From Amphiscolops sp. MND2022 (lineage: Eukaryota), in assembly GCA_964187785.1 (NCBI GenBank), contig OZ076409.1, positions 17,114,001 through 17,178,000 of the forward strand: a DNA stretch of 64,000 nt, in the 5' to 3' direction. The notes under the pieces were generated by a model. The model did no database searches, had not been told where the DNA came from, and saw only the letters and a program-made list of their open reading frames with translations. The first letter of the stretch is position 1, and the number at the start of each line of letters is the position of its first letter. The translations under genes and the position numbers were made by a program. Positions 1 to 64,000 of this stretch are shown here, piece by piece.

Positions 1-1920
1 AAATGGTTTGAATTTCGTGAAGAAATTTGATGTATTTTTGACAAAGCAGTCTCTCATTGCCAAGTTGCTTTTTCGTCAAATGTTTGTCTTCTGGTTTCAC
101 ATGTTTATAGAAACATTTGATAGTTGCAATTGTGTCTTTTTTGTTTTAGAAGACGCTGTAACTCGCCCGTATCTAATGGATCCAGCATAGCTACCCGCGG
201 TTTCTGATAGACCATTAACTCAGCTTTGATTATATTGAGACGTCTGACACAGCAGGTTCCGTCGTTAACTTGATCAGAGCGTGCTCAACCCATGATTTTT
301 GTTGCTCCCGGGAACGAATTATCTGGAGTAAAAATTCCTTGGAAAGACAATACTTGTGACCGCTGTTGGTTTTGCATGAAACTCCAACAATCAGTTGATT
401 TTCCCACAAAACATTTTCTTCTTTTTCACATACAGTAGAGAAAGTCGATTTCCTACAGAGAGTAGAATAAATCGTTTAAAGAAATCAATCTGGCCACCTA
501 TAACTTGGGCTCCAATTCTCCCAAATGATCAATAGGTTAAACATTTCTTTTTATTGGCAATGAGCAATTTAGGAGCGGTTAAACTTTTTCCTTTGAATAG
601 TTCTATCGTTCCCGTGAAATCCAATGTCTGCAATTTTGACTACCTTATTAGAGAAATATTACTCCCATTATCAACAAAACAAAGGCAGTAGTTTTTCTTC
701 CTTGTATCCGAAATGTTGCACACAAAGCCTGTGTGTTTATCTGAGTTATCACCTGTTATTTCCTTTTTGAATATCACTTTGTTAGACGAACATCGAGCCA
801 CGACCACATTAGCTTCTGAAATTTTAGCCTCCTAACATATTATTTTAAAGAAGGGAACCTTTGCTGATAATGCCGAGAGCTCGCACAGCTGTATCAGTTT
901 CTACATTGTCCCGCCTGGTGACATTCCTGATCCCATTAATAGCAGCCATCTTTATAAAACCTCACCTTTTGATCAGTTGTTCATACCTTCTTTCGTGAAA
1001 GGGATCTATGTTGCTTCGCAGATAACCTTCCAGGCGTAGGGGGTCTGTAGTTGCTTCATCTCTGGTTCTCAAGACCTCTTCCTGGTCAACTTCTAGTTCT
1101 TTTTTACTTTCTCTCGAGCTGCTTCCTAACTGGTTTCCCTCATGGAATTCCTTGCGGTTGGTATTTCGCGATTCCCACGAGAGTGGCAGTGCTTTTGCTA
1201 ACTGAATAATTGACTCAATTTGTTTTCGTTTTTGTCGAGTTGTAGCATTGCTACTCTGGGCTCTTTCTCCTTATCCCCAATTCTTGTGAGATCTTCCCTA
1301 CGTAATGCTGTTTCCAGAAGCCTCTTGGTGTTCACTTCTGCAAACCCATTCATTTTTCTCGTCCCCCAACGTACATGGCTATTTCTAGTTCCCTCTAGCC
1401 AGCCGCGCACTCCAAAAGGGTCTTTAATCTTTAAGAACTCCCGGTGGCATGCTTTTATTTGCTAAGCACTGTAAATCTCCCCAAAAATCTGTTAACTTTT
1501 TCTCGGTTGTCGTACTCTTCTTGCCAGCCGAGCCCGAAACACCACTGGTTTCTCGATTTAAAGCATTCGGAAAGCCTGTTTTGTCTTTTCACACTTCCTC
1601 GTTTGCGTTCATCCGTTAGCATTCAGTAAAAATTTATCGCTGACATTTCAAGAAGTAGCACAAAGTTTTCAGGCCTATCAAACTACATCCACTTCGTTTT
1701 CTTCGAGATTCACTGTTCCACCCCAGTTATGGATATTAGTTAACAGTTCAGAACGGGTTATGTAGCTTTCAATGTCATTGTAGCGAGTGAATAAGTCGAG
1801 TAATAACATTTTGTATTTACCCGTAGCTATCTTAGTATCAACACGATGGTTTAGTTGTTCTTGTTGTGTTACTTTCTTTTTTGGGCTTTCAACTAGCTCG
1901 ACGAGAATGACTCACTAACA
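1..1920 (-). mobile_element. Heavily decayed LTR retrotransposon 5' part (gag-protease remnant), running off the window start
   Basis: Minus-strand translation across stops gives a degenerate double Zn knuckle (GCY*WDQECHQAGQCRN*YSCASSRHYQQ, ~850-950) followed by an aspartyl-protease-like motif YCLCFVDNGSNISLI (~645-690). Possible short LTR ~1727-1920 (TGTTA...TAAC) followed by TGG. Boundaries are approximate. Confidence 0.5.
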
Positions 1921-3179
1921 AGAGCTAGTTGATTTTTATGGAATCAATGAAACCCAGTGATATTTCTTTCGAGAAAGAAGTTCAATAAACTTTTATTGTT
2001 TTTTCCTTGTATTATTTTTTCGAACCAGTTTGTTAACCAAATTCTATTCTCTTTGCAATATTCCTTTTACTCGCACATTCTAGACGTGTCTTATTTGTGA
2101 CACTTACTGAAAAAATATTTACAATCAACCAAAGCACGATCTTCTTTTTAAAACGTTGATTTGACTCAAGCACTGACAACTTTTTAAACAATTCTATCCA
2201 ATAGTTTCATAATGTTTACAACACGTAACCTCTGATTGTCGTCAATCTCGAGAACAATTGATGACGTTAACAATCGTAACGTAAAATGTGTGGTAGTTTC
2301 TGCTTTCTCAGCCTTGTTTTTTAGATTTTGAAATACAATTGAGAAAACGAAAAACAGAACCTTCTACAGTTCCAAGTCGTCTCTGAGATTTACAATACTT
2401 CCATTTCGTGAAGTTCAAAAATACCTAACTTTCCGTATTCTGGATTGTCTTCTCGAATCTGGCACTATTTATAGTGACTGAGTCGTTAAAAAATTTGTTT
2501 GAGAGAAATTCTTTAGTTGGAGAAAAATCTAACGGAGAGTTTTTGAATTCCGTATGCTCCAAATTTGTTGATGAGATTTTTTTTCAATCCACAAAATGTA
2601 CAAATTATGGGTTTCAGTACCCTCTTCACCACTGTAGTATCTAAGCCTAGCTTGGAGAGGTAGTTTTTGGATTCGCAAAATGTATGTTGTAGAATGTTGA
2701 GGGAAGAATAGATTATAGTTCTCATTGAAAATGATATTAGAGTTTTTTGATAGAGGCAGATTCAACTATTTAAGGTAGAATTAAGTCTCTTTTCAAAAGT
2801 CAGCCTTCTTTCTGCTCCTTTTCAAAGCTTTTGTTGGTTTTAGTATTGGCAAGATCGTCGTTATCATGGACATAATTTCACTTTTCCCCCACTCGCGTCG
2901 AACCCCGACCGTTTTGTTGTTCATTTCACATATCTTGCTGTCGAACCCTGACAATAGGATGAACGAAGGTTTTCAAATTCTGATAATCATGTTTTGATAT
3001 GTCTGATAATAATGTTTTAATTCTCATCGTAAATCACTAATCAGTCTGAACTTTATGTTTGATTATTTATAGTTTTTCAAAATCACCTTGTATATGTTTT
3101 CTATAGTACCGTAAGCTTCTGAATGATAAAGACGAATGGACTGGTTCCATAGAGTGTGATAATGGCACCACACAGAGAA

Positions 3180-3770
3180 AAGTGAAATTGCTTCATTGTT
3201 CCGAACTTTTTTCTGTAGGCAAACACCTCCAAGAACAAGATATATACCAGAAGCATTTGAAGGACTCTGACTATATCGAGTCACTAGGGCAAACGTTTCG
3301 AACGATTTCTCAACAACTGTATTATCAGACGCATGCAAAGAAGTCAATATCTTGGCGACGAGCAAGAGGGTTTCTAGGAAATACTGTGAGATACTGTGTG
3401 TACCGAAAATACCTAGCCTCGAAGAAACCAAACCGTCCCACAAACTTTGTGCTCTGATCAATATTGATTTCAAGAAAGCCTTCGGCAGCGCTTGGATTGT
3501 TGGACTGATCAAGACAATACGAAGTTATGAAAGCTTTGATACAAACTTATAATGACTTTCCCAACTGCACAAGTGGCCTTAATTAAACTAGAAAACGGTT
3601 TACCCTATAACTTTATCTCAAATCAAAATTAGCGTTCCGCAAGGTTGTGTAATTCCACCACACCTGTACATCATCTACTTAGAGGACTTTCTGATAGAAG
3701 GGGAGACATTTTCCAAGTTTGCAGATGATAGTTCTGTCCTGGTAAAAGGTGATTACACTGACGAAGTAAC
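3180..3770 (+). pseudogene. Non-LTR retrotransposon (LINE) reverse transcriptase fragment
   Basis: Broken frames give RT motifs IDFKKAF (~3462), VPQGCVIPPHLYIIYLEDF (~3634) and KFADD (~3715). Confidence 0.6.
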
Positions 3771-3774
3771 TAAG

Positions 3775-4485
3775 AAGACGCCCGCTATGCACCGAGATAT
3801 ATTCCGTCTTCTCTGCCTTCACCAACTGAGACATTGTAAGCAAAATAGTCAAGTAACTAAAATAGTCTTGAAACTATAAAAGTCAAGTAACTGAATTAGT
3901 AATTGAATCTAGGAAAACTCGTCAAAAACAACTCGTCGAAAACAACTCGCCGAAAACAACTCGCCGAAAACAACTCGCCGACAATACTAGCCGAAAAACT
4001 CGTCAAAAAGCAACTCGCCGAAAATTCACCGGCGGAAACCTCTTCGCAAGAACAGAAAATAATCTCGGGCAAATATAGTGCTAAGTTTGTGATTTAACCA
4101 AGTTATGAAGTTCGAAATTATTAGGAAGTATTACTCTGCAAACTATAAAAGTGAAACATTTCAAGCAATTATATAACTAAAAAGCCGATATTATGCGTGA
4201 AACTTTTTTAACGCATGAATTAACGATAATTAAACTATAATTAGAACTGAATCATCTCAGTGGGTAATTTGTAAGTATTCGACGAGTTTGTACTTAATTA
4301 TCATTCGACCAGTTTTCCGCCCTTTAATTTCGACGAGTTGCATTCTGCGAGTTGTTTTCGACGACTTGTCCGCATACCTAGTAACTAAGTGAATTGGATG
4401 GACATCGAGGATATTTGGCAGAATTAGGAAAACAAGCGCCACAGATTATGATTTTCCTCCCTCATTATAGGTGGGCGGAAAAAAG
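3775..4485 (+). mobile_element. Helentron/HINE-like non-autonomous repeat, family A
   Basis: Starts AAGACGCCCGCT...GATATATTCCG and ends GATTTTCCTCCC...GTGGGCGGAAAA. The same termini occur at 5608-5991 (minus), 45636-48330 and 53251-53660. Confidence 0.45.
3913..4025. repeat. ~14-15-bp tandem array (AAAACAACTCGYCGA) with inverted copies at ~4278-4365; MITE-like
   Basis: The unit recurs ~7 times; reverse-complement units TCGACGAGTT occur near 4279, 4330 and 4357. Confidence 0.65.
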
Positions 4486-5607
4486 GAATAAATAGAAACC
4501 ATCAGGTCTCAATATAAATTGGTGCACTAAATTGCGAATGATGGTGAACGGTAGTAAAAGTGAAGTAATTCTCATTCACTGTGATGAAAAGTAGTCAATT
4601 CTCGAGTATTGAATAAAGACACTTGTGATTAGTGACGGTAATCAGTCAACAAAATGACAGGGTTTATTATTGATAATGGACTCTACTACGAAGAGCATTC
4701 TTTGAAAAGTGTAGAAAAAGCGAAAAGAAACTCTAAATATGTCGAGAATTTGTGCCAAAAAATTGGTGACTTGCCCTACCTTCAATAGTTCTTCTATATA
4801 CAACATTGGTTGTCCCAACTCATGTATGCATCGCCTAATTGCTACGAGAAAACTCGAGACAGTCGAGAAAATATATCGAACCCCATTCGTACTGTGTTCA
4901 GAACTAGCTGTTCTACCAAGGTATCAACATGTAAATTTCTTCTTGGAAGCCCTCCTCTCGACATGATTGCCTCTCAAAAAGGTGTCAAGTTATTAGTGGA
5001 AACCCAAATTAGAAATGAGCATCACAAAAGCTCATGCTGACCATTCCGGTTCATTCAAGTATATCCTCCCTATCTAAAACAACTCTCAACTGTGTTTTCT
5101 TTCTTAATAAAATTTTTTTTCAGCGACATGCTTTGAAAATTAAGTTTAAGTTTTAGGTTCTGCTACCAACCAACAAAAGCAATCGATCGTTATTGTCGAC
5201 ATTCAAACTCAGAGCCTCCATGGCTTTTCTGTTATCATGTAACATTTTCAGATTTTTCAGTAAATTATCTCAATGCTTTGTTCTGTTTCCAGTTTGCACG
5301 TTTACCATGGCAAGGTTTTCCGCAACAATTTCAACTCTGAAAGGTCCACTTTATAGACTAACAGGGGTCATTTAACAAACGAAGGAGACTTCCCCTTCAC
5401 CAACGAAGGCCAAGTCAACGCTTACACTGCGACAAACGTCCTCTGACCAAGTGGCCCCTGTCACTCCGTTCCAACGCTCCCCCATTTGTAATGTACATAT
5501 TTGTGTCAAATATACTTTTGAATGGTCAAAATGGAGCAACCCTACGTTATTTATATCTTCACCCTTTCCTGAGCATTGAACTCACATACATATCTATTTT
5601 AATTTTT

Positions 5608-5991
5608 TTTCGCCCTGGGTGGAGGAAAATCATGATCTGTGTTGCGTTTTTTTTTCAAAATTCTGCTAAATCTCATCCGAGGTCCTCATTCGACTTAACT
5701 ACTCGATTGTTTTATATAGCTACTTGACTATTTTAGTTACTAGTAACTAAAATAGTCAAGTAACTAAAACAGCTTAGAGGGGGAAATAATACTTGAAGTA
5801 GAAATGGTAAAAAAATCTAAAGTAAATAAGATATAAAATTCAGGAGGGGAATAATATCTAAAGGGATTAAGGTCTAAAATAACTAAATTTTAGATCTTAT
5901 ACTTAAAATCCTATTCGCCCGCCCAAAATAGCTATTGCTGTTTTTGAAGGCGAAGAAGGCGGAAAATATCCCGGTGCTTAGCGGGCGTCTT
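5608..5991 (-). mobile_element. Helentron/HINE-like family A copy (reverse orientation)
   Basis: GGCGGAAAATATCCCGGTGCTTAGCGGGCGTCTT (5958-5991) is the reverse complement of the family A head; TTTTCGCCC...GGAGGAAAATCATGATCTGTG matches the reverse of the tail. Confidence 0.45.
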
Positions 5992-6397
5992 ACTGCACTT
6001 TTTCAGTGTAACTTCTGATTGATTGCAACATATTGAAACTAATATCAAAAGAAGCAGCGACTGAAAAAGAAGACGAGGATTAAGTTTGCTGTCAATTTCA
6101 ATCTTCGCGCTTTGAAAATTGCATAATGCTGGTGAATCTTTCAAAGCAACAACTTCTGCTCAACTCAAAACACTTTCATTGCAAATTTTTACAGAGAATG
6201 ACCTTGCAGATAATATCAATTGCGAATTTTCTAAAGATTTTGGGGATGCAATTCAAATTACGGACCCAAAATTTGAAACTCTTTGAATACTGATTAACAA
6301 ATTATGCAACAAAATTTGGATGTGTTTCATTTTGTTTCACATTTAGATTCAGCCATACGTACATACGCAGTTATTCAAAGAGTGTTTCGAGTTTATT

Positions 6398-9300
6398 TCA
6401 GCTCTCTTGCTTTATGGTTTTTCCCCACCACATCAGCTGTTGGAGTTTTCCCTCCAAAAACTGGGCGACTGAGATAACGCTCAGACCCAGCCACATTCCC
6501 ATAAGACCCCCAATGTTACTCAGGAAGGTAGATAAACTCATAAGGGGGATAGTTTCGAAAAACACTTCCGGTTGATTGCGTTCATGGTGAAACGCGACTG
6601 TTGCTATATTTTTTAGAACATTTTTCTCGGTTCCATTTACATCGTCCAGTTGATCCAGAATGTAACTGGCTAATTTCGAATCATTCGATGAACGCTGTTT
6701 GATTTTGTTCAAGCTCGCTTTCCAAGCTTGTGACGTCAATTTGTTGAATTGTTGAAGTATGTTCAGATTGTAGGAAGTTTGTCTACACTTTCTGAGACAT
6801 TTTTTCATGCAGCCTTTAGCTAGGTTCTCCATTTTTTGGATATGGTAAAACCATTGAATAAAACACTGACGAGCTTCATAACTTTCTATGCATTCGGAGT
6901 TGGTTTGATCTCTCGCCAAGTAAAATGAGCAATTGCACTTCTGCTGGTAAACTTCTCCCTAGAACCATTGAATGGTGATGTACATTCGAAGAATGAGTCG
7001 GAAAACTGGTCGAATAAAAAATAGCATGGAAAATTATACAACGACTATAATAGTGCTTTGACGTCGATTTATTTTTTACTCGCCGATGTAGGAAATTTCA
7101 TGTAACTTCTGGTCGTTTTTTTCTTTAAAATCCGTCTACAATGAACCTAGATTTCAAGAGGGCTGAGAGGGTTCTTCGTTTCATTTATTGGCATTCATTT
7201 TTCTTCGAATTGCAAAGCTCTTTTTGTTTTCTTTTTGGCGTTGTGCAATTTTTGAAGGTTTACAATTATCAAATCACAAATAGTTCTCGTTATGTTTTAA
7301 TTTGCTTTTTCAAGTTAGAAAAGAGTCTTTTGAGCCCAAAGGATCACGATTTTTAGAATTTTTTGGCGATGATATTTTCGAGACCAAGGTCTTAAGCGAT
7401 TTCAAAGTATCTTGCAAATTTTGATACTTATGCAGAACATTGACTTACGACATTCCCAATTAGATTTTAAAAAATAAACAGCAGCTTTGCTAACGATGGC
7501 TTGCATTTCTGCTCAAACTCTCAAACAATAATAGTTGAGGCTTTTAAAAAAATCGTAAGGTAACACGTTCAAGTCCAGGAACGTTTTGTAACTGTTTTCA
7601 ACAACAAGGTTCTTTGATGAAGTTTAGCTTTGGATTCCGATTTTCTGATTAACTTTTCAATCAGTTTCAAAGTACTGATTTCTTTGAAGTGAAGATGTAA
7701 ATCACTACATGGCAGAGGGAAACACAGTATTCGGTGTTGTAATGAATCTGGAATTCAGATCCAGTAAAGTTGTATCTAATGGGCGCAGTTCCTTCGAAGC
7801 ATTTCGACTTCTTGTAGGACTTCTGTTGAATTTTGTGCTCAGTCGTTGCAGAAATGGAAAAAATGTCGTTCGGCTTCACAAACAGTTCTCGAGTAAAACC
7901 AATGTGATCGTCAGGGTGTGAAAAAGAAACGTAAGCTCCGCTGTGTTTGGGGTGTAAAATGAACTAATTATCCATAGTTTAGAAAGAAATCGTTCTCCTC
8001 AAAGTTTTGATTCAACCTGTTGAAATTTAATAAGGGCTTTTTGTAACAAAAAATCCCGGAACAGTGCTGCTAAAGACTAACTGTGATCCGAACAAAGAAG
8101 GCATGATAGTACGGTACTGTGATTCAGAAATTGTCCACCTATGCGCTGAGCGTCGTTATCAACCAATTATAATAGCTTAGTTGCTCTCACTTTCAATTCT
8201 GATTGGCGCATAGAGTGAAATCTCCTCTGCTATTTTCCCAGTTTTGGGCAGGTTTTTGAAATGGTTTTCTGATAATTTCAAATTCATCGAAGTCTGCAGA
8301 TTGTATAGAATTCAATGATATGTTTTTTGTTCCAAAAACATTCTAAATGTAAGAATAATCGCAGTTTTTGGCGCGAAACGTCCATTTCCTATCTTGATAT
8401 ATGTTTATTATTTAGTTCACTATATATTTAGTTCACTATATATCGACACGTCCCCGAGGGCAAGAGATTGAAGGTCTCAGAGCGTTTTCTTCCTATAAAC
8501 CAGGGATCGTTTCGTATTGTAAATGCGATATCTGTTGGTTTACTTCTGTTTGAGAAGACATAAGTTGGTCAATACAATGGTTTTTGGATGATTTTGAGTC
8601 AGAATTAGTGTCCGAGACAGTGTTTCGTTCGGTTTCGATACTGAAATAGGTTTTTGTTGATTTTAGGTAAAAGTCTGGATGATTTTACCACTACGGAGTC
8701 TCGTGGTGACGTTACACTCATACGATGAGAAGAAATGGTTGACGATTTAAATGATTGAGTTGATGTTGAAGGGTTAGCTAAGGTAGAAGATTTTGTGTGA
8801 AGCAGGTCCCTGTGTTGTCCCTGTGTTGTACGAGAGCAAAACGAGTTAAAGAGTACTTTCTGAGTTACTGAATTGCGTCACCTCCAGGTTTGTCACTTCG
8901 TTTAAACTCATCAACTTCAGCCACCGGATGGCCATAGGATCGGATTTACATAATTGATTAAAACATACTTCACACACTGCACTGAATACAAATTGGTTGA
9001 AGTAATGAATATTCTAAAGCTATTCGATGAAATTATGATGCGAAGTAGCGTGTGTGATGGGTTTTGGATGAAAGTAGTTTGAGCCTTCTAATTTTAGAGG
9101 CACTGACTTTAGTGCACTGACTTTTATTCATTTTGCATCATATAAATGCACTGAAACACTGGATGATTGCGTGTATTTCGAACACTAGCACCTTCTGGGA
9201 TAAACGACGCTTGTTCAGAGATCAGTTTATAATAAATATAGATATGTACGTGAACTCAGTGCTCAGGGAGCGGTGAAATTATATAAAAAAACGTATGGTT

Positions 9301-11897
9301 GACCTCAACCATCTGTTGTTATTTTATGGCTCTTTATTGCCCATAGATATGTATATATAACATAAATTTGTATATAACAAATAATATATGGGGCTTCTTT
9401 TCTTTACTTCGTGTTAGCGGGTTTCACTTCTGGCTATTCTCCCTCTTCCACATTCATGACCACATAGATCCCAGGGTTGGTCTTCTTCGACGAATTTCCC
9501 TCTCCGGACGTCCGCTCCAATGATGATTCCGTTTGGCTTTCGACTTCCAACTGTTGAGAGCTGCCTGCTTTGGTCGCATCTCGTTTGGCGTAGACGATTT
9601 CATATCTACCCTTTTTCGACAAAAACGTCATCGTGTTGGCACTCTCCTTTACCATCTTTCCCGCTTTCTACTTGTTTTGTCCTTCTAATTTTGACCCCTA
9701 GTTTTTGTTGATCGCAGCTCCATGTTAAAGACTAACTGTGATCCGAAGCAAGAAGGAACGATAGAATAAAGAATTAATTGCGAACTATATCTCAAAACAA
9801 ATGCAAGAACAACAGACATAATGTACTTTGTTTGACTCTAGCATTTTTGACAGTTGTTAGTAAATGCTGCCTCTATTTAATTCAAAATATTCTAAATACT
9901 GCTCTGTTCACTTCATGTACCCAACTCCTACAGTGGGGAAAGTTTAATGTCAGATCACAATCCTCACACTGAATGATTAGATTTCTGAACGGATTTTTGC
10001 GTCAATGTCCCGCCTTAGGCGTAGTGGTTGGGATGTCTTTTCTGCTTTTGTGGGTTAGTTAGAGCCCCGCACAGAACAAGTTTTCAAAGATTGCAAAGCT
10101 AGAAGAGACTAAAGCGTCCCTCATCTGGATTTTGTGCACTGTTCAACGTTTTCTAAAATTTTTGAGTCCACTGAATCGGGCTTTCAGTTTGATGAAAGCG
10201 TTTTTGTCAAAAACAATCATGATGCTTTCTCATTAGTTATAGCATTTTATAATACTTACGAATGAGTGTAATTTGAAGTTTAAAGTACAATCTCAAATTG
10301 ATTGGGTCAATTTTTCAAAAAAAGAACTAGACCCTCAGATGAAGAGAAACTGGACAGTTGTTGAAATAGTTTCCAAAAACAGCATTTACTTTTCGCAGGT
10401 TCTTGAAACATCATTGAAACATTGTTATCAGAAGTGTTATTACAATTCAATGCTAATAAAATTAAATTAGTTTCCGTTCATTTTTAAGTTTAAACAATAA
10501 TAAATTACGAACTAAACTTTGTATAGTTTTTAGCTTGATAACTTTGTGTATCGTTTATTGAGAAAGTTGCTTTCAAAACGCACCTTCAATGTCGAAAATT
10601 CTGTTTTGCACTTAGTTTCTTGCATCAACTTAAATGGCACTCATTTAAAGCTAGTACCGGTAATGAAAACAATCTAGCTGAATAGAAATCGAAATATGAA
10701 AACTTCTATGAACTTTGTAGTTACTTCCGGCAAAAATTATCTGCAGTTGTTGGTTAATTACGAACTTTTGTTTCCATTTTTCATGAAAACCTTCTCTCAG
10801 AGACAATCCGACTTTTGTAGTTTTTCAATACCCCACATTTCAACCCCTACCTTTGTGTGACATATCTGCACATTGTTATGTTGGGGTCGAAGAATAAAGT
10901 TAGTGTGACAGACCAGAACTCGCCGTAATTTTTCAAGCCGATCTTGGGCTCGTAGCACCCAATTTCAGGGTGTAAGTTCCATTGAAAATCTTCCATGCAG
11001 TTATCAGGGCTTCCTCTCAAGTGGCAAAAAACCATGAAACGGTCTAGGTCCAGTTTGAACGTTTCCAGAACTCGGGCGCTGGTGAAAACCCGATATTTTC
11101 CTGAAGGTGTCGGCTGGACGTACATCTGGTCGTTGAACGAGGTGTTTCCCAGGGCAGCTTGGTATAGAAACTCGTATGAATCGAAGTCAAAGTTAGTTCC
11201 ATTGTATGCCAAGACCAGCGACCGAAGAAATTCACATAAACACCTGCCTAAAGGCTTAAACATGACCAACTTACATACAGCCAGGGTTGTAAGAATAAAT
11301 ATATACTTTTTAATTATGTAAAGAAAACAACTAAACCAGTTTTTTTCCTTTTCGGAAGTAAAACATCATATCCTGATGCTAAACTTGTCTCAACGTCGTA
11401 ATATTGCTTGCATCAGGTACTGAATTTGCAACGTTTCATTTTTTCCAACAATTGTAAAACGAATATTTCAAAGTTTCTGATGTTGTTTTTTGCCCGCATT
11501 TACTTCGAAGATAAGTTTTCCGTGAGTTTTTTCATCAATTTGGTTGAGAACTTCTCAAAAAGTTTCAAAATACCTGCCTCAAAATAATGCCAAGCAGACT
11601 TGATTGAATTTCTGCGGCAGAATGTGAAACTTTTTCTAGGTCCACGTATGCATTATTGCACACTCTGATAACTACATCGTCAGGAGTTTCAGATTGTTCT
11701 GCAAAAGTGAGTACTGTCACCAAGTTTCCAGCTGTGTATTCCAAGAATGGTTTGAAAAGGAATCCAAGGAGCACTCCCGAGCAAACAACCCATAAAGCAA
11801 CCCACGCGGCTTTGTTGCTCCAGCTGTTTCTCCAGATCGGGAAATCCAGAGCTTCGAAGCCGGGTTGAAGATTTTTTTTACTTATCGAGGAAAAAAA
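6398..11897 (-). CDS. DEG/ENaC (amiloride-sensitive sodium channel/ASIC family) gene, at least 4 exons; 5' exons unresolved
   Basis: Exon ~11897-11632 has TM1 (AAWVALWVVCSGVLLGFLF) and VVIRVCNN. Exon ~11226-10851 has FMVFCHLRG..C..DF. Exon 7940-7709 has SGAYVSFSHP and YNTEYCVSLCH. Exon 6958-6398 has QKCNCS, CMKKCLRKCRQTSY and TM2 LSNIGGLMGMWLGLSVISVAQFLE. GT-AG introns 10850-7941 and 7708-6959 keep frame. Confidence 0.88.
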
Positions 11898-12116
11898 CTA
11901 CTGAGAAGTATTAAAAAGTTACATTTTTGCGGGGGTACTTTCAGACACGTCCCGGAAATACATAAACATACACAAATGGACACTATTTGAATCGGTAATC
12001 AAAAATTTTTTTGAAACAATTCGAATATATTTGGACCAATGAAGCTCCATTTGTTGGATGGAACCAATACTTTGCACCTATATCAGTGAACTGATATTCA
12101 AGAAAATGGTTTCAGG

Positions 12117-12393
12117 TGTTATACGGTACACATACCGAACCGATCCTTTCGGTTGACACTGTCAATCACAAAACTTTAGATCATTCTCATCATAGACATT
12201 TATTTATACATATGCTTACATATTAGTAAATATTAGTAAACAACATATGTTACTTTGCCTTATATCGAAATTGCATCAGTTAGATACTTTTCGTAGCTAG
12301 AGAATAGATCGTTTCACTGACAGTATTTATGTTCTGAAAAGATACTTTTAAATAAACTTATTTGTTTTCTTATTCAACCAAGAATATAGAACA
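12117..12393 (+). repeat. 5' LTR (277 bp)
   Basis: Direct repeat of 17656-17922; carries one extra TATTAGTAAA copy. Confidence 0.95.
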
Positions 12394-12404
12394 TGGCGCA
12401 GTCA
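12394..12404 (+). promoter_or_regulatory. Primer-binding site TGGCGCAGTC, tRNA-Ser-like
   Basis: TGG immediately after the LTR CA; resembles the complement of a tRNA-Ser 3' end. The tRNA identity is inferred. Confidence 0.7.
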
Positions 12405-12446
12405 GAAAATTGAAATTACCAAGAATATTTCAACAAAACAAAGAAA

Positions 12447-15400
12447 ATGACAGAAGAAAGTAAAATTGAAGTACCAAATTTCGAAGCCACATCAGACGGA
12501 AAGAAGATATTCACACCGAAACAATGGCTCGAAAGATTTCGGCAATATGCGAAAAGGAAACATAAAATGGACATCACCGAATTGATACGGGGAGCCGAGA
12601 TGACACAAACCGGTTGGACCGGAAAAGAAGCCGAAATCCAAGAAGACTTCATATGGGGAATTGGCCCCGAAGCTCTATACCAAATGACACGAGCGGAGTA
12701 CAAAACCGAACCAGACAGAATAGCGGTAAAAGATCTAATCCGACTGTTTAACGAATATTTCTTACCAAAACGAAACACATACCATAACCGCGGAGAATTC
12801 TTCTGGACAAAACAGACTGAATCCGAAACACCGGAGGACTTCTGGCGGAGATTAATAGAGATAGAGAAAGAATGTGCATTCGAAGGAATAACAGTCGAAG
12901 ATTTACTCATTTCAAAATTTATGACCGCAATTACGGATACGAAACTCCGAGACAAATTAATGAAAGAGAAGAAACTTGAACTGAAGAAAACAATCGAAAT
13001 GATCAAACAAAACACGTACGAAAGAAAGAATCGGAAAAACACCATACCGGAAGCTTTGATATCAACCCGAGAAAAAGAAGTAAAAGAAGAACCAATACAA
13101 AGAATGGAAAGATCGGACACAAGACCGAAAAACAAATTTATAAACGAAAAACCTTGCAGATTTTGCAACGCACCGAACTGGAATCCAACTCACAAATGTC
13201 CGGCATTAGGAAAACTTTGCAATAACTGCGGAAAGAAAGGACATTTCGCACGCGTATGCAAACAAAGAGAGAACTACAAACGCAAGGTACGTAATGTGAC
13301 CGAAGACGAGTCCGAGATAAATGGAGGAGAATCCGACGAATCAGAAACGAGCATAAACAGAATTGAAAGAATTAACAGAAATACCGACAGAAACAAATAT
13401 CTTACAACAACAGTGAAAGTGAACGGAATTGAAAAAGAATTCATAGTGGATACCGGATCACCGATTTCAATAATGCCCGCAGACGAAAACATAATGAAAC
13501 AAACCGAAATACAGAAAGTCAAACACCGGTATCAAGATGTGAACAGAAATGAAGTAAAATTTTGGGGGAAAATACCGGCGGATGTCGAATACGAAAACAA
13601 CAAACAAAAAATGCAAATACTGATAACGGAACGAAACGACATTACACCACTACTCGGAATGGACTGGATGAAAAAGTTCAAACTAACAATCGGTTATATC
13701 CGAACAGAAGAAAACAATCAATCAGAAAGGAAAAGAGTAATTGAGAAATTCCCAGATTTATTCAAAAACAACACTACAATAAAAGATACCGAGATAAATA
13801 TCCAACAAAAACCGGGACACTATCCGGTGAAACAGAAAGCGAGACCAATCCCACTACACCTACAAGAAGATGTCGGGAAAGAATTGGAAAGATTAATAAA
13901 AACCGGACATCTGGAGAAAGTGAAACACGTGGACGAAGATTGTTTTGTTTCACCGGTAGTAATTACGGTAAAGAACGACAAATCAGTAAAAATTGCACTG
14001 GACTCGAGAAAATTAAATGACAGCTGTATAAAGATTCGACCACACATGCCAAACATGGAAGAACTGCTAAATCAAATTTCGGTAGAGATCACTAGAGACC
14101 GAACAAAAGAATTTATGATGTCAAAAATCGATCTTGATTACGCATACGGCCAAATGAAATTATCAAAAGAAACAAGCCGCCAATGTGTATTCGCAATAAC
14201 CGGAGGGAAATTTAGCGGATACTACCGATTCAAGAAGGGATTTTACGGTCTCGCAGATATACCGACAATCTTCCAAGAGAAAATTGATCGAACTTTAGAA
14301 TACTGCACACCGGCATGGCTAGATGACATAATAGTGGTGACCCGAGGCGATCGGAAAGAACACGAGAAGAAATTATTCGATGTATTAAAGAAATTGGAAG
14401 ACGCGGGTTACCGAGCAAGCGAACGGAAATCCGAATTCTTTCTAAAAAGCACAAAATGGCTGGGACACGAAATTGATGAAACGGGAATAAAACCGAACAA
14501 AGAAAAAGTAAAAGCAATTTTAGAATTGAAACACGCGGAAAATCAAAAGCAACTAAAATCATTCCTCGGCGCATTACAATACCTTGCAAAGTTCTTACCG
14601 AGACTATCGGAAAAAACTGACAGACTCCGAAAACTCCTAAAAAAGGATTCGGTATGGAACTGGGGAAAACAACAAGATGAATATTTCAACAGCATAAAAG
14701 AAATGTTAACCGAAGAACCTTGCCTGGCACATTATGCAAAAGACCGAGAAAATATAGTTACAACCGATGCAAGTAAAACCGGACTTGGCATAACCTTATG
14801 GCAAAAACAATCGGACGGAGAAATAAAACCGATAGCATTCGGTAGCAGATACCTTAACGATAGCAAAAAAAACTACTCAATCGGAGAAGTAGAATTACTC
14901 GCAGTTGTTTGGGGACTAGAAAAGTTCCGATTTTATTTATACGGAAAGAAAGTCTTTTTATACACAGACCACCAAGCACTTGAACCTTTGATTAAAAGAA
15001 ACCGATGCAATAGACAATACAGCGCAAGACTAACAAGATGGTTAGATCGGCTTGCGCACTTTGATATTGCCATTCAACACATTGCAGGAAGTAATCTGAA
15101 ATTTACCGACTTTCTAAGTAGAAATCCGGTAGAAAGCGCATCAAACGAAGACGTATCCGACGAGCAATACGTAATTAATATTCTTTCCGAACACGCCGAA
15201 TTAAACGTTAAATACGGAACGCTGTTCGCCGACCAATCACAAGCCGCACCGGAAAGAAATAAAACAACCGAAGAGCATTCTAACAACCAATCACATCAAA
15301 ATAGAATATTCGAGAATAACCGAGACGTGAACAAAATGAACAAACAAACGAACAGCGCACCAAATAAAAGCCAACGAAAAGCTAAAACGGAAAGTTCAAT

Positions 15401-17138
15401 CCGACATTTAAATTCCAATTCAAATCAAAATTCAAACTTGTTAAACAATTTACCTTTATTTAAGAACGAAATGGACAGAGATTACTTCCATTGGGGCGCG
15501 ACGGCCGAAATCATGGAGATAATCCGAAGACGCAGAAAGAGCCCAGAAACCCTCAGACTCGTAGAAAGACGATTGGAAATTTCCCGACCGGGAACAATGC
15601 GCCGGAAATTCGACATGAACGCGCAAAGGCAGATCTGGGTCCCCTCGAGACCGAACAAAAGAAGTCACCAAGAAATAGCTGAGATAGATGGCGAATTGCT
15701 GACAAGAGCAAATAGATTCGGTGGGGGTTACCAACCATTAGAGGAAAGAATGGAAGAAACCCAAGAGACACCACAACCGGAGATGGCCGAAGAAACCGAA
15801 CAAGAAAGTGAGGGCGAAAGCCAAGTAATCCGGGGCGACAACTTTCCCATCGTAGACCTAAAAGCATACAATACCGATGGGAAAGAGGCCCAATTCATTC
15901 AAATCAACCAAATCATCGAAAAAACAACCGGAAATCAAAAGAACACCGAAGAAACAATTAAAAAAGCTGAATTCAACTTCATGCTCGACCTGAAGACGCT
16001 GATCGCAAAATCATCAACGGACGCCGAACTCAACAGAGTACGGGACGCAATGAGGCGAGGCGAAAAGAATACGGCTCTAGAACACTACCGAGCAAACTTT
16101 GAGAAACTAAACAATAAATGGGGACTGACATTCAACGACGACCGAATTGTTGTACCCGCCGAATTGAGAAAGAAACTGCTAGACACGCTGCATTTCGGAC
16201 ATGCCGGAACTACCAAAATGTCAGCCGAGGCCAAAATCTTCTGGTGGCCAAACATGCAAAAGGAAATAGAAGATAAAACAAAAAACTGTGTGGCCTGCAT
16301 GTCATCGGGTAAGAACTTAAAATACCAACTACCGAAACAAAATTTCGGGAAACTAAAAACACTAACCGAACCGGGACAAGAAATCCAAATTGATTTTCCG
16401 GGAAAACTGAACAATAAAAATTTGAACGGCGACCATCAAATCCTAATCGCAATAGATAGATTCAGCAAATGGCCAACGGCAAAAATTTGTAAATCCTCGG
16501 AAACTAAAGAGGTAATAAACTTTTTGAAACAAAATTTTAATCTGTACGGACTACCAGAGAAAATAAAAACGGACAAAGGTGGAGCGTTCGTTTCAAAAGA
16601 ATACAAAGAATTTTGTAAATCGAAAAACATCGAAATCGAATATAGCACACCGAGAATGCATACCGGCACGGGAGCAGTAGAACGCGCGATACAAACATTG
16701 AAAAACCTCATAATCGCGAACCTAGAGGACAAAACATGCCTAACCGAATGTGTAAATAAAGCATTAAACGTAATGCGATTTACAATACATACGGGATTAA
16801 AAATAACACCGTTTGAATTACATCACGGCCGGAAACCACGAACCGAACTAACGAATATAATAAAAGACGGAAAAACTTTCCTTTCTAAATGGTCGGAACT
16901 AACTGTTTCAGCTAACAATCGACCGAAAATACCGATCTACGTAACCAGAAATGGTGAGGGAGAGGTATCAAACCACCTGATCATGGCCCGAACAAAAACG
17001 GAAGAAAAAGCTATGACCGAAAAATCACCAAAGAAGAAAAATCCGGTTGGTAAATACCCTTTTCAATTCTTCGAAAAAAAAACCATAATAAGAAATCACT
17101 TGAAGGCAGATTTCAAAGAAAATTACAAACGGCAATAA
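12447..17138 (+). CDS. Gag-Pol polyprotein (Zn knuckle, aspartyl protease, RT, RNase H, integrase)
   Basis: CNNCGKKGHFARVC; IVDTGS; AWLDDII; TTDAS and YTDHQAL; HFGH...CVAC; QID, KTDKG, VER integrase triad. A -1 frame continues to the stop at 17629. Confidence 0.95.
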   Translation: MTEESKIEVPNFEATSDGKKIFTPKQWLERFRQYAKRKHKMDITELIRGAEMTQTGWTGKEAEIQEDFIWGIGPEALYQMTRAEYKTEPDRIAVKDLIRLFNEYFLPKRNTYHNRGEFFWTKQTESETPEDFWRRLIEIEKECAFEGITVEDLLISKFMTAITDTKLRDKLMKEKKLELKKTIEMIKQNTYERKNRKNTIPEALISTREKEVKEEPIQRMERSDTRPKNKFINEKPCRFCNAPNWNPTHKCPALGKLCNNCGKKGHFARVCKQRENYKRKVRNVTEDESEINGGESDESETSINRIERINRNTDRNKYLTTTVKVNGIEKEFIVDTGSPISIMPADENIMKQTEIQKVKHRYQDVNRNEVKFWGKIPADVEYENNKQKMQILITERNDITPLLGMDWMKKFKLTIGYIRTEENNQSERKRVIEKFPDLFKNNTTIKDTEINIQQKPGHYPVKQKARPIPLHLQEDVGKELERLIKTGHLEKVKHVDEDCFVSPVVITVKNDKSVKIALDSRKLNDSCIKIRPHMPNMEELLNQISVEITRDRTKEFMMSKIDLDYAYGQMKLSKETSRQCVFAITGGKFSGYYRFKKGFYGLADIPTIFQEKIDRTLEYCTPAWLDDIIVVTRGDRKEHEKKLFDVLKKLEDAGYRASERKSEFFLKSTKWLGHEIDETGIKPNKEKVKAILELKHAENQKQLKSFLGALQYLAKFLPRLSEKTDRLRKLLKKDSVWNWGKQQDEYFNSIKEMLTEEPCLAHYAKDRENIVTTDASKTGLGITLWQKQSDGEIKPIAFGSRYLNDSKKNYSIGEVELLAVVWGLEKFRFYLYGKKVFLYTDHQALEPLIKRNRCNRQYSARLTRWLDRLAHFDIAIQHIAGSNLKFTDFLSRNPVESASNEDVSDEQYVINILSEHAELNVKYGTLFADQSQAAPERNKTTEEHSNNQSHQNRIFENNRDVNKMNKQTNSAPNKSQRKAKTESSIRHLNSNSNQNSNLLNNLPLFKNEMDRDYFHWGATAEIMEIIRRRRKSPETLRLVERRLEISRPGTMRRKFDMNAQRQIWVPSRPNKRSHQEIAEIDGELLTRANRFGGGYQPLEERMEETQETPQPEMAEETEQESEGESQVIRGDNFPIVDLKAYNTDGKEAQFIQINQIIEKTTGNQKNTEETIKKAEFNFMLDLKTLIAKSSTDAELNRVRDAMRRGEKNTALEHYRANFEKLNNKWGLTFNDDRIVVPAELRKKLLDTLHFGHAGTTKMSAEAKIFWWPNMQKEIEDKTKNCVACMSSGKNLKYQLPKQNFGKLKTLTEPGQEIQIDFPGKLNNKNLNGDHQILIAIDRFSKWPTAKICKSSETKEVINFLKQNFNLYGLPEKIKTDKGGAFVSKEYKEFCKSKNIEIEYSTPRMHTGTGAVERAIQTLKNLIIANLEDKTCLTECVNKALNVMRFTIHTGLKITPFELHHGRKPRTELTNIIKDGKTFLSKWSELTVSANNRPKIPIYVTRNGEGEVSNHLIMARTKTEEKAMTEKSPKKKNPVGKYPFQFFEKKTIIRNHLKADFKENYKRQ

Positions 17139-17642
17139 GTGGTACGGAACACACCGTAACCACCGATACCGGAAAAATAATCCACCGAAAATTTATTTCG
17201 GAACCGATTATATTTCAGAAAGACAAGAAGGCAACACCGAAGATCGGAGACAACATCAACCCAAAAAACCGACATTGCCTGAGGGTCGATGGAAAATACA
17301 CCCAGTGGAACGAAATCCTCAGGGATGTATTAAACGGAAAGCTGAAAATCGTACAAAATCAACGGGCTGAATCCGACTCTGAGAGTGAGGAGGGTGAAAT
17401 CGAGGAGGAAGAAAGCGATTTCGAAAACCACGACACCTCAGAGAGGAATGGAAAATACAAACTCGTAACAACATCACCAGAAGATGAATTGAACCTTCAT
17501 ACGGACAGTGAGATAAATCCGGGTATCACCGAGAGATGGAACAGTCGAAAGGAGCCGCCGAAACCACTGACGAAGCCAGCCGACTTCATTCGAGAAAACA
17601 CCCCAACACCGGGAACCTCGAAACAGTAACCGAAAGGAACTT

Positions 17643-17655
17643 AGAAGGGAGGAAA
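17643..17655 (+). promoter_or_regulatory. Polypurine tract
   Basis: AGAAGGGAGGAAA directly before the 3' LTR TG. Confidence 0.9.
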
Positions 17656-17922
17656 TGTTATACGGTACACATACCGAACCGATCCTTTCGGTTGACACTG
17701 TCAATCACAAAACTTTAGATCATTCTCATCATAGACATTTATTTATACATATGCTTACATATTAGTAAACAACATATGTTACTTTGCCTTATATCGAAAT
17801 TGCATCAGTTAGATACTTTTCGTAGCTAGAGAATAGATCGTTTCACTGACAGTATTTATGTTCTGAAAAGATACTTTTAAATAAACTTATTTGTTTTCTT
17901 ATTCAACCAAGAATATAGAACA
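17656..17922 (+). repeat. 3' LTR (267 bp)
   Basis: Direct repeat of 12117-12393, followed by TSD TCAGG. Confidence 0.95.
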
Positions 17923-19644
17923 TCAGGATTGTCCTACTTTCTACATTAAGTTGATCAAATTTTACTTTGGACCCTGAAAATAGATCGAAAACTCAAACAA
18001 CTCAACTATCACATTAGTAGCGTTTTCAAGTTTTCAACCTGGAGATGCAATTGTGAACGAGGGCTCGGTGACGTTTGATTGGTGGTTGGTTTGAGTCAGT
18101 TCTGTGTCGGCGATCCATTCAGAATCAGTTTTGTTTTCCATTTTCATCAACACGTACCAGGAAAGAATCTCAGAAAGAAGACCATAAAGACAAAATACGC
18201 TTAGAATTTTTTCAGCTGTGAATGAATTGAACCAGTTTTACCTTACTCAAAATTCTATATCTTTGAAAGTTGTAAAATTACGGTTTTTAACCACATTTGA
18301 AACTTCCGTGATTTGGAACTTGGAGCTGACCAAATTAAAGAAGCTGGTGATTTATGTTTATATTTATCTAAGGGAAAACGAATTTAAGAGCCCCCATCGC
18401 ATGGAAAAGCAGTTGATTTACATTTATCAAAGATAAACAAAGAAACTTCTTTCTAAGAGCTTTCATTGGCTTTCATGAACAATTTTCGATTTTTATAAAC
18501 CAGGTTCATCAACAAAATGATGAATATTTATTTCTGAAAGAGTGAATGCCATGAAAAACTAATACAAAAATCATCAACTTCCTTCAGATCTGCAAGAATG
18601 ATCTCAACTAATATAAAGGTTTCGTGAGTAAAAATTTATTCAAATATTAAACTATCATTATGAATTAATAACCCCGATCAACCAACTTTTGAATAAATAA
18701 CTTAACCAAGTTGTCATAAAAAAGACACTAAAAACGGTCAACTTACTTTCATTCATAGTACCGACTTTTTCATATGGCTTAAAATTCAATTTAATAGGAA
18801 ATCATAATGGTTTTCAAAAGATTAACATTTAATTTCTCATGAATAATTGAATGTTTTTTTTGAAAATTGAAGTGACACTGTTGAAAAGAAGCATTATCAT
18901 TTCTAGTGCACTTTTTTCATCAGTGTCACTTCAATGTCTTGTGGAAATTGACTTTTCCTGTGGTACCAAAAACATCACCCGGATCCAACGCCACATGCGA
19001 TTTCCATGCAATTCCATGAATGGATCCATTTTTGTTCGCGGAAGGAATCATATGGTTCGAACCATATGATTCCTTCCGCGAACAAAAAGATATGGAAATA
19101 ATGGATGTCATGATTCCATGCATGGAATCGAATGGAAATGAGTTCATCATATGGTTCTATGCGACTGAGATTCTATGTGAATGGAATTGCATCGAAGCCT
19201 CATGGGTTCAGTTCTACGTGGTAACATGAACTTCAGTTCAAAAGTATATTATTCACAACTTATTATCCAGGAAAACAAAAATACAAGACCAAGATCATGA
19301 AAAAGTTCCCGGCATGACTAAAACATAAATCATGGATGAATCATGAATGGAGTTCCATGATTGACAAACACGAGCAGGGTGTGAAATATATATAGGTCTT
19401 GAAATTCTATGAGGATTCAAACTGTTCTCCAAGGTGCTATGCCAAGATGCTCTTGAAGTCATCGAACATTTGGGCCGAAATATCAACATCACTTAAGCAC
19501 ACAAAGTTGTACTATCTTCTTGGACGTGCTTCAAGTGTTAGAAGCATTCAAGAACGCTGCCTGATTTTTTTAAATGAAAAATTTAGGTTCTTCATGGACT
19601 TTTCTGACAGTTGCTCTGTCGTTTCGCTGCAGTTTTAAATACTC

Positions 19645-19751
19645 ACGGGGAGCATGGCGTAAACGGGGAGCATGGCGTAAACGGGGAGCATGGCGTAAAC
19701 GGGGAGCATGGCGTAAACGGGGAGCATGGCGTAAACGGGGAGCATGGCGTA
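19645..19751 (+). repeat. Six tandem copies of the 18-bp unit ACGGGGAGCATGGCGTAA
   Basis: Directly visible; the last copy runs into the SINE A-box. Confidence 0.95.
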
Positions 19752-19990
19752 GTGGTTGGAGCATTCGGCCTATACTGGGGCGGTATCAGGTTCGAATCTC
19801 TCTCAACTCACCATTGTTGGGCCTTGAGCAAGTCTTTCATCCCTAGCTTAGTGGTATGGTCAGTGACAAAAAATAACGCATTTGGCGGAGAAAAGCAAAA
19901 CAAAAAGAGCAACGGTGAGCAGTCAGACCTTTGTGACCTTGAGCAAGTCACTCTGAAACCACAGCTTCAAGTCCACCATTGCTTGACCAC
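19735..19990 (+). mobile_element. tRNA-derived SINE
   Basis: A-box TGGCGTAGTGG (19745-19755), B-box GGTTCGAATCT (19789-19799), then CCTTGAGCAAGTC twice (~19822, ~19937), a motif typical of SINE central domains. The 3' end is approximate. Confidence 0.7.
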
Positions 19991-20818
19991 TTGGCTGCAA
20001 ATATGGTACCATAGCTTGCTATGGGGTGATAGTATCCGAAAGGGCGCCGACTTAGAAAAGCAGAACTGCTTATCGGCGTCCACTCCGCGGAATTGGGGAA
20101 ATAAACTTTCTTCTTCTTCTCACTACAATCAATGCACTTTTAAGTGCGCGTTTCTGGGGCTCTGAGTGGGCAAAATACTTCCGAATTGATTCTCTGCTGA
20201 AGATCAACCACCAATACCTAAAAATGATCTCGAAAAGAAACCCAATGAACAGTGGTATTTTTTTGTGAATTTTTGAAGGATTTGAAAGAGAAGCTGAACA
20301 ATGTACTCCTTTGGATGCTTCTCTTTGTAGCAAGATCTCTAATTCAATTTTTCTTCAATTTTCAATTTATACAGCTAGAAAGAAAAGTTTAGTGAGCTCT
20401 AGAAATACGTTATAACACCTTCTTCAAGCCACACTTACTGAAATAATTATCAAAACATGACTTTCATTATTTTTCGCTCCCTTTTATTTTCCACAGAATA
20501 GAAATTCACCACATGATCTGCCTTTTAACCCTAATTTTGCAACGTTCCTATTTTATAATCAAACCAGGTTCTTACACACAGGTCAACTAAAAAATAGGAA
20601 AAATTGCAAATAAAATTTTATGTTTTCAATTTTCATGCAATTTGTGAATGTAGGTGTAGGGTTGAACATCCACATAGTTCACGACAGTCAGCCATATGGG
20701 AAACAAGACGGGAACGTCTAAAGTCTGCGCTATATCTAAGGCTCAAAAAGCTCAAAATACTTTTTTTGAAAAAATAACGTGAAATTTTTGAATTTTTTTC
20801 TTTCAGAAAATGTCGCAT

Positions 20819-22555
20819 TGTCGCAGGCTGCCGCTTGCGATGGGACACGTATCACAACGACTACTAACGAACAAGAAGCCGTACCAGGTACTCTACCCAC
20901 ATTTTAGGAGAATTATTCAAAACTTTTAGTAAAACTCACTGTTGTTGTATTATATTCATTATGTATTCGGATTGAATATTAGTCTGATTAATACTCGTGT
21001 TAGAATTCAAACGGTGATGATTATGTTTATATGATGAATTGTTTAGCAGTGACGTAATGCAATAAAGGCAAGTGTAAAGCTTAAAGGAAACGAGTTCAAG
21101 TGAACGAAACTCTAATTCCGGAGACGTCACTTGAGCTCATTTCATTAGCCAATCAGAACGCTCTATCCTGCTGTGCATTATACTGTCATATTTGTTTGGC
21201 CGTATACGGCCACTTGACGCTATACTTTATTTTGTAAGCGATCCAAAGGCAAATGGCCGGATTAGGCCATTCCAACTATTAGCTTGTGTAATTGTTTAAT
21301 TTGAGTATGCACGTTATTTAAAGTCATGTAAGATTATGTTCGTATTTAGAAGGCGCTAATGGGGCCATTTAAACCCAATTGATGCAGTTGTGACCACCAG
21401 TCATGAAACACTAAATACTAGTCCAGTGGACTAAACCGGTCACTTTAATTGGCTGGTATCTTTGTCAAATGGCCGAATTGGGCCATGTTCACCTTTTATT
21501 AGTGCATATAATTAGAGTTGCTATCTGATGAATTAGCTTGCGTGTGCAGGCACGTGCCTTAAATACCTCACATACCTGTTGACACAAATATTACTTTGAA
21601 GTGTCTGAACATGTATTTGCCTTGATGTTAATTGTTACAGGAATGCGGACTAAACCGTCCCCTGTACTTTGAAGCTATCATGAGTATGTAATTGAGTACA
21701 TTCCTCAGAAATTCTTCCGACCCTAAATTCCTGAATCACTTTGATGCAATAGCTATTTTTCAATCCTCGTAAAATCTCATGATCCTTTAAAATATGTAAA
21801 CATTTCAATAATATGTGGAAAATGTGAGTGTCATAACTCAGGAGGTGTATATATTCACCCCCCTCCTGAGGGGACACAATTTGCTTTCTTTCACAACGTT
21901 CAGTTCATTAATATTACCAGTTTTCCGAACTAATTCAATATTAACCTCGGACTTTCTTTCTAAATGCCTACTACTAGGAAACAGAAGAAAGCAAGGAAAT
22001 CTAGAGAAGCAGAAATGCTATCAGACATTGAGAATTTGGATATTATGCTCGGAGGAAATCACTTTGATAGAAATGAGAGAAGTGAAAGTGTGAATAGTAA
22101 TCAGGCCGGTAGGCCAGAAAGCTTATTTGGAGATGAATTTGGAGATGAGAATGAGAATGAGTTCCCAAACCCGGGAAATAATGGACCTAGCCCAAATACC
22201 GAATTAGGCCAAAATTCAATCAGAGAGAGTTCAAGTGTTGAGATCAATAGACTGTCGAGTGAGTTAAATTCCCGTATATCTCGAGAGATGGATGAAATGA
22301 TGAATAGCGTCAGTGTTCAGATTCAAAGGGCCATAAATGAGGCAATCAGTAGTCAAATTTTGCCTCAAATCCAAAATTCAGTTATGGCCGGGTCGGGACA
22401 GTTGACCAAAGAGAGATGGAACGTTCCGGCTGAGAGACCAGAAGGATATTCCGAAGTGCTGCAGAACTTAGAACCTAGGAACAATTCTAAGAGTAAGCAG
22501 GCCAATGACCGTCTCAAAGACGGATTCACAAGCACGAATTCTCGTGCTTACGACA
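20819..22555 (+). repeat. 5' LTR (1,737 bp)
   Basis: Direct repeat of 35279-37016; ends CGACA followed by TGG. Confidence 0.95.
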
Positions 22556-23685
22556 TGGTGACAGGAGAAAACGAATCTCCAATCGAAGTTCCTGAGTTTC
22601 TCACGGGACGAATGCCATCCACCAGTCATCTCAACAGATCAAACGATGACTTTCTCCTGCTCGACACGACGATCCCAGCGCAAAAACGACCCGCTCTGGC
22701 ACCAGAACAAGACCCGATCAACAAGCTAGCTGACGTCTTGACAAGTATGCAGAATCGCCCGACAGCCCAGCAACTCACAATCCGCCCAGTCAACTCAAAA
22801 ACTATGACGTTTGACGGCAAAAGTGAGAAGTTCGAGCTGTTTGAAGATTTATTCCTTACGATGATCAAGATGCAGCCTGACATGACGGAACAAATGAAAA
22901 TTAATCATTTTCATTCCTTGCTGAGAAAGAATGCACTCCAAACATTCAGAAACATCAGCACTGCAAATAGACAAACTCTTGAGGACGTACTCGTCATTTT
23001 CAGACGAAAATACGTCAAGCCTGAATCACAGGCAACTGCCAAACATAAATGGCACCGCCTGGTCTTCGATCCTAACACGACCAAATTGCCAGATTTTCTT
23101 GAGGAGCTCAATCAAGGAGCAGAAAAGGCCTTTGGAGACAATGCTCAGAAAATGATTGACAGTCTCCTATATGCCAAACTGCCACCAAAGCTCAAAAGAT
23201 CAGTAAACATGGCTAGACTTGAGAATGGCTCGTACGATGAAATTGCCGCTCATCTAGAAAGAGAACTAGAATTGAATGCACTTGAAGAATCAGAAGACCT
23301 ACCCATGGCGTCAATGACATCATCGGTCACGAAACCAAAAACTGTTCCTTCTAATACACAAATAAGTGATATTACGTGCAATTATTGTAAGGAAAAGGGC
23401 CACATGGTCAAAGATTGTGAAAAATTAAAAAAGAAAAAGGAAAAAGATGCCCAACAAGGCAAAACGACTCAGAAGAAGACCTATCCTAAATGTGGTACTT
23501 GTGGCAAGACGAACCATCCGGAGGAGAGATGTTGGCAAGGGGCAGGTGCGCACCTTAAACCTAAACGCACCAGACCAGAAGACTCGTCGGACAATGACCC
23601 TGACTCCAAAACATTAAAATCGAACTACAGACCAGCATCTTCCAACAGCCAATCCTCATCAAGTAAAGATGAGTCAAAAAACTAG
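21964..23685 (+). CDS. Gag (573 aa), initiating inside the 5' LTR
   Basis: Capsid-like FDGKSEKFELFEDLF region; two Zn knuckles, CNYCKEKGHMVKDC and CGTCGKTNHPEERC; the first ~197 codons lie within the LTR. Confidence 0.92.
   Translation: MPTTRKQKKARKSREAEMLSDIENLDIMLGGNHFDRNERSESVNSNQAGRPESLFGDEFGDENENEFPNPGNNGPSPNTELGQNSIRESSSVEINRLSSELNSRISREMDEMMNSVSVQIQRAINEAISSQILPQIQNSVMAGSGQLTKERWNVPAERPEGYSEVLQNLEPRNNSKSKQANDRLKDGFTSTNSRAYDMVTGENESPIEVPEFLTGRMPSTSHLNRSNDDFLLLDTTIPAQKRPALAPEQDPINKLADVLTSMQNRPTAQQLTIRPVNSKTMTFDGKSEKFELFEDLFLTMIKMQPDMTEQMKINHFHSLLRKNALQTFRNISTANRQTLEDVLVIFRRKYVKPESQATAKHKWHRLVFDPNTTKLPDFLEELNQGAEKAFGDNAQKMIDSLLYAKLPPKLKRSVNMARLENGSYDEIAAHLERELELNALEESEDLPMASMTSSVTKPKTVPSNTQISDITCNYCKEKGHMVKDCEKLKKKKEKDAQQGKTTQKKTYPKCGTCGKTNHPEERCWQGAGAHLKPKRTRPEDSSDNDPDSKTLKSNYRPASSNSQSSSSKDESKN
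23676..23682 (+). promoter_or_regulatory. -1 ribosomal frameshift slippery site A AAA AAC (gag to pol)
   Basis: X XXY YYZ heptamer directly before the gag TAG; the -1 frame is open and in frame with the pol ORF at 23784. Confidence 0.8.
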
Positions 23686-26600
23686 CTTCGCCACGACTCC
23701 ACTATGACCAACTAGTCTCTGTCCGACAATACATCAAATCGGACCCTCCAACTAAAAACTTTCATAACTATCAGCAACAATTAATGGGCTATCCTTCTGT
23801 TGTCTGGCAGCAGCAGATGGAAAAAGCTACCATTATTACTTACAATAATACCCATTTGTTCCAGAAACCAATTCCTGTATGGGATCCTGATTACACATCT
23901 GCTTTCAATAGCCGATTCAGGCCCATTCCCTTGGTAGACGATTACAACCCTACCTACATAGACCCCGATTATGGACGAGATCCCTATTGGGACACGGAAC
24001 TCTACAACCAAGATCTGCTACAATTCCAATACGTCATTGATGATATCGAACTCTACAATAAATCAGCCCATGAAAATCCTCCAATCACACACAACAAGAA
24101 AACTAGAGCATTGATTGAAACCTGGCAAATGAATGATGGCACAAGCCATCCGGTGTTCCCAAATCCCCTGGGGACCGAGACTACCGAAAACATGGAAGAA
24201 ACAGTCCCACAGTCGCTATTAGAAGAAAGTCAGTTCCAAAACGTTCTTATTACCAGAGATGGTGAACCGGACTGCATACCCCTGCCCACCAACATAAATC
24301 TGAAATGCAAGAAACGCATGCTATATTTCCCCATGGATTTTGGGGAATTGACCATAGACGGACTTACCGACACTGGTGCATTATCCAGTGCAATCCCAGA
24401 GATGGACCTCCGGAAAATCAGACTCTTATCGCCACAATCAGTAATCCGGGAAGGTCCGCCTCCAAACTTCCAGATAATGGTCGCAAATGGGCAACTAGAG
24501 ACTCCCAAGAGTACAATAGAGCTCAAATTCGAAGTTGGTGACATAGAGTTCCATGAAATTTTTATAGTAATGGAACACTTAACAGGACCGATTATAGGAC
24601 TGATGTTTCTACAGAGAAATCATACAGTACTGGACATGAGACAAGGAATACTGAACTTTCCGTTCTTTTCAATGCAGCTCAAAACAGCTGATCATAAATA
24701 CTCGAACGTGCTAGAGCCAATTCTAAACCCTACTGAAATAACCATTCCGCCAAACGACAGAGTCCTGATTAGGACCAATTCCTTATTATACCCTGAAAAC
24801 ACGGTCACAGGAATTTTGCAACCGAGCGACCTTCTCCATGAAGAAGGCGACATCACATTCTGTCCAGCCTTGGTCACCTTGAATGACGGCAATATATTGA
24901 TACCAGTGAATAACTTCACAGACCACCCTTACAAGCTCAAAAAGGGACTCCATATTGCTAGTTTTTCAGTCATGACGCCAGAACAAATGAAATATGTCAA
25001 ACCGGTAGACCCGGCATCAACCTGGCATTTGTTGCAAAACGACCAAGAGCAAGCAGCCCATTACGTCAGTAGCCTGATCAAGATGAACAAAAATTCACAA
25101 AACTCCGAAAACTACTGGTTCCCAACTCCGGAAAATCCAGGGAATCCAGAAGAACACACTCCAATCCAGAAAAGAATCCTCCGCGAACTACAAGCCCTAC
25201 AGGACCTAGAATCCCTTGATCCCACGAAAGACGAGGAATCTAGGGAAAAATTCTTGGGAAATTTTGATTGGAAAGACTCCACCCTAACCCTGGAAGAGAA
25301 AGCCAAAATTGAAGAATTGCTAGTGGAATTTCACGACATTTTTGCGAGACACAGATTTGATATAGGCATGAATGAGGAATTCAAGGTGAAATTGACGCCT
25401 AAGGACAATTCCCCAGCCTATAGCCAAAGCCTCCCTGCGCCAATAAACTTGAAAGGGGACATATTAGTCGAATTAGCCATGCTCCATAAATATGGCATAA
25501 TAACTACTTTACCGTTCTCGAAATACGCCAGCCCAATATTCGCGCAAAAGAAACCAAACGGGAAACTGAGACTTCTGGTTGACTTGAGAAAAATCAACAA
25601 CCTAATCTCTGATGATTATATAAACAATAACCACCCAGTCAGTACCTTAGTTGATGCCGCTCAACACTTAGCGGGGAAAAAACTGTTCTGTAAATTAGAC
25701 TGTTCACAGGCATACCACTGCCTGCCGATGGCTGACCAGCGATCAATTGAAATGTTGGCCTTCAATTTCGCCAGCCGCACATTTGCCTACAGACGATTGG
25801 CACAAGGCCTTAGTAGGGCGCTGTCCGCATTCTCCAGTTTCATGAGGGAATACCTCGACAAAGTCATAAAAGCGGATCAGTGTGCCCAGTACGTGGACGA
25901 TATCGGCATCGCAGCCAACGACGCCGACCATCTCATTGCTAACCTAAGAGCAACTTTCAAATGCATTCAGGAAGCAGGCCTTAAATTGACGATGCACAAG
26001 TGTCATTTTGGTGCCACAGAAATTGATTTCCTCGGACGAACGATTACTCCACAAGGCGTCAAACCCCAACGGCAGAACTTTCAGAATTTTCTAGAAAAAA
26101 CCAAATTTCCAAAGTCGAAAAAGGCTCTGCAAAGATATTTGGGTTTCCTGAAATACTACCGAAACTACGTCCCAAGACTGTCCGAACGCCTTGCTCCATT
26201 CTACAAGATGCTGAAAAATGACGAAAAAGTCCTAGTATCAAGAGAATTGGTACAGCAATTTGAGTAAATCAACCGAGCTCTGGACAAATGTTGCGACTTA
26301 GCCTTACAACAACCCATTCCTAACAAGCAGATTGCACTCATGACAGATGCAAGTTTCGGAGCTGCAGGATACGCAGTACTCTTTGAAGATGATCCGAGTC
26401 AGAAATTCACGTCAATCCGCAAATCATATGCCCCGGTCGCTTATGGTTCAAAAACCTTCACCCCAGCCCAGATAAAGATGTCAATTTATGCAAAAGAATT
26501 TCTTGCGATTTATTTCGCATTCAAAGAATTTGGGCATATTTTTTGGGGAGCGCCGAAACCGGTCATAATCCTAACCGACAACAAAGCCGTAACAAGATTC

Positions 26601-28894
26601 TTTCAGACGAAAATCGTACCCCCAGCCCTGTGGAATGCGTGCGACTATGTAATTCAGTTCAATTTTGTCATTGCGCACATCCCAGGAGCACAGAATACGG
26701 CAGCGGATTACTTGTCCCGATTGGAAGCAGACCCAAAGGACAAATTAGTAATGAAAATCCGAGAAGATGTACAAACGTTGCCAATAGAAATAAACGTCCA
26801 ATCAGCAGGAGTCTCACAGGAAGAGCAAATCTTCTACACCAACGACGACGATGAGACTGAAGAACAATATTGGGCGAGGAAAGAAGCAATCAGGAAAAAT
26901 CCTGTAATCGAAGACCCTACAGTTACAATACAAACTCTTTCCACTAACCTAGCCAAACAACAACCTTAAATACAAATCCGATTGAGGAAAACAAACCAGA
27001 TAATTATTGAGCAATCCAAGGATGCAGTATTACAACAATTGAAGGCGAAACTCCTTCATGAAGATTACTCAGAAAACATACTGCAACAGGACGCTCGGTA
27101 CAGGCATTATGCTAACAATCTGGAACGAATTGTCATCAAAGAAGACATCCTCACAAGGCAATATTTTGATGAAACAGGGAATGTAAAGTACCACCAAATC
27201 CTTCTCCCGCAACATTTGCTGCAGGAATTACTCCAGTCCTTACACGGGACAGCTCACAAGCATCCGGGTATTTCAAAAATGCTGCAGGAGATCAGACAGA
27301 GGTATTACTACCCTAACATGGCGAAATATGTTAAAAAGTGGGTAGAAGGGTGCGAACAATGCGCAAAGGACAAACGAGTCCCAAATGCAACAATCACGCC
27401 CGAGCTACTTAACTTGCCGGAATGGGACCTTGGACCCGAAGACGCAATGCAAATTGACTTATTGCCGAACCTTCCCCCAAGTGGAGGATATGAAAATGTA
27501 TTAACCGCGATTGATGTCTTTTCTCGATATTTGTTTGCATATCCGCTCACAGATGCATCAGCGATCAATGTAGCCAAAGCACTCATTGATATTATGACCA
27601 AACATTCCTACTTACCGACGACGCTCATTACGGACAAAGGAACTGCCTTCACTTCCACGATTATTGCAGAAATTACCCAAATTTTAGGAATTACCCTAAA
27701 ATGTGCAACAACAAAGCACCCGCAAACTATCGGGAAATTGGAGCGCACACATGCCTCATTGAAAACAAACTTGAAAATGGCATGTGGGGAATATCGCCGA
27801 CAATGGCACAAATACTTGCCATTAGCAGTTCTGAATCACAATACTAGCTATCATGCCAGTATAGGATGTGAACCGACAAGAGTATTCCATGGAAGAATCC
27901 CATACAACATCTTGGATCACAAGCTTGGAACAAATCCAAACGAGCAAATCCATCCGACTACTGAGTTCGCAGAAGAAATCCAAAATCGGACAAAGCTCCT
28001 TATCGACAAGACGAAGCAAAACATCATGCAGTCATATATCAAATATAAGGAGTATTACGATCGAAAAGCCAAAGCCGCCCCACTCAAGGAGGGCGATTAC
28101 TGTTTTGTATTACAGCCAAAAGCGGACCACCAAGGATCCAAAATTCCCTTCAGAGATTATCGATGGGTTGGACCATTCATAGTCCAGAAAGCTTTACCTA
28201 ATGAGAACTACATCGTCCGCAGACTTAATACGAATAAAACGCAGATCTTGCATCGAATTCGTCTCAAAAAGTTCGTTCCTAATCAGCCGCTCGAGGACAA
28301 TTATCGAGAAGAGAGATTGCAGCTGGACGAAGGCATAATCATTCCACAGGACGACTTATACGTAATAACGTGGGACACAAATTTTGGCGAACAGCTAGCC
28401 ACAGGAGGCAGCGAGCCGATTCCGGCTAGCTTGACGAATGGCGAACAGCCGAACACGGCACAAGCGAATACAAGTGATGCAAGCGAGAATGGAAGTGATT
28501 ACATAATCACGACTGAGTGTCCGAATGACGTCAACGACGCACCACGCAGTAGAAATGAAGAAATGGAAAATGACGTCAGCAATGCTAATGAAGCTAATGA
28601 AGCCAATGAAAATGAAAACCCTGATTGGCCAAATCCGGCCGTTCCCCCAAAGAATCAAGAAAAATCTCTGCCGAATACGGCTGAAGGATTGAAAAATGAC
28701 TTTCCAGAAACTTTCCAGAAAGAAATCCGATCAATGAAAACGATGCACAAAAGTCTCCAAAAAGGGGGGACGATATTATCGTGCCCGAAATATCAAAAAA
28801 TGATGCTAGAAATGAAAGTCTGAGTCCTAGAGGAGGGAAATATAATCTCAGGCCTAATCCTAATCCAAACTATTCAGAAGACTTCAGATACTAA
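23682..28894 (+). pseudogene. Pol (protease, dUTPase-like segment, RT, RNase H, integrase), disrupted
   Basis: LTDTGA, QYVDDI, TDAS, H..HKHPG...CEQC, QID/TDKG/LER. In-frame TAA at 26265-26267 and 26967-26969. An 11-bp tandem duplication (28699-28720) shifts the C-terminus, which otherwise ends GKYNLRPNPNPNYSEDFRY* at 28894. Confidence 0.93.
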
Positions 28895-29121
28895 GAATTG
28901 AATTTTCCCGGAAATGGGAATTCTTTTCTTTTAGCTTTGTTTTTCCAAGCCCCTCTGAGAACTTCTTTTGAATAAATACTGGGGCATTCCAAAGGATCCC
29001 TAATAAAGAATAAATATGGGATCAAATCATCAAGAAAACAAAGTAGAGATATAAATACGGCAATAAAACAGAAGAAATTAACAAGTTTACAACACGGAAG
29101 TACATAAATACATATGTACAT

Positions 29122-32100
29122 TTACTCATTAGAACTTGATTGGGGTCGTCTACCCGCTGTTGGAGAACTGGAAAATCCAACAAGGCTGCTGCTCTGACGT
29201 TTCCTTTTCGTCTTACTGGGGACCTTCAGGGCGGAACCATCAACAACTGATGAGGCATCGTCAGGGGACATCCGGACCGTGCCTGTCTTCGGACCAGAGA
29301 TGACAGACTTATAAGTGTTCAGCAGAGACTTGAAAATAATTGAACGACCAAAAGAATCTACGTAGGCCCAAGGGTCATACTCTGGACTGAACGCAGACCT
29401 ATCGTAGTCACTTGAAAGCAGAGAGAACTTACTCAAACATTGATCGCTGACACAATGTGAAATTGACCCAGGAACATTAACAAGATAACTCTGCCCAGGG
29501 AGAATAACATCGGTAGACCGACCTTGATGATCGTTGGTATCAATACTACCAATCGTAACGACAGGAAGCTGAGAACTGGGGCTAGTGATACACAAACAGC
29601 ATAACTTGAAGAGGTAGAGTAAATGAGTCCGCTTCTGTAGGAATTCAAGCCCCATGAGGAAATCAATCAAATCCTGAGACTCACTGAGGAGGGTGAAGTC
29701 GGCAGAATGGGATACGCGCAAATGATCTATGAGCCCTAAATACTCATCTCGATAAATGAACTCAGCATCACCGGTTACCCAAGAACGAAGTTGGAATGTA
29801 TTGTAGAGCAACTCGAAGTGACGTAAAGCAGAAGCAGGTGGTTGTTTGAATAACACAACAGGATCGAAAGCAGCAAGTCCTTTGATGATGTGGGTGTTGA
29901 GCCCAGCTTGCTTGTGTAATCCATCCAAAAGGTGGCCTATATACTTGAGTCCGTCTGTGATGAACTCCTCCTGAAGTTCTTTGGCAGTCTTTTGAATAGC
30001 AGCCGCTTCGCTCTTCTTGCCCGAATGCAACCCCTCTGCCCTCTGTTTGCAAGCGTGAGGAACTTTACTGGACAATCTGAGCCTGGTAAGGAAGTCGTCT
30101 CCGTCCATAAGGGTCCCGTCTGCTGATTTGAAAGAGAGCAAATCGAACCAGGAATCTTCGGAAGGGATTGTGTCCGCAGTGAATGCTCGAGAACAAATCC
30201 GATGTATGAAGCGGCTTGTCTCTCCACATACATAGAATGAGGCATCGCGGCGTTGGGCAAAGTTGACAGAGAAACTGGATACGTCTACAAATACAAAACC
30301 ATGCCTAAAATGGGATACTACCTCAACTTCTATACCTAACAATAGGTATACTAACAATCGTTGACCAGCTTGGAGAAGAAATCCAACTTGATGGTGAAAA
30401 ACTCATCACAAATGAGTGACCACTCGAAACTTTGCACCTGCAACAAAGAAATCAACTCAATGGGCATTTGGTTGTCAGACCAAAGATGATCCACTACGGG
30501 GATTTAGGGATACTGTACATAGTGGTGCTACATGACAATTAAAGGGACGCAATTACTTACTCTACCCCTCACGCCTTGTCCTTGTTGTCGAGGTGCATGT
30601 ATTGTCAAAAACCTCTGTACAGCCTTCCATTCACGAATGAGTTCCAGACAGAGGACTGGCAAAGTCAATAGGTTCAACTTGCAGGTTCGTATACCCTAAA
30701 CAAGACCTATGGTGTACTTACTGTATCAATATCACTGATCCATAGCCCTCCACAACCTGAACCCGATCAATACCCTACAGAAACCCGGATCATGCCTGTT
30801 CAGAGAAGAAAGAAATCACTTACGTTGGATAATTCGGGACTCCGCATCGCCCATTCCTCCCTGAGAGAGCCTCCTAGAGAGATGACAAGCCCCCTTAACA
30901 CTGAAAAGAAATCAATGTGTCCGAAGATAGAGCGACTGGACTTATGCATCAGAGTCTCTAAGGAAAATTGGCTGAATCGGAAACAGGACTGGACTCCCTT
31001 TGAGAAGTAATCCGATTGATCAACCACACGGATAAAATCGGCGGGACACCCAGAACTGGCGACTATGTCAACTTTAGGCGAAATTGAGGACAACAACCGA
31101 GCAAGGGATCCCAATTCCCCGTTTAGATTTGGAGAAGGTAGCCCACTCCGACAGATGAAGACCCTGCATAGGGTGTTTTCCTTCCAAAACCGGACTGACA
31201 TGAAGCGATAACTGCCCACGTCCTCGAACTCGAGCCCAAGGCATTGCTCCTTTGTGGTGTGATTGGCTATGTCATCCAGAGCACAATTGAAGAAGTGTTG
31301 GAAAATGACCTGAAAAGGACATAAGGGAAATCAACTCCTGGGTGTGACATAACCGCCTAAAACGGCAGCTTAACGATATGATACTTACAGAGAATCGCTC
31401 TGCACTCCAGTCAAAGTCACATAGTGCAGCCTGAAAGTCCGTGTATGAACTGACTCTCGTCCATAGATTCCGGAGAAGATGTAAATCACCGTGACTTTGG
31501 AGGAAATCAGCCGTAACACACAATTGGGTCCGTGCTCGCGAATCAGGCGTGACCAAGGGATCAGTTCTGCCTTTGATGAAGTCGTCATAAAAGGGGAATC
31601 GCTCCCCTATGTCAACTAATTCAGCATGTATGAAGCGAGGCATTTCTTTGGCCAACTCGAGCCTGTTCAGGATTCGACCGTCTCGCCCTCTGACCCTATG
31701 TTGAACTTTCCCTGTGACTGGGTCTACGCTTTTCAAGTATTCATAGCGCCAGCGCTGGTCCTTGCGCAGATGTTTCTCAGTTCGGTGGTGACGAAGAATT
31801 TCCTCCGGGCCTTTGGAACGTATGGAGAAATTCTTTTTACTAATATGGCACCATACCATATGTGAATTGTGTAGAGGGTCTGCAGGTCATGAGATAAAAG
31901 ACCGGGTCCACCCAATTTTTGAGAAAAACTCTTCTCTCATTGGCACTCCTCGTCTCTTCACCCTTTTCTTCTTCTGAGGTTGTTTCTTCTTAGAGCCTGT
32001 ATGGGTCTTTTCAGCAATGGCGTGATCCCTTACTTGCGACAAAGTTTCATCGAGACAATTGGCATCACTGGTATCAGGATTTTCCAGAGATCGACTAGAA

Positions 32101-33563
32101 GGCCCCGGTACTTCACTCGGATCCTTAGGCATGGAAGTTCCTGCTCTGGCAAAGTTTTGCTCAATTAAAGCTAACTCCCCTGCACTGTCCGATTCCTCAT
32201 GAAAGGACGTGTCACCTGATTCAGTTCCTCCACTCATTTCTGCGTCAGCCTGAGAATCATAGCGGACTGGGGTAGTGCACCCTTCGGAGCCACTATCTCC
32301 ACTGCTTGAAGGATAAGGCGTATGTGCGCGTCTGAAAGTTTTGAATTGATCAGTCCGTGACTTGGACGTCGCTGGGGCTCCTTTCACTGCCGATACAACC
32401 ATATGCTCCATCGTGTTATAAGACAAACTCACAGTCTCATTGGTGAGCACCCTAAGGAGGTGGTACAACTTCGGTTCAGTAAGTGTTATTACGGGGTGGC
32501 CCTGCGGCAAAGTAATGGGCTTGGCTTCTCCAAAATACTGTTTCAAAGTGGCTCTACTCCTTCCAGACAGGTTATGTAACTTGGGACCAGTGACCCCAAG
32601 CTGGGAGGAGGAAGTCCCAGGGACCTGTGGGTCCTGGATGCCAAAATCGGATTCCTGCGTCTCTTCTGCAACTGAGTCCATGCTTCTCAATGTGTCCCGG
32701 TAACCATACAAATCTATCTGTTGATCACTACTCTCGTTCAACTGGTCCAACTCACCATAGTCAGAGACGTATGTCGTCGCTGTGACTGTTCCAGGCAACG
32801 GGGGGGCATCGTGGACAGAGGAACTGTTGTCTTCGTCTTGCTGGAGGAATGACACCTTACTTGTCTCATTGGGGACTCCTTCAACAGGCAGCAATTCCGG
32901 CAAGGTTGCATCAGGAGGCCCAGCAATCTCAAGCCCTGATTCCAATTGAGACAAACTAACTGTGGGGACTGCGCAACTGGCGTGGGGTATTGGAGTGCTA
33001 GACCGAGTGATTGGCATGTCTGCAGACAACTCAGTGCCGTGGGAGGCCTTCATTGCGCCCTCTCGCCTAACTTCTACTATTTCTTCCACTATCTCGTTAG
33101 ACAACTGCGTTTTCTGCATATGTTCGACCATCTCGTCTGCATACGCCGTAACGTCAATGTTACTGTCTACGCTATGTGGGGAGATGACCTCAGCAACTTG
33201 ATCCTGGCCCGAACGTTCAGATGATTGGGAATTGGAATTGAGTCCTTGAGACCCAACTGATGGACCTACTAGTGGGGGTAGGATCCTGGTAATCTGGGAA
33301 GAAGAAACCAATGGGAGAAATGGAGGGGGAGAAGGAACCAAGTTTCGAGTTGTACCCGGAACGGGAACGGAATTCATGGATGAAATAACTTCGATGGGAT
33401 TGGCGGAAGCAGGGTTGGTTGGTGTATGAGAATCATCTAAATTCTGGCGATCTAAACAGAAAGAGATGAAATTTGGCGGTATGCTTCCTCGATAGAAATC
33501 CATTTGCCGCGTCAGAAGACTTCCGGAAGCAGTCTTGAAAATTTGAATGAAACGTGCTATCAC
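29122..33563 (-). CDS. Antisense spliced accessory gene (~1,350 codons): disordered N-terminus, basic NLS-like patch, Zn finger, hAT-transposase-like body; one nonsense codon in this copy
   Basis: Exons 33563-31389, 31309-30824, 30695-30561, 30437-30356 and 30284-29122, joined by GT-AG introns of 79, 128, 123 and 71 bp, give one frame. Internal TGA at 31889-31887. The true start and the exon 3 acceptor are uncertain. Confidence 0.75.
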
Positions 33564-34575
33564 GTGTTCTCTGATGGAAACAGGAAGCGCTTAATGAACG
33601 AAATTTAGCCCTGATCAAGCCAAGTTAGTTCAAAATAAAAATCCAGACCAACCTGTATTCGAAGACATCCTGCTGAGATAATTGAATCCACTGAGGATCT
33701 GCCCAAATTCGGATGAGAAAATTGGGGATGATGGCCGGACTCGGACAACAGATGGGGAGGGGGCTCGGATGGCTACGGAGAATGAAGGAGAAGTCCACAA
33801 CTGTTATGGAGCCCCAGGTAGATAAAAGGACTAGCAAATGGTATAAGAATCGAGTATAAAGGAATTCGAATGGTAATGGTAGTACAAATGAAATAAATAA
33901 ACAATGGAAGAAATGAAAGTTGGAGATCGTGGCTGAAGGTTCACCAGACTAATATTATTTGATTATCTACATATTTAAATCTGTACACGGAGTCTGCCAG
34001 CGAAATGTGCAGGGCGTATCTCGCTATTTACAACCTTGTTACAATTAATGGCCGATTATGGCCGTTAACCCCAACTTATGTTGCCGTTTTGTTCAGTTTT
34101 CCTAGTTACCTTAGTTAGATTTTCGCCACTTCAGTTATTCAAAATTATTATTTTCCGTCATCTTCATTATTCATTTTTTCAAATTTATCGAAGCTCAAAT
34201 TTGATTGGCTGAAGCCATTTCAGTGAGTTTCATCCGACAAGTGCCGTTAATTGCTATCAAGCTTGATGTTGATTACCCACTTGAAGTGGAATTATTTGTT
34301 GTTGTCAACTTAACACCTCTTCGCATACTCACTTGAGAGAGTGAGAAATGGGGGTTCCATTCCGAATTTCAAAGGATAAATAAGCCGCTGAGAAATTCCA
34401 TTTTAGAAAGTTTACGACGGATCAGGGCGATTGACCATGGTCTCTCCCGCCGAAATGGAACTCCGGGAAAATAGCCTGAATTGGCCTGAAGAAAAATTTG
34501 ACAAATTCATTCAACTTTGAATCCTGCAAGCAACAAGTCGCTCTGCGAATCAACAAAATTGCAAAAAAGATAATA

Positions 34576-35367
34576 ATGGCTAAATTTAACTTAGCAAGAA
34601 AGCTTTTCGGCTTAGAAGAATCGGACTCAGAAGCCTCGGTAAATTCAGTCATCTACCTATCGAGTGACGAGGAGGAAGACACCTCATCTACCTCATGGGA
34701 TTCCGACTGGTCCACGGACACCGAGGCTATCATAGAGAGAATCGAGAGGGAAGTTAAGTCAAGCCCAATTTTGATCGCAGGTCGCAAGATGACTGTGGAG
34801 GGGCAGGCTACAGAATCAGCAGCTGGACCAAGTAATCTTCAAATGCGGCCGTCTTTGACTCCGAAATTGGGATTCAAACACTTTGACGAGAAACTCGTGT
34901 ATGCGCCGATGAGGAAGGCAGAAAGAACCCGGATAGAACTTTGCAACACAGTTCTACCAGTGTTGGAATCGCCGTTGTCTCCGCCCGAGCATGAGAGAGG
35001 GCCGTCCCAAGACGTGCTCATGGAACAGCCAGTTAGCACCAGCTTCCACGCATCTTACCACATCCAACAAGTACAGCCGTATTCGGATCTTAGTAAACAG
35101 TTGGGCCGTGGATGTATGGTCTGTGGAAGGTCAGTGGACGAAATTAAACAAGAGAAGGTGAATTGCTACGTGAGTAGATCAACACCGCGCAATGAACCGG
35201 CATACATAACGGACTTGAGGAGAGAAGCCTACGAAAATGGTCTAAATGCCGGGAGTCTTCTTTTCTTAGCACCCGCAGTGTCGCAGGCTGCCGCTTGCGA
35301 TGGGACACGTATCACAACGACTACTAACGAACAAGAAGCCGTACCAGGTACTCTACCCACATTTTAG
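34576..35367 (+). CDS. Accessory ORF of unknown function (263 aa from the first ATG), ending inside the 3' LTR
   Basis: Open frame with an acidic Ser-rich N-terminus (VIYLSSDEEED) and CMVCGRS; its stop lies 89 bp into the LTR; AATAAA at 35521. Confidence 0.65.
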   Translation: MAKFNLARKLFGLEESDSEASVNSVIYLSSDEEEDTSSTSWDSDWSTDTEAIIERIEREVKSSPILIAGRKMTVEGQATESAAGPSNLQMRPSLTPKLGFKHFDEKLVYAPMRKAERTRIELCNTVLPVLESPLSPPEHERGPSQDVLMEQPVSTSFHASYHIQQVQPYSDLSKQLGRGCMVCGRSVDEIKQEKVNCYVSRSTPRNEPAYITDLRREAYENGLNAGSLLFLAPAVSQAAACDGTRITTTTNEQEAVPGTLPTF

Positions 35368-37016
35368 GAGAATTATTCAAAACTTTTAGTAAAACTCACT
35401 GTTGTTTTATTATATTCATTATGTATTCGGATTGAATATTAGTCTGATTAATACTCGTGTTAGAATTCAAACGGTGATGATTATGTTTATATGATGAATT
35501 GTTTAGCAGTGACGTAATGCAATAAAGGCAAGTGTAAAGCTTAAAGGAAACGAGTTCAAGTGAACGAAACTCTAATTCCGGAGACGTCACTTGAGCTCAT
35601 TTCATTAGCCAATCAGAACGCTCTATCCTGCTGTGCATTATACTGTCATATTTGTTTGGCCGTATACGGCCACTTGACGCTATACTTTATTTTGTAAGCG
35701 ATCCAAAGGCAAATGGCCGGATTAGGCCATTCCAACTATTAGCTTGTGTAATTGTTTAATTTGAGTATGCACGTTATTTAAAGTCATGTAAGATTATGTT
35801 CGTATTTAGAAGGCGCTAATGGGGCCATTTAAACCCAATTGATGCAGTTGTGACCACCAGTCATGAAACACTAAATACTAGTCCAGTGGACTAAACCGGT
35901 CACTTTAATTGGCTGGTATCTTTGTCAAATGGCCGAATTGGGCCATGTTCACCTTTTATTAGTGCATATAATTAGAGTTGCTATCTGATGAATTAGCTTG
36001 CGTGTGCAGGCACGTGCCTTAAATACCTCACATACCTGTTGACACAAATATTATTTTGAAGTGTCTGAACATGTATTTGCCTTGATGTTAATTGTTACAG
36101 GAATGCGGACTAAACCGTCCCCTGTACTTTGAAGCTATCATGAGTATGTAATTGAGTACATTCCTCAGGAATTCTTCCGACCCTAAATTCCTGAATCACT
36201 TTGATGCAATAGCTATTTTTCAATCCTCGTAAAATCTCATGATCCTCTAAAATATGTAAACATTTCAATAATATGTGGAAAATGTGAGTGTCATGCCTCA
36301 GGAGGTATATATATACACCCCCCCTCCTGAGGGGACACAATTTGCTTTCTTTCACAACGTTCAGTTCATTAATATTACCAGTTTTCCGAACTAATTCAAT
36401 ATTAACCTCGGACTTTCTTTCTAAATGCCTACTACTAGGAAACAGAAGAAAGCAAGGAAATCTAGAGAAGCAGAAATGCTATCAGACATTGAGAATTTGG
36501 ATATTATGCTCGGAGGAAATCACTTTGATAGAAATGAGAGAAGTGAAAGTGTGAATAGTAATCAGGCCGGTAGGCCAGAAAGCTTATTTGGAGATGAATT
36601 TGGAGATGAGAATGAGAATGAGTTCCCAAACCCGGGAAATAATGGACCTAGCCCAAATACCGAATTAGGCCAAAATTCAATCAGAGAGAGTTCAAGTGTT
36701 GAGATCAATAGACTGTCGAGTGAGTTAAATTCCCGTATATCTCGAGAGATGGATGAAATGATGAATAGCGTCAGTGTTCAGATTCAAAGGGCCATAAATG
36801 AGGCAATCAGTAGTCAAATTTTGCCTCAAATCCAAAATGCAGTTATGGCCGGGTCGGGACAGTTGACCAAAGAGAGATGGAACGTTCCGGCTGAGAGACC
36901 AGAAGGATATTCCGAAGTGCTGCAGAACTTAGAACCTAGGAACAATTCTAAGAGTAAGCAGGCCAATGACCGTCTCAAAGACGGATTCACAAGCACGAAT
37001 TCTCGTGCTTACGACA
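35279..37016 (+). repeat. 3' LTR (1,738 bp), including a duplicate of the gag N-terminus (36425-37016)
   Basis: Direct repeat of 20819-22555, followed by TSD CGCAT. Confidence 0.95.
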
Positions 37017-37858
37017 CGCATAGTGCCGAAAAAATTGAAAGGGGAGACCCTTTGGGCTTTTCGAAACTTCAGTTTGCTGTAAAATATCAAAAAATTTGAA
37101 TGGGGACTCTTTTGAGACATTAAAAATTTTTTCGAAAAAGTCGCACAATGCCGAAAAAAAAATCGAAAGGGGGGACCCTTTAGTATCGTCTGGTTTTGTA
37201 AGTTACGTTAAAAAAGTAAAAATGAAAGGGGGGACCCTTTTGCAGTCATTTCCGCTGACCGGACTTGGCCTCATGGTTGTAGTTTTAGTAGTTTCGATTG
37301 CAAGAAAAGTGGACCAATCAGAGTGAGATTGTAGTCTGACGGAAAAAAAGAAAAAAACTAGCCACTGTAATAGTCGGGTTCTTTTCACTAGGAAAGCGCC
37401 GACTAAAAAATACTAACTGAGCCGCGTTTTCGTTTTTTTTCTCCACAGTTTACCATGTTCCAGTGTCATACCTAAATTCAATGGGTTCCTCCATAGCCCC
37501 TTGACTAATTCAACTGACATCTACTTGTTTCGTGCCATTTTCTGAAACTTTTTTAGGTTGTTACCAAAATGATCAAAATGACACCAAGATAGTTTGGAAA
37601 ATTAAAAAAAAGATCTGTAACGTTTCACTGCACTTTCTGTTGTTTTCAAATCTTTGTGTACATTAGAATATTCAAAGACTTCCAAGACAACAGAAGAAAG
37701 TTTCTCCAATGATATCAAAATTAGAAAAAAAACAATTTACCAAATTTTATACTATTTCTTCAACTTGTGTACAGTTATCGAATACTTTCGAGAGATAGGT
37801 AATCCGAAATGGTTCGAGCCGAGGAAACCACCGAGGAAAAATTCGAAACGTGTTTCGA

Positions 37859-39880
37859 AACAAGACGACCGCTGAGCAGCGAGATATTTTCCGCCACAAA
37901 CTGTTCTACAGCTACATAAATTTGAGGTTCGAAAATAGCCAATGGAAACGCAATAGTGGAGAAATTGCACTATGGAAACGCCAAGAAGTTCGAAGAAAAG
38001 AGCTTTGATTCAACTTAGCCAACTTTTTCCAGGAAACATCTAAATTTTTTATTCTGCGATAGCCGGCGACTTATCGTTTTTTTCGACACTATGCGACTTA
38101 CTGAGTAAAGATGAATTTTTCGGGAATTTTTTTTTCGTAAACAAAATATTTTTGGCAATTTTTAGTTTTTGAGGATTTCTGTAGAAGAAATAAGTTTCTC
38201 GAGCCTTGAGGATGATTTCTTTGTTATTTTTGATCATGTGGAACTGATGAGTTTTCTTTTTGATTGTGGAATATACATCATCTCAGTTTTTCTCGGCTCT
38301 GTGCGTCTTTCCGAAACTGTTATTTGGTCAAGGGGTACCCCTTGCTTTCATAGATAATTGTGGCTTCAGAAAAGTGGTTTTGCGAGCTGAAACATGTTTC
38401 GCCATCATAGAATTTTACGGAAAAAAATTCACGAAAGGGAAAGGTGATGTTTTGTGATTTCTGTTGCGGGAAAAGTGGTTTCCATGTCTTGGGGCAATTT
38501 TTTGCACTGACGAAATGGTAAAAACATGAAAATAGTTTAACCAGAAGTGTCAAAAATTGGAAATACTTTCGACAACTTCGGGGTCAGTTTGAAGAAACTT
38601 TCTGACATGAATCTACAGATGTCTCTTCAAAGTTATGCATACTGGACACCAACGTTAATTGTTGTTGAATGTTCACACCATTCTAACCCACGAAGTAGCT
38701 CAAAACATTTTCCTTTGGAAGGTTCCTTCCAGATCTGGTGATTTTGTTTCGAGCTTTTTGAATAATAATCATTTGACAAATAAGTTCGAAATTACGTTTC
38801 CAAGTAAAGTTTTTGTAAGTTGTGCAATTAAACTTGTCTGAAATCTTTTCAAAACACTACCGGTAGCTACACGTTTCAATCTTGAGCGTATGGGTTTTCT
38901 GATTGAAGTAAATTTTCGAAAGAGGCCCAAAAATGGAACTTTGAACTTTGAAAAATGGAACTTTGAAAAATGAACTTTTTACAAAATTGAGAAAATTCGG
39001 AATTTTTGACATATTTATGTTGTAAATACGATGAACTTCATCCCACCCACTTTTTCCCCAATTTTGTTTTGATATCCTATTGTTCCAATGCTCAGCCCAA
39101 TGGAATTTCTTTTCTACAAAAACTTTCGTGGTTTGAACAAAAAGTATTTTTAATTAGTTACAAAGAACTGCTTTTTTGTTATTTCATGTATTCTGGGTTG
39201 TTGTTGGGGCCATTTCCAAACAAATTGCTGTTATTTCTTTAAAATTGCCTATTGGATTCCAGTATTACTCAATGTTGAGTTTTTTGAACGATTTTATGCC
39301 AGGAAGTAGTTCAAAAAGTGTACAAAACCGCCTAAAAATGTTAAAAAACTCAAAAACTCTTAGTTTTTGCATTATTTGGTTCATTCTGATTAAAATTTCT
39401 TCCATAAAAGATGCGAATTTCTCTTTGATAAACGTGCTGTCGATTTAATTTTGTCATCTGGAGTTTTTCGAAGCTTTTGTCTCACCGAAATTTTCAATCT
39501 CAAAAAATCACTGAAAAGGTCAAAAATTGACAAAAGTTTTGACTTTTTCGGCTTTTCGCGTACAATTTTGAGCCTTTTACCAACCGAAGTCTGCCAACAT
39601 TTCTCAAAAACCTACTGGGTTACGAGTTCAATCTTTGTTGAACGTTTGCCTATATTCTCACTCCAAAACGATTCAAAAAGTACACATAAATTGCATGAAA
39701 GCGATGATGTTAACATTTTTCGACTCAATTTGAGTCATTCTGCAGTCTTTTCGATTCGAAACGCTGCAACGTTCTCCTCAAATAATGTAATGCAATGCTC
39801 GTTCTTTCGTTTTTGATTGTGTTGGAATTAATATCGAAAGCTCTCGGAAATTGTACAGATATTGCATCAAAAATGGCAAA
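37859..39880 (+). mobile_element. Long (~2 kb) family A-type repeat, diverged copy of 45636-47600
   Basis: Same head AACAAGACG.CCGCTGAGC.GCGAGATATTTTCCGCC and collinear shared blocks (TTTTGATCATGTGGAACT, CCAGAAGTGTCAAAAATTGGAAATA, CTCTCGGAAATTGTACAGA). Confidence 0.7.
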
Positions 39881-40786
39881 AACGTATCCAGTGAATTAGC
39901 GTATCCAGTGAATTCAGCGGAGAACAAAACTACAACTCAGTACATTTTGAAGGAAAAAACGTGAAGCCTAAAAAACATTCCCCCAAATATCAACGGTTTT
40001 TACTCTTGACATCATTAGCAAATATTTGTACATGTTAAATAATATTTTGTGGGTATAGATAATCACAGCGTTCGAAGAGACAATAGTTGATTTCCAGCAT
40101 TCTCTCAAAGCCTAACAGTTGACGCTCAATTTTAACTTACACAAAAAATCTAGTCAAGAACCAAAAACTAAGTTTTTTTCTAACGTTTCATGCTTTCTGG
40201 AATATCTTCGCATGCTTTTGTAAGTGTGAAAATCCATGGAGCTCAAGTACAAAACGTTTGGCAACTTAACCTACTTCGTTTGGAGAAACAATACCAAAGC
40301 AAGGCGTGATATGAATTGAAGATTTCAAGCACGAGTCAAATGTCGGGGCTAAAAAAGTCGGGCGCAGAAAATGTTCAACTGCTCAGCTTGTTTATAGAAA
40401 AATGTGCAGTATTTTCGTGACCCAAAACAGCAAAAAGCAAAAAATAGAGAAAACCCTTAAAATACCGTGCAATTTTTGTAAAGTTCTGAAATGTTTTTGT
40501 TCGTATGAGTGTCCACGCACAGAGTTCAACAACAAAAATTGGGTAATCAATAAATTCTTCGTTTGTAAAAAATCATCTAACGCTTTTAAATGCTTAAATT
40601 GAACCATAATGTTTCAAGTTTTTAGTTTTTTGAGCGTTTTCAAATTTTTCAGCAATGGACTTTCTCAAAAATAGTTGGTTTTTCACTAAAAGTGAATCAG
40701 TTGGGTGGAATCGTTTCATAAGTTTGGAAATACAGTAAACTCAGGGAAATTAGTATCCGGATATTCCAGTTCTTCGTTTAATTCGC

Positions 40787-41572
40787 ATGTACGGATACCA
40801 CTATTCTACTATGGCCGAGCTCGTTGGAAGTGAAGCCTCGCTAGATTCTGTATGTTCCAACCTAAAAAAGGAGGACGCGCTTTGTTTATTGAGGGAAGCC
40901 ATAACACAACTCCGGGAAAAAAGCGCTACGCTTAATGCTTTTACATCTGCTTTCAACAACCTCAGTAAACCTGACAATCAATTGCCCCAATCTGAAGTTT
41001 CGTGCAACAATAATCCCAGTGTGAATTTCGATTCATTGTTTAGAAAGTCCCTTGAAGAACGTGATCACGACATTGTTGCTTCGAAATCAGTTGTCTTCTA
41101 CAATGTAGAGGAAAACCAAGATGACAACAAAACGGTTTCTGATTTGATGACCAAATTGAATATTCCACAAAATTTTGTGAAACGTTCAACTAGACTTGGA
41201 CGAAAAAGTACTGTTGTCAATCCTCCTCCGCGCCCACGCCTCATTGAGGTGCTTTTTGACTGTGAACACGATAAGAGACTCCTCATGGCAAATGCTTACC
41301 TATTGAAGAACAGTCATGTCTTCGTCAAACCTAAACTCAAATGGTCCGATCGACAGAAAGAAAAATCTCTATTGAAGTTGCGTTATGACCTTATCCAATC
41401 AGGCTTCGACCGGAAATTTTTCAGGATACGAGACTTAAAGCTGTTTTATTCTGGAACTGAAATAAATGACAACGAACCCTTCGACTCTATCTCTGGCTTT
41501 CTAGGTACAATAATTACCAATAATGACGAAAAAAAGATTGACTCGAACTTGATACCAAATGCCTTCTACTAA
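40787..41572 (+). CDS. LINE ORF1 protein (CR1/L2-group-like)
   Basis: 261-aa ORF with VVFYNVEE and RLGRK...PRPRLIEVLF motifs, directly upstream of APE-RT coding sequence. Confidence 0.75.
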   Translation: MYGYHYSTMAELVGSEASLDSVCSNLKKEDALCLLREAITQLREKSATLNAFTSAFNNLSKPDNQLPQSEVSCNNNPSVNFDSLFRKSLEERDHDIVASKSVVFYNVEENQDDNKTVSDLMTKLNIPQNFVKRSTRLGRKSTVVNPPPRPRLIEVLFDCEHDKRLLMANAYLLKNSHVFVKPKLKWSDRQKEKSLLKLRYDLIQSGFDRKFFRIRDLKLFYSGTEINDNEPFDSISGFLGTIITNNDEKKIDSNLIPNAFY

Positions 41573-44367
41573 ATATTCAAGGTCTTGATACTATTTTAAA
41601 GCAGTACATATTATTGGATTTTGTCAATGTCGAGAAAGTGGATATTATATTTTTAACGGAAACTTGGCTCGATGGAAATTCAAGTTGTTCACTCTTTGGC
41701 ACTTTCAAACCTCTTGCTAGAAATGATCAAAAAAAGGGTCCTCGTGGGGTTGTTGCTATGTTTGTTAGGTCAACGTTTTTAATTCATGCAGAAGAGTTGT
41801 GCCCTGACGAATTTGATTCTGCAGTGGCTGTTGGATTACAAATTTCTGGAAATTCAGCTCTTCTACTTATTCTTGTTTGTTTGCCCTATTCTAGTCTTTA
41901 TGAAGTTTCAATGAATGATCTGGAACGTTTCTTTGATGCAGACGCCTGTTCTGTTAGATATAAAGATCCTTCAAATCAGTACTCTCATTCCCTTTGTGTT
42001 TTGGGAGATTTCAATTTGCCTTCAACAGACCGGAAGATAATGCACAGCAGCAGCGCTTGAGAACAACAATTCCTCAACCTATTTTCTGATTATTGACTAT
42101 CACCCCTTATTTTGAACAAAAGCACTCGTCGTGATGGTAACAATCTTGATAATGTGCTTTGTGGCGTACATGCATTTCCTTTGACTTTCCAGATTATTGA
42201 AACTGATCTTTTAAGTGACCACTATCCCATACTTATGAACTTTGAGAAATTTGTTCAGCCTGAATTATCCTATTCGGAATATTACTTTCTGAATCATGCA
42301 AATCTGGTATCTTTTGAAAATTCCTGGAATGATTTTGCTTTTGATCTGTATCCGAGTGAATCCAATGTGATGGACTTCTATAATCACTTGTGGAACAACA
42401 TAGAGATTTCATTCAGTAAGAAACGTAAAAAGCGTAATACCAACCCCTTTTACTATAGTTCCCACACGATGCACGCACTCAACAAACTGAATACAGCGAA
42501 AAGAAAAATAGTCAAAATTCCTAGTAAAAATAATTTTAAATCTGTTGAAAAGCTACAGCTTGAATTTAGTGACTCAGCGGAACTTGATCGGATATCCTTC
42601 ATCAATATCCTCCATCATCATCACAAATACTCTAGCTGAATGTTGTACTCTTTTGAATAGTCTCAAAACGAATATGTTTCCTTTGGTAATGAGACAAGAA
42701 GACAACCGCTTAAAGACTGGATCTGAAATAGCTAATGCTTTCAATATTCATTTCTCAAGTAACTTCAATTATCAACATTATTCTGCTATAATCTATGAAT
42801 CTGATGACTCAATCAAACTGGATGACATCCTTGCATCACTAAATCCTCTGATAAAACGTCAGAAAATAATCGAAATGAAAGAATCGGCAACAACAACTTC
42901 AGATTTTTTCCCGCCTAAACTATTAAAACTTTGTCCTGATAATTTTGCAACTATTCTTTATCCGCTCTGCTGCTCTATAAGTCTTACAAGATCATTTCCT
43001 GTCTTTTGGAAGAGCACTTTGGTAAGACCTATTTATAAAGCTGAAGCCAGAAATCTCATTGTCAATTATCGCCCTATCAGTCTTCTTCCGAAATGCTCTT
43101 TGCTATTCGAAGTGTTTCTCTTCCGGCACATTTATATCTTTGCGCGACTACAATTACACCCAAAACAGTTTGGGTTTCAGTCAAAGAAGAAATCTGACTT
43201 ACAATTGATAGATTATATTGAACATGCCCATAAAACGAAGGGTCTAGTAACTTATACAGTGTATCTTGACTACGAAAAGGCTTTCGACAAAGTTCCCCAT
43301 AATATCCTCTTGGGTAAGCTACGCAAATTTGGTTTGGATTTAGGTTTCGTTGCACTATTCTCGAGTTACCTAGATGACAGAACTCAATCTGTCAAAATTT
43401 ACAATGATGTATCTGAATCCATCACCGTTGTTAGCGGAGTTTCCCAGGGATCAGTTCTCGGACCTTTGCTCTTTCTCCTTTTTATTAACGACTTACCTTC
43501 TATTTTTCTGGATTCAATTCCGTGGTTGTTTGCCGATGATTTGAAATTATCATTTATTTCACTTAATTTTTATGATGATCTGGCAAGGCTTTCAAATTGG
43601 AATATTATGAATGGCATGATAGCAAATCAAATCAAAACCAAATGTTTACCTCTCGCTAGCAAACCGTTGGTTTACTTAAACTCACCACAGCTGTTGGAAA
43701 ATGTGCAACTGCAAAAAGACCTGGGTATTTTCATAGCTAGTGACTTGAAATGGCCCAATCATCAACTTGCTAAAGCACGCAAAGCATTCTATTCACTAAA
43801 GTATCGTATTCCTTTCAACACTCCCTCTAAAACTAAGTTGAACTTGTATTCTTCATTTGTTTTATCAATTCTTCTGTACGGAATCCCTGCTTGGCATCCA
43901 GATATAACGCGAATGAAAGAATTAGAATTGTTCCAAAAATCCGTTGGATTTTTGGCACCAAAGAAAGATATGAACAACATATGAAAAAGTACAAATTTCT
44001 CCCTCTCTGTTATCGAATTGAGCTACTTACCTTTTCGATGATTTCCAAAATGATCTGCCAACAATATTTGTATGACTTTGCTGCTCATATTGACTTTCGT
44101 GTGTATGATCGTGATTTCAGATGTCAAGCTTCTAGCCTATTCACCTGCAAATTTTCCTCAGTGGCTCATCAGAATTCATTCTTCTCCAGAGCGGCTGAAA
44201 TGGCAAACTTTTTATATCGCCATAAGATAATTACTGGGTTTGATCCGGAAAATATACGTGTTGTGAAAGAATACTTGATGATGAAAAATTTCAACCTTGA
44301 TGTAGTTTGCTCACATTATATTTGCTGTGCATGCTATTCATGTAAATATAGTAGGAGTGTTTGTTGA
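41560..44367 (+). pseudogene. LINE ORF2 (AP endonuclease + RT), broken by stops and frameshifts
   Basis: LTETWL, LGDFNLP, LDNVL and SDHYPI (APE); NYRPISLL, QFGF, YLDYEKAFDKVPH, GVSQGSVLGPLLF and FADD (RT); Cys-rich C-terminus. Confidence 0.92.
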
Positions 44368-44397
44368 CTATTTTGGTTTCTCTCAATGAGAATTTAG

Positions 44398-44402
<5 letters not shown>

Positions 44403-44445
<43 letters not shown>

Positions 44446-44446
44446 T
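44403..44446 (+). repeat. (TC)n microsatellite plus T-run at the LINE 3' end
   Basis: ~17 TC units ~35 bp after the ORF2 stop. Confidence 0.9.
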
Positions 44447-45635
44447 GCGCCCATTTTGCGACGACCAAAGTAATATTATTCGGGTAATTGGTATATTGCT
44501 TTATTCGTACTATTTTATACGGTCTCTGGCGACACGACTTAAGTGAATTCGACTATCTTTCGAGAAATAGTTAAGACACCTAGAATTAACTATGTTTTAT
44601 GCAGTGTACATGAAAGTAATTTTGAAACGCATGTCCTTTTTCTATGAGATGACAAAAATAGAAAATGTAACATCAAAATGATCGTTTGTATTGCTGTGAC
44701 ATGAAACAAATTCTGTTCTGTCCAATTTTCTGAGTTTGTGAGAATTTGATTTGAATGCCAGCATAGCGATAGCAAACATCTACTCAATTGGCCCGTTTAG
44801 CATAAAATTTTAAAGCATGTGCGGCAAAGGAGTCGGAAACGGATTAAAATATTGAAAAAACAAATAACCTACTTCATTGACATTTGGTCACTTTTGGCTT
44901 TCTCAGATCCCAGTCATACGATTTTGATGTCATTGCACACGCAGGAACATCTTTGGGTGTATAAAGACTGCATACTTTTATGAATATAGTATGGACAGTT
45001 TTTGAGATATTTATAATTTTCAATGAAAGGTCGGGATCAGTAAAAAAGGTACAATTGCACAATTTTTTTCCAACTCCTAAAAACAATGAACCTCCGTACT
45101 CAATTTGATTTGACGATAAACACCGTGACAACTAAGAAACACATTTTGTTTCTCATGAGACTTTACGAGACCCAGCAGTTAAAATTAGAAATTCGAAATC
45201 AAATGAAAAACATTGACTCCTCGCGAAAATTCACAGTTCAAAGTTGTCGTGCTGTACTGGTGTCATACTTACTGATTTCAAACTTTGACTTAATTCTGGA
45301 TGATGACCCTAATCGTGCTGCCTGTATACACAATATATCGAGAACTTCGTCACTTCTTGTTTTTACCAAGTACTAGACTGAAAAAAATACGAAAATTGTT
45401 GCCGTGAAAAATATCGAAACTATGATACTTAGAAACTTAGTCTTGCGGAGAGTGAATGCACATTTTGGAGCTCGTACTACGCAACACATTTCGACGTAAA
45501 ATCCAAGTTCAATAAGAACGAGGCAACAGTAATTTAAAATGAACTTTTCAAGAGTTTTTTCGTCGAAACTAAACCCAAATTAATTGGAAAACTGAGTTGG
45601 GGAGATCTCTGCTTCAACAATCACACTCGATTGAG

Positions 45636-48330
45636 AACAAGACGCCCGCTGAGCTGCGAGATATTTTCCGCCCCAAACTGTTCTACAACTACAAGAATTT
45701 GAGGATCAAGAATAGCCAATGAACTATGAAAACGCAAAGACGTTCGAATAAAAGAAAACTTTGATCCATTTTGGCCAATTTTTAAAGGAAACACCTATTT
45801 CTTTGATAGCTGGCCACTGTTAGTTTTTTCGGCACTATGAGACTTACCGAATACAGAGAAAATTTTCGGGAAATTTTTCGAAAACAGTTTTTTTAAAATA
45901 GTTTTCGCAATTTCCAGTTTTTGAGCTTTTCTGTAAAGGAAAAAAATTTCTCGAGTTATGATGTTGGCCTCTTTGTTACTTTTGATCATGTGGAACTCAT
46001 GAGTTTTCTTATTGATAGTCGAAAATACCCCATTCCAGATTTTTCGGCTTTGCGTGTCTTTCCGAAACTTTCATTTGGTCGAAGGGTACCCTTTGATTTT
46101 CTTAGCTGATTTCGTCTTGCTTGAGAAAAGTATTTTTGCGAGCTGAAACTTGTTTCGCCATCATTACCGACAAAAATCAAAAATTTGATTTTTTCATTCC
46201 TGTTGGGGAAAAGGTGTTTCTGGGCGCATGCGTATTTCTTGGGGTATTGTTTGGCACAGAGAAAATAGGAGAAGCTTGAAACTAGGTCTTTTGCAAGTTT
46301 GGGAAACTTGAATGGTCCCAGTTTGTTATATTATTCCACATAGTTTCACCAGAAGTGTCAAAAATTGGAAATATTTTCGACAAATTTGAGGTCAATTCGG
46401 GGAAATTTTCTAACAAGAATCTAGAGGTGTCTCCTCAAAAATAGGCCTACGGGACACCGATTTTAGTTGTTGTTGACTGTTCACACCATTGTAGTCCACG
46501 AAATAGCTCAAAACTATTTCTTTAGAAGGTGTACTCCATATCTAGTGATGGTGCTTGGAGCTCATTGAATATAAAATATTGTACAAATAAGGTCAAATTT
46601 TACGTTTCCAAGAAACGTTTTTAAACGTTGTGCAAAAAACGGGTCTGATATTGTTTCGAAACACTACCAATAGCTACACGTTTCAATTCTGAGCCTATGG
46701 TATTTTTTATTGTAGTAAATTTTCGGAAAGGGTCCAAAATTAGAAAAATTCGGAAATTTTGACACTTTTGTTGTAAATTCAATGAACTTCCTCCCACTTT
46801 TTTCCCAAATTGCAAATTGAATACCCCGATTGTTTCGACGCTCAGGTCAATGGAAACTCAATTCTTCAAAAACTTTCGTGGTTTGAACAAAAATTGGGAT
46901 TAAATTTTCAAAAAACGTTTTTTTGTTGTTTCATGGATTTTGGGAGTGAGGCGATTCCCAGCAAATAACTGCAGTTAAATCTTCAAAATTGCATACTGGA
47001 TACCAGGATTAGTTTTTGCTGAGTTTTTAAAACCATTTTGTGCAGGAAAGAAGCTTAATAATTGTACAAAAAACTGCCTAAGAATGTGAAGTTAAAAATT
47101 TTAACTTTTTGCAAAATTTGGTTCATTCAGAGGAAATTTCGTCCATAAAAAACTTCAATTTCGTTTCAAAAAACGTGCTTTAGCTTTATTATCTGGAGCT
47201 TTTCGAAGCTTATATCTCACCAAAATTTTCTGATCTCAAATAAAAATTCACTGAATAAGTCAGAATCTGACAAAAATTTTAATTATTTTCGAGTTTTTGC
47301 GGTCGGTTTTTGGCCATTTTCCAACTGAAGTCCGCAAATAATTCTTTAAAATTCTACTGGATTTTGAGTTCAATCTTTGTTGAATGATTGCTAACATTCT
47401 GTCTCCAAATCGATTCGAAAAGTACACAAACTGCACAAAAACGAAGATTTTGAAACTTTTCGACTCATTTGGAGTCATTCTGAAGTATTTTTGAGGCAAA
47501 TCGCTGCAACTTTCTCGTGAAAAAAACTAATGTACAACTCGCTCTTTTGTTCTTGATTGTGTTGGAACTTATAACGAATTCTCTCGGAAATTGTACAGAA
47601 AATTCATGGAAAATGACAAAAACTCAGAAAAATTTCGACAACATCTTGACAAAAGCACACCGAAACAACAAGCTGTCCTACTTTTGAAGGGTTGTAACAT
47701 TCTAGTCTACAACCTCTGTCGATAGCTTGACAAATTCAATAAAGTGTGAAAATCTGGAAAATTTCGAGTTTTTGTCATTTTCGGTGTCAATTTGAGACAT
47801 TTTTCATTTGAAAAACTCGATTAAACTCTTCGGAAATGCCTACTGGACAACAAATTCTTTCCTTGTTGACCCTTTTTACCACTCCAATCCACGAAGTCTG
47901 TCAAAACTTTAACAAAAATTGCATAAAAACTATGAAAAATGGAAATTTTTTGGTTTTTTTTCATTTTCGGTGTCAATTTGAGATCTTTTTCATTTGGAAA
48001 ACAGCAATTAGCTCTTGGGGAAAGCCTACTGAAAAACGATTTTGTGCCATGTTGAGCGTTGTCAACTTTTTAATCTACGATATTTATCGAAAAAGTGACA
48101 AAAAACTGCTTTAAAACGTAAAAAATGAATTTTTTTGCAATTTTTTCATTTTTGGGTCATTTTGGGGTCCTTGGGTTCAACCACATATCGCACGAAGCTA
48201 AATTTATGCGAGTTGAATTGTATGGGTAAAACCCTTAAAGTTAAATATAATTTTGGTGCTTGGCAAATTTTGTTAAAAAAGCCCGTTTGATTTAAATATT
48301 TTCCTTTCCCATGAAATATGGGCGGAAAAT
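45636..48330 (+). mobile_element. Long Helentron/HINE-like family A copy
   Basis: Head AACAAGACGCCCGCT...ATTTTCCGCC; tail CCCAT..ATGGGCGGAAAAT at ~48308-48330 is inverted relative to the head motif; body similar to 37859-39880. Confidence 0.55.
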
Positions 48331-50289
48331 AACAATAGAAATGAATTGTTATTATTGGGTTTTGGTTGTTTGATAACTCTTTCAAGTGTGCGTGCTCTGT
48401 CTTCGGTTGGCTTCATTTCATATCTTGATCAGAACATTAAAATCGATAGTATATAACCATTTGTCAGTATAAAACGCAAGCCAACACTCGAACCTCAAAA
48501 AAAATGCACTTCAAATAGTTGGGAAGCTGTTTTTTCTAAAAGTCAACCTCATAGTGCTGACGAAACCCAAAGAGGCCCTTTGGGGTTACGGTTTTTGCTA
48601 CCTCAAATGTGAAACAAACCAAATGGAAACCTTTGGTGATGAGTTAAAAAAAATCAGAAAAGTCAAAACGCTGAAAAACACCAATTTAGCTTTGTGATCC
48701 CTGGCAAAATGGGGGAACAACCTTCGAATCATTTGGTCCTATTCAGGTCTTAGACGTATCTCATTTTCATATCGACTTCTAAAAATCAGAACAAAGACAG
48801 GAAGACTAGCACTGTAAAACTTTTTTTCAAGTTTTAAATGAGTAAATCACCGATTGAAGTTTCAAAAAAGGAAACAATGAAAGTTGATTTTTGGAAAAAC
48901 GGCATTGAAAAGAGCAACAAGCTCATACTTTTTGTAGCTTTTTTCTTCATGCTACTCTAGCACATTTTGGCTGACAAAATTGATTTGCTCATTGAATGTC
49001 CAGCTGCCCAAAAAATCAGAATGCTCTTTCTGTAGGTGTACTGCTGTAATCAATAACTATCTCAATTGCAACTGTGTATGATACTTGTCTTAACTTCGGG
49101 CACTTTTTGTAACTGCAAACGTTTAAAAACAAAACGAGTCTTTGTTGGCCCGAGTCAATAAATTTGAAACATTTAATACCAATCTCTAGATGATTATTTG
49201 CTAATTTTAAAGGAAATTGTAGCTTTGGGGTGCAATAACAATGCTTGAATACAATGCAGCGTTTTACTTTCCACTGTTTATTTGTTCCATTGATAGCATA
49301 TCAATTAGCAAAAACTAAGTGTTTCGGGATATAGTGTTTGTTGTTTTGGCCCAAAGGAAACTGAGTGAACTCTCAATAGCTTAGAGTATGCATCTTTTGA
49401 CGGAGACGAGGTATCATAAAAATTACTTAACAAAACAACCAAATATCCTAAGAAAAAACCCAAATATTACGGCGTTTTCTCGCAATGTCTGACCAGCTCG
49501 CAATTTAGAACAAGAAAGAATTGTTCTTTGATGGATCCCTTTCGCAACTTTGAACAATTTCAATGGCGACTGAAAATGACAGTCGTCGCTATTTTCCAGT
49601 CCATTCACAATGATCAAAAGACTTCTTGACCTGTTATGCCGTACAGGTTTGAATCTAATGGAGAGTTTATTTCTAGGTCAAAGTATTCATTTCTAGGAGA
49701 CCGATTCCAAGCAGACTTCAAAACTTTTCACGTAACATACCAAAGTAATGATTTGAAACAAAAAACTTTAGAATTTTGAAAACGTTTCAACCGTAGAATG
49801 AAAATTCAAGGCATGCTTTTCGCTACCTCTGGAATTACAATCGGGAACAATTTAATGGCTGTTTTGAGGAAAAGATACCCATTTAAAAAAAACGTAATGC
49901 GAACTTGATCACTCAAAAAAATTGGCCACACTAAAAGTTAACAAGCCGGGAACGGCATAAGCCGGCGCCATATCTAAGGCTCAAAAATAACTAGAGGACT
50001 TCAAAGTGTCAAGTATTCTTCTACAGTACCTGAAAAACCCAATAATTGGAGCGAATTGGCGCGCCGGGAGACTCTTTCAGATTTTTTTAACATCCATTGT
50101 TGGAAAACATCAAAAAATCGAAGGGGGAATTTTTTTCGAAATCAAAAGTCTCACAATACCGAAAAAAAACTGAACAGGGGACCCTTTAGTCTCGCCCGGT
50201 AATGTATGTTACGTGGAAAAAAAACAGGAAAAACCTTTCGCTAACCAACCCCTTACAGTATCCGTTCTCGCTCTGTCTCTCTTTTTGGG

Positions 50290-50517
50290 ATTGAAGAACC
50301 CAACAATTTGAAGTCACGTGAGACATTCTTCTGCAGAGCTCCTAGAATAGCCAATAAGCTACTGCAACTTGACGACATAGACTTCATGTGGAACTTGCAG
50401 AAGTTTGAGAAGAATCTTCGGACCTTCCTACTAGACAGAGCCATTTCCTTCAACATCAATGCCTCTTGCAGCTACTTATTCAAGTGTTTCTGTAACACAT
50501 GCCGGGATCTCTCCTGA
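50290..50517 (+). pseudogene. 3' fragment of a LINE ORF2
   Basis: ETFFCRAPRIANKL...CSYLFKCFCNTC* parallels the C-terminus of the LINE at 43891-44367 (SFFSRAAEMANFL...CSHYICCACYSC). Confidence 0.6.
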
Positions 50518-53250
50518 TGTGTCATCTAATCTAGTTTTCAATCTCTTAAAATCATACTGATACTTAAAAAGGAATTGTGTGTTTTAACTACTACTAGCGT
50601 TAAAATGTCAATTTTCTCAAGATTGTCTCCTAAAAACGGCTAAACTCTGAAATAAGAAAGCAACACGACTGCTCATATCAACTCGATTATTATCTTGGCT
50701 GATTTGAGTTTCCTAGCGTTTCCTAGCGAAACTTCAAGCCGAACAACTCAAACCCAAGTTTCAACAAAGCATTGGTTTCGTCCATTGCAATTCTCACTAG
50801 CAAGTAACTTGCATGTAGTTTACTAGCTACTTACAATTGCTAGCTGCATGACCCTCGAAGGGATAATTTAATATTTTCTGAGTTAAATGCGCTGATTTTT
50901 ATTCGGAGCTTTTTTTAGAAAAGAGCTACTGTAGTCATGGATTTGTTTTTTTTTCGATACACCTGAACTGTCCAAAATTGTTCTACCAAAAGTTCTTCAA
51001 TTTTGGCAAAGTCCTTTTTGGCTATCTACAAACTACATTTGAGCTGTAATGGAGACTTGTTCTTCGACAATAACGGAATCCATAACGGATTTAACGTAAA
51101 CAGGATATAACGAGTACAGGATATAATGTTTCTGGGATATTTTTTCAATGTTGCAAATGGATCCCCCTTCTCAATTTTCAGGATATTTAGAATTGGTACA
51201 AAATCATTTGAAGCCAAAACCTTTGGATTTTTCGGTATTGTGAGCTCTCATTCTTTTCAACTTGACCGAACAGCTTTTTATTCTCAATACTTCATTGAAT
51301 TGAATGCTTTATGTACATTTTTTCAATCTTTTTCTTTTTTCATAAAAGAACCGCTTGTTTTTTGAAGCCCTCGATATTTATCATAAACGAAGCGTTTCGC
51401 GAGAGTCGAGTGCATCCTCATAGTTGTTTTTTGTTACCATAAGACTTACCAAAAATTTTTGAATTTTTCGAAACAATTTCTTGCAACAGTTTTTAGTTTC
51501 CTTGAGACTTTTTGTAATAAAAACCTTTTTGCGAGTCCCGAGGGTGACCTTATTGATAAGAATTTGGTCCCGGTGAACTGATGAGACTTTTCGCAAAATT
51601 TGTGGAAAAGATTTTCTTTCGGATTCGTGCGAGTTTTTCAGAAAAAAAATTTGTATGGTCAACGTTTACCCCCTTCACTTTCATGAATGCTGTCGGCTTG
51701 TAAAAAATGATGGGTCTGCAAACTTGAAGGAACTGCTTTTGGGGTTTCAGACGCTTTCAGAATAAAACGAAGTGAAAAAAAATAGTTTTTGATGTTTCGA
51801 GTTACGGAAAACGAAGTAAACGAGTTTCATGGGTATCCTCCTTCGGGTATTTTTGGTATTGTCAATTTGATAGTTTTTTTCAATACTATCATTTTGAAGC
51901 TCCATTCTCGGTACTTTGAGTCTTTTTTCCGATCGAAAAATTGGATTGTTGTTTACAGTGTGGAAAAGTTGTTTTCGAGCCTATGAGGATTCCTTCGCGT
52001 ATTTTCCTGAACTGAGAAATTGATGAATTTTAACGATAGTATTCTTTGCATATTCAAGAAAGTTGCTTCTTTGAAACATGAGCGGTGCACCGACTTGGGC
52101 TGGTTCGGGCTTGTTGGATTTTGCCAGTACAATTGCACAAGGCAAGCTACAAATAATTCATAAACTTATTCAAGAACCCCTACAGCAGTGACAACTAGTG
52201 TCTTGAGGCTAATTAAAAAAATTTCACAATGGATTAAAACTACTGCTACAAGATCTCAAACTGTCGCTTCTGGTTTTTGTGGTTCTTGCAGTTTGTTAAA
52301 CACTGCAACAAAATGAGTCACGAAACAGACAGTACTGTGAAAAAGGAATCATTCCCACCGCCGACTTTCTCGAAATCGATTGAAAATTTTGAAAAGTGTC
52401 AGAAAGACAAAAATTCTAGAAGTTACTAATAGCTGACTTTCGGCAAAAGGAGACTTTCTGCCGTGTTTAGGTATATATCGCTTCATGAAATTTTGCACTA
52501 TATCCGAAGATTTGATGTTATAACCGAAATAAAAAGATGGCAGAGGTTCAAAAAGAATGGTATTCTTTCGAAAAGGTCCTTTGGTACTGTCAAATTTTTT
52601 CGAAAGAGATTTGAGTTCTTGACGCTTAGAAGTTTTTTTTACTATTCTGAGCCTTAAGCGGGCGCCGACTTATGCCGTTCCCGGATTGTTCCAATTATTG
52701 ACCGCTTTATCCAGTTTTGCTGGCAGTTTCATGCTCAATCGATTCAAAACTACTGGATACTCCATGGATGTAATTTGATTTCAAAAATGATCAACCTTTT
52801 TCGAAATATCATGATCAAAAGGTAAAATTTCGTCGACTTAGATGTATTAAGGAATTAAGTTTTCGCGGTGAAAAACTACGATTTTTTGATTTAAAACGTT
52901 TCTGAAACAAAAAAAATATACCATTGGATTCTAGGTAATCTGTAGAATCCGATGAAGTTAAGTTTTATAGAGAAAAATTCACGAACTTGTCTAAAATTGG
53001 GAAAATAGGTGACTTTACTTGATGCGCCTATCAAAATTCAACTACAGAGCAAACGAGCATTTTTAGTTAATTGATAACGACGGTCAGTGCATCCCCGAAG
53101 CGCTGAGCGTCGTTATCAACCAATTAAAAACGTTTATTTGCTCTTACTTTCAATTTAGAGTAGCGCATTAACTGAAACCCAGGCACAGAAAAAACTCTGG
53201 AGATTGTCTAGAACCCAATGGTATTTCTGTGGCAGGAACATTTCAAATGA

Positions 53251-53660
53251 AACAAGACGCCCGCTACACACCAACATATTTTCCGCCTTCACCAACTGAG
53301 CCATAGCTATTTTGGGAGGGGGAAAAGCATTCAAAGAATAAGATCTAAAATGCAGTGATTTTAGATCTAATTCCCTTTAGATATTATTCCCGTCTTGAAA
53401 TTTTAGATCTTATACCCTTTCGATCTTGTTCCCATTTTTGACTTTAGATATTATCCCTCCCCCCCCCCCCTAAGCTGTTTCAGTTACTTGACTATTTTGT
53501 AAAATAATCAAGTAACCAAAAAAATATGCAAGTAAAAAGAGATTATGAGAGTGAGACAGTGTAGAGAAGAGTGAAGTGAAGAGTGGAGTTATGGCAGAAC
53601 TTGGGAAAAAATCGTAACACAAATCACGATTTTCCTCCCGCATTTATGTGGGCGGAAAAT
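53251..53660 (+). mobile_element. Short Helentron/HINE-like family A copy
   Basis: AACAAGACGCCCGCT...TATTTTCCGCC head; GATTTTCCTCCCGC...GTGGGCGGAAAAT tail. Confidence 0.5.
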
Positions 53661-54474
53661 AATAATAACTGCAGTATTTGCCGCAAAAACTTGATTTCTT
53701 TTCTTGAATAGGAATATCTTGAATATCCAAATGTAATTGAGAGTTTTAACTTTTGAGCCTGATATTTGGCGAACGTTTGATCAATTTCGAAATCAAAATG
53801 TATTCATTGCTTAAATAATTTGGGGGAGTTGATAGAGTAAAGAACTTGCCAAAACACTGTAAGGAAAACGGTAGAAAAAATGGAAAATGACAAAAACCCC
53901 AACTTTGCTCAAAATCAACAATTTGTATATTACACAATTTTTGTCAAAAGTTTAGAAAACAACCAACGTAAACTAGCTGAAAAACTCAGAAACGTTTAGT
54001 TGCTTTTCAAAATTGTCAACCGATTGAGAGAAAATCGAGCCTGAATTCGCACAGGGGATAATTTCTCAATTCCAGTACTGTATCATCTGAGGATTGAAAG
54101 CAGATCCTGGATATAATCAACGTCAGCAGAACGACTAGTGTTTCGTATAATCGAATTTTCTAATATGCGGGTTTGAAAGGAATAAAATTTGTATTCGGGG
54201 CCAAGATACGCATTTACTACAAGCGATGTTGAAACAATAAGCTTAGGTCGTCTTAGTTTACTTTCACAGAGCATTTATGATTGACGGACATAGTCTCTGA
54301 CAAGTAATTTGCTTTACATGGTATGATAACCAGTGAATTGAATGAACCTACCATTTGAAATTATTGACTGCTCTAAACAACGAAAAGAGATAACATTTTA
54401 AATAAAAATTCAATCTATATAGCTATGAGGAAAATATTACTACAAACTTTATTTCTAATTTTCCAAGATAAAAA

Positions 54475-57264
54475 TCAATTATTAGCAAAATTAGAAGATT
54501 TATCGTTGTCAAAGGCGTAGGCGGCAACTGCTGTGTCAGTGGAGTTATTCAACTGATTATTATTGTCTGAAGAAGCTACAGTAGAAGGGAGAGGCGGAGA
54601 AGGAGGACAAGACGATTTAGTTCTATCGGACGAGTCAATATGTTCACAAATAATATCATTAGTAAAGGGTACTGTTTTCTTGGACGACACATCACATGAG
54701 TTTGCAACAGAAGCGGTGACGACAATTTCAGAGGAGGCTCTTGTTGAAACGTCATCGGTGCCAGCCAATGAGTCATTGCCACCACAGCTGGAGGGTTCGG
54801 CGTGATTCGTTGAAGCTTGAAGATGACGACGTTCTTGCAGGAACACAACAGTTTCCTCCGCTGAGTCTGTCTTAGAGACTTTTTCAGTGCCGCTGTTGTC
54901 TGCCGCAGAGGTTGCTTCGCATTTATTCAAATGCTGATAACTGGGGAAATCTATCTTGGGGTGGTTGCTAAAACTACTGACTAAAGTACTGGAAACAGAA
55001 AAAGAGCTATTGGGTGATTTAACACTGGGCGTTGTTACAGCTGACGTTGCAACAAGGTGCGGTTGCTGCGAAGGTGACAACGTATCAACTGAAGAGTCAA
55101 GACCAGCAGCTGTGTCGTTGCCATTTTGTCCTTCATTCGTGTGAGTAGAAGTAACAACGGCATCTTTGCTGCTATTGATCATGAAGGTGTCGATGTTGAC
55201 AAAAGGCCCAAAGCCGTTTGGAAGTTCGACTGAGGGAGAAGAAACGGAAATCGACGACAAATTTGTGTTGACGAGATCGGATGATATGGAACTGTGACTG
55301 ACCTGGGTCTCTAAGCCGTAGTGACTGTCAGAGGCAATAATTTGACGAGAAGCACTCAACGATGATTTATCAAGCGCTGCTTCTGCATCTGAATTTTGCT
55401 TTGAAAGAGGCAGCGATTCGGGAAGTAATGATTGGACGTTTGAGTTAGAAGCGTCATCATTTTTATGGGCACTTGAGTCAGTGAAATTGGTGGAATTCAT
55501 CTCAGGGTGAACACTGACTTGTGATGTTTCAGGGTTATGAGGCAAGGTTGTTCCACCATTTAAATTTGGATTCAGGGTTATATCAGGACTGATGTTGTTC
55601 ACTCCGTCGGTTGGAAGAACGTCGTCTCTTGAAGTTTCCGACGATGGCGATGTTTTACTAGGTTGTCTCCCAACGATAACAGGGTAAATAGGGAAGCAGT
55701 CATTGGGAAAAGGCTCGTCATCACTTAGGTGAATCCATTCCGAATGCACATTTACTGCAGGCTGCCAACGTCGATTTAAGCTATAAGAATGCATTTTACG
55801 CTTGCGTATTAGTTTGGCGGATGCCAAAGTTCTAGTTCCTTGCTCAGCAACTGATTGATGATCACCAGCATTAGTACTGGTAGTAGATATCGTGGAACTG
55901 TTACAAGGTTTAGGCCACGGGGAGAGTGGTGGCGGGGGTATAGTAAACCTCACTGATGGTTTACCACCGGAGGCAGCAGTCCGCTTGGGCTTACCATCGT
56001 TAGTCTTGGACCTCGCAGAATGCAAAATGGCTTGCTGTGAAGATTTAGTTTTCAAACTGGGATAACCATTCAACCGTTGACTCCTGGTGTTGTAAGTTGG
56101 CTTGGGATCAAGTAGAGCAGGGTTGTTTGTTTTGATAACTCTGCCTGATTTTGTAGTTTTTCGTAAAGCTGTTACTCTTTCATTTTGCAGCAGTGGCGCC
56201 GCTGTTGATACTGCTCCACTTCGTCGTGAAGATGTTGGAGTAGGTGTTAATTTTCCAGCAATGCTACTCAGTGACTCATTGTCAGAAGCGTTTTGTGCCG
56301 AGTCTTTAGAAGACCGCGATTTGTTAACGGGTTCATTGGCAAGTGAACTCTTCGCAATGCGGATTTTCGTGGGAGATACAGCAGTTATATTGTAGTGTTC
56401 ATCTTCATTGGGGCTTTCTGATATGAGCTGTTTTAAAGGGGGTTCGCTCTCTGGTGCTATGACTGTTTCAGAGAAATCACTAGACGTGAAAAGTCCGTCA
56501 GCCAAATGGTTGCGGAAAGTTTCTAAGGCGCTTGAGAAAAACTCATTATTCAGGAGTTGTGACACGGAATCATCACAGTCGGGTAAAAAATTCAAAAGGT
56601 CGTCCTGGATATGTGAAGGGAGATCGTCAAATATTGTTTCATTTACTAAACATTTCAAATTTGCTGTGACTAAAGGAGAATTTGGCGATTGCAGTAATTG
56701 AAAGTATTTAGTATTTGTATTGTTTACAGGGGTACTTGTATTTTTGCTTTCGTTTACGCAATTAGTGGTCTTACTCAATTTGGTCGACGGCTTCACTTGT
56801 CCATTCTGTAACGAATTGTTTCTGCTTTTTGTAATCTTCTTCTCCAGATATTGACTAAGATAGGGAGCTTTGATTACACATAGAGATTTTTTACTGTTAT
56901 CTTTAGGGAGATGCTCTGATGGCAACAAGCCATTAAGCTTCACCAGTTCCAATTCGGCGTCAGTAAGATCTACATCCACAAAATGGAACATATGGGAGTC
57001 GACATATTCTTTCAGTGCAAAACGCAACGTTTCTCGGGAGTGTCCATTGAGTTTTCGAGAAGATACTACCAGTTTGCAAGTAGATCCTCGAGAAAGACAA
57101 AGAAGGATGGCTTCTAAAGAACGTCTATCAATTTCATTGAAATTGCTCTTTAAATTACTACTCGAAATGTACTGAAGAATTTCTTCAGCGGAACTGAAAA
57201 GTTTCTTGGATTTCTGCAATGTCAAGCATGCAGCTTCTTCCCAAGACAATTCTTGAAAATTCAT
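54475..57264 (-). CDS. Asx/ASXL: Additional sex combs-like protein (Polycomb PR-DUB subunit), ~929 aa from the first ATG
   Basis: N-terminal HARE-HTH-like LSWEEAACLTLQ...EEILQYI...RFALK; DEUBAD SPLVTANLKCLVNETIFDDLPSHIQDDLLNFLP...LNNEFF...HLADGLFT; RTLA motif; long Ser/Thr-rich tail. Confidence 0.88.
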   Translation of the reverse strand: MNFQELSWEEAACLTLQKSKKLFSSAEEILQYISSSNLKSNFNEIDRRSLEAILLCLSRGSTCKLVVSSRKLNGHSRETLRFALKEYVDSHMFHFVDVDLTDAELELVKLNGLLPSEHLPKDNSKKSLCVIKAPYLSQYLEKKITKSRNNSLQNGQVKPSTKLSKTTNCVNESKNTSTPVNNTNTKYFQLLQSPNSPLVTANLKCLVNETIFDDLPSHIQDDLLNFLPDCDDSVSQLLNNEFFSSALETFRNHLADGLFTSSDFSETVIAPESEPPLKQLISESPNEDEHYNITAVSPTKIRIAKSSLANEPVNKSRSSKDSAQNASDNESLSSIAGKLTPTPTSSRRSGAVSTAAPLLQNERVTALRKTTKSGRVIKTNNPALLDPKPTYNTRSQRLNGYPSLKTKSSQQAILHSARSKTNDGKPKRTAASGGKPSVRFTIPPPPLSPWPKPCNSSTISTTSTNAGDHQSVAEQGTRTLASAKLIRKRKMHSYSLNRRWQPAVNVHSEWIHLSDDEPFPNDCFPIYPVIVGRQPSKTSPSSETSRDDVLPTDGVNNISPDITLNPNLNGGTTLPHNPETSQVSVHPEMNSTNFTDSSAHKNDDASNSNVQSLLPESLPLSKQNSDAEAALDKSSLSASRQIIASDSHYGLETQVSHSSISSDLVNTNLSSISVSSPSVELPNGFGPFVNIDTFMINSSKDAVVTSTHTNEGQNGNDTAAGLDSSVDTLSPSQQPHLVATSAVTTPSVKSPNSSFSVSSTLVSSFSNHPKIDFPSYQHLNKCEATSAADNSGTEKVSKTDSAEETVVFLQERRHLQASTNHAEPSSCGGNDSLAGTDDVSTRASSEIVVTASVANSCDVSSKKTVPFTNDIICEHIDSSDRTKSSCPPSPPLPSTVASSDNNNQLNNSTDTAVAAYAFDNDKSSNFANN

Positions 57265-57711
57265 TTCACCATGTCTGAAAGGAAGCAGAATATTCACTCA
57301 GTTAAAGGATTTAAATTTTCGTTTTTGAATTAGATTTTTAAATTCACACCAAAACCTCTGAAATATTTTGTAAATTCCGGTCGAGTCCAATTCAATTTTG
57401 TCTATATCGATATCATGTGTCACAGTCTTTTAAGATGAAAGTTGAAACCACAGTTCAGTGATTCAAGACAATGCTCAAGCTCGGTGCAAGGCGGTGAAAA
57501 ACACCGGTTCAAGGATTACCATTAGCATCAAGGGGACGCACCAAAATATAACAAGCAGAGAAAAGTTCAGGTCTGGTCGAGCACTACTACTCATGTCAGC
57601 CATTATCCCAGTCGACCGACAGAACCAAAACACGAAAAAAAGCGAAAAAAGCCACGCTGATCGTCGAGTTGCAAAGAAGAAAGCTAGTCCCAACAAACAG
57701 TACTGTATGTT

Positions 57712-57810
57712 ATAAATTTCGCATCTCTGTCGCTTACTGTTCCTAGAGGACATGCCGCATTGCCGATTTGTAGAGCCATTGAGATACGCTGCTTTAAAAA
57801 GCTACCGGTG
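57712..57810 (-). mobile_element. Short second copy of the CRE-like element 3' end
   Basis: CGCATCTCTGTCGCTTAC.GTTCCTAGA...GCCGCATTGCCGAT matches 59652-59735. Confidence 0.7.
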
Positions 57811-58050
57811 ACACATTTGACGGCGCCAGATCATGCATGTTCCATTTTTTTCTGTTTTTCTTATTTTATTTTTTCTCTATCAGATATCATGGATCTTCGT
57901 CATCAATCAAGTGCCATGTGTATCATCATGTTGGGGGAGAAGACACACACACCCGTACTCTGCAACGAACATAGGGAACCACATACTAGCCACTATCCCA
58001 GTAACAAAAATACCAACCAACAAACTACTCATACCAGCCACTATCCCAGG

Positions 58051-58172
58051 ATACGGGACAATTTGCCGAAAACTGAATCAGGGACAATTTGCCCAATAAT
58101 TTTCGGCAAATTGTCCTTCACGTTCGGCAAATTGAGTTTCGGCAAATTGTCTTTCGGTAAATTGTCCCGTAT
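58051..58172. repeat. Small palindromic MITE-like element
   Basis: 20-bp inverted ends (19/20 match) ATACGGGACAATTTGCCGAA / TTCGGTAAATTGTCCCGTAT, with internal TTCGGCAAATTG repeats; related unit at ~58330-58372. Confidence 0.7.
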
Positions 58173-59629
58173 ACGGTTTTTGCTCCCGCGAAGCGTTTAA
58201 AATAGATTAGGTACTTCTCCTCACCTAATATGGGGTCATATACGGTGTATGCACGCTCGCCCTCACCGTCGCAAAGACCAGCTCCCACTACGATCGCTTC
58301 GCAATCTCCGGCAATTCAGCAAATTCAAAGGGACAATTTGCCAAAAAATATTCGGCAAATTGTCCCTAACCCCTATCACAGTCGACAGGTAGAAATTTTT
58401 AAAGCTGCAATGATATAGAGGTTTTTGAAAACCAGTGCCGCAAATGCGGTAAAGGAGTCGGCTTAGGTCTTTTTGAGAAATAAAAAAGACAATGCAATTT
58501 TGAAAAGCTTTTCGATCCTTGAACAGATCATCATCAGTCATGTTTGTCTAAAAATTATAAAAGACATCAAACGATACAGTCACAATAGAAATACAATGAG
58601 TTGTAACTGATATACGACAGCGAGCTGTCAGGAACACCATAGGTCGGAAGGGATGGGGCGGTTTCAGAATGCATAAGAGAGGGCTCTACTGCGGAACTCG
58701 TCTCGAGTATTATTGCAAGGTCTTTTTCCTTCTGACTCGCTCCAATCCCAGAATCATACGAATTCATTGAAATTGCACAGAAAGGGCCATACTATGGTGT
58801 AGAAAATGACTAGAAATGTTTGTTCGAAACGTATGGAAAGTTTTTGAGAAAATCGAAAAATGGCGGTTTTTTTGGCCAATTTTGGTTAATTTTGGCTATG
58901 TTTCTCACATCAAAGACATACGAGTTTAATGAAATTGCACATAAAGGACCATAATATAGTGTAGAATGACTGTAGAAAAATTTGTTCGAATCGTTTTTGA
59001 GAAAACGGACAGTTTTTGAAAAAAATCGAAAAATGACTTTTTTGGCCATTTTTGGGCTAGTTTTCGCTGGGTGGGCGGAAATAGGTTGAAGGAACGGGAT
59101 CGAAACTCAGAGTTAGTCCTCGGGTCGACATACCAAATTTTTGAATGGGATCGAAACAACTCGGATCGAAATTTTCATTTTTGGGAAACAAATCGAATTG
59201 CCCCAGATTTTATAGAAATCGCCCCAGATCGAATTTTATAGAAAGGTATAAAACGTGTCTCGGATATGTCCCCATTTCCTCTAGTGCCCCGCGGCCCCTT
59301 GAGGCCGCTTAGGTTCCCATCCTGCTAAGCGAGGTCGAACAGGAGCAAAGTCTTAGCGGGAACGGAGATCGCGAAGCGATCGTAGTGGGAACTGGTCTAA
59401 TTTGGCTAATTTTCGGCTAACTTTGGCTATGTTTCTCACATCCCAGCCATACAATTTTGATGCCATTGCACATGCAGGGGCCCCTTTGGGTTTAGAATGA
59501 CTGTGCAAACTTTCGTGACAGTTTTTGAGAAATTTGAAGTTTTCATGAAGAGCTTGGGAGAAAAAAAAACAAAAAACAGCACGGTTGCATAAGTAGTCGA
59601 AATTTTTTTCCGACTCCTAAAATTGAAGT

Positions 59630-60985
59630 TTATGTAACAAATTCCTTCGAACGCATCTCTGTCGCTTACAGTTCCTAGATCACAAGCCGCATTGCCGATC
59701 TGAAGAGCCATTGAAATCCGCTGCTTCAAAAAGCTGCCAGCTCGTTGATCGTCGTGCGAACGACAGAGAATTTTTCAGAGACGCGTGATGAAAATTTCAC
59801 TGCTCTAGCATGAAGAACCCTGTACTTCCAAGGCCACCGGAAAAAAACCATTGAAAAATGTATCTATTGTCTATTAATTCGCGATACCTTTCAATTTTAC
59901 GCGCTTCAGCCTCGGTGGCGGTGATTCCCGGGTTGCATGAAGAGGCTTGATTCAGGCGACTGGGTGCAAGAGCATCCACAACCGTGGCATCCCACACCAG
60001 CTGTTTACCCATTTTCCAAGGAATCATGGTAACACAGTCTGAGCGTTTGCCATTAATTCGGTACAGTGCACGCGGCTGAAGCATTGAAGGCAAGTCGAGA
60101 GATCCCAACGTCTGCTTCATGAGAGAATTGAGAGTAGCATGGCGTGAGAAGCGACCAGCACTCTTGGTGCAAGAAAGACCGTGTAAACTGTCCAGTTCAA
60201 CTCTTTTGCCACAGTGGCACGTATATGCGCAACACAAATGTTGGCTCCGAGACGTAAAACCAATTGAAATCCGAAGTTGCTGATCATCAAGTTTCAGGCC
60301 TAGGTTCTTACAAGGAACGACGTTCAGCCATTGAGACCCGAATTTGCCTTGATGAGCGTTTAAAACTTTCGAACGTTTGTCATCCATTCTATAAATCAAT
60401 TCTTGGGCGGTTTTGATGAAGACAGGTTGTGTCCACTTTTTCTGGGTTCCATCGAGAGGACTTTCCTGTTCATTCGTCAAACTCAACCACTTCTCAAGCG
60501 CTTTTGTAAACGAAACATCCGAATGTTTCCGAGAAATCGTCGTAAGTCACTCGCACCAAAAGTTGAGGCCAGAAAGCCGGGAAGTGCTAATATTGATGCG
60601 GATGAAACCCCAAGACCACCCATCTCAGCAGCCAGAGCCAGCTGAGTACCCGAAATATCGTCGAAGTTCACGTTACACACTTTGGAAATCCCGTCGCGTA
60701 CGGTTTTGTCATACTCATAGTTTGCCAAGAGAGCTGGGTGATTAAAACATGTACTGGTTCTCAGGAAGTGCAACAATTTTGGCAGACTGAAGCAATTTTT
60801 CAACATAAAAAAACCATAGTGCCCATCTAGCTTTTCAACAATTCCATTAACTTTTTCAAGTTCATCGATTTACTTTTCTAATAAGTCTGCTTGTAACTTC
60901 GGCCCGAGTGGTGAACCAAAGATGATAAGTTCATATTTTTTTGGTGTTTTGATCCTAGGGCAAAGTTTTTGGAAAGATGCTAAAA
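59630..60985 (-). pseudogene. 5'-truncated CRE-like non-LTR retrotransposon with a restriction-like endonuclease
   Basis: EMGGLGV; SQWLNVVP...LGLKL; CHCG...HGLSC...RFSRHATLN; GKRSD..TMIPW..GKQLVWDATVVD; QRISMALQIGNAAC. Frameshifted. Confidence 0.75.
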
Positions 60986-61004
60986 TTCTTTCATTTTATG
61001 TTAC

Positions 61005-61797
61005 TGTGTATACAGCCCCAGTTAACCCACCAACAAACTTTCGCAATGGTGAGCGGAAACAGGGTTTTCACAGTATCACATGTCGTGCCTGTGAGTAAAC
61101 AATGAAGTTCTTTTTGTTTTGATTATACTCGATAATAAATTATAATCCAATTTATACATCTATAAACATACGTCTAAATTAAGCCCATATTTGCGGGCGA
61201 ATGTTAAGTCAAACAGTTGTAACTGGAGTAAAGTTAGTATTTATAGTTCAGCAGCCAAAAGCATTGTGATTTATTGCAGTTTCTTGGTTTTTAGAAGGAA
61301 AGTTTCGAAGGAAGAGCAGTCTTTGGTTCTCTTAAGACTAAGAGTTTGCAGGCTATGGGGTTTGTTGTTGTCATGCAGGGTACAACTGAAGAAATAGTTG
61401 AAAGCAATTTCTTCAGATAATACACAGGAGCACATGGGTAATGCACGTTTACACATTTTCCACGAAATTTCAATATACCTTGGAGAATTGCCGAAGAGAA
61501 GTTGGCATATCTTATTTGCTTCCCAGGGATGGCCGTTTACCAAGGGACTGACTGTAGAGCCAGAACGTTGTACAAGATAGTGTTTCAAGAAGCAGGTATT
61601 CGTAGGACACCGCCAACGTTGATTCCACATTCTGTTTATATATTCAGCTTCCATTTCATTATTGTAAAAACAAGCATCATTGTTAATGTAAAAGTATTTA
61701 GGATATCTACTCAGTCAGCATTGAAGGTTATGCGCAGTGCTTTTAACTAGGAGAGCTTCAGCATGAGCTGTTGAGACGATCTCATGCTGTATAAACA
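61005..61797. mobile_element. 793-bp segment with 12-bp inverted ends (solo LTR or TIR element)
   Basis: TGTGTATACAGC...GCTGTATAAACA (11/12 inverted match); no TSD seen. Confidence 0.4.
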
Positions 61798-61800
61798 AGA

Positions 61801-64000
61801 TGTATGAAAATAACTAATTTCTAGTCAGATGCTTAGGCTTATCAGTAAAGCCCCTGGGCCACCATAATCTAAAAACAAAGCAAATCTTTAAAAATCGACA
61901 GAACACAAATGGACTAAATATAAATATCGAACATCCTCCTTTCCCACGTTATCAATCGTAATCCTTCAGCCACTTTGGTCTTTTGGTAACACGGCCGCTT
62001 CGGGTAGTCGCTGAGTTTGATTTTAGTGAACTAGTAGAAGGAGGCAATTTTCTAGTATTGGGTTTGACGAAAGCGAACTGATTATTTGTTTCCGTGGATT
62101 GGTCAATGTGTGTGGCAGATAGATTTTCGTCTTGAATTTCTCGTTCGTCTGTGGATTCTGGAAGGACAGGCGTTGTTGGATCCGCTTCCTTCTTTCCTTT
62201 ATCGTGACTATCGTGGCTTTCCTGTAAATCGCATCTAGGTGTAACTTACCAGGTGACTCAGCTAAGTTTTCTTGGGTTAGAAGAAGGTCTCTCCTGTTTC
62301 GCCTGATCACTTTTCCGTCTTCAAATTTGACAATATACGACCTGGGGGTTACTTCTTTTCTTTTGATTTGATGACTCCCTTTCTGGCCCAGTTGTTTTCG
62401 GAGACTCTATAGCGAACTGCGTCTCCTTCTTTTAATTCTGGTAGATCACGGGCTGTCTTGTTATTTTATTCTGATGTCTTATTCCGGCCAGGGGCTTGTT
62501 CTTTTTGACCACAGGTCCACTCGCCTCGACTTAAAACTGGTAATCGATTCAGGATATTTTCGCTCGTTGATAAAAATGACGGTGATCTTCCAAATTTGTC
62601 AGAGCACAGTGGCGATGTTCTGTACGCAAGTAGCGCAAGATATGGGTCAGTGCTGTCAACATTTGCTTCCTTTAGCAACTGTTTAACGGCTTGAACTGAT
62701 CGTTCCCATATACCTTGAGGATGATGTGGACTCGCTGTTTTCAAGGTGAACTCCCATTTATCAGCAAACTCGTGAAACTCGGCACAATTAAACGGCATGT
62801 TGACGCCGCAAAATTCCCGAGGTGTACTTCTTTTAGCAAATACAGACTTCCATTGAGCAAAACCGCTTGATGCTGTTTTGTCTGTTAATCGTCTGACTAT
62901 TGGAAAGGATGAGAAATAGTCAACTACAAGTAGATAGTCATTGCCTTTTAAATGAAAAATATCCGCCGCTATTTGTTCCCAGCTGCCTCTAACTGAGTCA
63001 ACTTGCGGAATGAGGGTTTCTTTCTGTTGGCGATTCCACTGAACTTGACACGTTTTGCACTGCTTCACATTACTTTCAATCTGTGTATTGAGTCTTGGCG
63101 CGAGCTTTGGATATGTCCATGCCTAAATGCCCTTCGTGTGTACGTGACAAACCTCGGCTCTCATCGACCGTGGAATAACGATTCTTTCACCGTAGAGTAT
63201 AATACCTTCGTGGTGGGTGGGAGGACAGGCTTCGTATATTTTTGAATGTTCGCAAATCGGTGTTAATTTGTTCTGGCCATCCATGAACCATATAATTGAG
63301 TACGTCTATTAATTCTTGATCTGACGCTGTGTGCTCGCGTATTTTGTCTTCTATTTGTTGGTTGGGAAAAACTGATATAACCACGTTTTGTATCCTCAAT
63401 TCCGCTTCTTCATCCTCCGTCAATTTCAATTGCTCATCCATGAGTGGCTTCGTGATAGCGTGTCTGGAACGGGAATACTGTTGCCATGGGCATTACAAAC
63501 GACGAAGTCGTACCGTTGCAGTCGCAAAAGATGTCGCTGAATTCTAGGTGGATTTTCGTGTAAATGTTTCTTGAAGATTGACTTTAGCGGTTGATGATCT
63601 GAATGTACTTCGAGAGTAAGTCCAGAATGGTACTCAAGAAAACGTTCACACGCGATTACACGATGGCTAGCGTTTCTTTTTCAATCTGGGCATATCGTTT
63701 TTCGGTTTCTGTTAGGGCTATAGCTGCGTAGGAGTGGCTTCAACTCCTCCTCCAGTCGCTGCTCTAGCATTGCTCCGAGTGCTCCAGGTCCCATCGACGC
63801 ATCTGGTGTTACCCTCGTCGGTGCTTTGGGATAAAAAAAACGAGAACGGGTGATTGAGTTACCAATTCGACTTGGTGTTGTTGTAGCCAGTCCCAGTCGT
63901 CATCGGATCGGAGCAGATTGCAAAAATTTTCATTTTCTGCTGAAATAGTCTTTATGAATTTGCGCCGGTAATTTACCATGCCTAAAAAGCGTCTCAGCTC
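61801..64000 (-). mobile_element. Decayed Ty3/gypsy 3' half (RNase H, integrase, PPT, start of 3' LTR), continuing past the window end
   Basis: LTETEKRYAQIEKE and SDHQPL (RNase H); WEQIAADIF..YLLVVDYFS and ERSVQAVK (integrase); TRSGRVTKRPKWLKDYD*; PPT GGGAAAGGAGGA (61945-61934) followed by TGT at 61933. Confidence 0.85.

What the first reader, a model, noticed from the sequence alone, without database searches (positions are those of the whole stretch)
21964..22575. Gag starts ~590 nt inside the LTR and is translated through the LTR end and PBS
Seen: the ATG at 21964 is followed by an unbroken frame across ...TAC GAC A|TG GTG ACA, so the att end and PBS are coding. The 3' LTR holds the same 197 codons, which run into flanking DNA (224-aa ORF 36425-37099). 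Established: gag usually starts after the PBS; yeast Ty1 starts only a few codons inside its LTR. Inference: every 3' or solo LTR could express a truncated Gag N-terminal or fusion protein, perhaps a copy-number control or gene-fusion source.
Basis: partly seen in the sequence, partly recalled or inferred. Interest (0 to 1): 0.7.

Follow-up and report, generated by a model that had tools for sequence, protein, structure and literature searches.

The report
Retrotransposon end repeats that encode protein
A large family of retrovirus-like jumping genes has moved the first third of its shell-protein gene into its end repeat, so every leftover repeat carries the code for a shortened, probably self-sticking piece of that protein, but nothing yet shows that the piece is made or does anything.

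Summary
Observation confirmed. A Ty3/gypsy element (20819-37016; 1737/1738-nt LTRs, CGCAT target duplication) opens gag 592 nt inside the 5' LTR and reads through the att end and a tRNA-Leu-type PBS. This is a family trait. 118 of 120 listed relatives read [YH]D-M[VL]T at the junction. In 204 of 206 truncated relatives the residue after D is one an A-initial codon can give, as expected if the LTR ends in the same place. The LTR-coded part is conserved like protein: a basic N-terminus and a 62-residue helix modelled as a parallel self-associating coil (score 0.79, best control 0.01). New here: the other LTR end is also coding (a conserved 263-aa ORF ends 89 nt inside it) and there is no polypurine tract. 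The tails of truncated ORFs look like random flank, which weakens the gene-fusion idea. Copy-number control is plausible but untested; no RNA data could be had. Gag starting inside an LTR is known (Ty1; Candida Tca5, about 100 codons), and this scan noted it before in microsporidian mini-LTRs on other DNA. Verdict: new, extreme variant of a known layout.

The parts
20814..20818 (.). Left target-site duplication CGCAT
20819..22555 (+). 5' LTR, 1737 nt, TGTCG...CGACA
21061..21066 (+). Only AATAAA on the + strand of the LTR (LTR position 243), upstream of the gag start; candidate poly(A) signal
   Evidence: function inferred
21837..21870 (+). Hairpin (9-bp arms) with a TATATA loop; weak candidate for a gag promoter; no ATG between 21825 and 21963
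   Evidence: function inferred
21964..23685 (+). gag, 573 aa, intact in this copy
21964..22059 (+). Gag aa 1-32: conserved basic N-terminus and short helix, inside the LTR
22213..22398 (+). Gag aa 84-145: conserved long helix, modelled as a parallel self-associating coiled coil, wholly inside the LTR
22550..22555 (+). att end of the LTR, read within Y196-D197 and the first base of M198
22556..22567 (+). PBS TGGTGACAGGAG, read within M-V-T-G; 11 of 12 bases complementary to a listed tRNA-Leu(CAA) 3' end, 10 of 12 to a Leu(UAG/AAG) end
   Evidence: the host tRNA was not available
22810..23286 (+). Capsid-like helical region of Gag (aa about 283-441), outside the LTR
   Evidence: weak DUF1759 match below the Pfam cut-off; low-confidence helices; 0.85-0.98 identity to relatives
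23374..23532 (+). Two CCHC zinc knuckles
   Evidence: first: weak Pfam zf-CCHC; second: read from the sequence
23676..23682 (+). A AAA AAC slippery-type heptamer in the -1 gag/pol overlap
   Evidence: frameshifting inferred from established retroviral usage
23673..28894 (+). pol (PR-RT-RH-IN), broken in this copy by stops at 26265-26267 and 26967-26969 and a frame break near its 3' end
28971..29067 (+). Four AATAAA just after pol; candidate internal end of a gag-pol mRNA
   Evidence: shuffle mean 0.64, P 0.002; region chosen after looking
29122..33590 (-). Antisense coding region in four pieces (567, 204, 176, 426 aa), no Pfam match
   Evidence: relatives not searched
34576..35367 (+). Conserved 263-aa ORF of unknown family; its last 89 nt lie inside the 3' LTR
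35264..35278 (+). Place of the usual polypurine tract: 6 purines of 15, coding
35279..37016 (+). 3' LTR, 1738 nt
36425..37099 (+). Truncated Gag ORF: 197 LTR codons plus 27 flank codons
37017..37021 (.). Right target-site duplication CGCAT

Best explanation
This is a Ty3/gypsy family whose LTR overlaps genes at both ends. Gag is translated from ATG 21964. Its basic N-terminus and an oligomerising coiled coil are coded in the downstream part of the LTR, its capsid and zinc knuckles in the internal region, and the att end and PBS fall in a linker, where the DNA signals dictate the residues ([YH]D from the inverted repeat, MVTG from the PBS). Shown: anatomy, family-wide conservation of start and junction, protein-like conservation. 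[quoted passage not shown] The truncated ORFs of 3' and solo LTRs are then an unavoidable by-product with random tails. Speculative origin: LTR edges are set by where the two primers sit, so moving the PBS into a gag linker and the plus-strand start into the 263-aa ORF would give both overlaps and the missing purine tract. Transcription is unresolved: either one start near 21870-21900 with a non-canonical poly(A) site inside the coding part, or a BARE-like split, with genomic RNA starting before LTR position 243 and a separate gag-pol mRNA starting near 21880 and ending at the AATAAA cluster after pol (about even odds).
For: LTR ends, duplication and PBS. MPTTRK starts 101 of 120 listed relatives, and 118 of 120 read [YH]D-M[VL]T. 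Relatives at 28-35% identity keep a like N-terminus and VTG. Residue after D is A-codon type in 100 of 100 and 204 of 206, against 44-47% at tail positions 2-5. In 16 divergent rows of 65, identity is 0.77 (aa 1-32) and 0.65 (aa 84-145) against 0.31-0.32 in the linkers; neutral open-frame simulations reached at most 0.56 and 0.55. The only confident part of the Gag model is helix 84-142 (pLDDT 74-88 by block). Three copies of aa 84-145 score 0.79, best of 3 controls 0.01; the mark was reached by 21 of 30 solved pairs and 0 of 23 single chains (eukaryotes 17 of 29, animals 7 of 16, and 0 of 30); runs share at least 96% of contacts, pLDDT at least 87. The 263-aa ORF keeps V at the LTR edge in 107 of 111 rows. 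Tails are random in length and unique.
Against: No transcript start, poly(A) site or ribosome data. M1 has a weak context (-3 T, +4 C) and some relatives were called from M18. All relatives are proteins without DNA, so LTR edges there are inferred and no dN/dS exists. Protein searches see only open frames, so they cannot count decayed LTRs. The simulation treats related rows as independent and overstates significance. The complex score is a model's confidence, with a copy number I chose, outside its two-copy calibration, and may reflect memory of coiled coils. The LTR part is less conserved than internal gag (0.57 against 0.85 in 84 rows). The split of differences between the two LTRs (1 of 10 in the coding third) is not significant (P 0.096).
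Confidence: 0.75

Rival explanations
1. Built-in copy-number control: 3' and solo LTRs express the 197-aa piece, which joins full-length Gag through the coil but brings no capsid or zinc knuckles, and so spoils particle assembly more as copies pile up. This adds to the best explanation rather than replacing its anatomy.
For: The coil lies wholly in the LTR and is modelled as self-associating. Short forms are plentiful (1340 clusters of 30-314 aa, against 378 of 315-1003 aa; the short set also holds broken copies). The only AATAAA of the LTR lies upstream of the ORF, so a transcript starting near 21880 meets no canonical signal before the flank. Truncated Gag restricts Ty1 and Ty1' by associating with particles (PMC7175516, PMC10951436, passages).
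Against: No expression evidence. The family has expanded into many sub-families, some with clusters of 60-281 members. p22 and Drt2 are capsid C-terminal pieces. If the poly(A) site lies inside the coding part, these RNAs would lack a stop codon. Binding between the piece and full-length Gag was not modelled as such.
Confidence: 0.2
2. Gag really starts at the ATG made by the LTR end and PBS (22555), and the upstream frame is a relic or a separate product.
For: That ATG is present in 119 of 120 listed relatives and would give a conventional Gag. M1 has a weak context.
Against: The ATG is forced by CA|TGG at the DNA level. The upstream frame is in phase with gag and conserved in a protein-like pattern. 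Two relatives have L or I in its place (P0575, P0212), though they may be decayed copies.
Confidence: 0.05
3. The LTRs act as a source of new fusion genes by joining the Gag N-terminus to host sequence.
For: Each insertion does create a new in-frame tail; 12% of 206 tails reach 50 aa.
Against: 11% is expected from random host-like DNA, and only one tail start occurs twice among 147, as the same protein on two contigs. Spliced fusions would not be seen by these gene calls.
Confidence: 0.08
4. The repeat is not an LTR but a local duplication that happens to include part of gag.
For: No polypurine tract before the second copy; the repeat is long.
Against: TGTCG...CGACA ends, CGCAT duplication, adjacent PBS and the same break point in 204 of 206 independent truncated relatives.
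Confidence: 0.01

Closest known systems
Tca5 of Candida albicans (Ty5-like, Ty1/copia; PMC4139406, passages read)
   Same: ORF opens deep inside the left LTR (first ATG 382 bp into a 685-bp LTR, about 100 codons by my arithmetic) and reads through the PBS; true start not established there either.
   Different: Copia-type, single ORF, Met PBS, purine tract present, low copy with very few solo LTRs. Here: gypsy-type, 197 codons holding a whole conserved helix, second coding LTR end, no purine tract, very many truncated copies.
Ty1 of Saccharomyces cerevisiae with p22, and Drt2 of Ty1' (PMC7175516, PMC10951436, PMC4551931, passages read)
   Same: gag begins in the LTR and the PBS is coding (recalled; not confirmed in the passages seen). 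A truncated Gag restricts the element in trans.
   Different: Only about a dozen codons lie in the LTR (recalled). p22 starts at nt 1038/1068 from an internal transcript and holds the capsid C-terminal part; it is not LTR-borne.
BARE1 of barley (Ty1/copia; PMC3735527, abstract and passages read)
   Same: Model for one of the two transcription layouts: a long LTR with an upstream start for replicated RNA and a downstream start for translated RNA that lacks R.
   Different: BARE gag starts after the LTR. Two starts are measured there and only suggested here.
Retroviral genes that overlap U3 of the 3' LTR (HIV nef, MMTV sag; recalled)
   Same: The 263-aa ORF ends inside the 3' LTR and reads across the plus-strand priming position.
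   Different: Those viruses keep a purine tract; the 263-aa protein has no Pfam match or clear fold match.
Gag N-terminal coiled coils of Arc and related gypsy-derived Gags, and of L1 ORF1p (recalled)
   Same: An oligomerising helix ahead of the capsid or RNA-binding part.
   Different: No sequence or fold match was found; hydrophobic period here is 3.8-3.85, not the 3.5 of a heptad coil.

Membership tests
Ty3/gypsy LTR retrotransposons (Metaviridae) | Direct LTRs with TG...CA ends and a 4-6 bp target duplication | tested here: met
Ty3/gypsy LTR retrotransposons (Metaviridae) | pol order PR-RT-RH-IN with gypsy-type RNase H and integrase | tested here: met
   Pfam RVT_1, RT_RNaseH, RT_RNaseH_2, Integrase_H2C2, rve above cut-off; protease and Integrase_p58_C below it; integrase look-alikes are gypsy-type
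Ty3/gypsy LTR retrotransposons (Metaviridae) | tRNA primer-binding site next to the 5' LTR | tested here: met
   11 of 12 and 10 of 12 to tRNA-Leu ends listed in supplements of PMC13524379; host tRNA not seen (one search found none in the window)
Ty3/gypsy LTR retrotransposons (Metaviridae) | Polypurine tract before the 3' LTR (usual, not what defines the family) | tested here: not met
   6 purines of 15; the P-A-V peptide there is kept in most relatives
Ty3/gypsy LTR retrotransposons (Metaviridae) | Gag with capsid fold and CCHC knuckle | tested here: inconclusive
   Knuckles visible; capsid region modelled at low confidence, PNMA2 capsid only at E 1.1
Named gypsy clade (Mag, Osvaldo, Tor, CsRN1 and others) | RT/IN phylogeny with named references | not testable with these tools
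   All relatives are unnamed; no reference set could be fetched
BEL/Pao | Pao-type RNase H region and three-knuckle Gag | tested here: not met
   No Pao-type Pfam in pol; two knuckles; only a sub-threshold DUF1759 match in Gag
env-bearing gypsy elements (errantivirus-like, Tor) | Sense-strand env ORF with signal peptide and transmembrane helix | tested here: not met
   Best 19-residue hydropathy 1.31 for the 263-aa ORF and at most 1.58 for the antisense pieces; no Pfam match
Gag-derived restriction factors (Ty1 p22, Drt2) | Contains the capsid C-terminal domain | tested here: not met
   The LTR-coded piece ends at aa 197; the capsid-like region begins near aa 283
Gag-derived restriction factors (Ty1 p22, Drt2) | Can associate with the element's own Gag | tested here: inconclusive
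   Self-association of aa 84-145 is supported by a model only
Gag-derived restriction factors (Ty1 p22, Drt2) | Is expressed and lowers mobility in trans | not testable with these tools
   No RNA or assay data

The most novel reading that the evidence does not exclude
The family carries a self-limiting device in its LTR: each 3' and solo LTR holds the promoter, start codon and whole oligomerisation coil of Gag but no capsid, so the dose of an assembly poison grows with the number of past insertions, and recombination to solo LTRs keeps the brake while removing the engine. The same family primes plus-strand DNA inside a coding sequence without a purine tract and runs separate transcription units for gag-pol, an antisense gene and the 263-aa gene.
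Probability: 0.2. Interest if true: 0.82.

Novelty: new variant of a known kind. Interest (0 to 1): 0.55.

Why it matters
LTRs are usually treated as non-coding (PMC2238898, passage). Here both edges of a 1.7-kb LTR, the att sites, the PBS and the plus-strand priming position are all coding and have stayed so across a family that has diverged to about 30% protein identity in this part. It gives a clean natural test of two open points: whether solo LTRs can act as a counter of past insertions through a trans-dominant Gag piece, and how plus-strand synthesis starts without a purine tract. In practice it also explains more than a thousand orphan ORF calls of about 200 aa as LTR remnants, not host genes.

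Tried and rejected
No whole genome is held for the window. No DNA locus of a relative was found: Gag alignment against viral, metagenome and genome contigs (0 of 106, 196 and 10 pattern matches confirmed), RT against viral and metagenome contigs (0 of 8 and 87). The Atlas gave no usable hit for aa 1-197. Pfam gave nothing for aa 1-215 at E 0.01; a weak YpjP match on the helix (5 of 41 rows, below cut-off) is taken as a generic helix match. Solved-structure searches for Gag gave only weak knuckle matches and no Foldseek match at E 0.001. The 263-aa model is mostly low-confidence (pLDDT 52); best Z 6.2 over 53 residues is a common helical hairpin. RNA folding after the slippery site showed no strong hairpin. 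The LTR-to-LTR difference test was not significant. P0136, a Gag N-terminus fused to the LTR-start peptide, is single: none of the 14 other listed members of its 42-member cluster has that junction. Literature: literal phrase searches for gag starting in, or coded by, the LTR gave no description of this layout in an animal gypsy element; they match exact wording only and do not cover Repbase or subscription journals, and I recall, unchecked, Repbase entries of gypsy families whose LTR codes the start of gag. PMC4399242 is not held; PMC2774666 had no hit for the terms; PMC3601003, PMC4402516, PMC9503155 and bioRxiv 10.1101/2025.03.14.642691 were seen as passages and do not describe this layout (the preprint's supplements were not seen). 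Scan notes by sequence and by place gave nothing.

Full report
Observation. A 1.7-kb direct repeat lies at 20819-22555 and 35279-37016, 99.4% identical. It starts TGTCG, ends CGACA and is flanked by CGCAT on both sides; TGGTGACAGGAG follows the first copy. ATG 21964 stands 592 nt before the end of the first copy, right after an in-frame stop, and opens a 573-aa frame; the second copy gives a 224-aa frame, 197 codons from the repeat and 27 from flank. None of 20000 shuffles of the 592 nt was stop-free in that frame, and its purine bias by codon position resembles internal gag.

What the element is. Pfam gives RT, RNase H and integrase of gypsy type above cut-off, in the order PR-RT-RH-IN, with weak protease, knuckle and DUF1759 matches; the integrase's nearest clusters are gypsy-type. 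gag and pol overlap in the -1 frame at A AAA AAC. pol is broken in this copy by two stops and a late frame break. The PBS matches a listed tRNA-Leu(CAA) end at 11 of 12 bases and a Leu(UAG/AAG) end at 10 of 12 (rows of the supplements of PMC13524379). The host is unidentified; an Asx-like gene in the window suggests an animal. A second gypsy element in the window (12117-17922) is conventional: short LTRs, ATG after the PBS, purine tract present.

Is the overlap a family trait? A search with aa 1-215 found 378 hits among 703 candidates of 315-1003 aa; the best 120 were listed, all unnamed. 101 of 120 start MPTTRK; 118 of 120 read [YH]D-M[VL]T at the junction, one has YY and one leaves gag after D. 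No DNA came with them, so I tested the LTR end another way. The LTR ends GAC A, so a frame that leaves it must continue with an A-initial codon (I, M, T, N, K, S, R). Of the best 120 of 1340 short hits (1368 candidates), 100 had D followed by something other than MVTG, 14 ended or diverged earlier, 3 read on into gag and 3 lacked the D; all 100 obeyed the rule, one of them being gag with M changed to I. Over all 488 Gag-type proteins held, 206 had such a tail, 164 read on into gag and 118 could not be classed; 204 of 206 obeyed, against 44-47% at tail positions 2-5, and 47 of 49 among those under 70% identical to their nearest full-length Gag. The widest search (540 hits, best 150 listed) reached proteins of about 30% identity with a like N-terminus and, where they read on, VTG.

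Is the LTR part kept as protein? Against 97 rows under 70% identity, aa 1-40 and 81-140 are conserved (0.63-0.86) and the stretches between are not (0.28-0.39); overall the LTR part is less conserved than internal gag (0.57 against 0.85, 84 rows). In 16 divergent rows picked from 65, identity was 0.77 and 0.65 in the two blocks and 0.42-0.43 of changes were conservative; 300 neutral open-frame simulations reached at most 0.56, 0.55 and 0.38 (rows are related, so this overstates certainty). The Gag model is poor overall (pLDDT 43) except for one helix, aa 84-142, with a hydrophobic period of 3.8-3.85. Three copies of aa 84-145 fold as a parallel bundle: score 0.79, best of 3 controls 0.01; the mark was reached by 21 of 30 solved pairs and 0 of 23 single chains, and on eukaryotes by 17 of 29 (animals 7 of 16) and 0 of 30; runs share at least 96% of contacts, pLDDT at least 87. 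This supports self-association and does not show it; I chose the copy number, and coiled coils may pass from memory.

The other end is coding too. A 263-aa ORF (34576-35367) ends 89 nt inside the 3' LTR. It has 205 hits among 1549 candidates; of 120 listed, 111 have a residue at the LTR edge and 107 of these are V, which the LTR's TG start requires, and the C-terminus is conserved. Where a polypurine tract should be there are 6 purines in 15. The protein has no Pfam or clear fold match and no clear membrane helix. Between pol and this ORF lies an antisense coding region in four pieces, not followed up.

How it most likely works. Gag is made from M1 as basic head, linker, coil, linker, capsid, knuckles, with the att end and PBS in the second linker. 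[quoted passage not shown] Each coding half is thus copied from the place where it works, and selection on Gag alone explains its conservation. The RNA layout is open. The only + strand AATAAA of the LTR is at position 243, 154 nt after the stop of the 263-aa ORF and far upstream of gag; 27 ATGs precede the gag start, none in the last 139 nt; a TATATA lies at 21848; four AATAAA follow pol. This fits either a single start near 21880 with a non-canonical poly(A) site in the coding part, or separate RNAs for replication and translation as in BARE (PMC3735527, abstract and passages). All of these are motif matches.

Truncated ORFs exist in large numbers, but their tails look like random DNA: median 15 aa against 14 expected, 12% against 11% reaching 50 aa, KS p 0.18, 146 different starts among 147. 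That argues against a rich source of fusion genes, though spliced fusions would be missed. Copy-number control gains a mechanism from the coil, and has precedent in Ty1 p22 and Drt2, which however are capsid pieces from internal starts (passages). Against it: no expression data, a much expanded family, and possible stop-less RNAs. I give it 0.2.

Comparison and novelty. gag opening inside an LTR is known from Ty1 (recalled) and from Candida Tca5, whose first ATG is described as unusually deep in the LTR and which has very few solo LTRs (PMC4139406, passages). Earlier notes of this scan report the layout in microsporidian elements with tiny LTRs (unchecked). Literal phrase searches found no report for an animal gypsy element, but they miss other wordings, Repbase and subscription journals. 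What is distinctive is the sum: 197 codons with a whole domain, both LTR ends coding, no purine tract, family-wide. Verdict: real, a new variant of a known kind, interest 0.55; 0.82 if the LTR-borne brake is shown.

Noticed in passing
window 34576-35367 (+): Conserved 263-aa ORF of unknown family (acidic serine-rich start, CxxC, helical hairpin at aa 187-229) reading across the plus-strand priming position into the 3' LTR; no polypurine tract.
   Followed up: partly
window 29122-33590 (-): Antisense coding region in four pieces (567, 204, 176, 426 aa) with no Pfam match; the 204-aa piece starts with a Cys/His motif that recalls zinc fingers of hAT-type transposases (recalled resemblance, untested).
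   Followed up: no
window 28971-29067 (+): Four AATAAA in the 226-nt spacer after pol, where pol and the antisense gene converge; three more at 33634, 33892 and 33896.
   Followed up: partly
window 21835-21857 and 36295-36318: Five of the ten differences between the two LTRs cluster in 23 nt at a hairpin with a TATATA loop; mutation hot spot or gene conversion.
   Followed up: no
window 12117-17922 (+): A second, conventional gypsy element: LTRs of about 270-280 nt, TCAGG duplication, one open 1563-aa frame, PBS TGGCGCAGTC, purine tract present.
   Followed up: partly
protein P0136: Gag N-terminus joined in frame to the peptide coded by the LTR start: a single LTR-to-LTR junction near the LTR end (nested or tandem insertion).
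   Followed up: partly
window 21428-21438 and 21647-21657: An 11-base word GGACTAAACCG occurs twice in the non-coding LTR, and TGGCCG three times; possible factor-binding sites.
   Followed up: no
window 54475-57264 (-): Intron-free 929-aa host gene with an Asx homology domain.
   Followed up: no
window 19627-19769: Tandem array of an 18-base unit, about 1 kb upstream of the element.
   Followed up: no
window 37859-39883 and 45636-47623; 40787-43984: A 2-kb repeat pair at 73% identity around ORFs that include an RT domain (42674-43984); a further, older repeat element.
   Followed up: no

Follow-up and report, generated by a model that had tools for sequence, protein, structure and literature searches.

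An antisense, predicted multi-exon accessory gene of possible transposase origin in an animal Ty3/gypsy retrotransposon

The origin and the job of the antisense accessory genes of LTR retrotransposons constitute a standing question. In plants, elements of the Retand/Tat type conserve antisense ORFs within a long region between pol and the 3' LTR, and the reports concerned describe these ORFs as thought to be nuclear and regulatory and as having an internal promoter of their own (PMC11963269, PMC7264820). A nested transposable element (TE) insertion is named as a possible origin in two plant papers, one of them PMC7264820, and is rejected there for lack of similarity. Among fungal gypsy elements, Boty/BcGypsy1 has an antisense accessory gene (brtn) that lies downstream of pol and ahead of the 3' LTR, according to PMC7264820 and PMC8365987; hence a first-pass annotation of the DNA studied here, which had located antisense extra ORFs mainly in plant Tat/Retand elements, was right about plants and too narrow in leaving out the fungal Boty (PMC7264820). 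The same annotation held that the extra ORF of an animal gypsy element is normally a sense env; this is too restrictive, given that family-specific non-env accessory proteins are described in several animal LTR elements, namely Cer1 of C. elegans (CERV), bdelloid Vesta and Juno (their ORF3s) and planarian Burro.

Here a 64,000-nucleotide stretch of DNA (the window) is analysed, positions 20819-37016 of which constitute a single Ty3/gypsy insertion of about 16 kb, bounded by LTRs and a TSD:

20814..20818 (no strand): left TSD, CGCAT, matching the right copy
20819..22555 (+): 5' LTR by LTR comparison, 1,737 nt, TGTCG...CGACA, its final 592 nt being gag coding sequence
22556..22567 (+): primer-binding-site (PBS) position, beginning TGG, directly after the 5' LTR and within the gag frame
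35249..35278 (+): site at which a polypurine tract would be expected; the sequence is pyrimidine-rich, with 6 purines in its last 15 nt
35279..37016 (+): 3' LTR by LTR comparison, 1,738 nt, in which ORF4 ends and gag codons 1-197 recur
37017..37021 (no strand): right TSD, CGCAT, matching the left copy

The near-identical LTRs and perfect TSD of the first-pass annotation are confirmed: the LTR pair is 99.4% identical, differing by nine substitutions and one 1-nt indel (a tenth mismatch in the comparison lies outside the LTR), and CGCAT stands on both sides. The LTRs have the TG...CA ends, and the TSD the length (4-6 bp), of Ty3/gypsy elements. The proposed gene order was likewise reproduced--that is, gag (+), pol (+), an antisense gene (33503-29122, -) and ORF4 (+)--with the splicing of the antisense gene into five exons resting on a gene model. 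The window copy is defective, in that pol contains two in-frame stops and a frame change and exon 1 of the antisense gene contains one in-frame stop; intact relatives exist. The element is a recently inserted but broken Ty3/gypsy copy. A search of the window for tRNA genes found none. A purine tract abutting the 3' LTR (a typical cis element rather than a taxonomic criterion) is absent, which raises the question of how second-strand synthesis is primed.

Elsewhere in the window, an ordinary purine tract is present in a second, neighbouring gypsy element (12.1-17.9 kb), and a DEG/ENaC channel exon and an ASXH gene point to an animal. Relatives were not found in metagenome, viral or prokaryote-genome contigs, the viral contigs also yielding no RT relatives. 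A sigma-70 promoter scan of the window gave hits at chance level; its model is bacterial and irrelevant to a eukaryote.

The sense-strand part of the element that precedes the accessory genes is organized as follows:

21964..23685 (+): gag, 573 aa, with a CCHC knuckle, reading through the LTR end and the PBS (ORF, Pfam)
23676..23682 (+): slippery heptamer A AAA AAC, just upstream of the gag stop, pol lying in the -1 frame
23673..28894 (+): pol, PR-RT-RH-IN, interrupted by two in-frame stops (ends at 26267 and 26969) and, near 28.7 kb, by a frame change (ORFs, Pfam)
28971..29067 (+): four AATAAA closely following the pol stop, which may serve a short gag-pol mRNA as poly(A) signals

The start of gag thus places 592 nt (197 codons) of coding sequence inside the LTR, a point absent from the earlier annotation, so that a gag fragment of 197 aa could be expressed from any solo LTR. 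Gag fragments carried by LTRs make up a cluster of 84 members and, among the matches listed, the match to gag ends at codon 197-198 in 11 of the 14 others. The zf-CCHC match of gag (E 0.003) is below the Pfam cut-off, and only a weak hairpin (-8.3 kcal/mol over 70 nt) lies downstream of the heptamer. The PR-RT-RH-IN order, which is that of Ty3/gypsy pol, recurs in an intact relative (Pfam). Uninterrupted relatives of 1,690-1,701 aa occur within a 1,547-member pol cluster (a count that includes fragments), and the best solved-structure match of one intact relative is Ty3 Gag-Pol (E 1e-48). At least four AATAAA occurred in 6 of 2,000 dinucleotide shuffles of the 228-nt region, which was picked after the signals had been seen.

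The antisense gene is modelled as five exons and four GT-AG introns that would together encode 1,326 aa:

31389..33503 (-): exon 1, aa 1-705, with an S/P/T/E-rich N-terminus, a basic NLS-like stretch at aa 505 and a zinc finger at about aa 551-578 (splice model)
30824..31309 (-): exon 2, aa 706-867, predicted RNase H-like alpha/beta core (splice model, fold prediction)
30561..30695 (-): exon 3, aa 868-912 (splice model; homologs that read through intron 2)
30356..30437 (-): exon 4, aa 913-939 (splice model; homologs that span the junction)
29122..30284 (-): exon 5, aa 940-1326, helical, with a basic tail and features like those of a hAT C-terminus (splice model, homolog clusters)

Homologs match the exons and not the introns, a pattern that suggests coding constraint on the gene, and the presence of introns varies between homologs. 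Thus P0356, P0399, P0406 and P0444 read through intron 2 and match again from 30695; P0014, P0090 and P0189 span the exon 3-4 junction without an insert; and the exon 4-5 junction is spanned by P0168, P0213 and P0276 without an insert and by P0179 and P0310 with a 24-aa insert. Being antisense to the genomic RNA, the introns would presumably escape removal during retrotransposition. The in-frame stop of exon 1 is at codon 539; among the matches listed from the 45-member exon 1 cluster, that position is read through in 9 of 14 others, and the full CxxC-H-H finger is kept in 9 of 14 homologs. Exon 2 has 153 homolog clusters and exon 5 has 122 (441 representatives at 50% clustering), of which the 120 listed total 1,475 sequences, mostly about 50% identical, with at least 10 members in each of 32 clusters. 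The pol cluster is of similar size (1,547, fragments included). Longer fused forms of exon 5 numbered 0 among 5,123 candidates, a count that constitutes weak evidence. Introns, if the model is right, are also what one would expect of a captured host gene carried as neutral cargo; however, the best 120 matches to exon 5 and the best 120 to exon 2 include no named or Pfam-annotated homolog, and open frames and motifs are kept across families that are just 30-55% identical, so that such a capture is highly improbable.

Instead, the antisense gene probably originated from a now dead hAT-type transposase. Its predicted layout consists of a zinc finger, which we take to resemble hAT fingers, then about 150 aa, and then an RNase H-like core (beta-beta-beta-alpha-beta-alpha) whose model has a pLDDT of 60 and a pTM of 0.53. 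For the finger, Pfam gives weak zinc-ribbon/C2H2 matches only. A Foldseek search with the exon 2 model ranked the hAT transposase Hermes first (E 0.022). In structural comparison, model residues 21-108 align with 175-265 of Hermes (Z 5.8, rmsd 2.6, 81 aligned); every Z there is below 8, and retroviral integrases (Z 7.1-7.2) outrank Hermes. For exon 5, 23 of 30 Atlas matches are to Dimer_Tnp_hAT and FAM200/GTF2IRD2 clusters (0.93-0.94), with shared-feature counts (143-166) below the Atlas guide of 170. Homology to hAT is, however, not statistically established. Pfam returned no hAT match (PF05699 included) in 100 exon-5 members or 17 further proteins, the PF05699 region giving weak in-register HMM matches (3-8 bits). 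Against home-built hAT profiles, hhalign scores (17.9-21.6) fell within those of reversed and shuffled controls, and forward versus reversed hAT segments gave p 0.06-0.35. A motif scan supplied the 120 metagenome loci behind these references, which comprise 7 long segments, 49 C-terminal segments and a 125-row set; they represent mainly one hAT subgroup, and no set gave a match better than its controls. No hAT emerged from two motif scans of viral sequences, profile searches of PDB sequences yielded nothing useful, and the poor exon-5 structure model (pLDDT 56) gave no meaningful fold match.

The expected catalytic positions, which we take from the usual hAT spacing, suggest that the protein is catalytically dead. 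Column counts at these positions (set by structure ranges together with that spacing) show the DDE triad and the CxxH motif to be absent across the family: the first-strand site has Glu732 and Glu734, conserved in 96% and 100% of 95 family members, with Glu732 near the first catalytic Asp of Hermes if the alignment is ungapped; the second has Ser-Gly (97% and 90% of 120 members); the third lacks a conserved acid; and C-F-R-F replaces the expected CxxH. The two conserved glutamates, along with conserved acids at 770, 796 and 838, could alternatively mark an active nuclease--an ExE form of a DEDD-like site--that counters small-RNA defence or trims cDNA ends and whose likeness to hAT is convergent. 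Glu in place of Asp is unusual at DEDD-like sites. Fold searches place integrases, Argonaute, Prp8, actin-like folds and Hermes at the top; DEDD exonucleases, absent among the matches listed, may still be related, and the C-terminal features point to hAT clusters. An active nuclease is very unlikely, although bdelloid LTR elements do have DEDDy exonucleases as ORF3, according to PMC5408684, and fast divergence relative to pol would fit an arms race.

Beyond the antisense gene, the element contains a second accessory gene, an intervening region and a set of LTR palindromes:

33504..34575 (no strand): non-coding stretch between the divergent accessory genes, putative bidirectional promoter (from the layout)
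34576..35367 (+): ORF4, 263 aa, acidic and Ser-rich, with one CxxC, its last 89 nt inside the 3' LTR (ORF)
21197..21485 (no strand): three palindromic TGGCC-N6-GGCCA sites, at 21197, 21254 and 21470, upstream of gag in U3 (sequence scan)

ORF4 is longer than expected by chance: 1,000 shuffles of its region produced no ATG-started ORF of at least 264 aa, the longest being 177 aa. It belongs to a 97-member cluster; among the matches listed, 10 of the 14 others are likewise 263 aa long. Its fusion to the LTR, noted at first pass, is shared, 13 of the 14 other copies listed having an LTR-encoded C-terminus. Neither Pfam nor Atlas gave a usable match to a known domain. The earlier statement that neither accessory protein has a TM helix also holds (best 19-residue hydropathy 1.46 for the antisense protein and 1.31 for ORF4); an env-type sense ORF3 with a transmembrane anchor, as in errantiviruses, was not found, neither accessory gene being env-like. 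The antisense protein, with its NLS-like stretches, is predicted to be nuclear rather than membrane-bound.

The TGGCC-N6-GGCCA palindromes are candidates for recognition by a dimeric protein: in 500 shuffles of that part of the LTR, no 5-mer dyad (spacer 0-15) reached three copies. A further TGGCC-N6-GGCC site lies at 34049, within the divergent region. In the scheme proposed here, a hAT-type transposon would once have nested in the element in reverse orientation and later lost its ends. The stretch at 33.5-34.6 kb between the divergent genes would drive both of them, and the antisense protein, no longer catalytic, would work in the nucleus on the element's own promoters, with the palindromes as candidate targets. 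Transposases and their dead derivatives activate cognate copies in plants, as 10.64898/2026.08.24.746577 describes. That the antisense gene is a domesticated dead hAT-type transposase serving as a nuclear, DNA-binding activator or anti-silencing factor for its own promoters is a tentative reading, a little short of an even chance; a transcriptional or anti-silencing role as such is held with somewhat less confidence still. The palindromes offer a direct binding test.

The same transposase-derived, integral gene might instead act post-transcriptionally, by exporting or chaperoning genomic RNA (like CERV of Cer1, or Rev), by promoting poly(A) read-through after pol or by tethering the integration complex to chromatin. 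Downstream of pol, the genomic RNA has to get past four AATAAA; RNA could be a ligand of the zinc finger; RNase H-like scaffolds can presumably pair with integrase-type folds; and CERV, an animal gypsy accessory protein, exports genomic RNA (PMC10309623). The palindromes in U3 and in the putative divergent promoter nevertheless fit a dimeric DNA binder, and dead transposases usually keep DNA binding (10.64898/2026.08.24.746577); a post-transcriptional role is unlikely.

The accessory genes themselves are very probably integral to the element lineage. As claimed at first pass, no TIR or TSD was found around the 6.4-kb accessory block: an inverted-repeat scan, 8-bp TSDs of hAT type included, yielded at best an inverted match of 12 nt with one mismatch, and the eight 8-mers shared between its flanks are each followed by at most 1 nt of inverted sequence. 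The claim that the block is integral is likewise supported: it sits inside the LTR-bounded insertion, and both accessory genes are multi-copy families. In other copies, modules were paired by equal contig size, not adjacency. So paired, this subfamily's exon 1 (45 members) and exon 5 (42 members) share four same-sized contigs, 4.4 being expected if they belong to the same elements, and 8 of the 14 listed RNase H-cluster members lie on a contig of the same size as that of an antisense homolog. Seven of these pairs come from other subfamilies; their pol shares 91-93% identity with that of the window (one shows 100%, over 47 aa only), against 48-66% for the antisense gene. Sequence change in the antisense gene seems to be several times as fast as in pol, a difference that suggests conflict with the host.

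It might be argued that the block is a separate transposon-like family nested here, most of whose 1,475 homologs are free or ride in some copies only, inasmuch as the subfamily's antisense clusters (42-45 members) are half as large as those of ORF4 (97) and LTR-gag (84), and no contig size is common to the listed members of the latter two and the subfamily's antisense carriers: none of the 14 listed ORF4 copies lies on a contig of the same size as any of the 24 known carriers of the subfamily's antisense allele (3.5 expected if nested, P 0.013), and none of the 14 listed LTR-gag fragments does (4.0 expected). This is quite unlikely, however, because the block lacks a TIR or TSD, because the RNase H-cluster members pair as described, because the homolog total is close to that of pol, and because a family without any catalytic triad could not move itself. 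For an integral gene, the missing pairing, together with two ORF4 copies that lie on contigs same-sized as those of 55% and 62% antisense alleles, suggests instead that alleles are swapped under a shared LTR, which argues against tight co-evolution of protein and site; the antisense allele may thus have been exchanged between subfamilies. The phrase 'moved as one unit' of the first-pass annotation is therefore apt for the window insertion; elsewhere there may be exchange of modules, or copies without the gene. The term 'cargo-bearing' undersells a gene that dozens of subfamilies have conserved and whose origin is probably a transposase.

The suggestion that this layout is undescribed in animals stands so far as the literature searched is concerned (supplements, subscription papers and Repbase Reports lay outside it), antisense accessory genes being otherwise reported, in the texts available, from plants and fungi, with different, smaller genes. 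The region between pol and the 3' LTR is similarly long in Retand/Tat (Grande gene23, RIRE2 and Retand), namely 2.9-6.6 kb there versus 6.4 kb here. Unlike this element, however, Retand/Tat is restricted to flowering plants and has LTRs of 315-1,194 bp rather than 1.74 kb, and its domain TRP28 (PF04195) had no Pfam match in the window element or the family proteins searched; moreover, its ORFs are said to resemble no known TE, their origin being left open, whereas here there are 1,326 aa, four predicted introns and a transposase-like layout. Boty/BcGypsy1 differs in its fungal host, and the available descriptions report no second sense ORF fused to the LTR. Cer1, Vesta/Juno and Burro encode their accessory products as ORF3s, as polyprotein domains or through splicing of the element's own RNA, and in the accounts consulted none is described as antisense and multi-intron or as transposase-derived. 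Coding sequence also overlaps the LTR in Ty1, where gag starts in the LTR and the overlap is a few dozen bases, and in retroviruses, where nef and sag run into U3; here the overlap is 592 nt (197 codons), duplicated in every LTR.

It is doubtful, though conceivable, that all of these features combine into a single picture: a very large animal LTR lineage, of about 1,500 copies in dozens of subfamilies, that tamed a class II hAT transposase as a spliced, antisense, fast-evolving regulator binding LTR palindromes, and that replicates with 197 gag codons in its LTR and without a normal polypurine tract. Were this so, a retrotransposon would have domesticated a DNA transposon, and antisense accessory genes would gain a traceable origin; the lineage may allow a nested-TE origin to be traced in an animal. 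The zinc finger, the predicted RNase H-like core and the hAT-like C-terminus would be shared with hAT transposases such as Hermes, and catalytic-residue loss is the usual route to a regulator, as for Spm TnpA, FAR1 and MUG (VANC being a functional analogue). Those transposases and the regulators derived from them, however, are encoded by DNA transposons or host genes, whereas here the carrier is a retrotransposon.

The element (a Ty3/gypsy insertion in the order gag, pol, antisense gene and a sense ORF, ORF4) is bounded by LTRs of 1,737 and 1,738 nt that start with TGTCG, end with CGACA and differ by nine substitutions and one indel, and CGCAT occurs on either side as the target-site duplication. 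The near-identical LTRs and perfect duplication of the first-pass annotation are thus confirmed, and together indicate that the entire interior came in by one recent integration. Its annotated features are as follows:

20819-37016, 16,198 nt: LTR-bounded insertion
21964-23685, plus strand: gag, ending directly after an A AAA AAC heptamer
33503-31389, minus strand: antisense exon 1, five-exon model
31309-30824, minus strand: antisense exon 2, five-exon model
30695-30561, minus strand: antisense exon 3, five-exon model
30437-30356, minus strand: antisense exon 4, five-exon model
30284-29122, minus strand: antisense exon 5, five-exon model

Of the nine LTR substitutions, four are crowded together with the indel into ~23 nt (21835-21857 versus 36295-36318) surrounding a TATA-like box ~115 nt upstream of the gag ATG, and an 18-nt unit forms a short array (19627-19769) ~1 kb left of the element. 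Elsewhere in the window are minus-strand host genes encoding DEG/ENaC channel exons (6398-11365; PF00858, E 1e-19) and an ASXH-domain, Asx-like protein (54475-57297; E 1.5e-14), and a decayed non-LTR element (40754-44367; an ORF1-like frame with endonuclease-like and RT pieces) between two diverged 2-kb repeat copies (37.9-39.9 and 45.6-47.6 kb). The two host genes indicate that the DNA is from an animal.

Evidence on other copies of the element comes from protein clusters. The pol frame, -1 relative to gag, has the domain order PR-RT-RH-IN; in this copy it is disrupted, with two in-frame stops and a shift of frame near 28.7 kb. Uninterrupted relatives of 1,690-1,701 aa exist, one 98.5% identical, within a cluster of 1,547 members (fragments counted in), and the best solved-structure match of one such relative is Ty3 Gag-Pol (E 1e-48). 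Inside the LTR lie 592 nt of gag, whose frame continues across the LTR end and PBS. This LTR-borne fragment belongs to an 84-member cluster, where the match stops at codon 197-198 and differing tails follow in 11 of the 14 other members listed; judging from these proteins, a gag start within the LTR is a family-wide trait. No purine tract precedes the 3' LTR (6 of 15 nt are purines at the expected position), unlike in the neighboring gypsy element (12117-17923), which has an ordinary one, along with ~270-nt LTRs, a 1,574-aa gag-pol frame, a WLDD RT motif and a late frame change. A splice-acceptor-like pyrimidine run ending in CAG (35255-35278) occurs just before the 3' LTR, at its edge. Four AATAAA motifs after the pol stop (as many in 6 of 2,000 shuffles) may terminate a gag-pol mRNA ahead of the antisense-gene overlap, or may just reflect a U-rich 3' UTR on the antisense side.

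The antisense gene is modeled with four GT-AG introns (79, 128, 123 and 71 nt) and 1,326 codons, with each junction backed by homologs in which the intron is either absent, or read through before the match picks up again at the next exon. Its one in-frame stop, at codon 539, is read through in 9 of 14 other exon-1 proteins listed and, by that comparison, is peculiar to this copy. Both the gene and its introns run antisense to the genomic RNA, so that splicing would leave the introns in place during retrotransposition, which would allow an LTR element to retain a multi-intron gene. Introns 3 and 4 appear to be missing in some subfamilies (homologs P0014, P0090, P0189, P0168, P0213, P0276), implying intron gain or loss within a retrotransposon-borne gene.

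The encoded protein has ~500 disordered-looking residues, then an NLS-like stretch and a CxxC-H-H zinc finger. For exon 2 the predicted fold is that of an RNase H-like core (pLDDT 60); Foldseek places Hermes transposase first (E 0.022). In VIA-align, Z is 7.1-7.2 for integrases and 5.8 for Hermes (rmsd 2.6, 81 residues), each Z lying below 8, the tool's guide value for confidence. In the language model, the final exon neighbors hAT C-terminal and FAM200/GTF2IRD2 clusters (0.93-0.94). Three separate parts thus suggest a layout of hAT type in the correct order, but direct profile tests against hAT were not above controls. Across the family, Glu stands on the first strand; Asp is missing after the fourth strand, as are CxxH and any conserved acid where the third site would be expected. 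The protein is somewhat more plausibly derived from a dead hAT-type transposase than not. Membership in hAT proper was rejected, there being no triad, TIRs or target-site duplication; the absence of TIRs and duplication around the accessory block had been noted at first pass and was borne out.

Exon-5 homologs form 122 clusters (441 representatives at 50% clustering) and exon-2 homologs 153, none of those listed bearing a name or Pfam domain. The best 120 of the 122 total 1,475 sequences, 32 have at least 10 members, and most of those listed share ~50-55% identity. Co-occurrence was assessed using contig size as a fingerprint, same-size pairs being putative neighbors: 8 of 14 RNase H-cluster members listed, and 1 of 14 from the large pol cluster, are sized like one of 269 antisense-bearing contigs. 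Seven same-size pairs come from other subfamilies; in them, identity to the window is 91-93% for pol (100% over 47 aa in one pair) and 48-66% for the antisense gene. If these are true neighbors, the antisense gene would evolve much faster than pol.

By the same measure, the ORF4 cluster (97 members) and LTR-gag fragment co-occur twice (2.0 expected), and antisense exons 1 and 5 four times (4.4 expected). On the 24 contig sizes known for this subfamily's antisense allele, ORF4 falls 0/14 times (3.5 expected, P 0.013) and LTR-gag 0/14 (4.0 expected, P 0.006), assuming random listing of cluster members. Solo LTRs can account for the LTR-gag shortfall, not for that of ORF4, and two ORF4 copies match contig sizes of more distant antisense alleles. 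The simplest reading is that the antisense allele was swapped between subfamilies, or lost in some copies; a rival is that the block is a separate family hitch-hiking in the element. The proposal that the genes moved as one unit stands for this insertion, on its LTRs and CGCAT; the co-occurrence counts speak against a fixed unit elsewhere.

ORF4 (263 aa, acidic, one CxxC) is far longer than chance expectation; of the 14 other copies listed, 10 are full length, and no known relatives were found; it is guessed to be a nuclear or regulatory cofactor. Retroviral nef ends in U3, as ORF4 likewise does. The LTR's sole plus-strand AATAAA (21061 and 35521) lies ~150 nt past the ORF4 stop, and would suit ORF4 as a poly(A) signal, though it is possibly a premature one for genomic RNA.

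Each LTR holds three occurrences of TGGCC-N6-GGCCA ahead of gag, and near-copies lie in late pol (28626) and in the non-coding divergent region between the antisense gene and ORF4 (34049); as a control for choosing the motif by eye, 0 of 500 shuffles of that LTR part contained any 5-mer dyad three times. A host factor could equally be what binds it. In the likeliest mechanism, an ancient DNA transposon would have inserted in reverse orientation and then lost its ends and catalysis, its remnant protein being kept to bind DNA in the nucleus and to activate or de-silence the element, as one study reports for transposases and their dead derivatives in plants (10.64898/2026.08.24.746577). This scheme as a whole is tentative. 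One rival is a role in RNA export, for which CERV is a precedent (PMC10309623), or in integration tethering; others are an active nuclease, the hitch-hiking separate family and neutral cargo.

Animal gypsy elements with non-env extra genes are known (PMC5408684 and PMC6431247), and 'antisense' and 'accessory' are absent from the main text of a 2026 survey of env-bearing metazoan gypsy elements (PMC13524379). No animal element with this layout was found in the literature searched. A gene in antisense orientation in this position, after pol and before the 3' LTR, is a hallmark of plant Retand elements (PMC11963269; PMC7264820) and occurs in fungal Boty (PMC7264820; PMC8365987). The layout of the element is real, and antisense genes of this placement are already known from plants and fungi.
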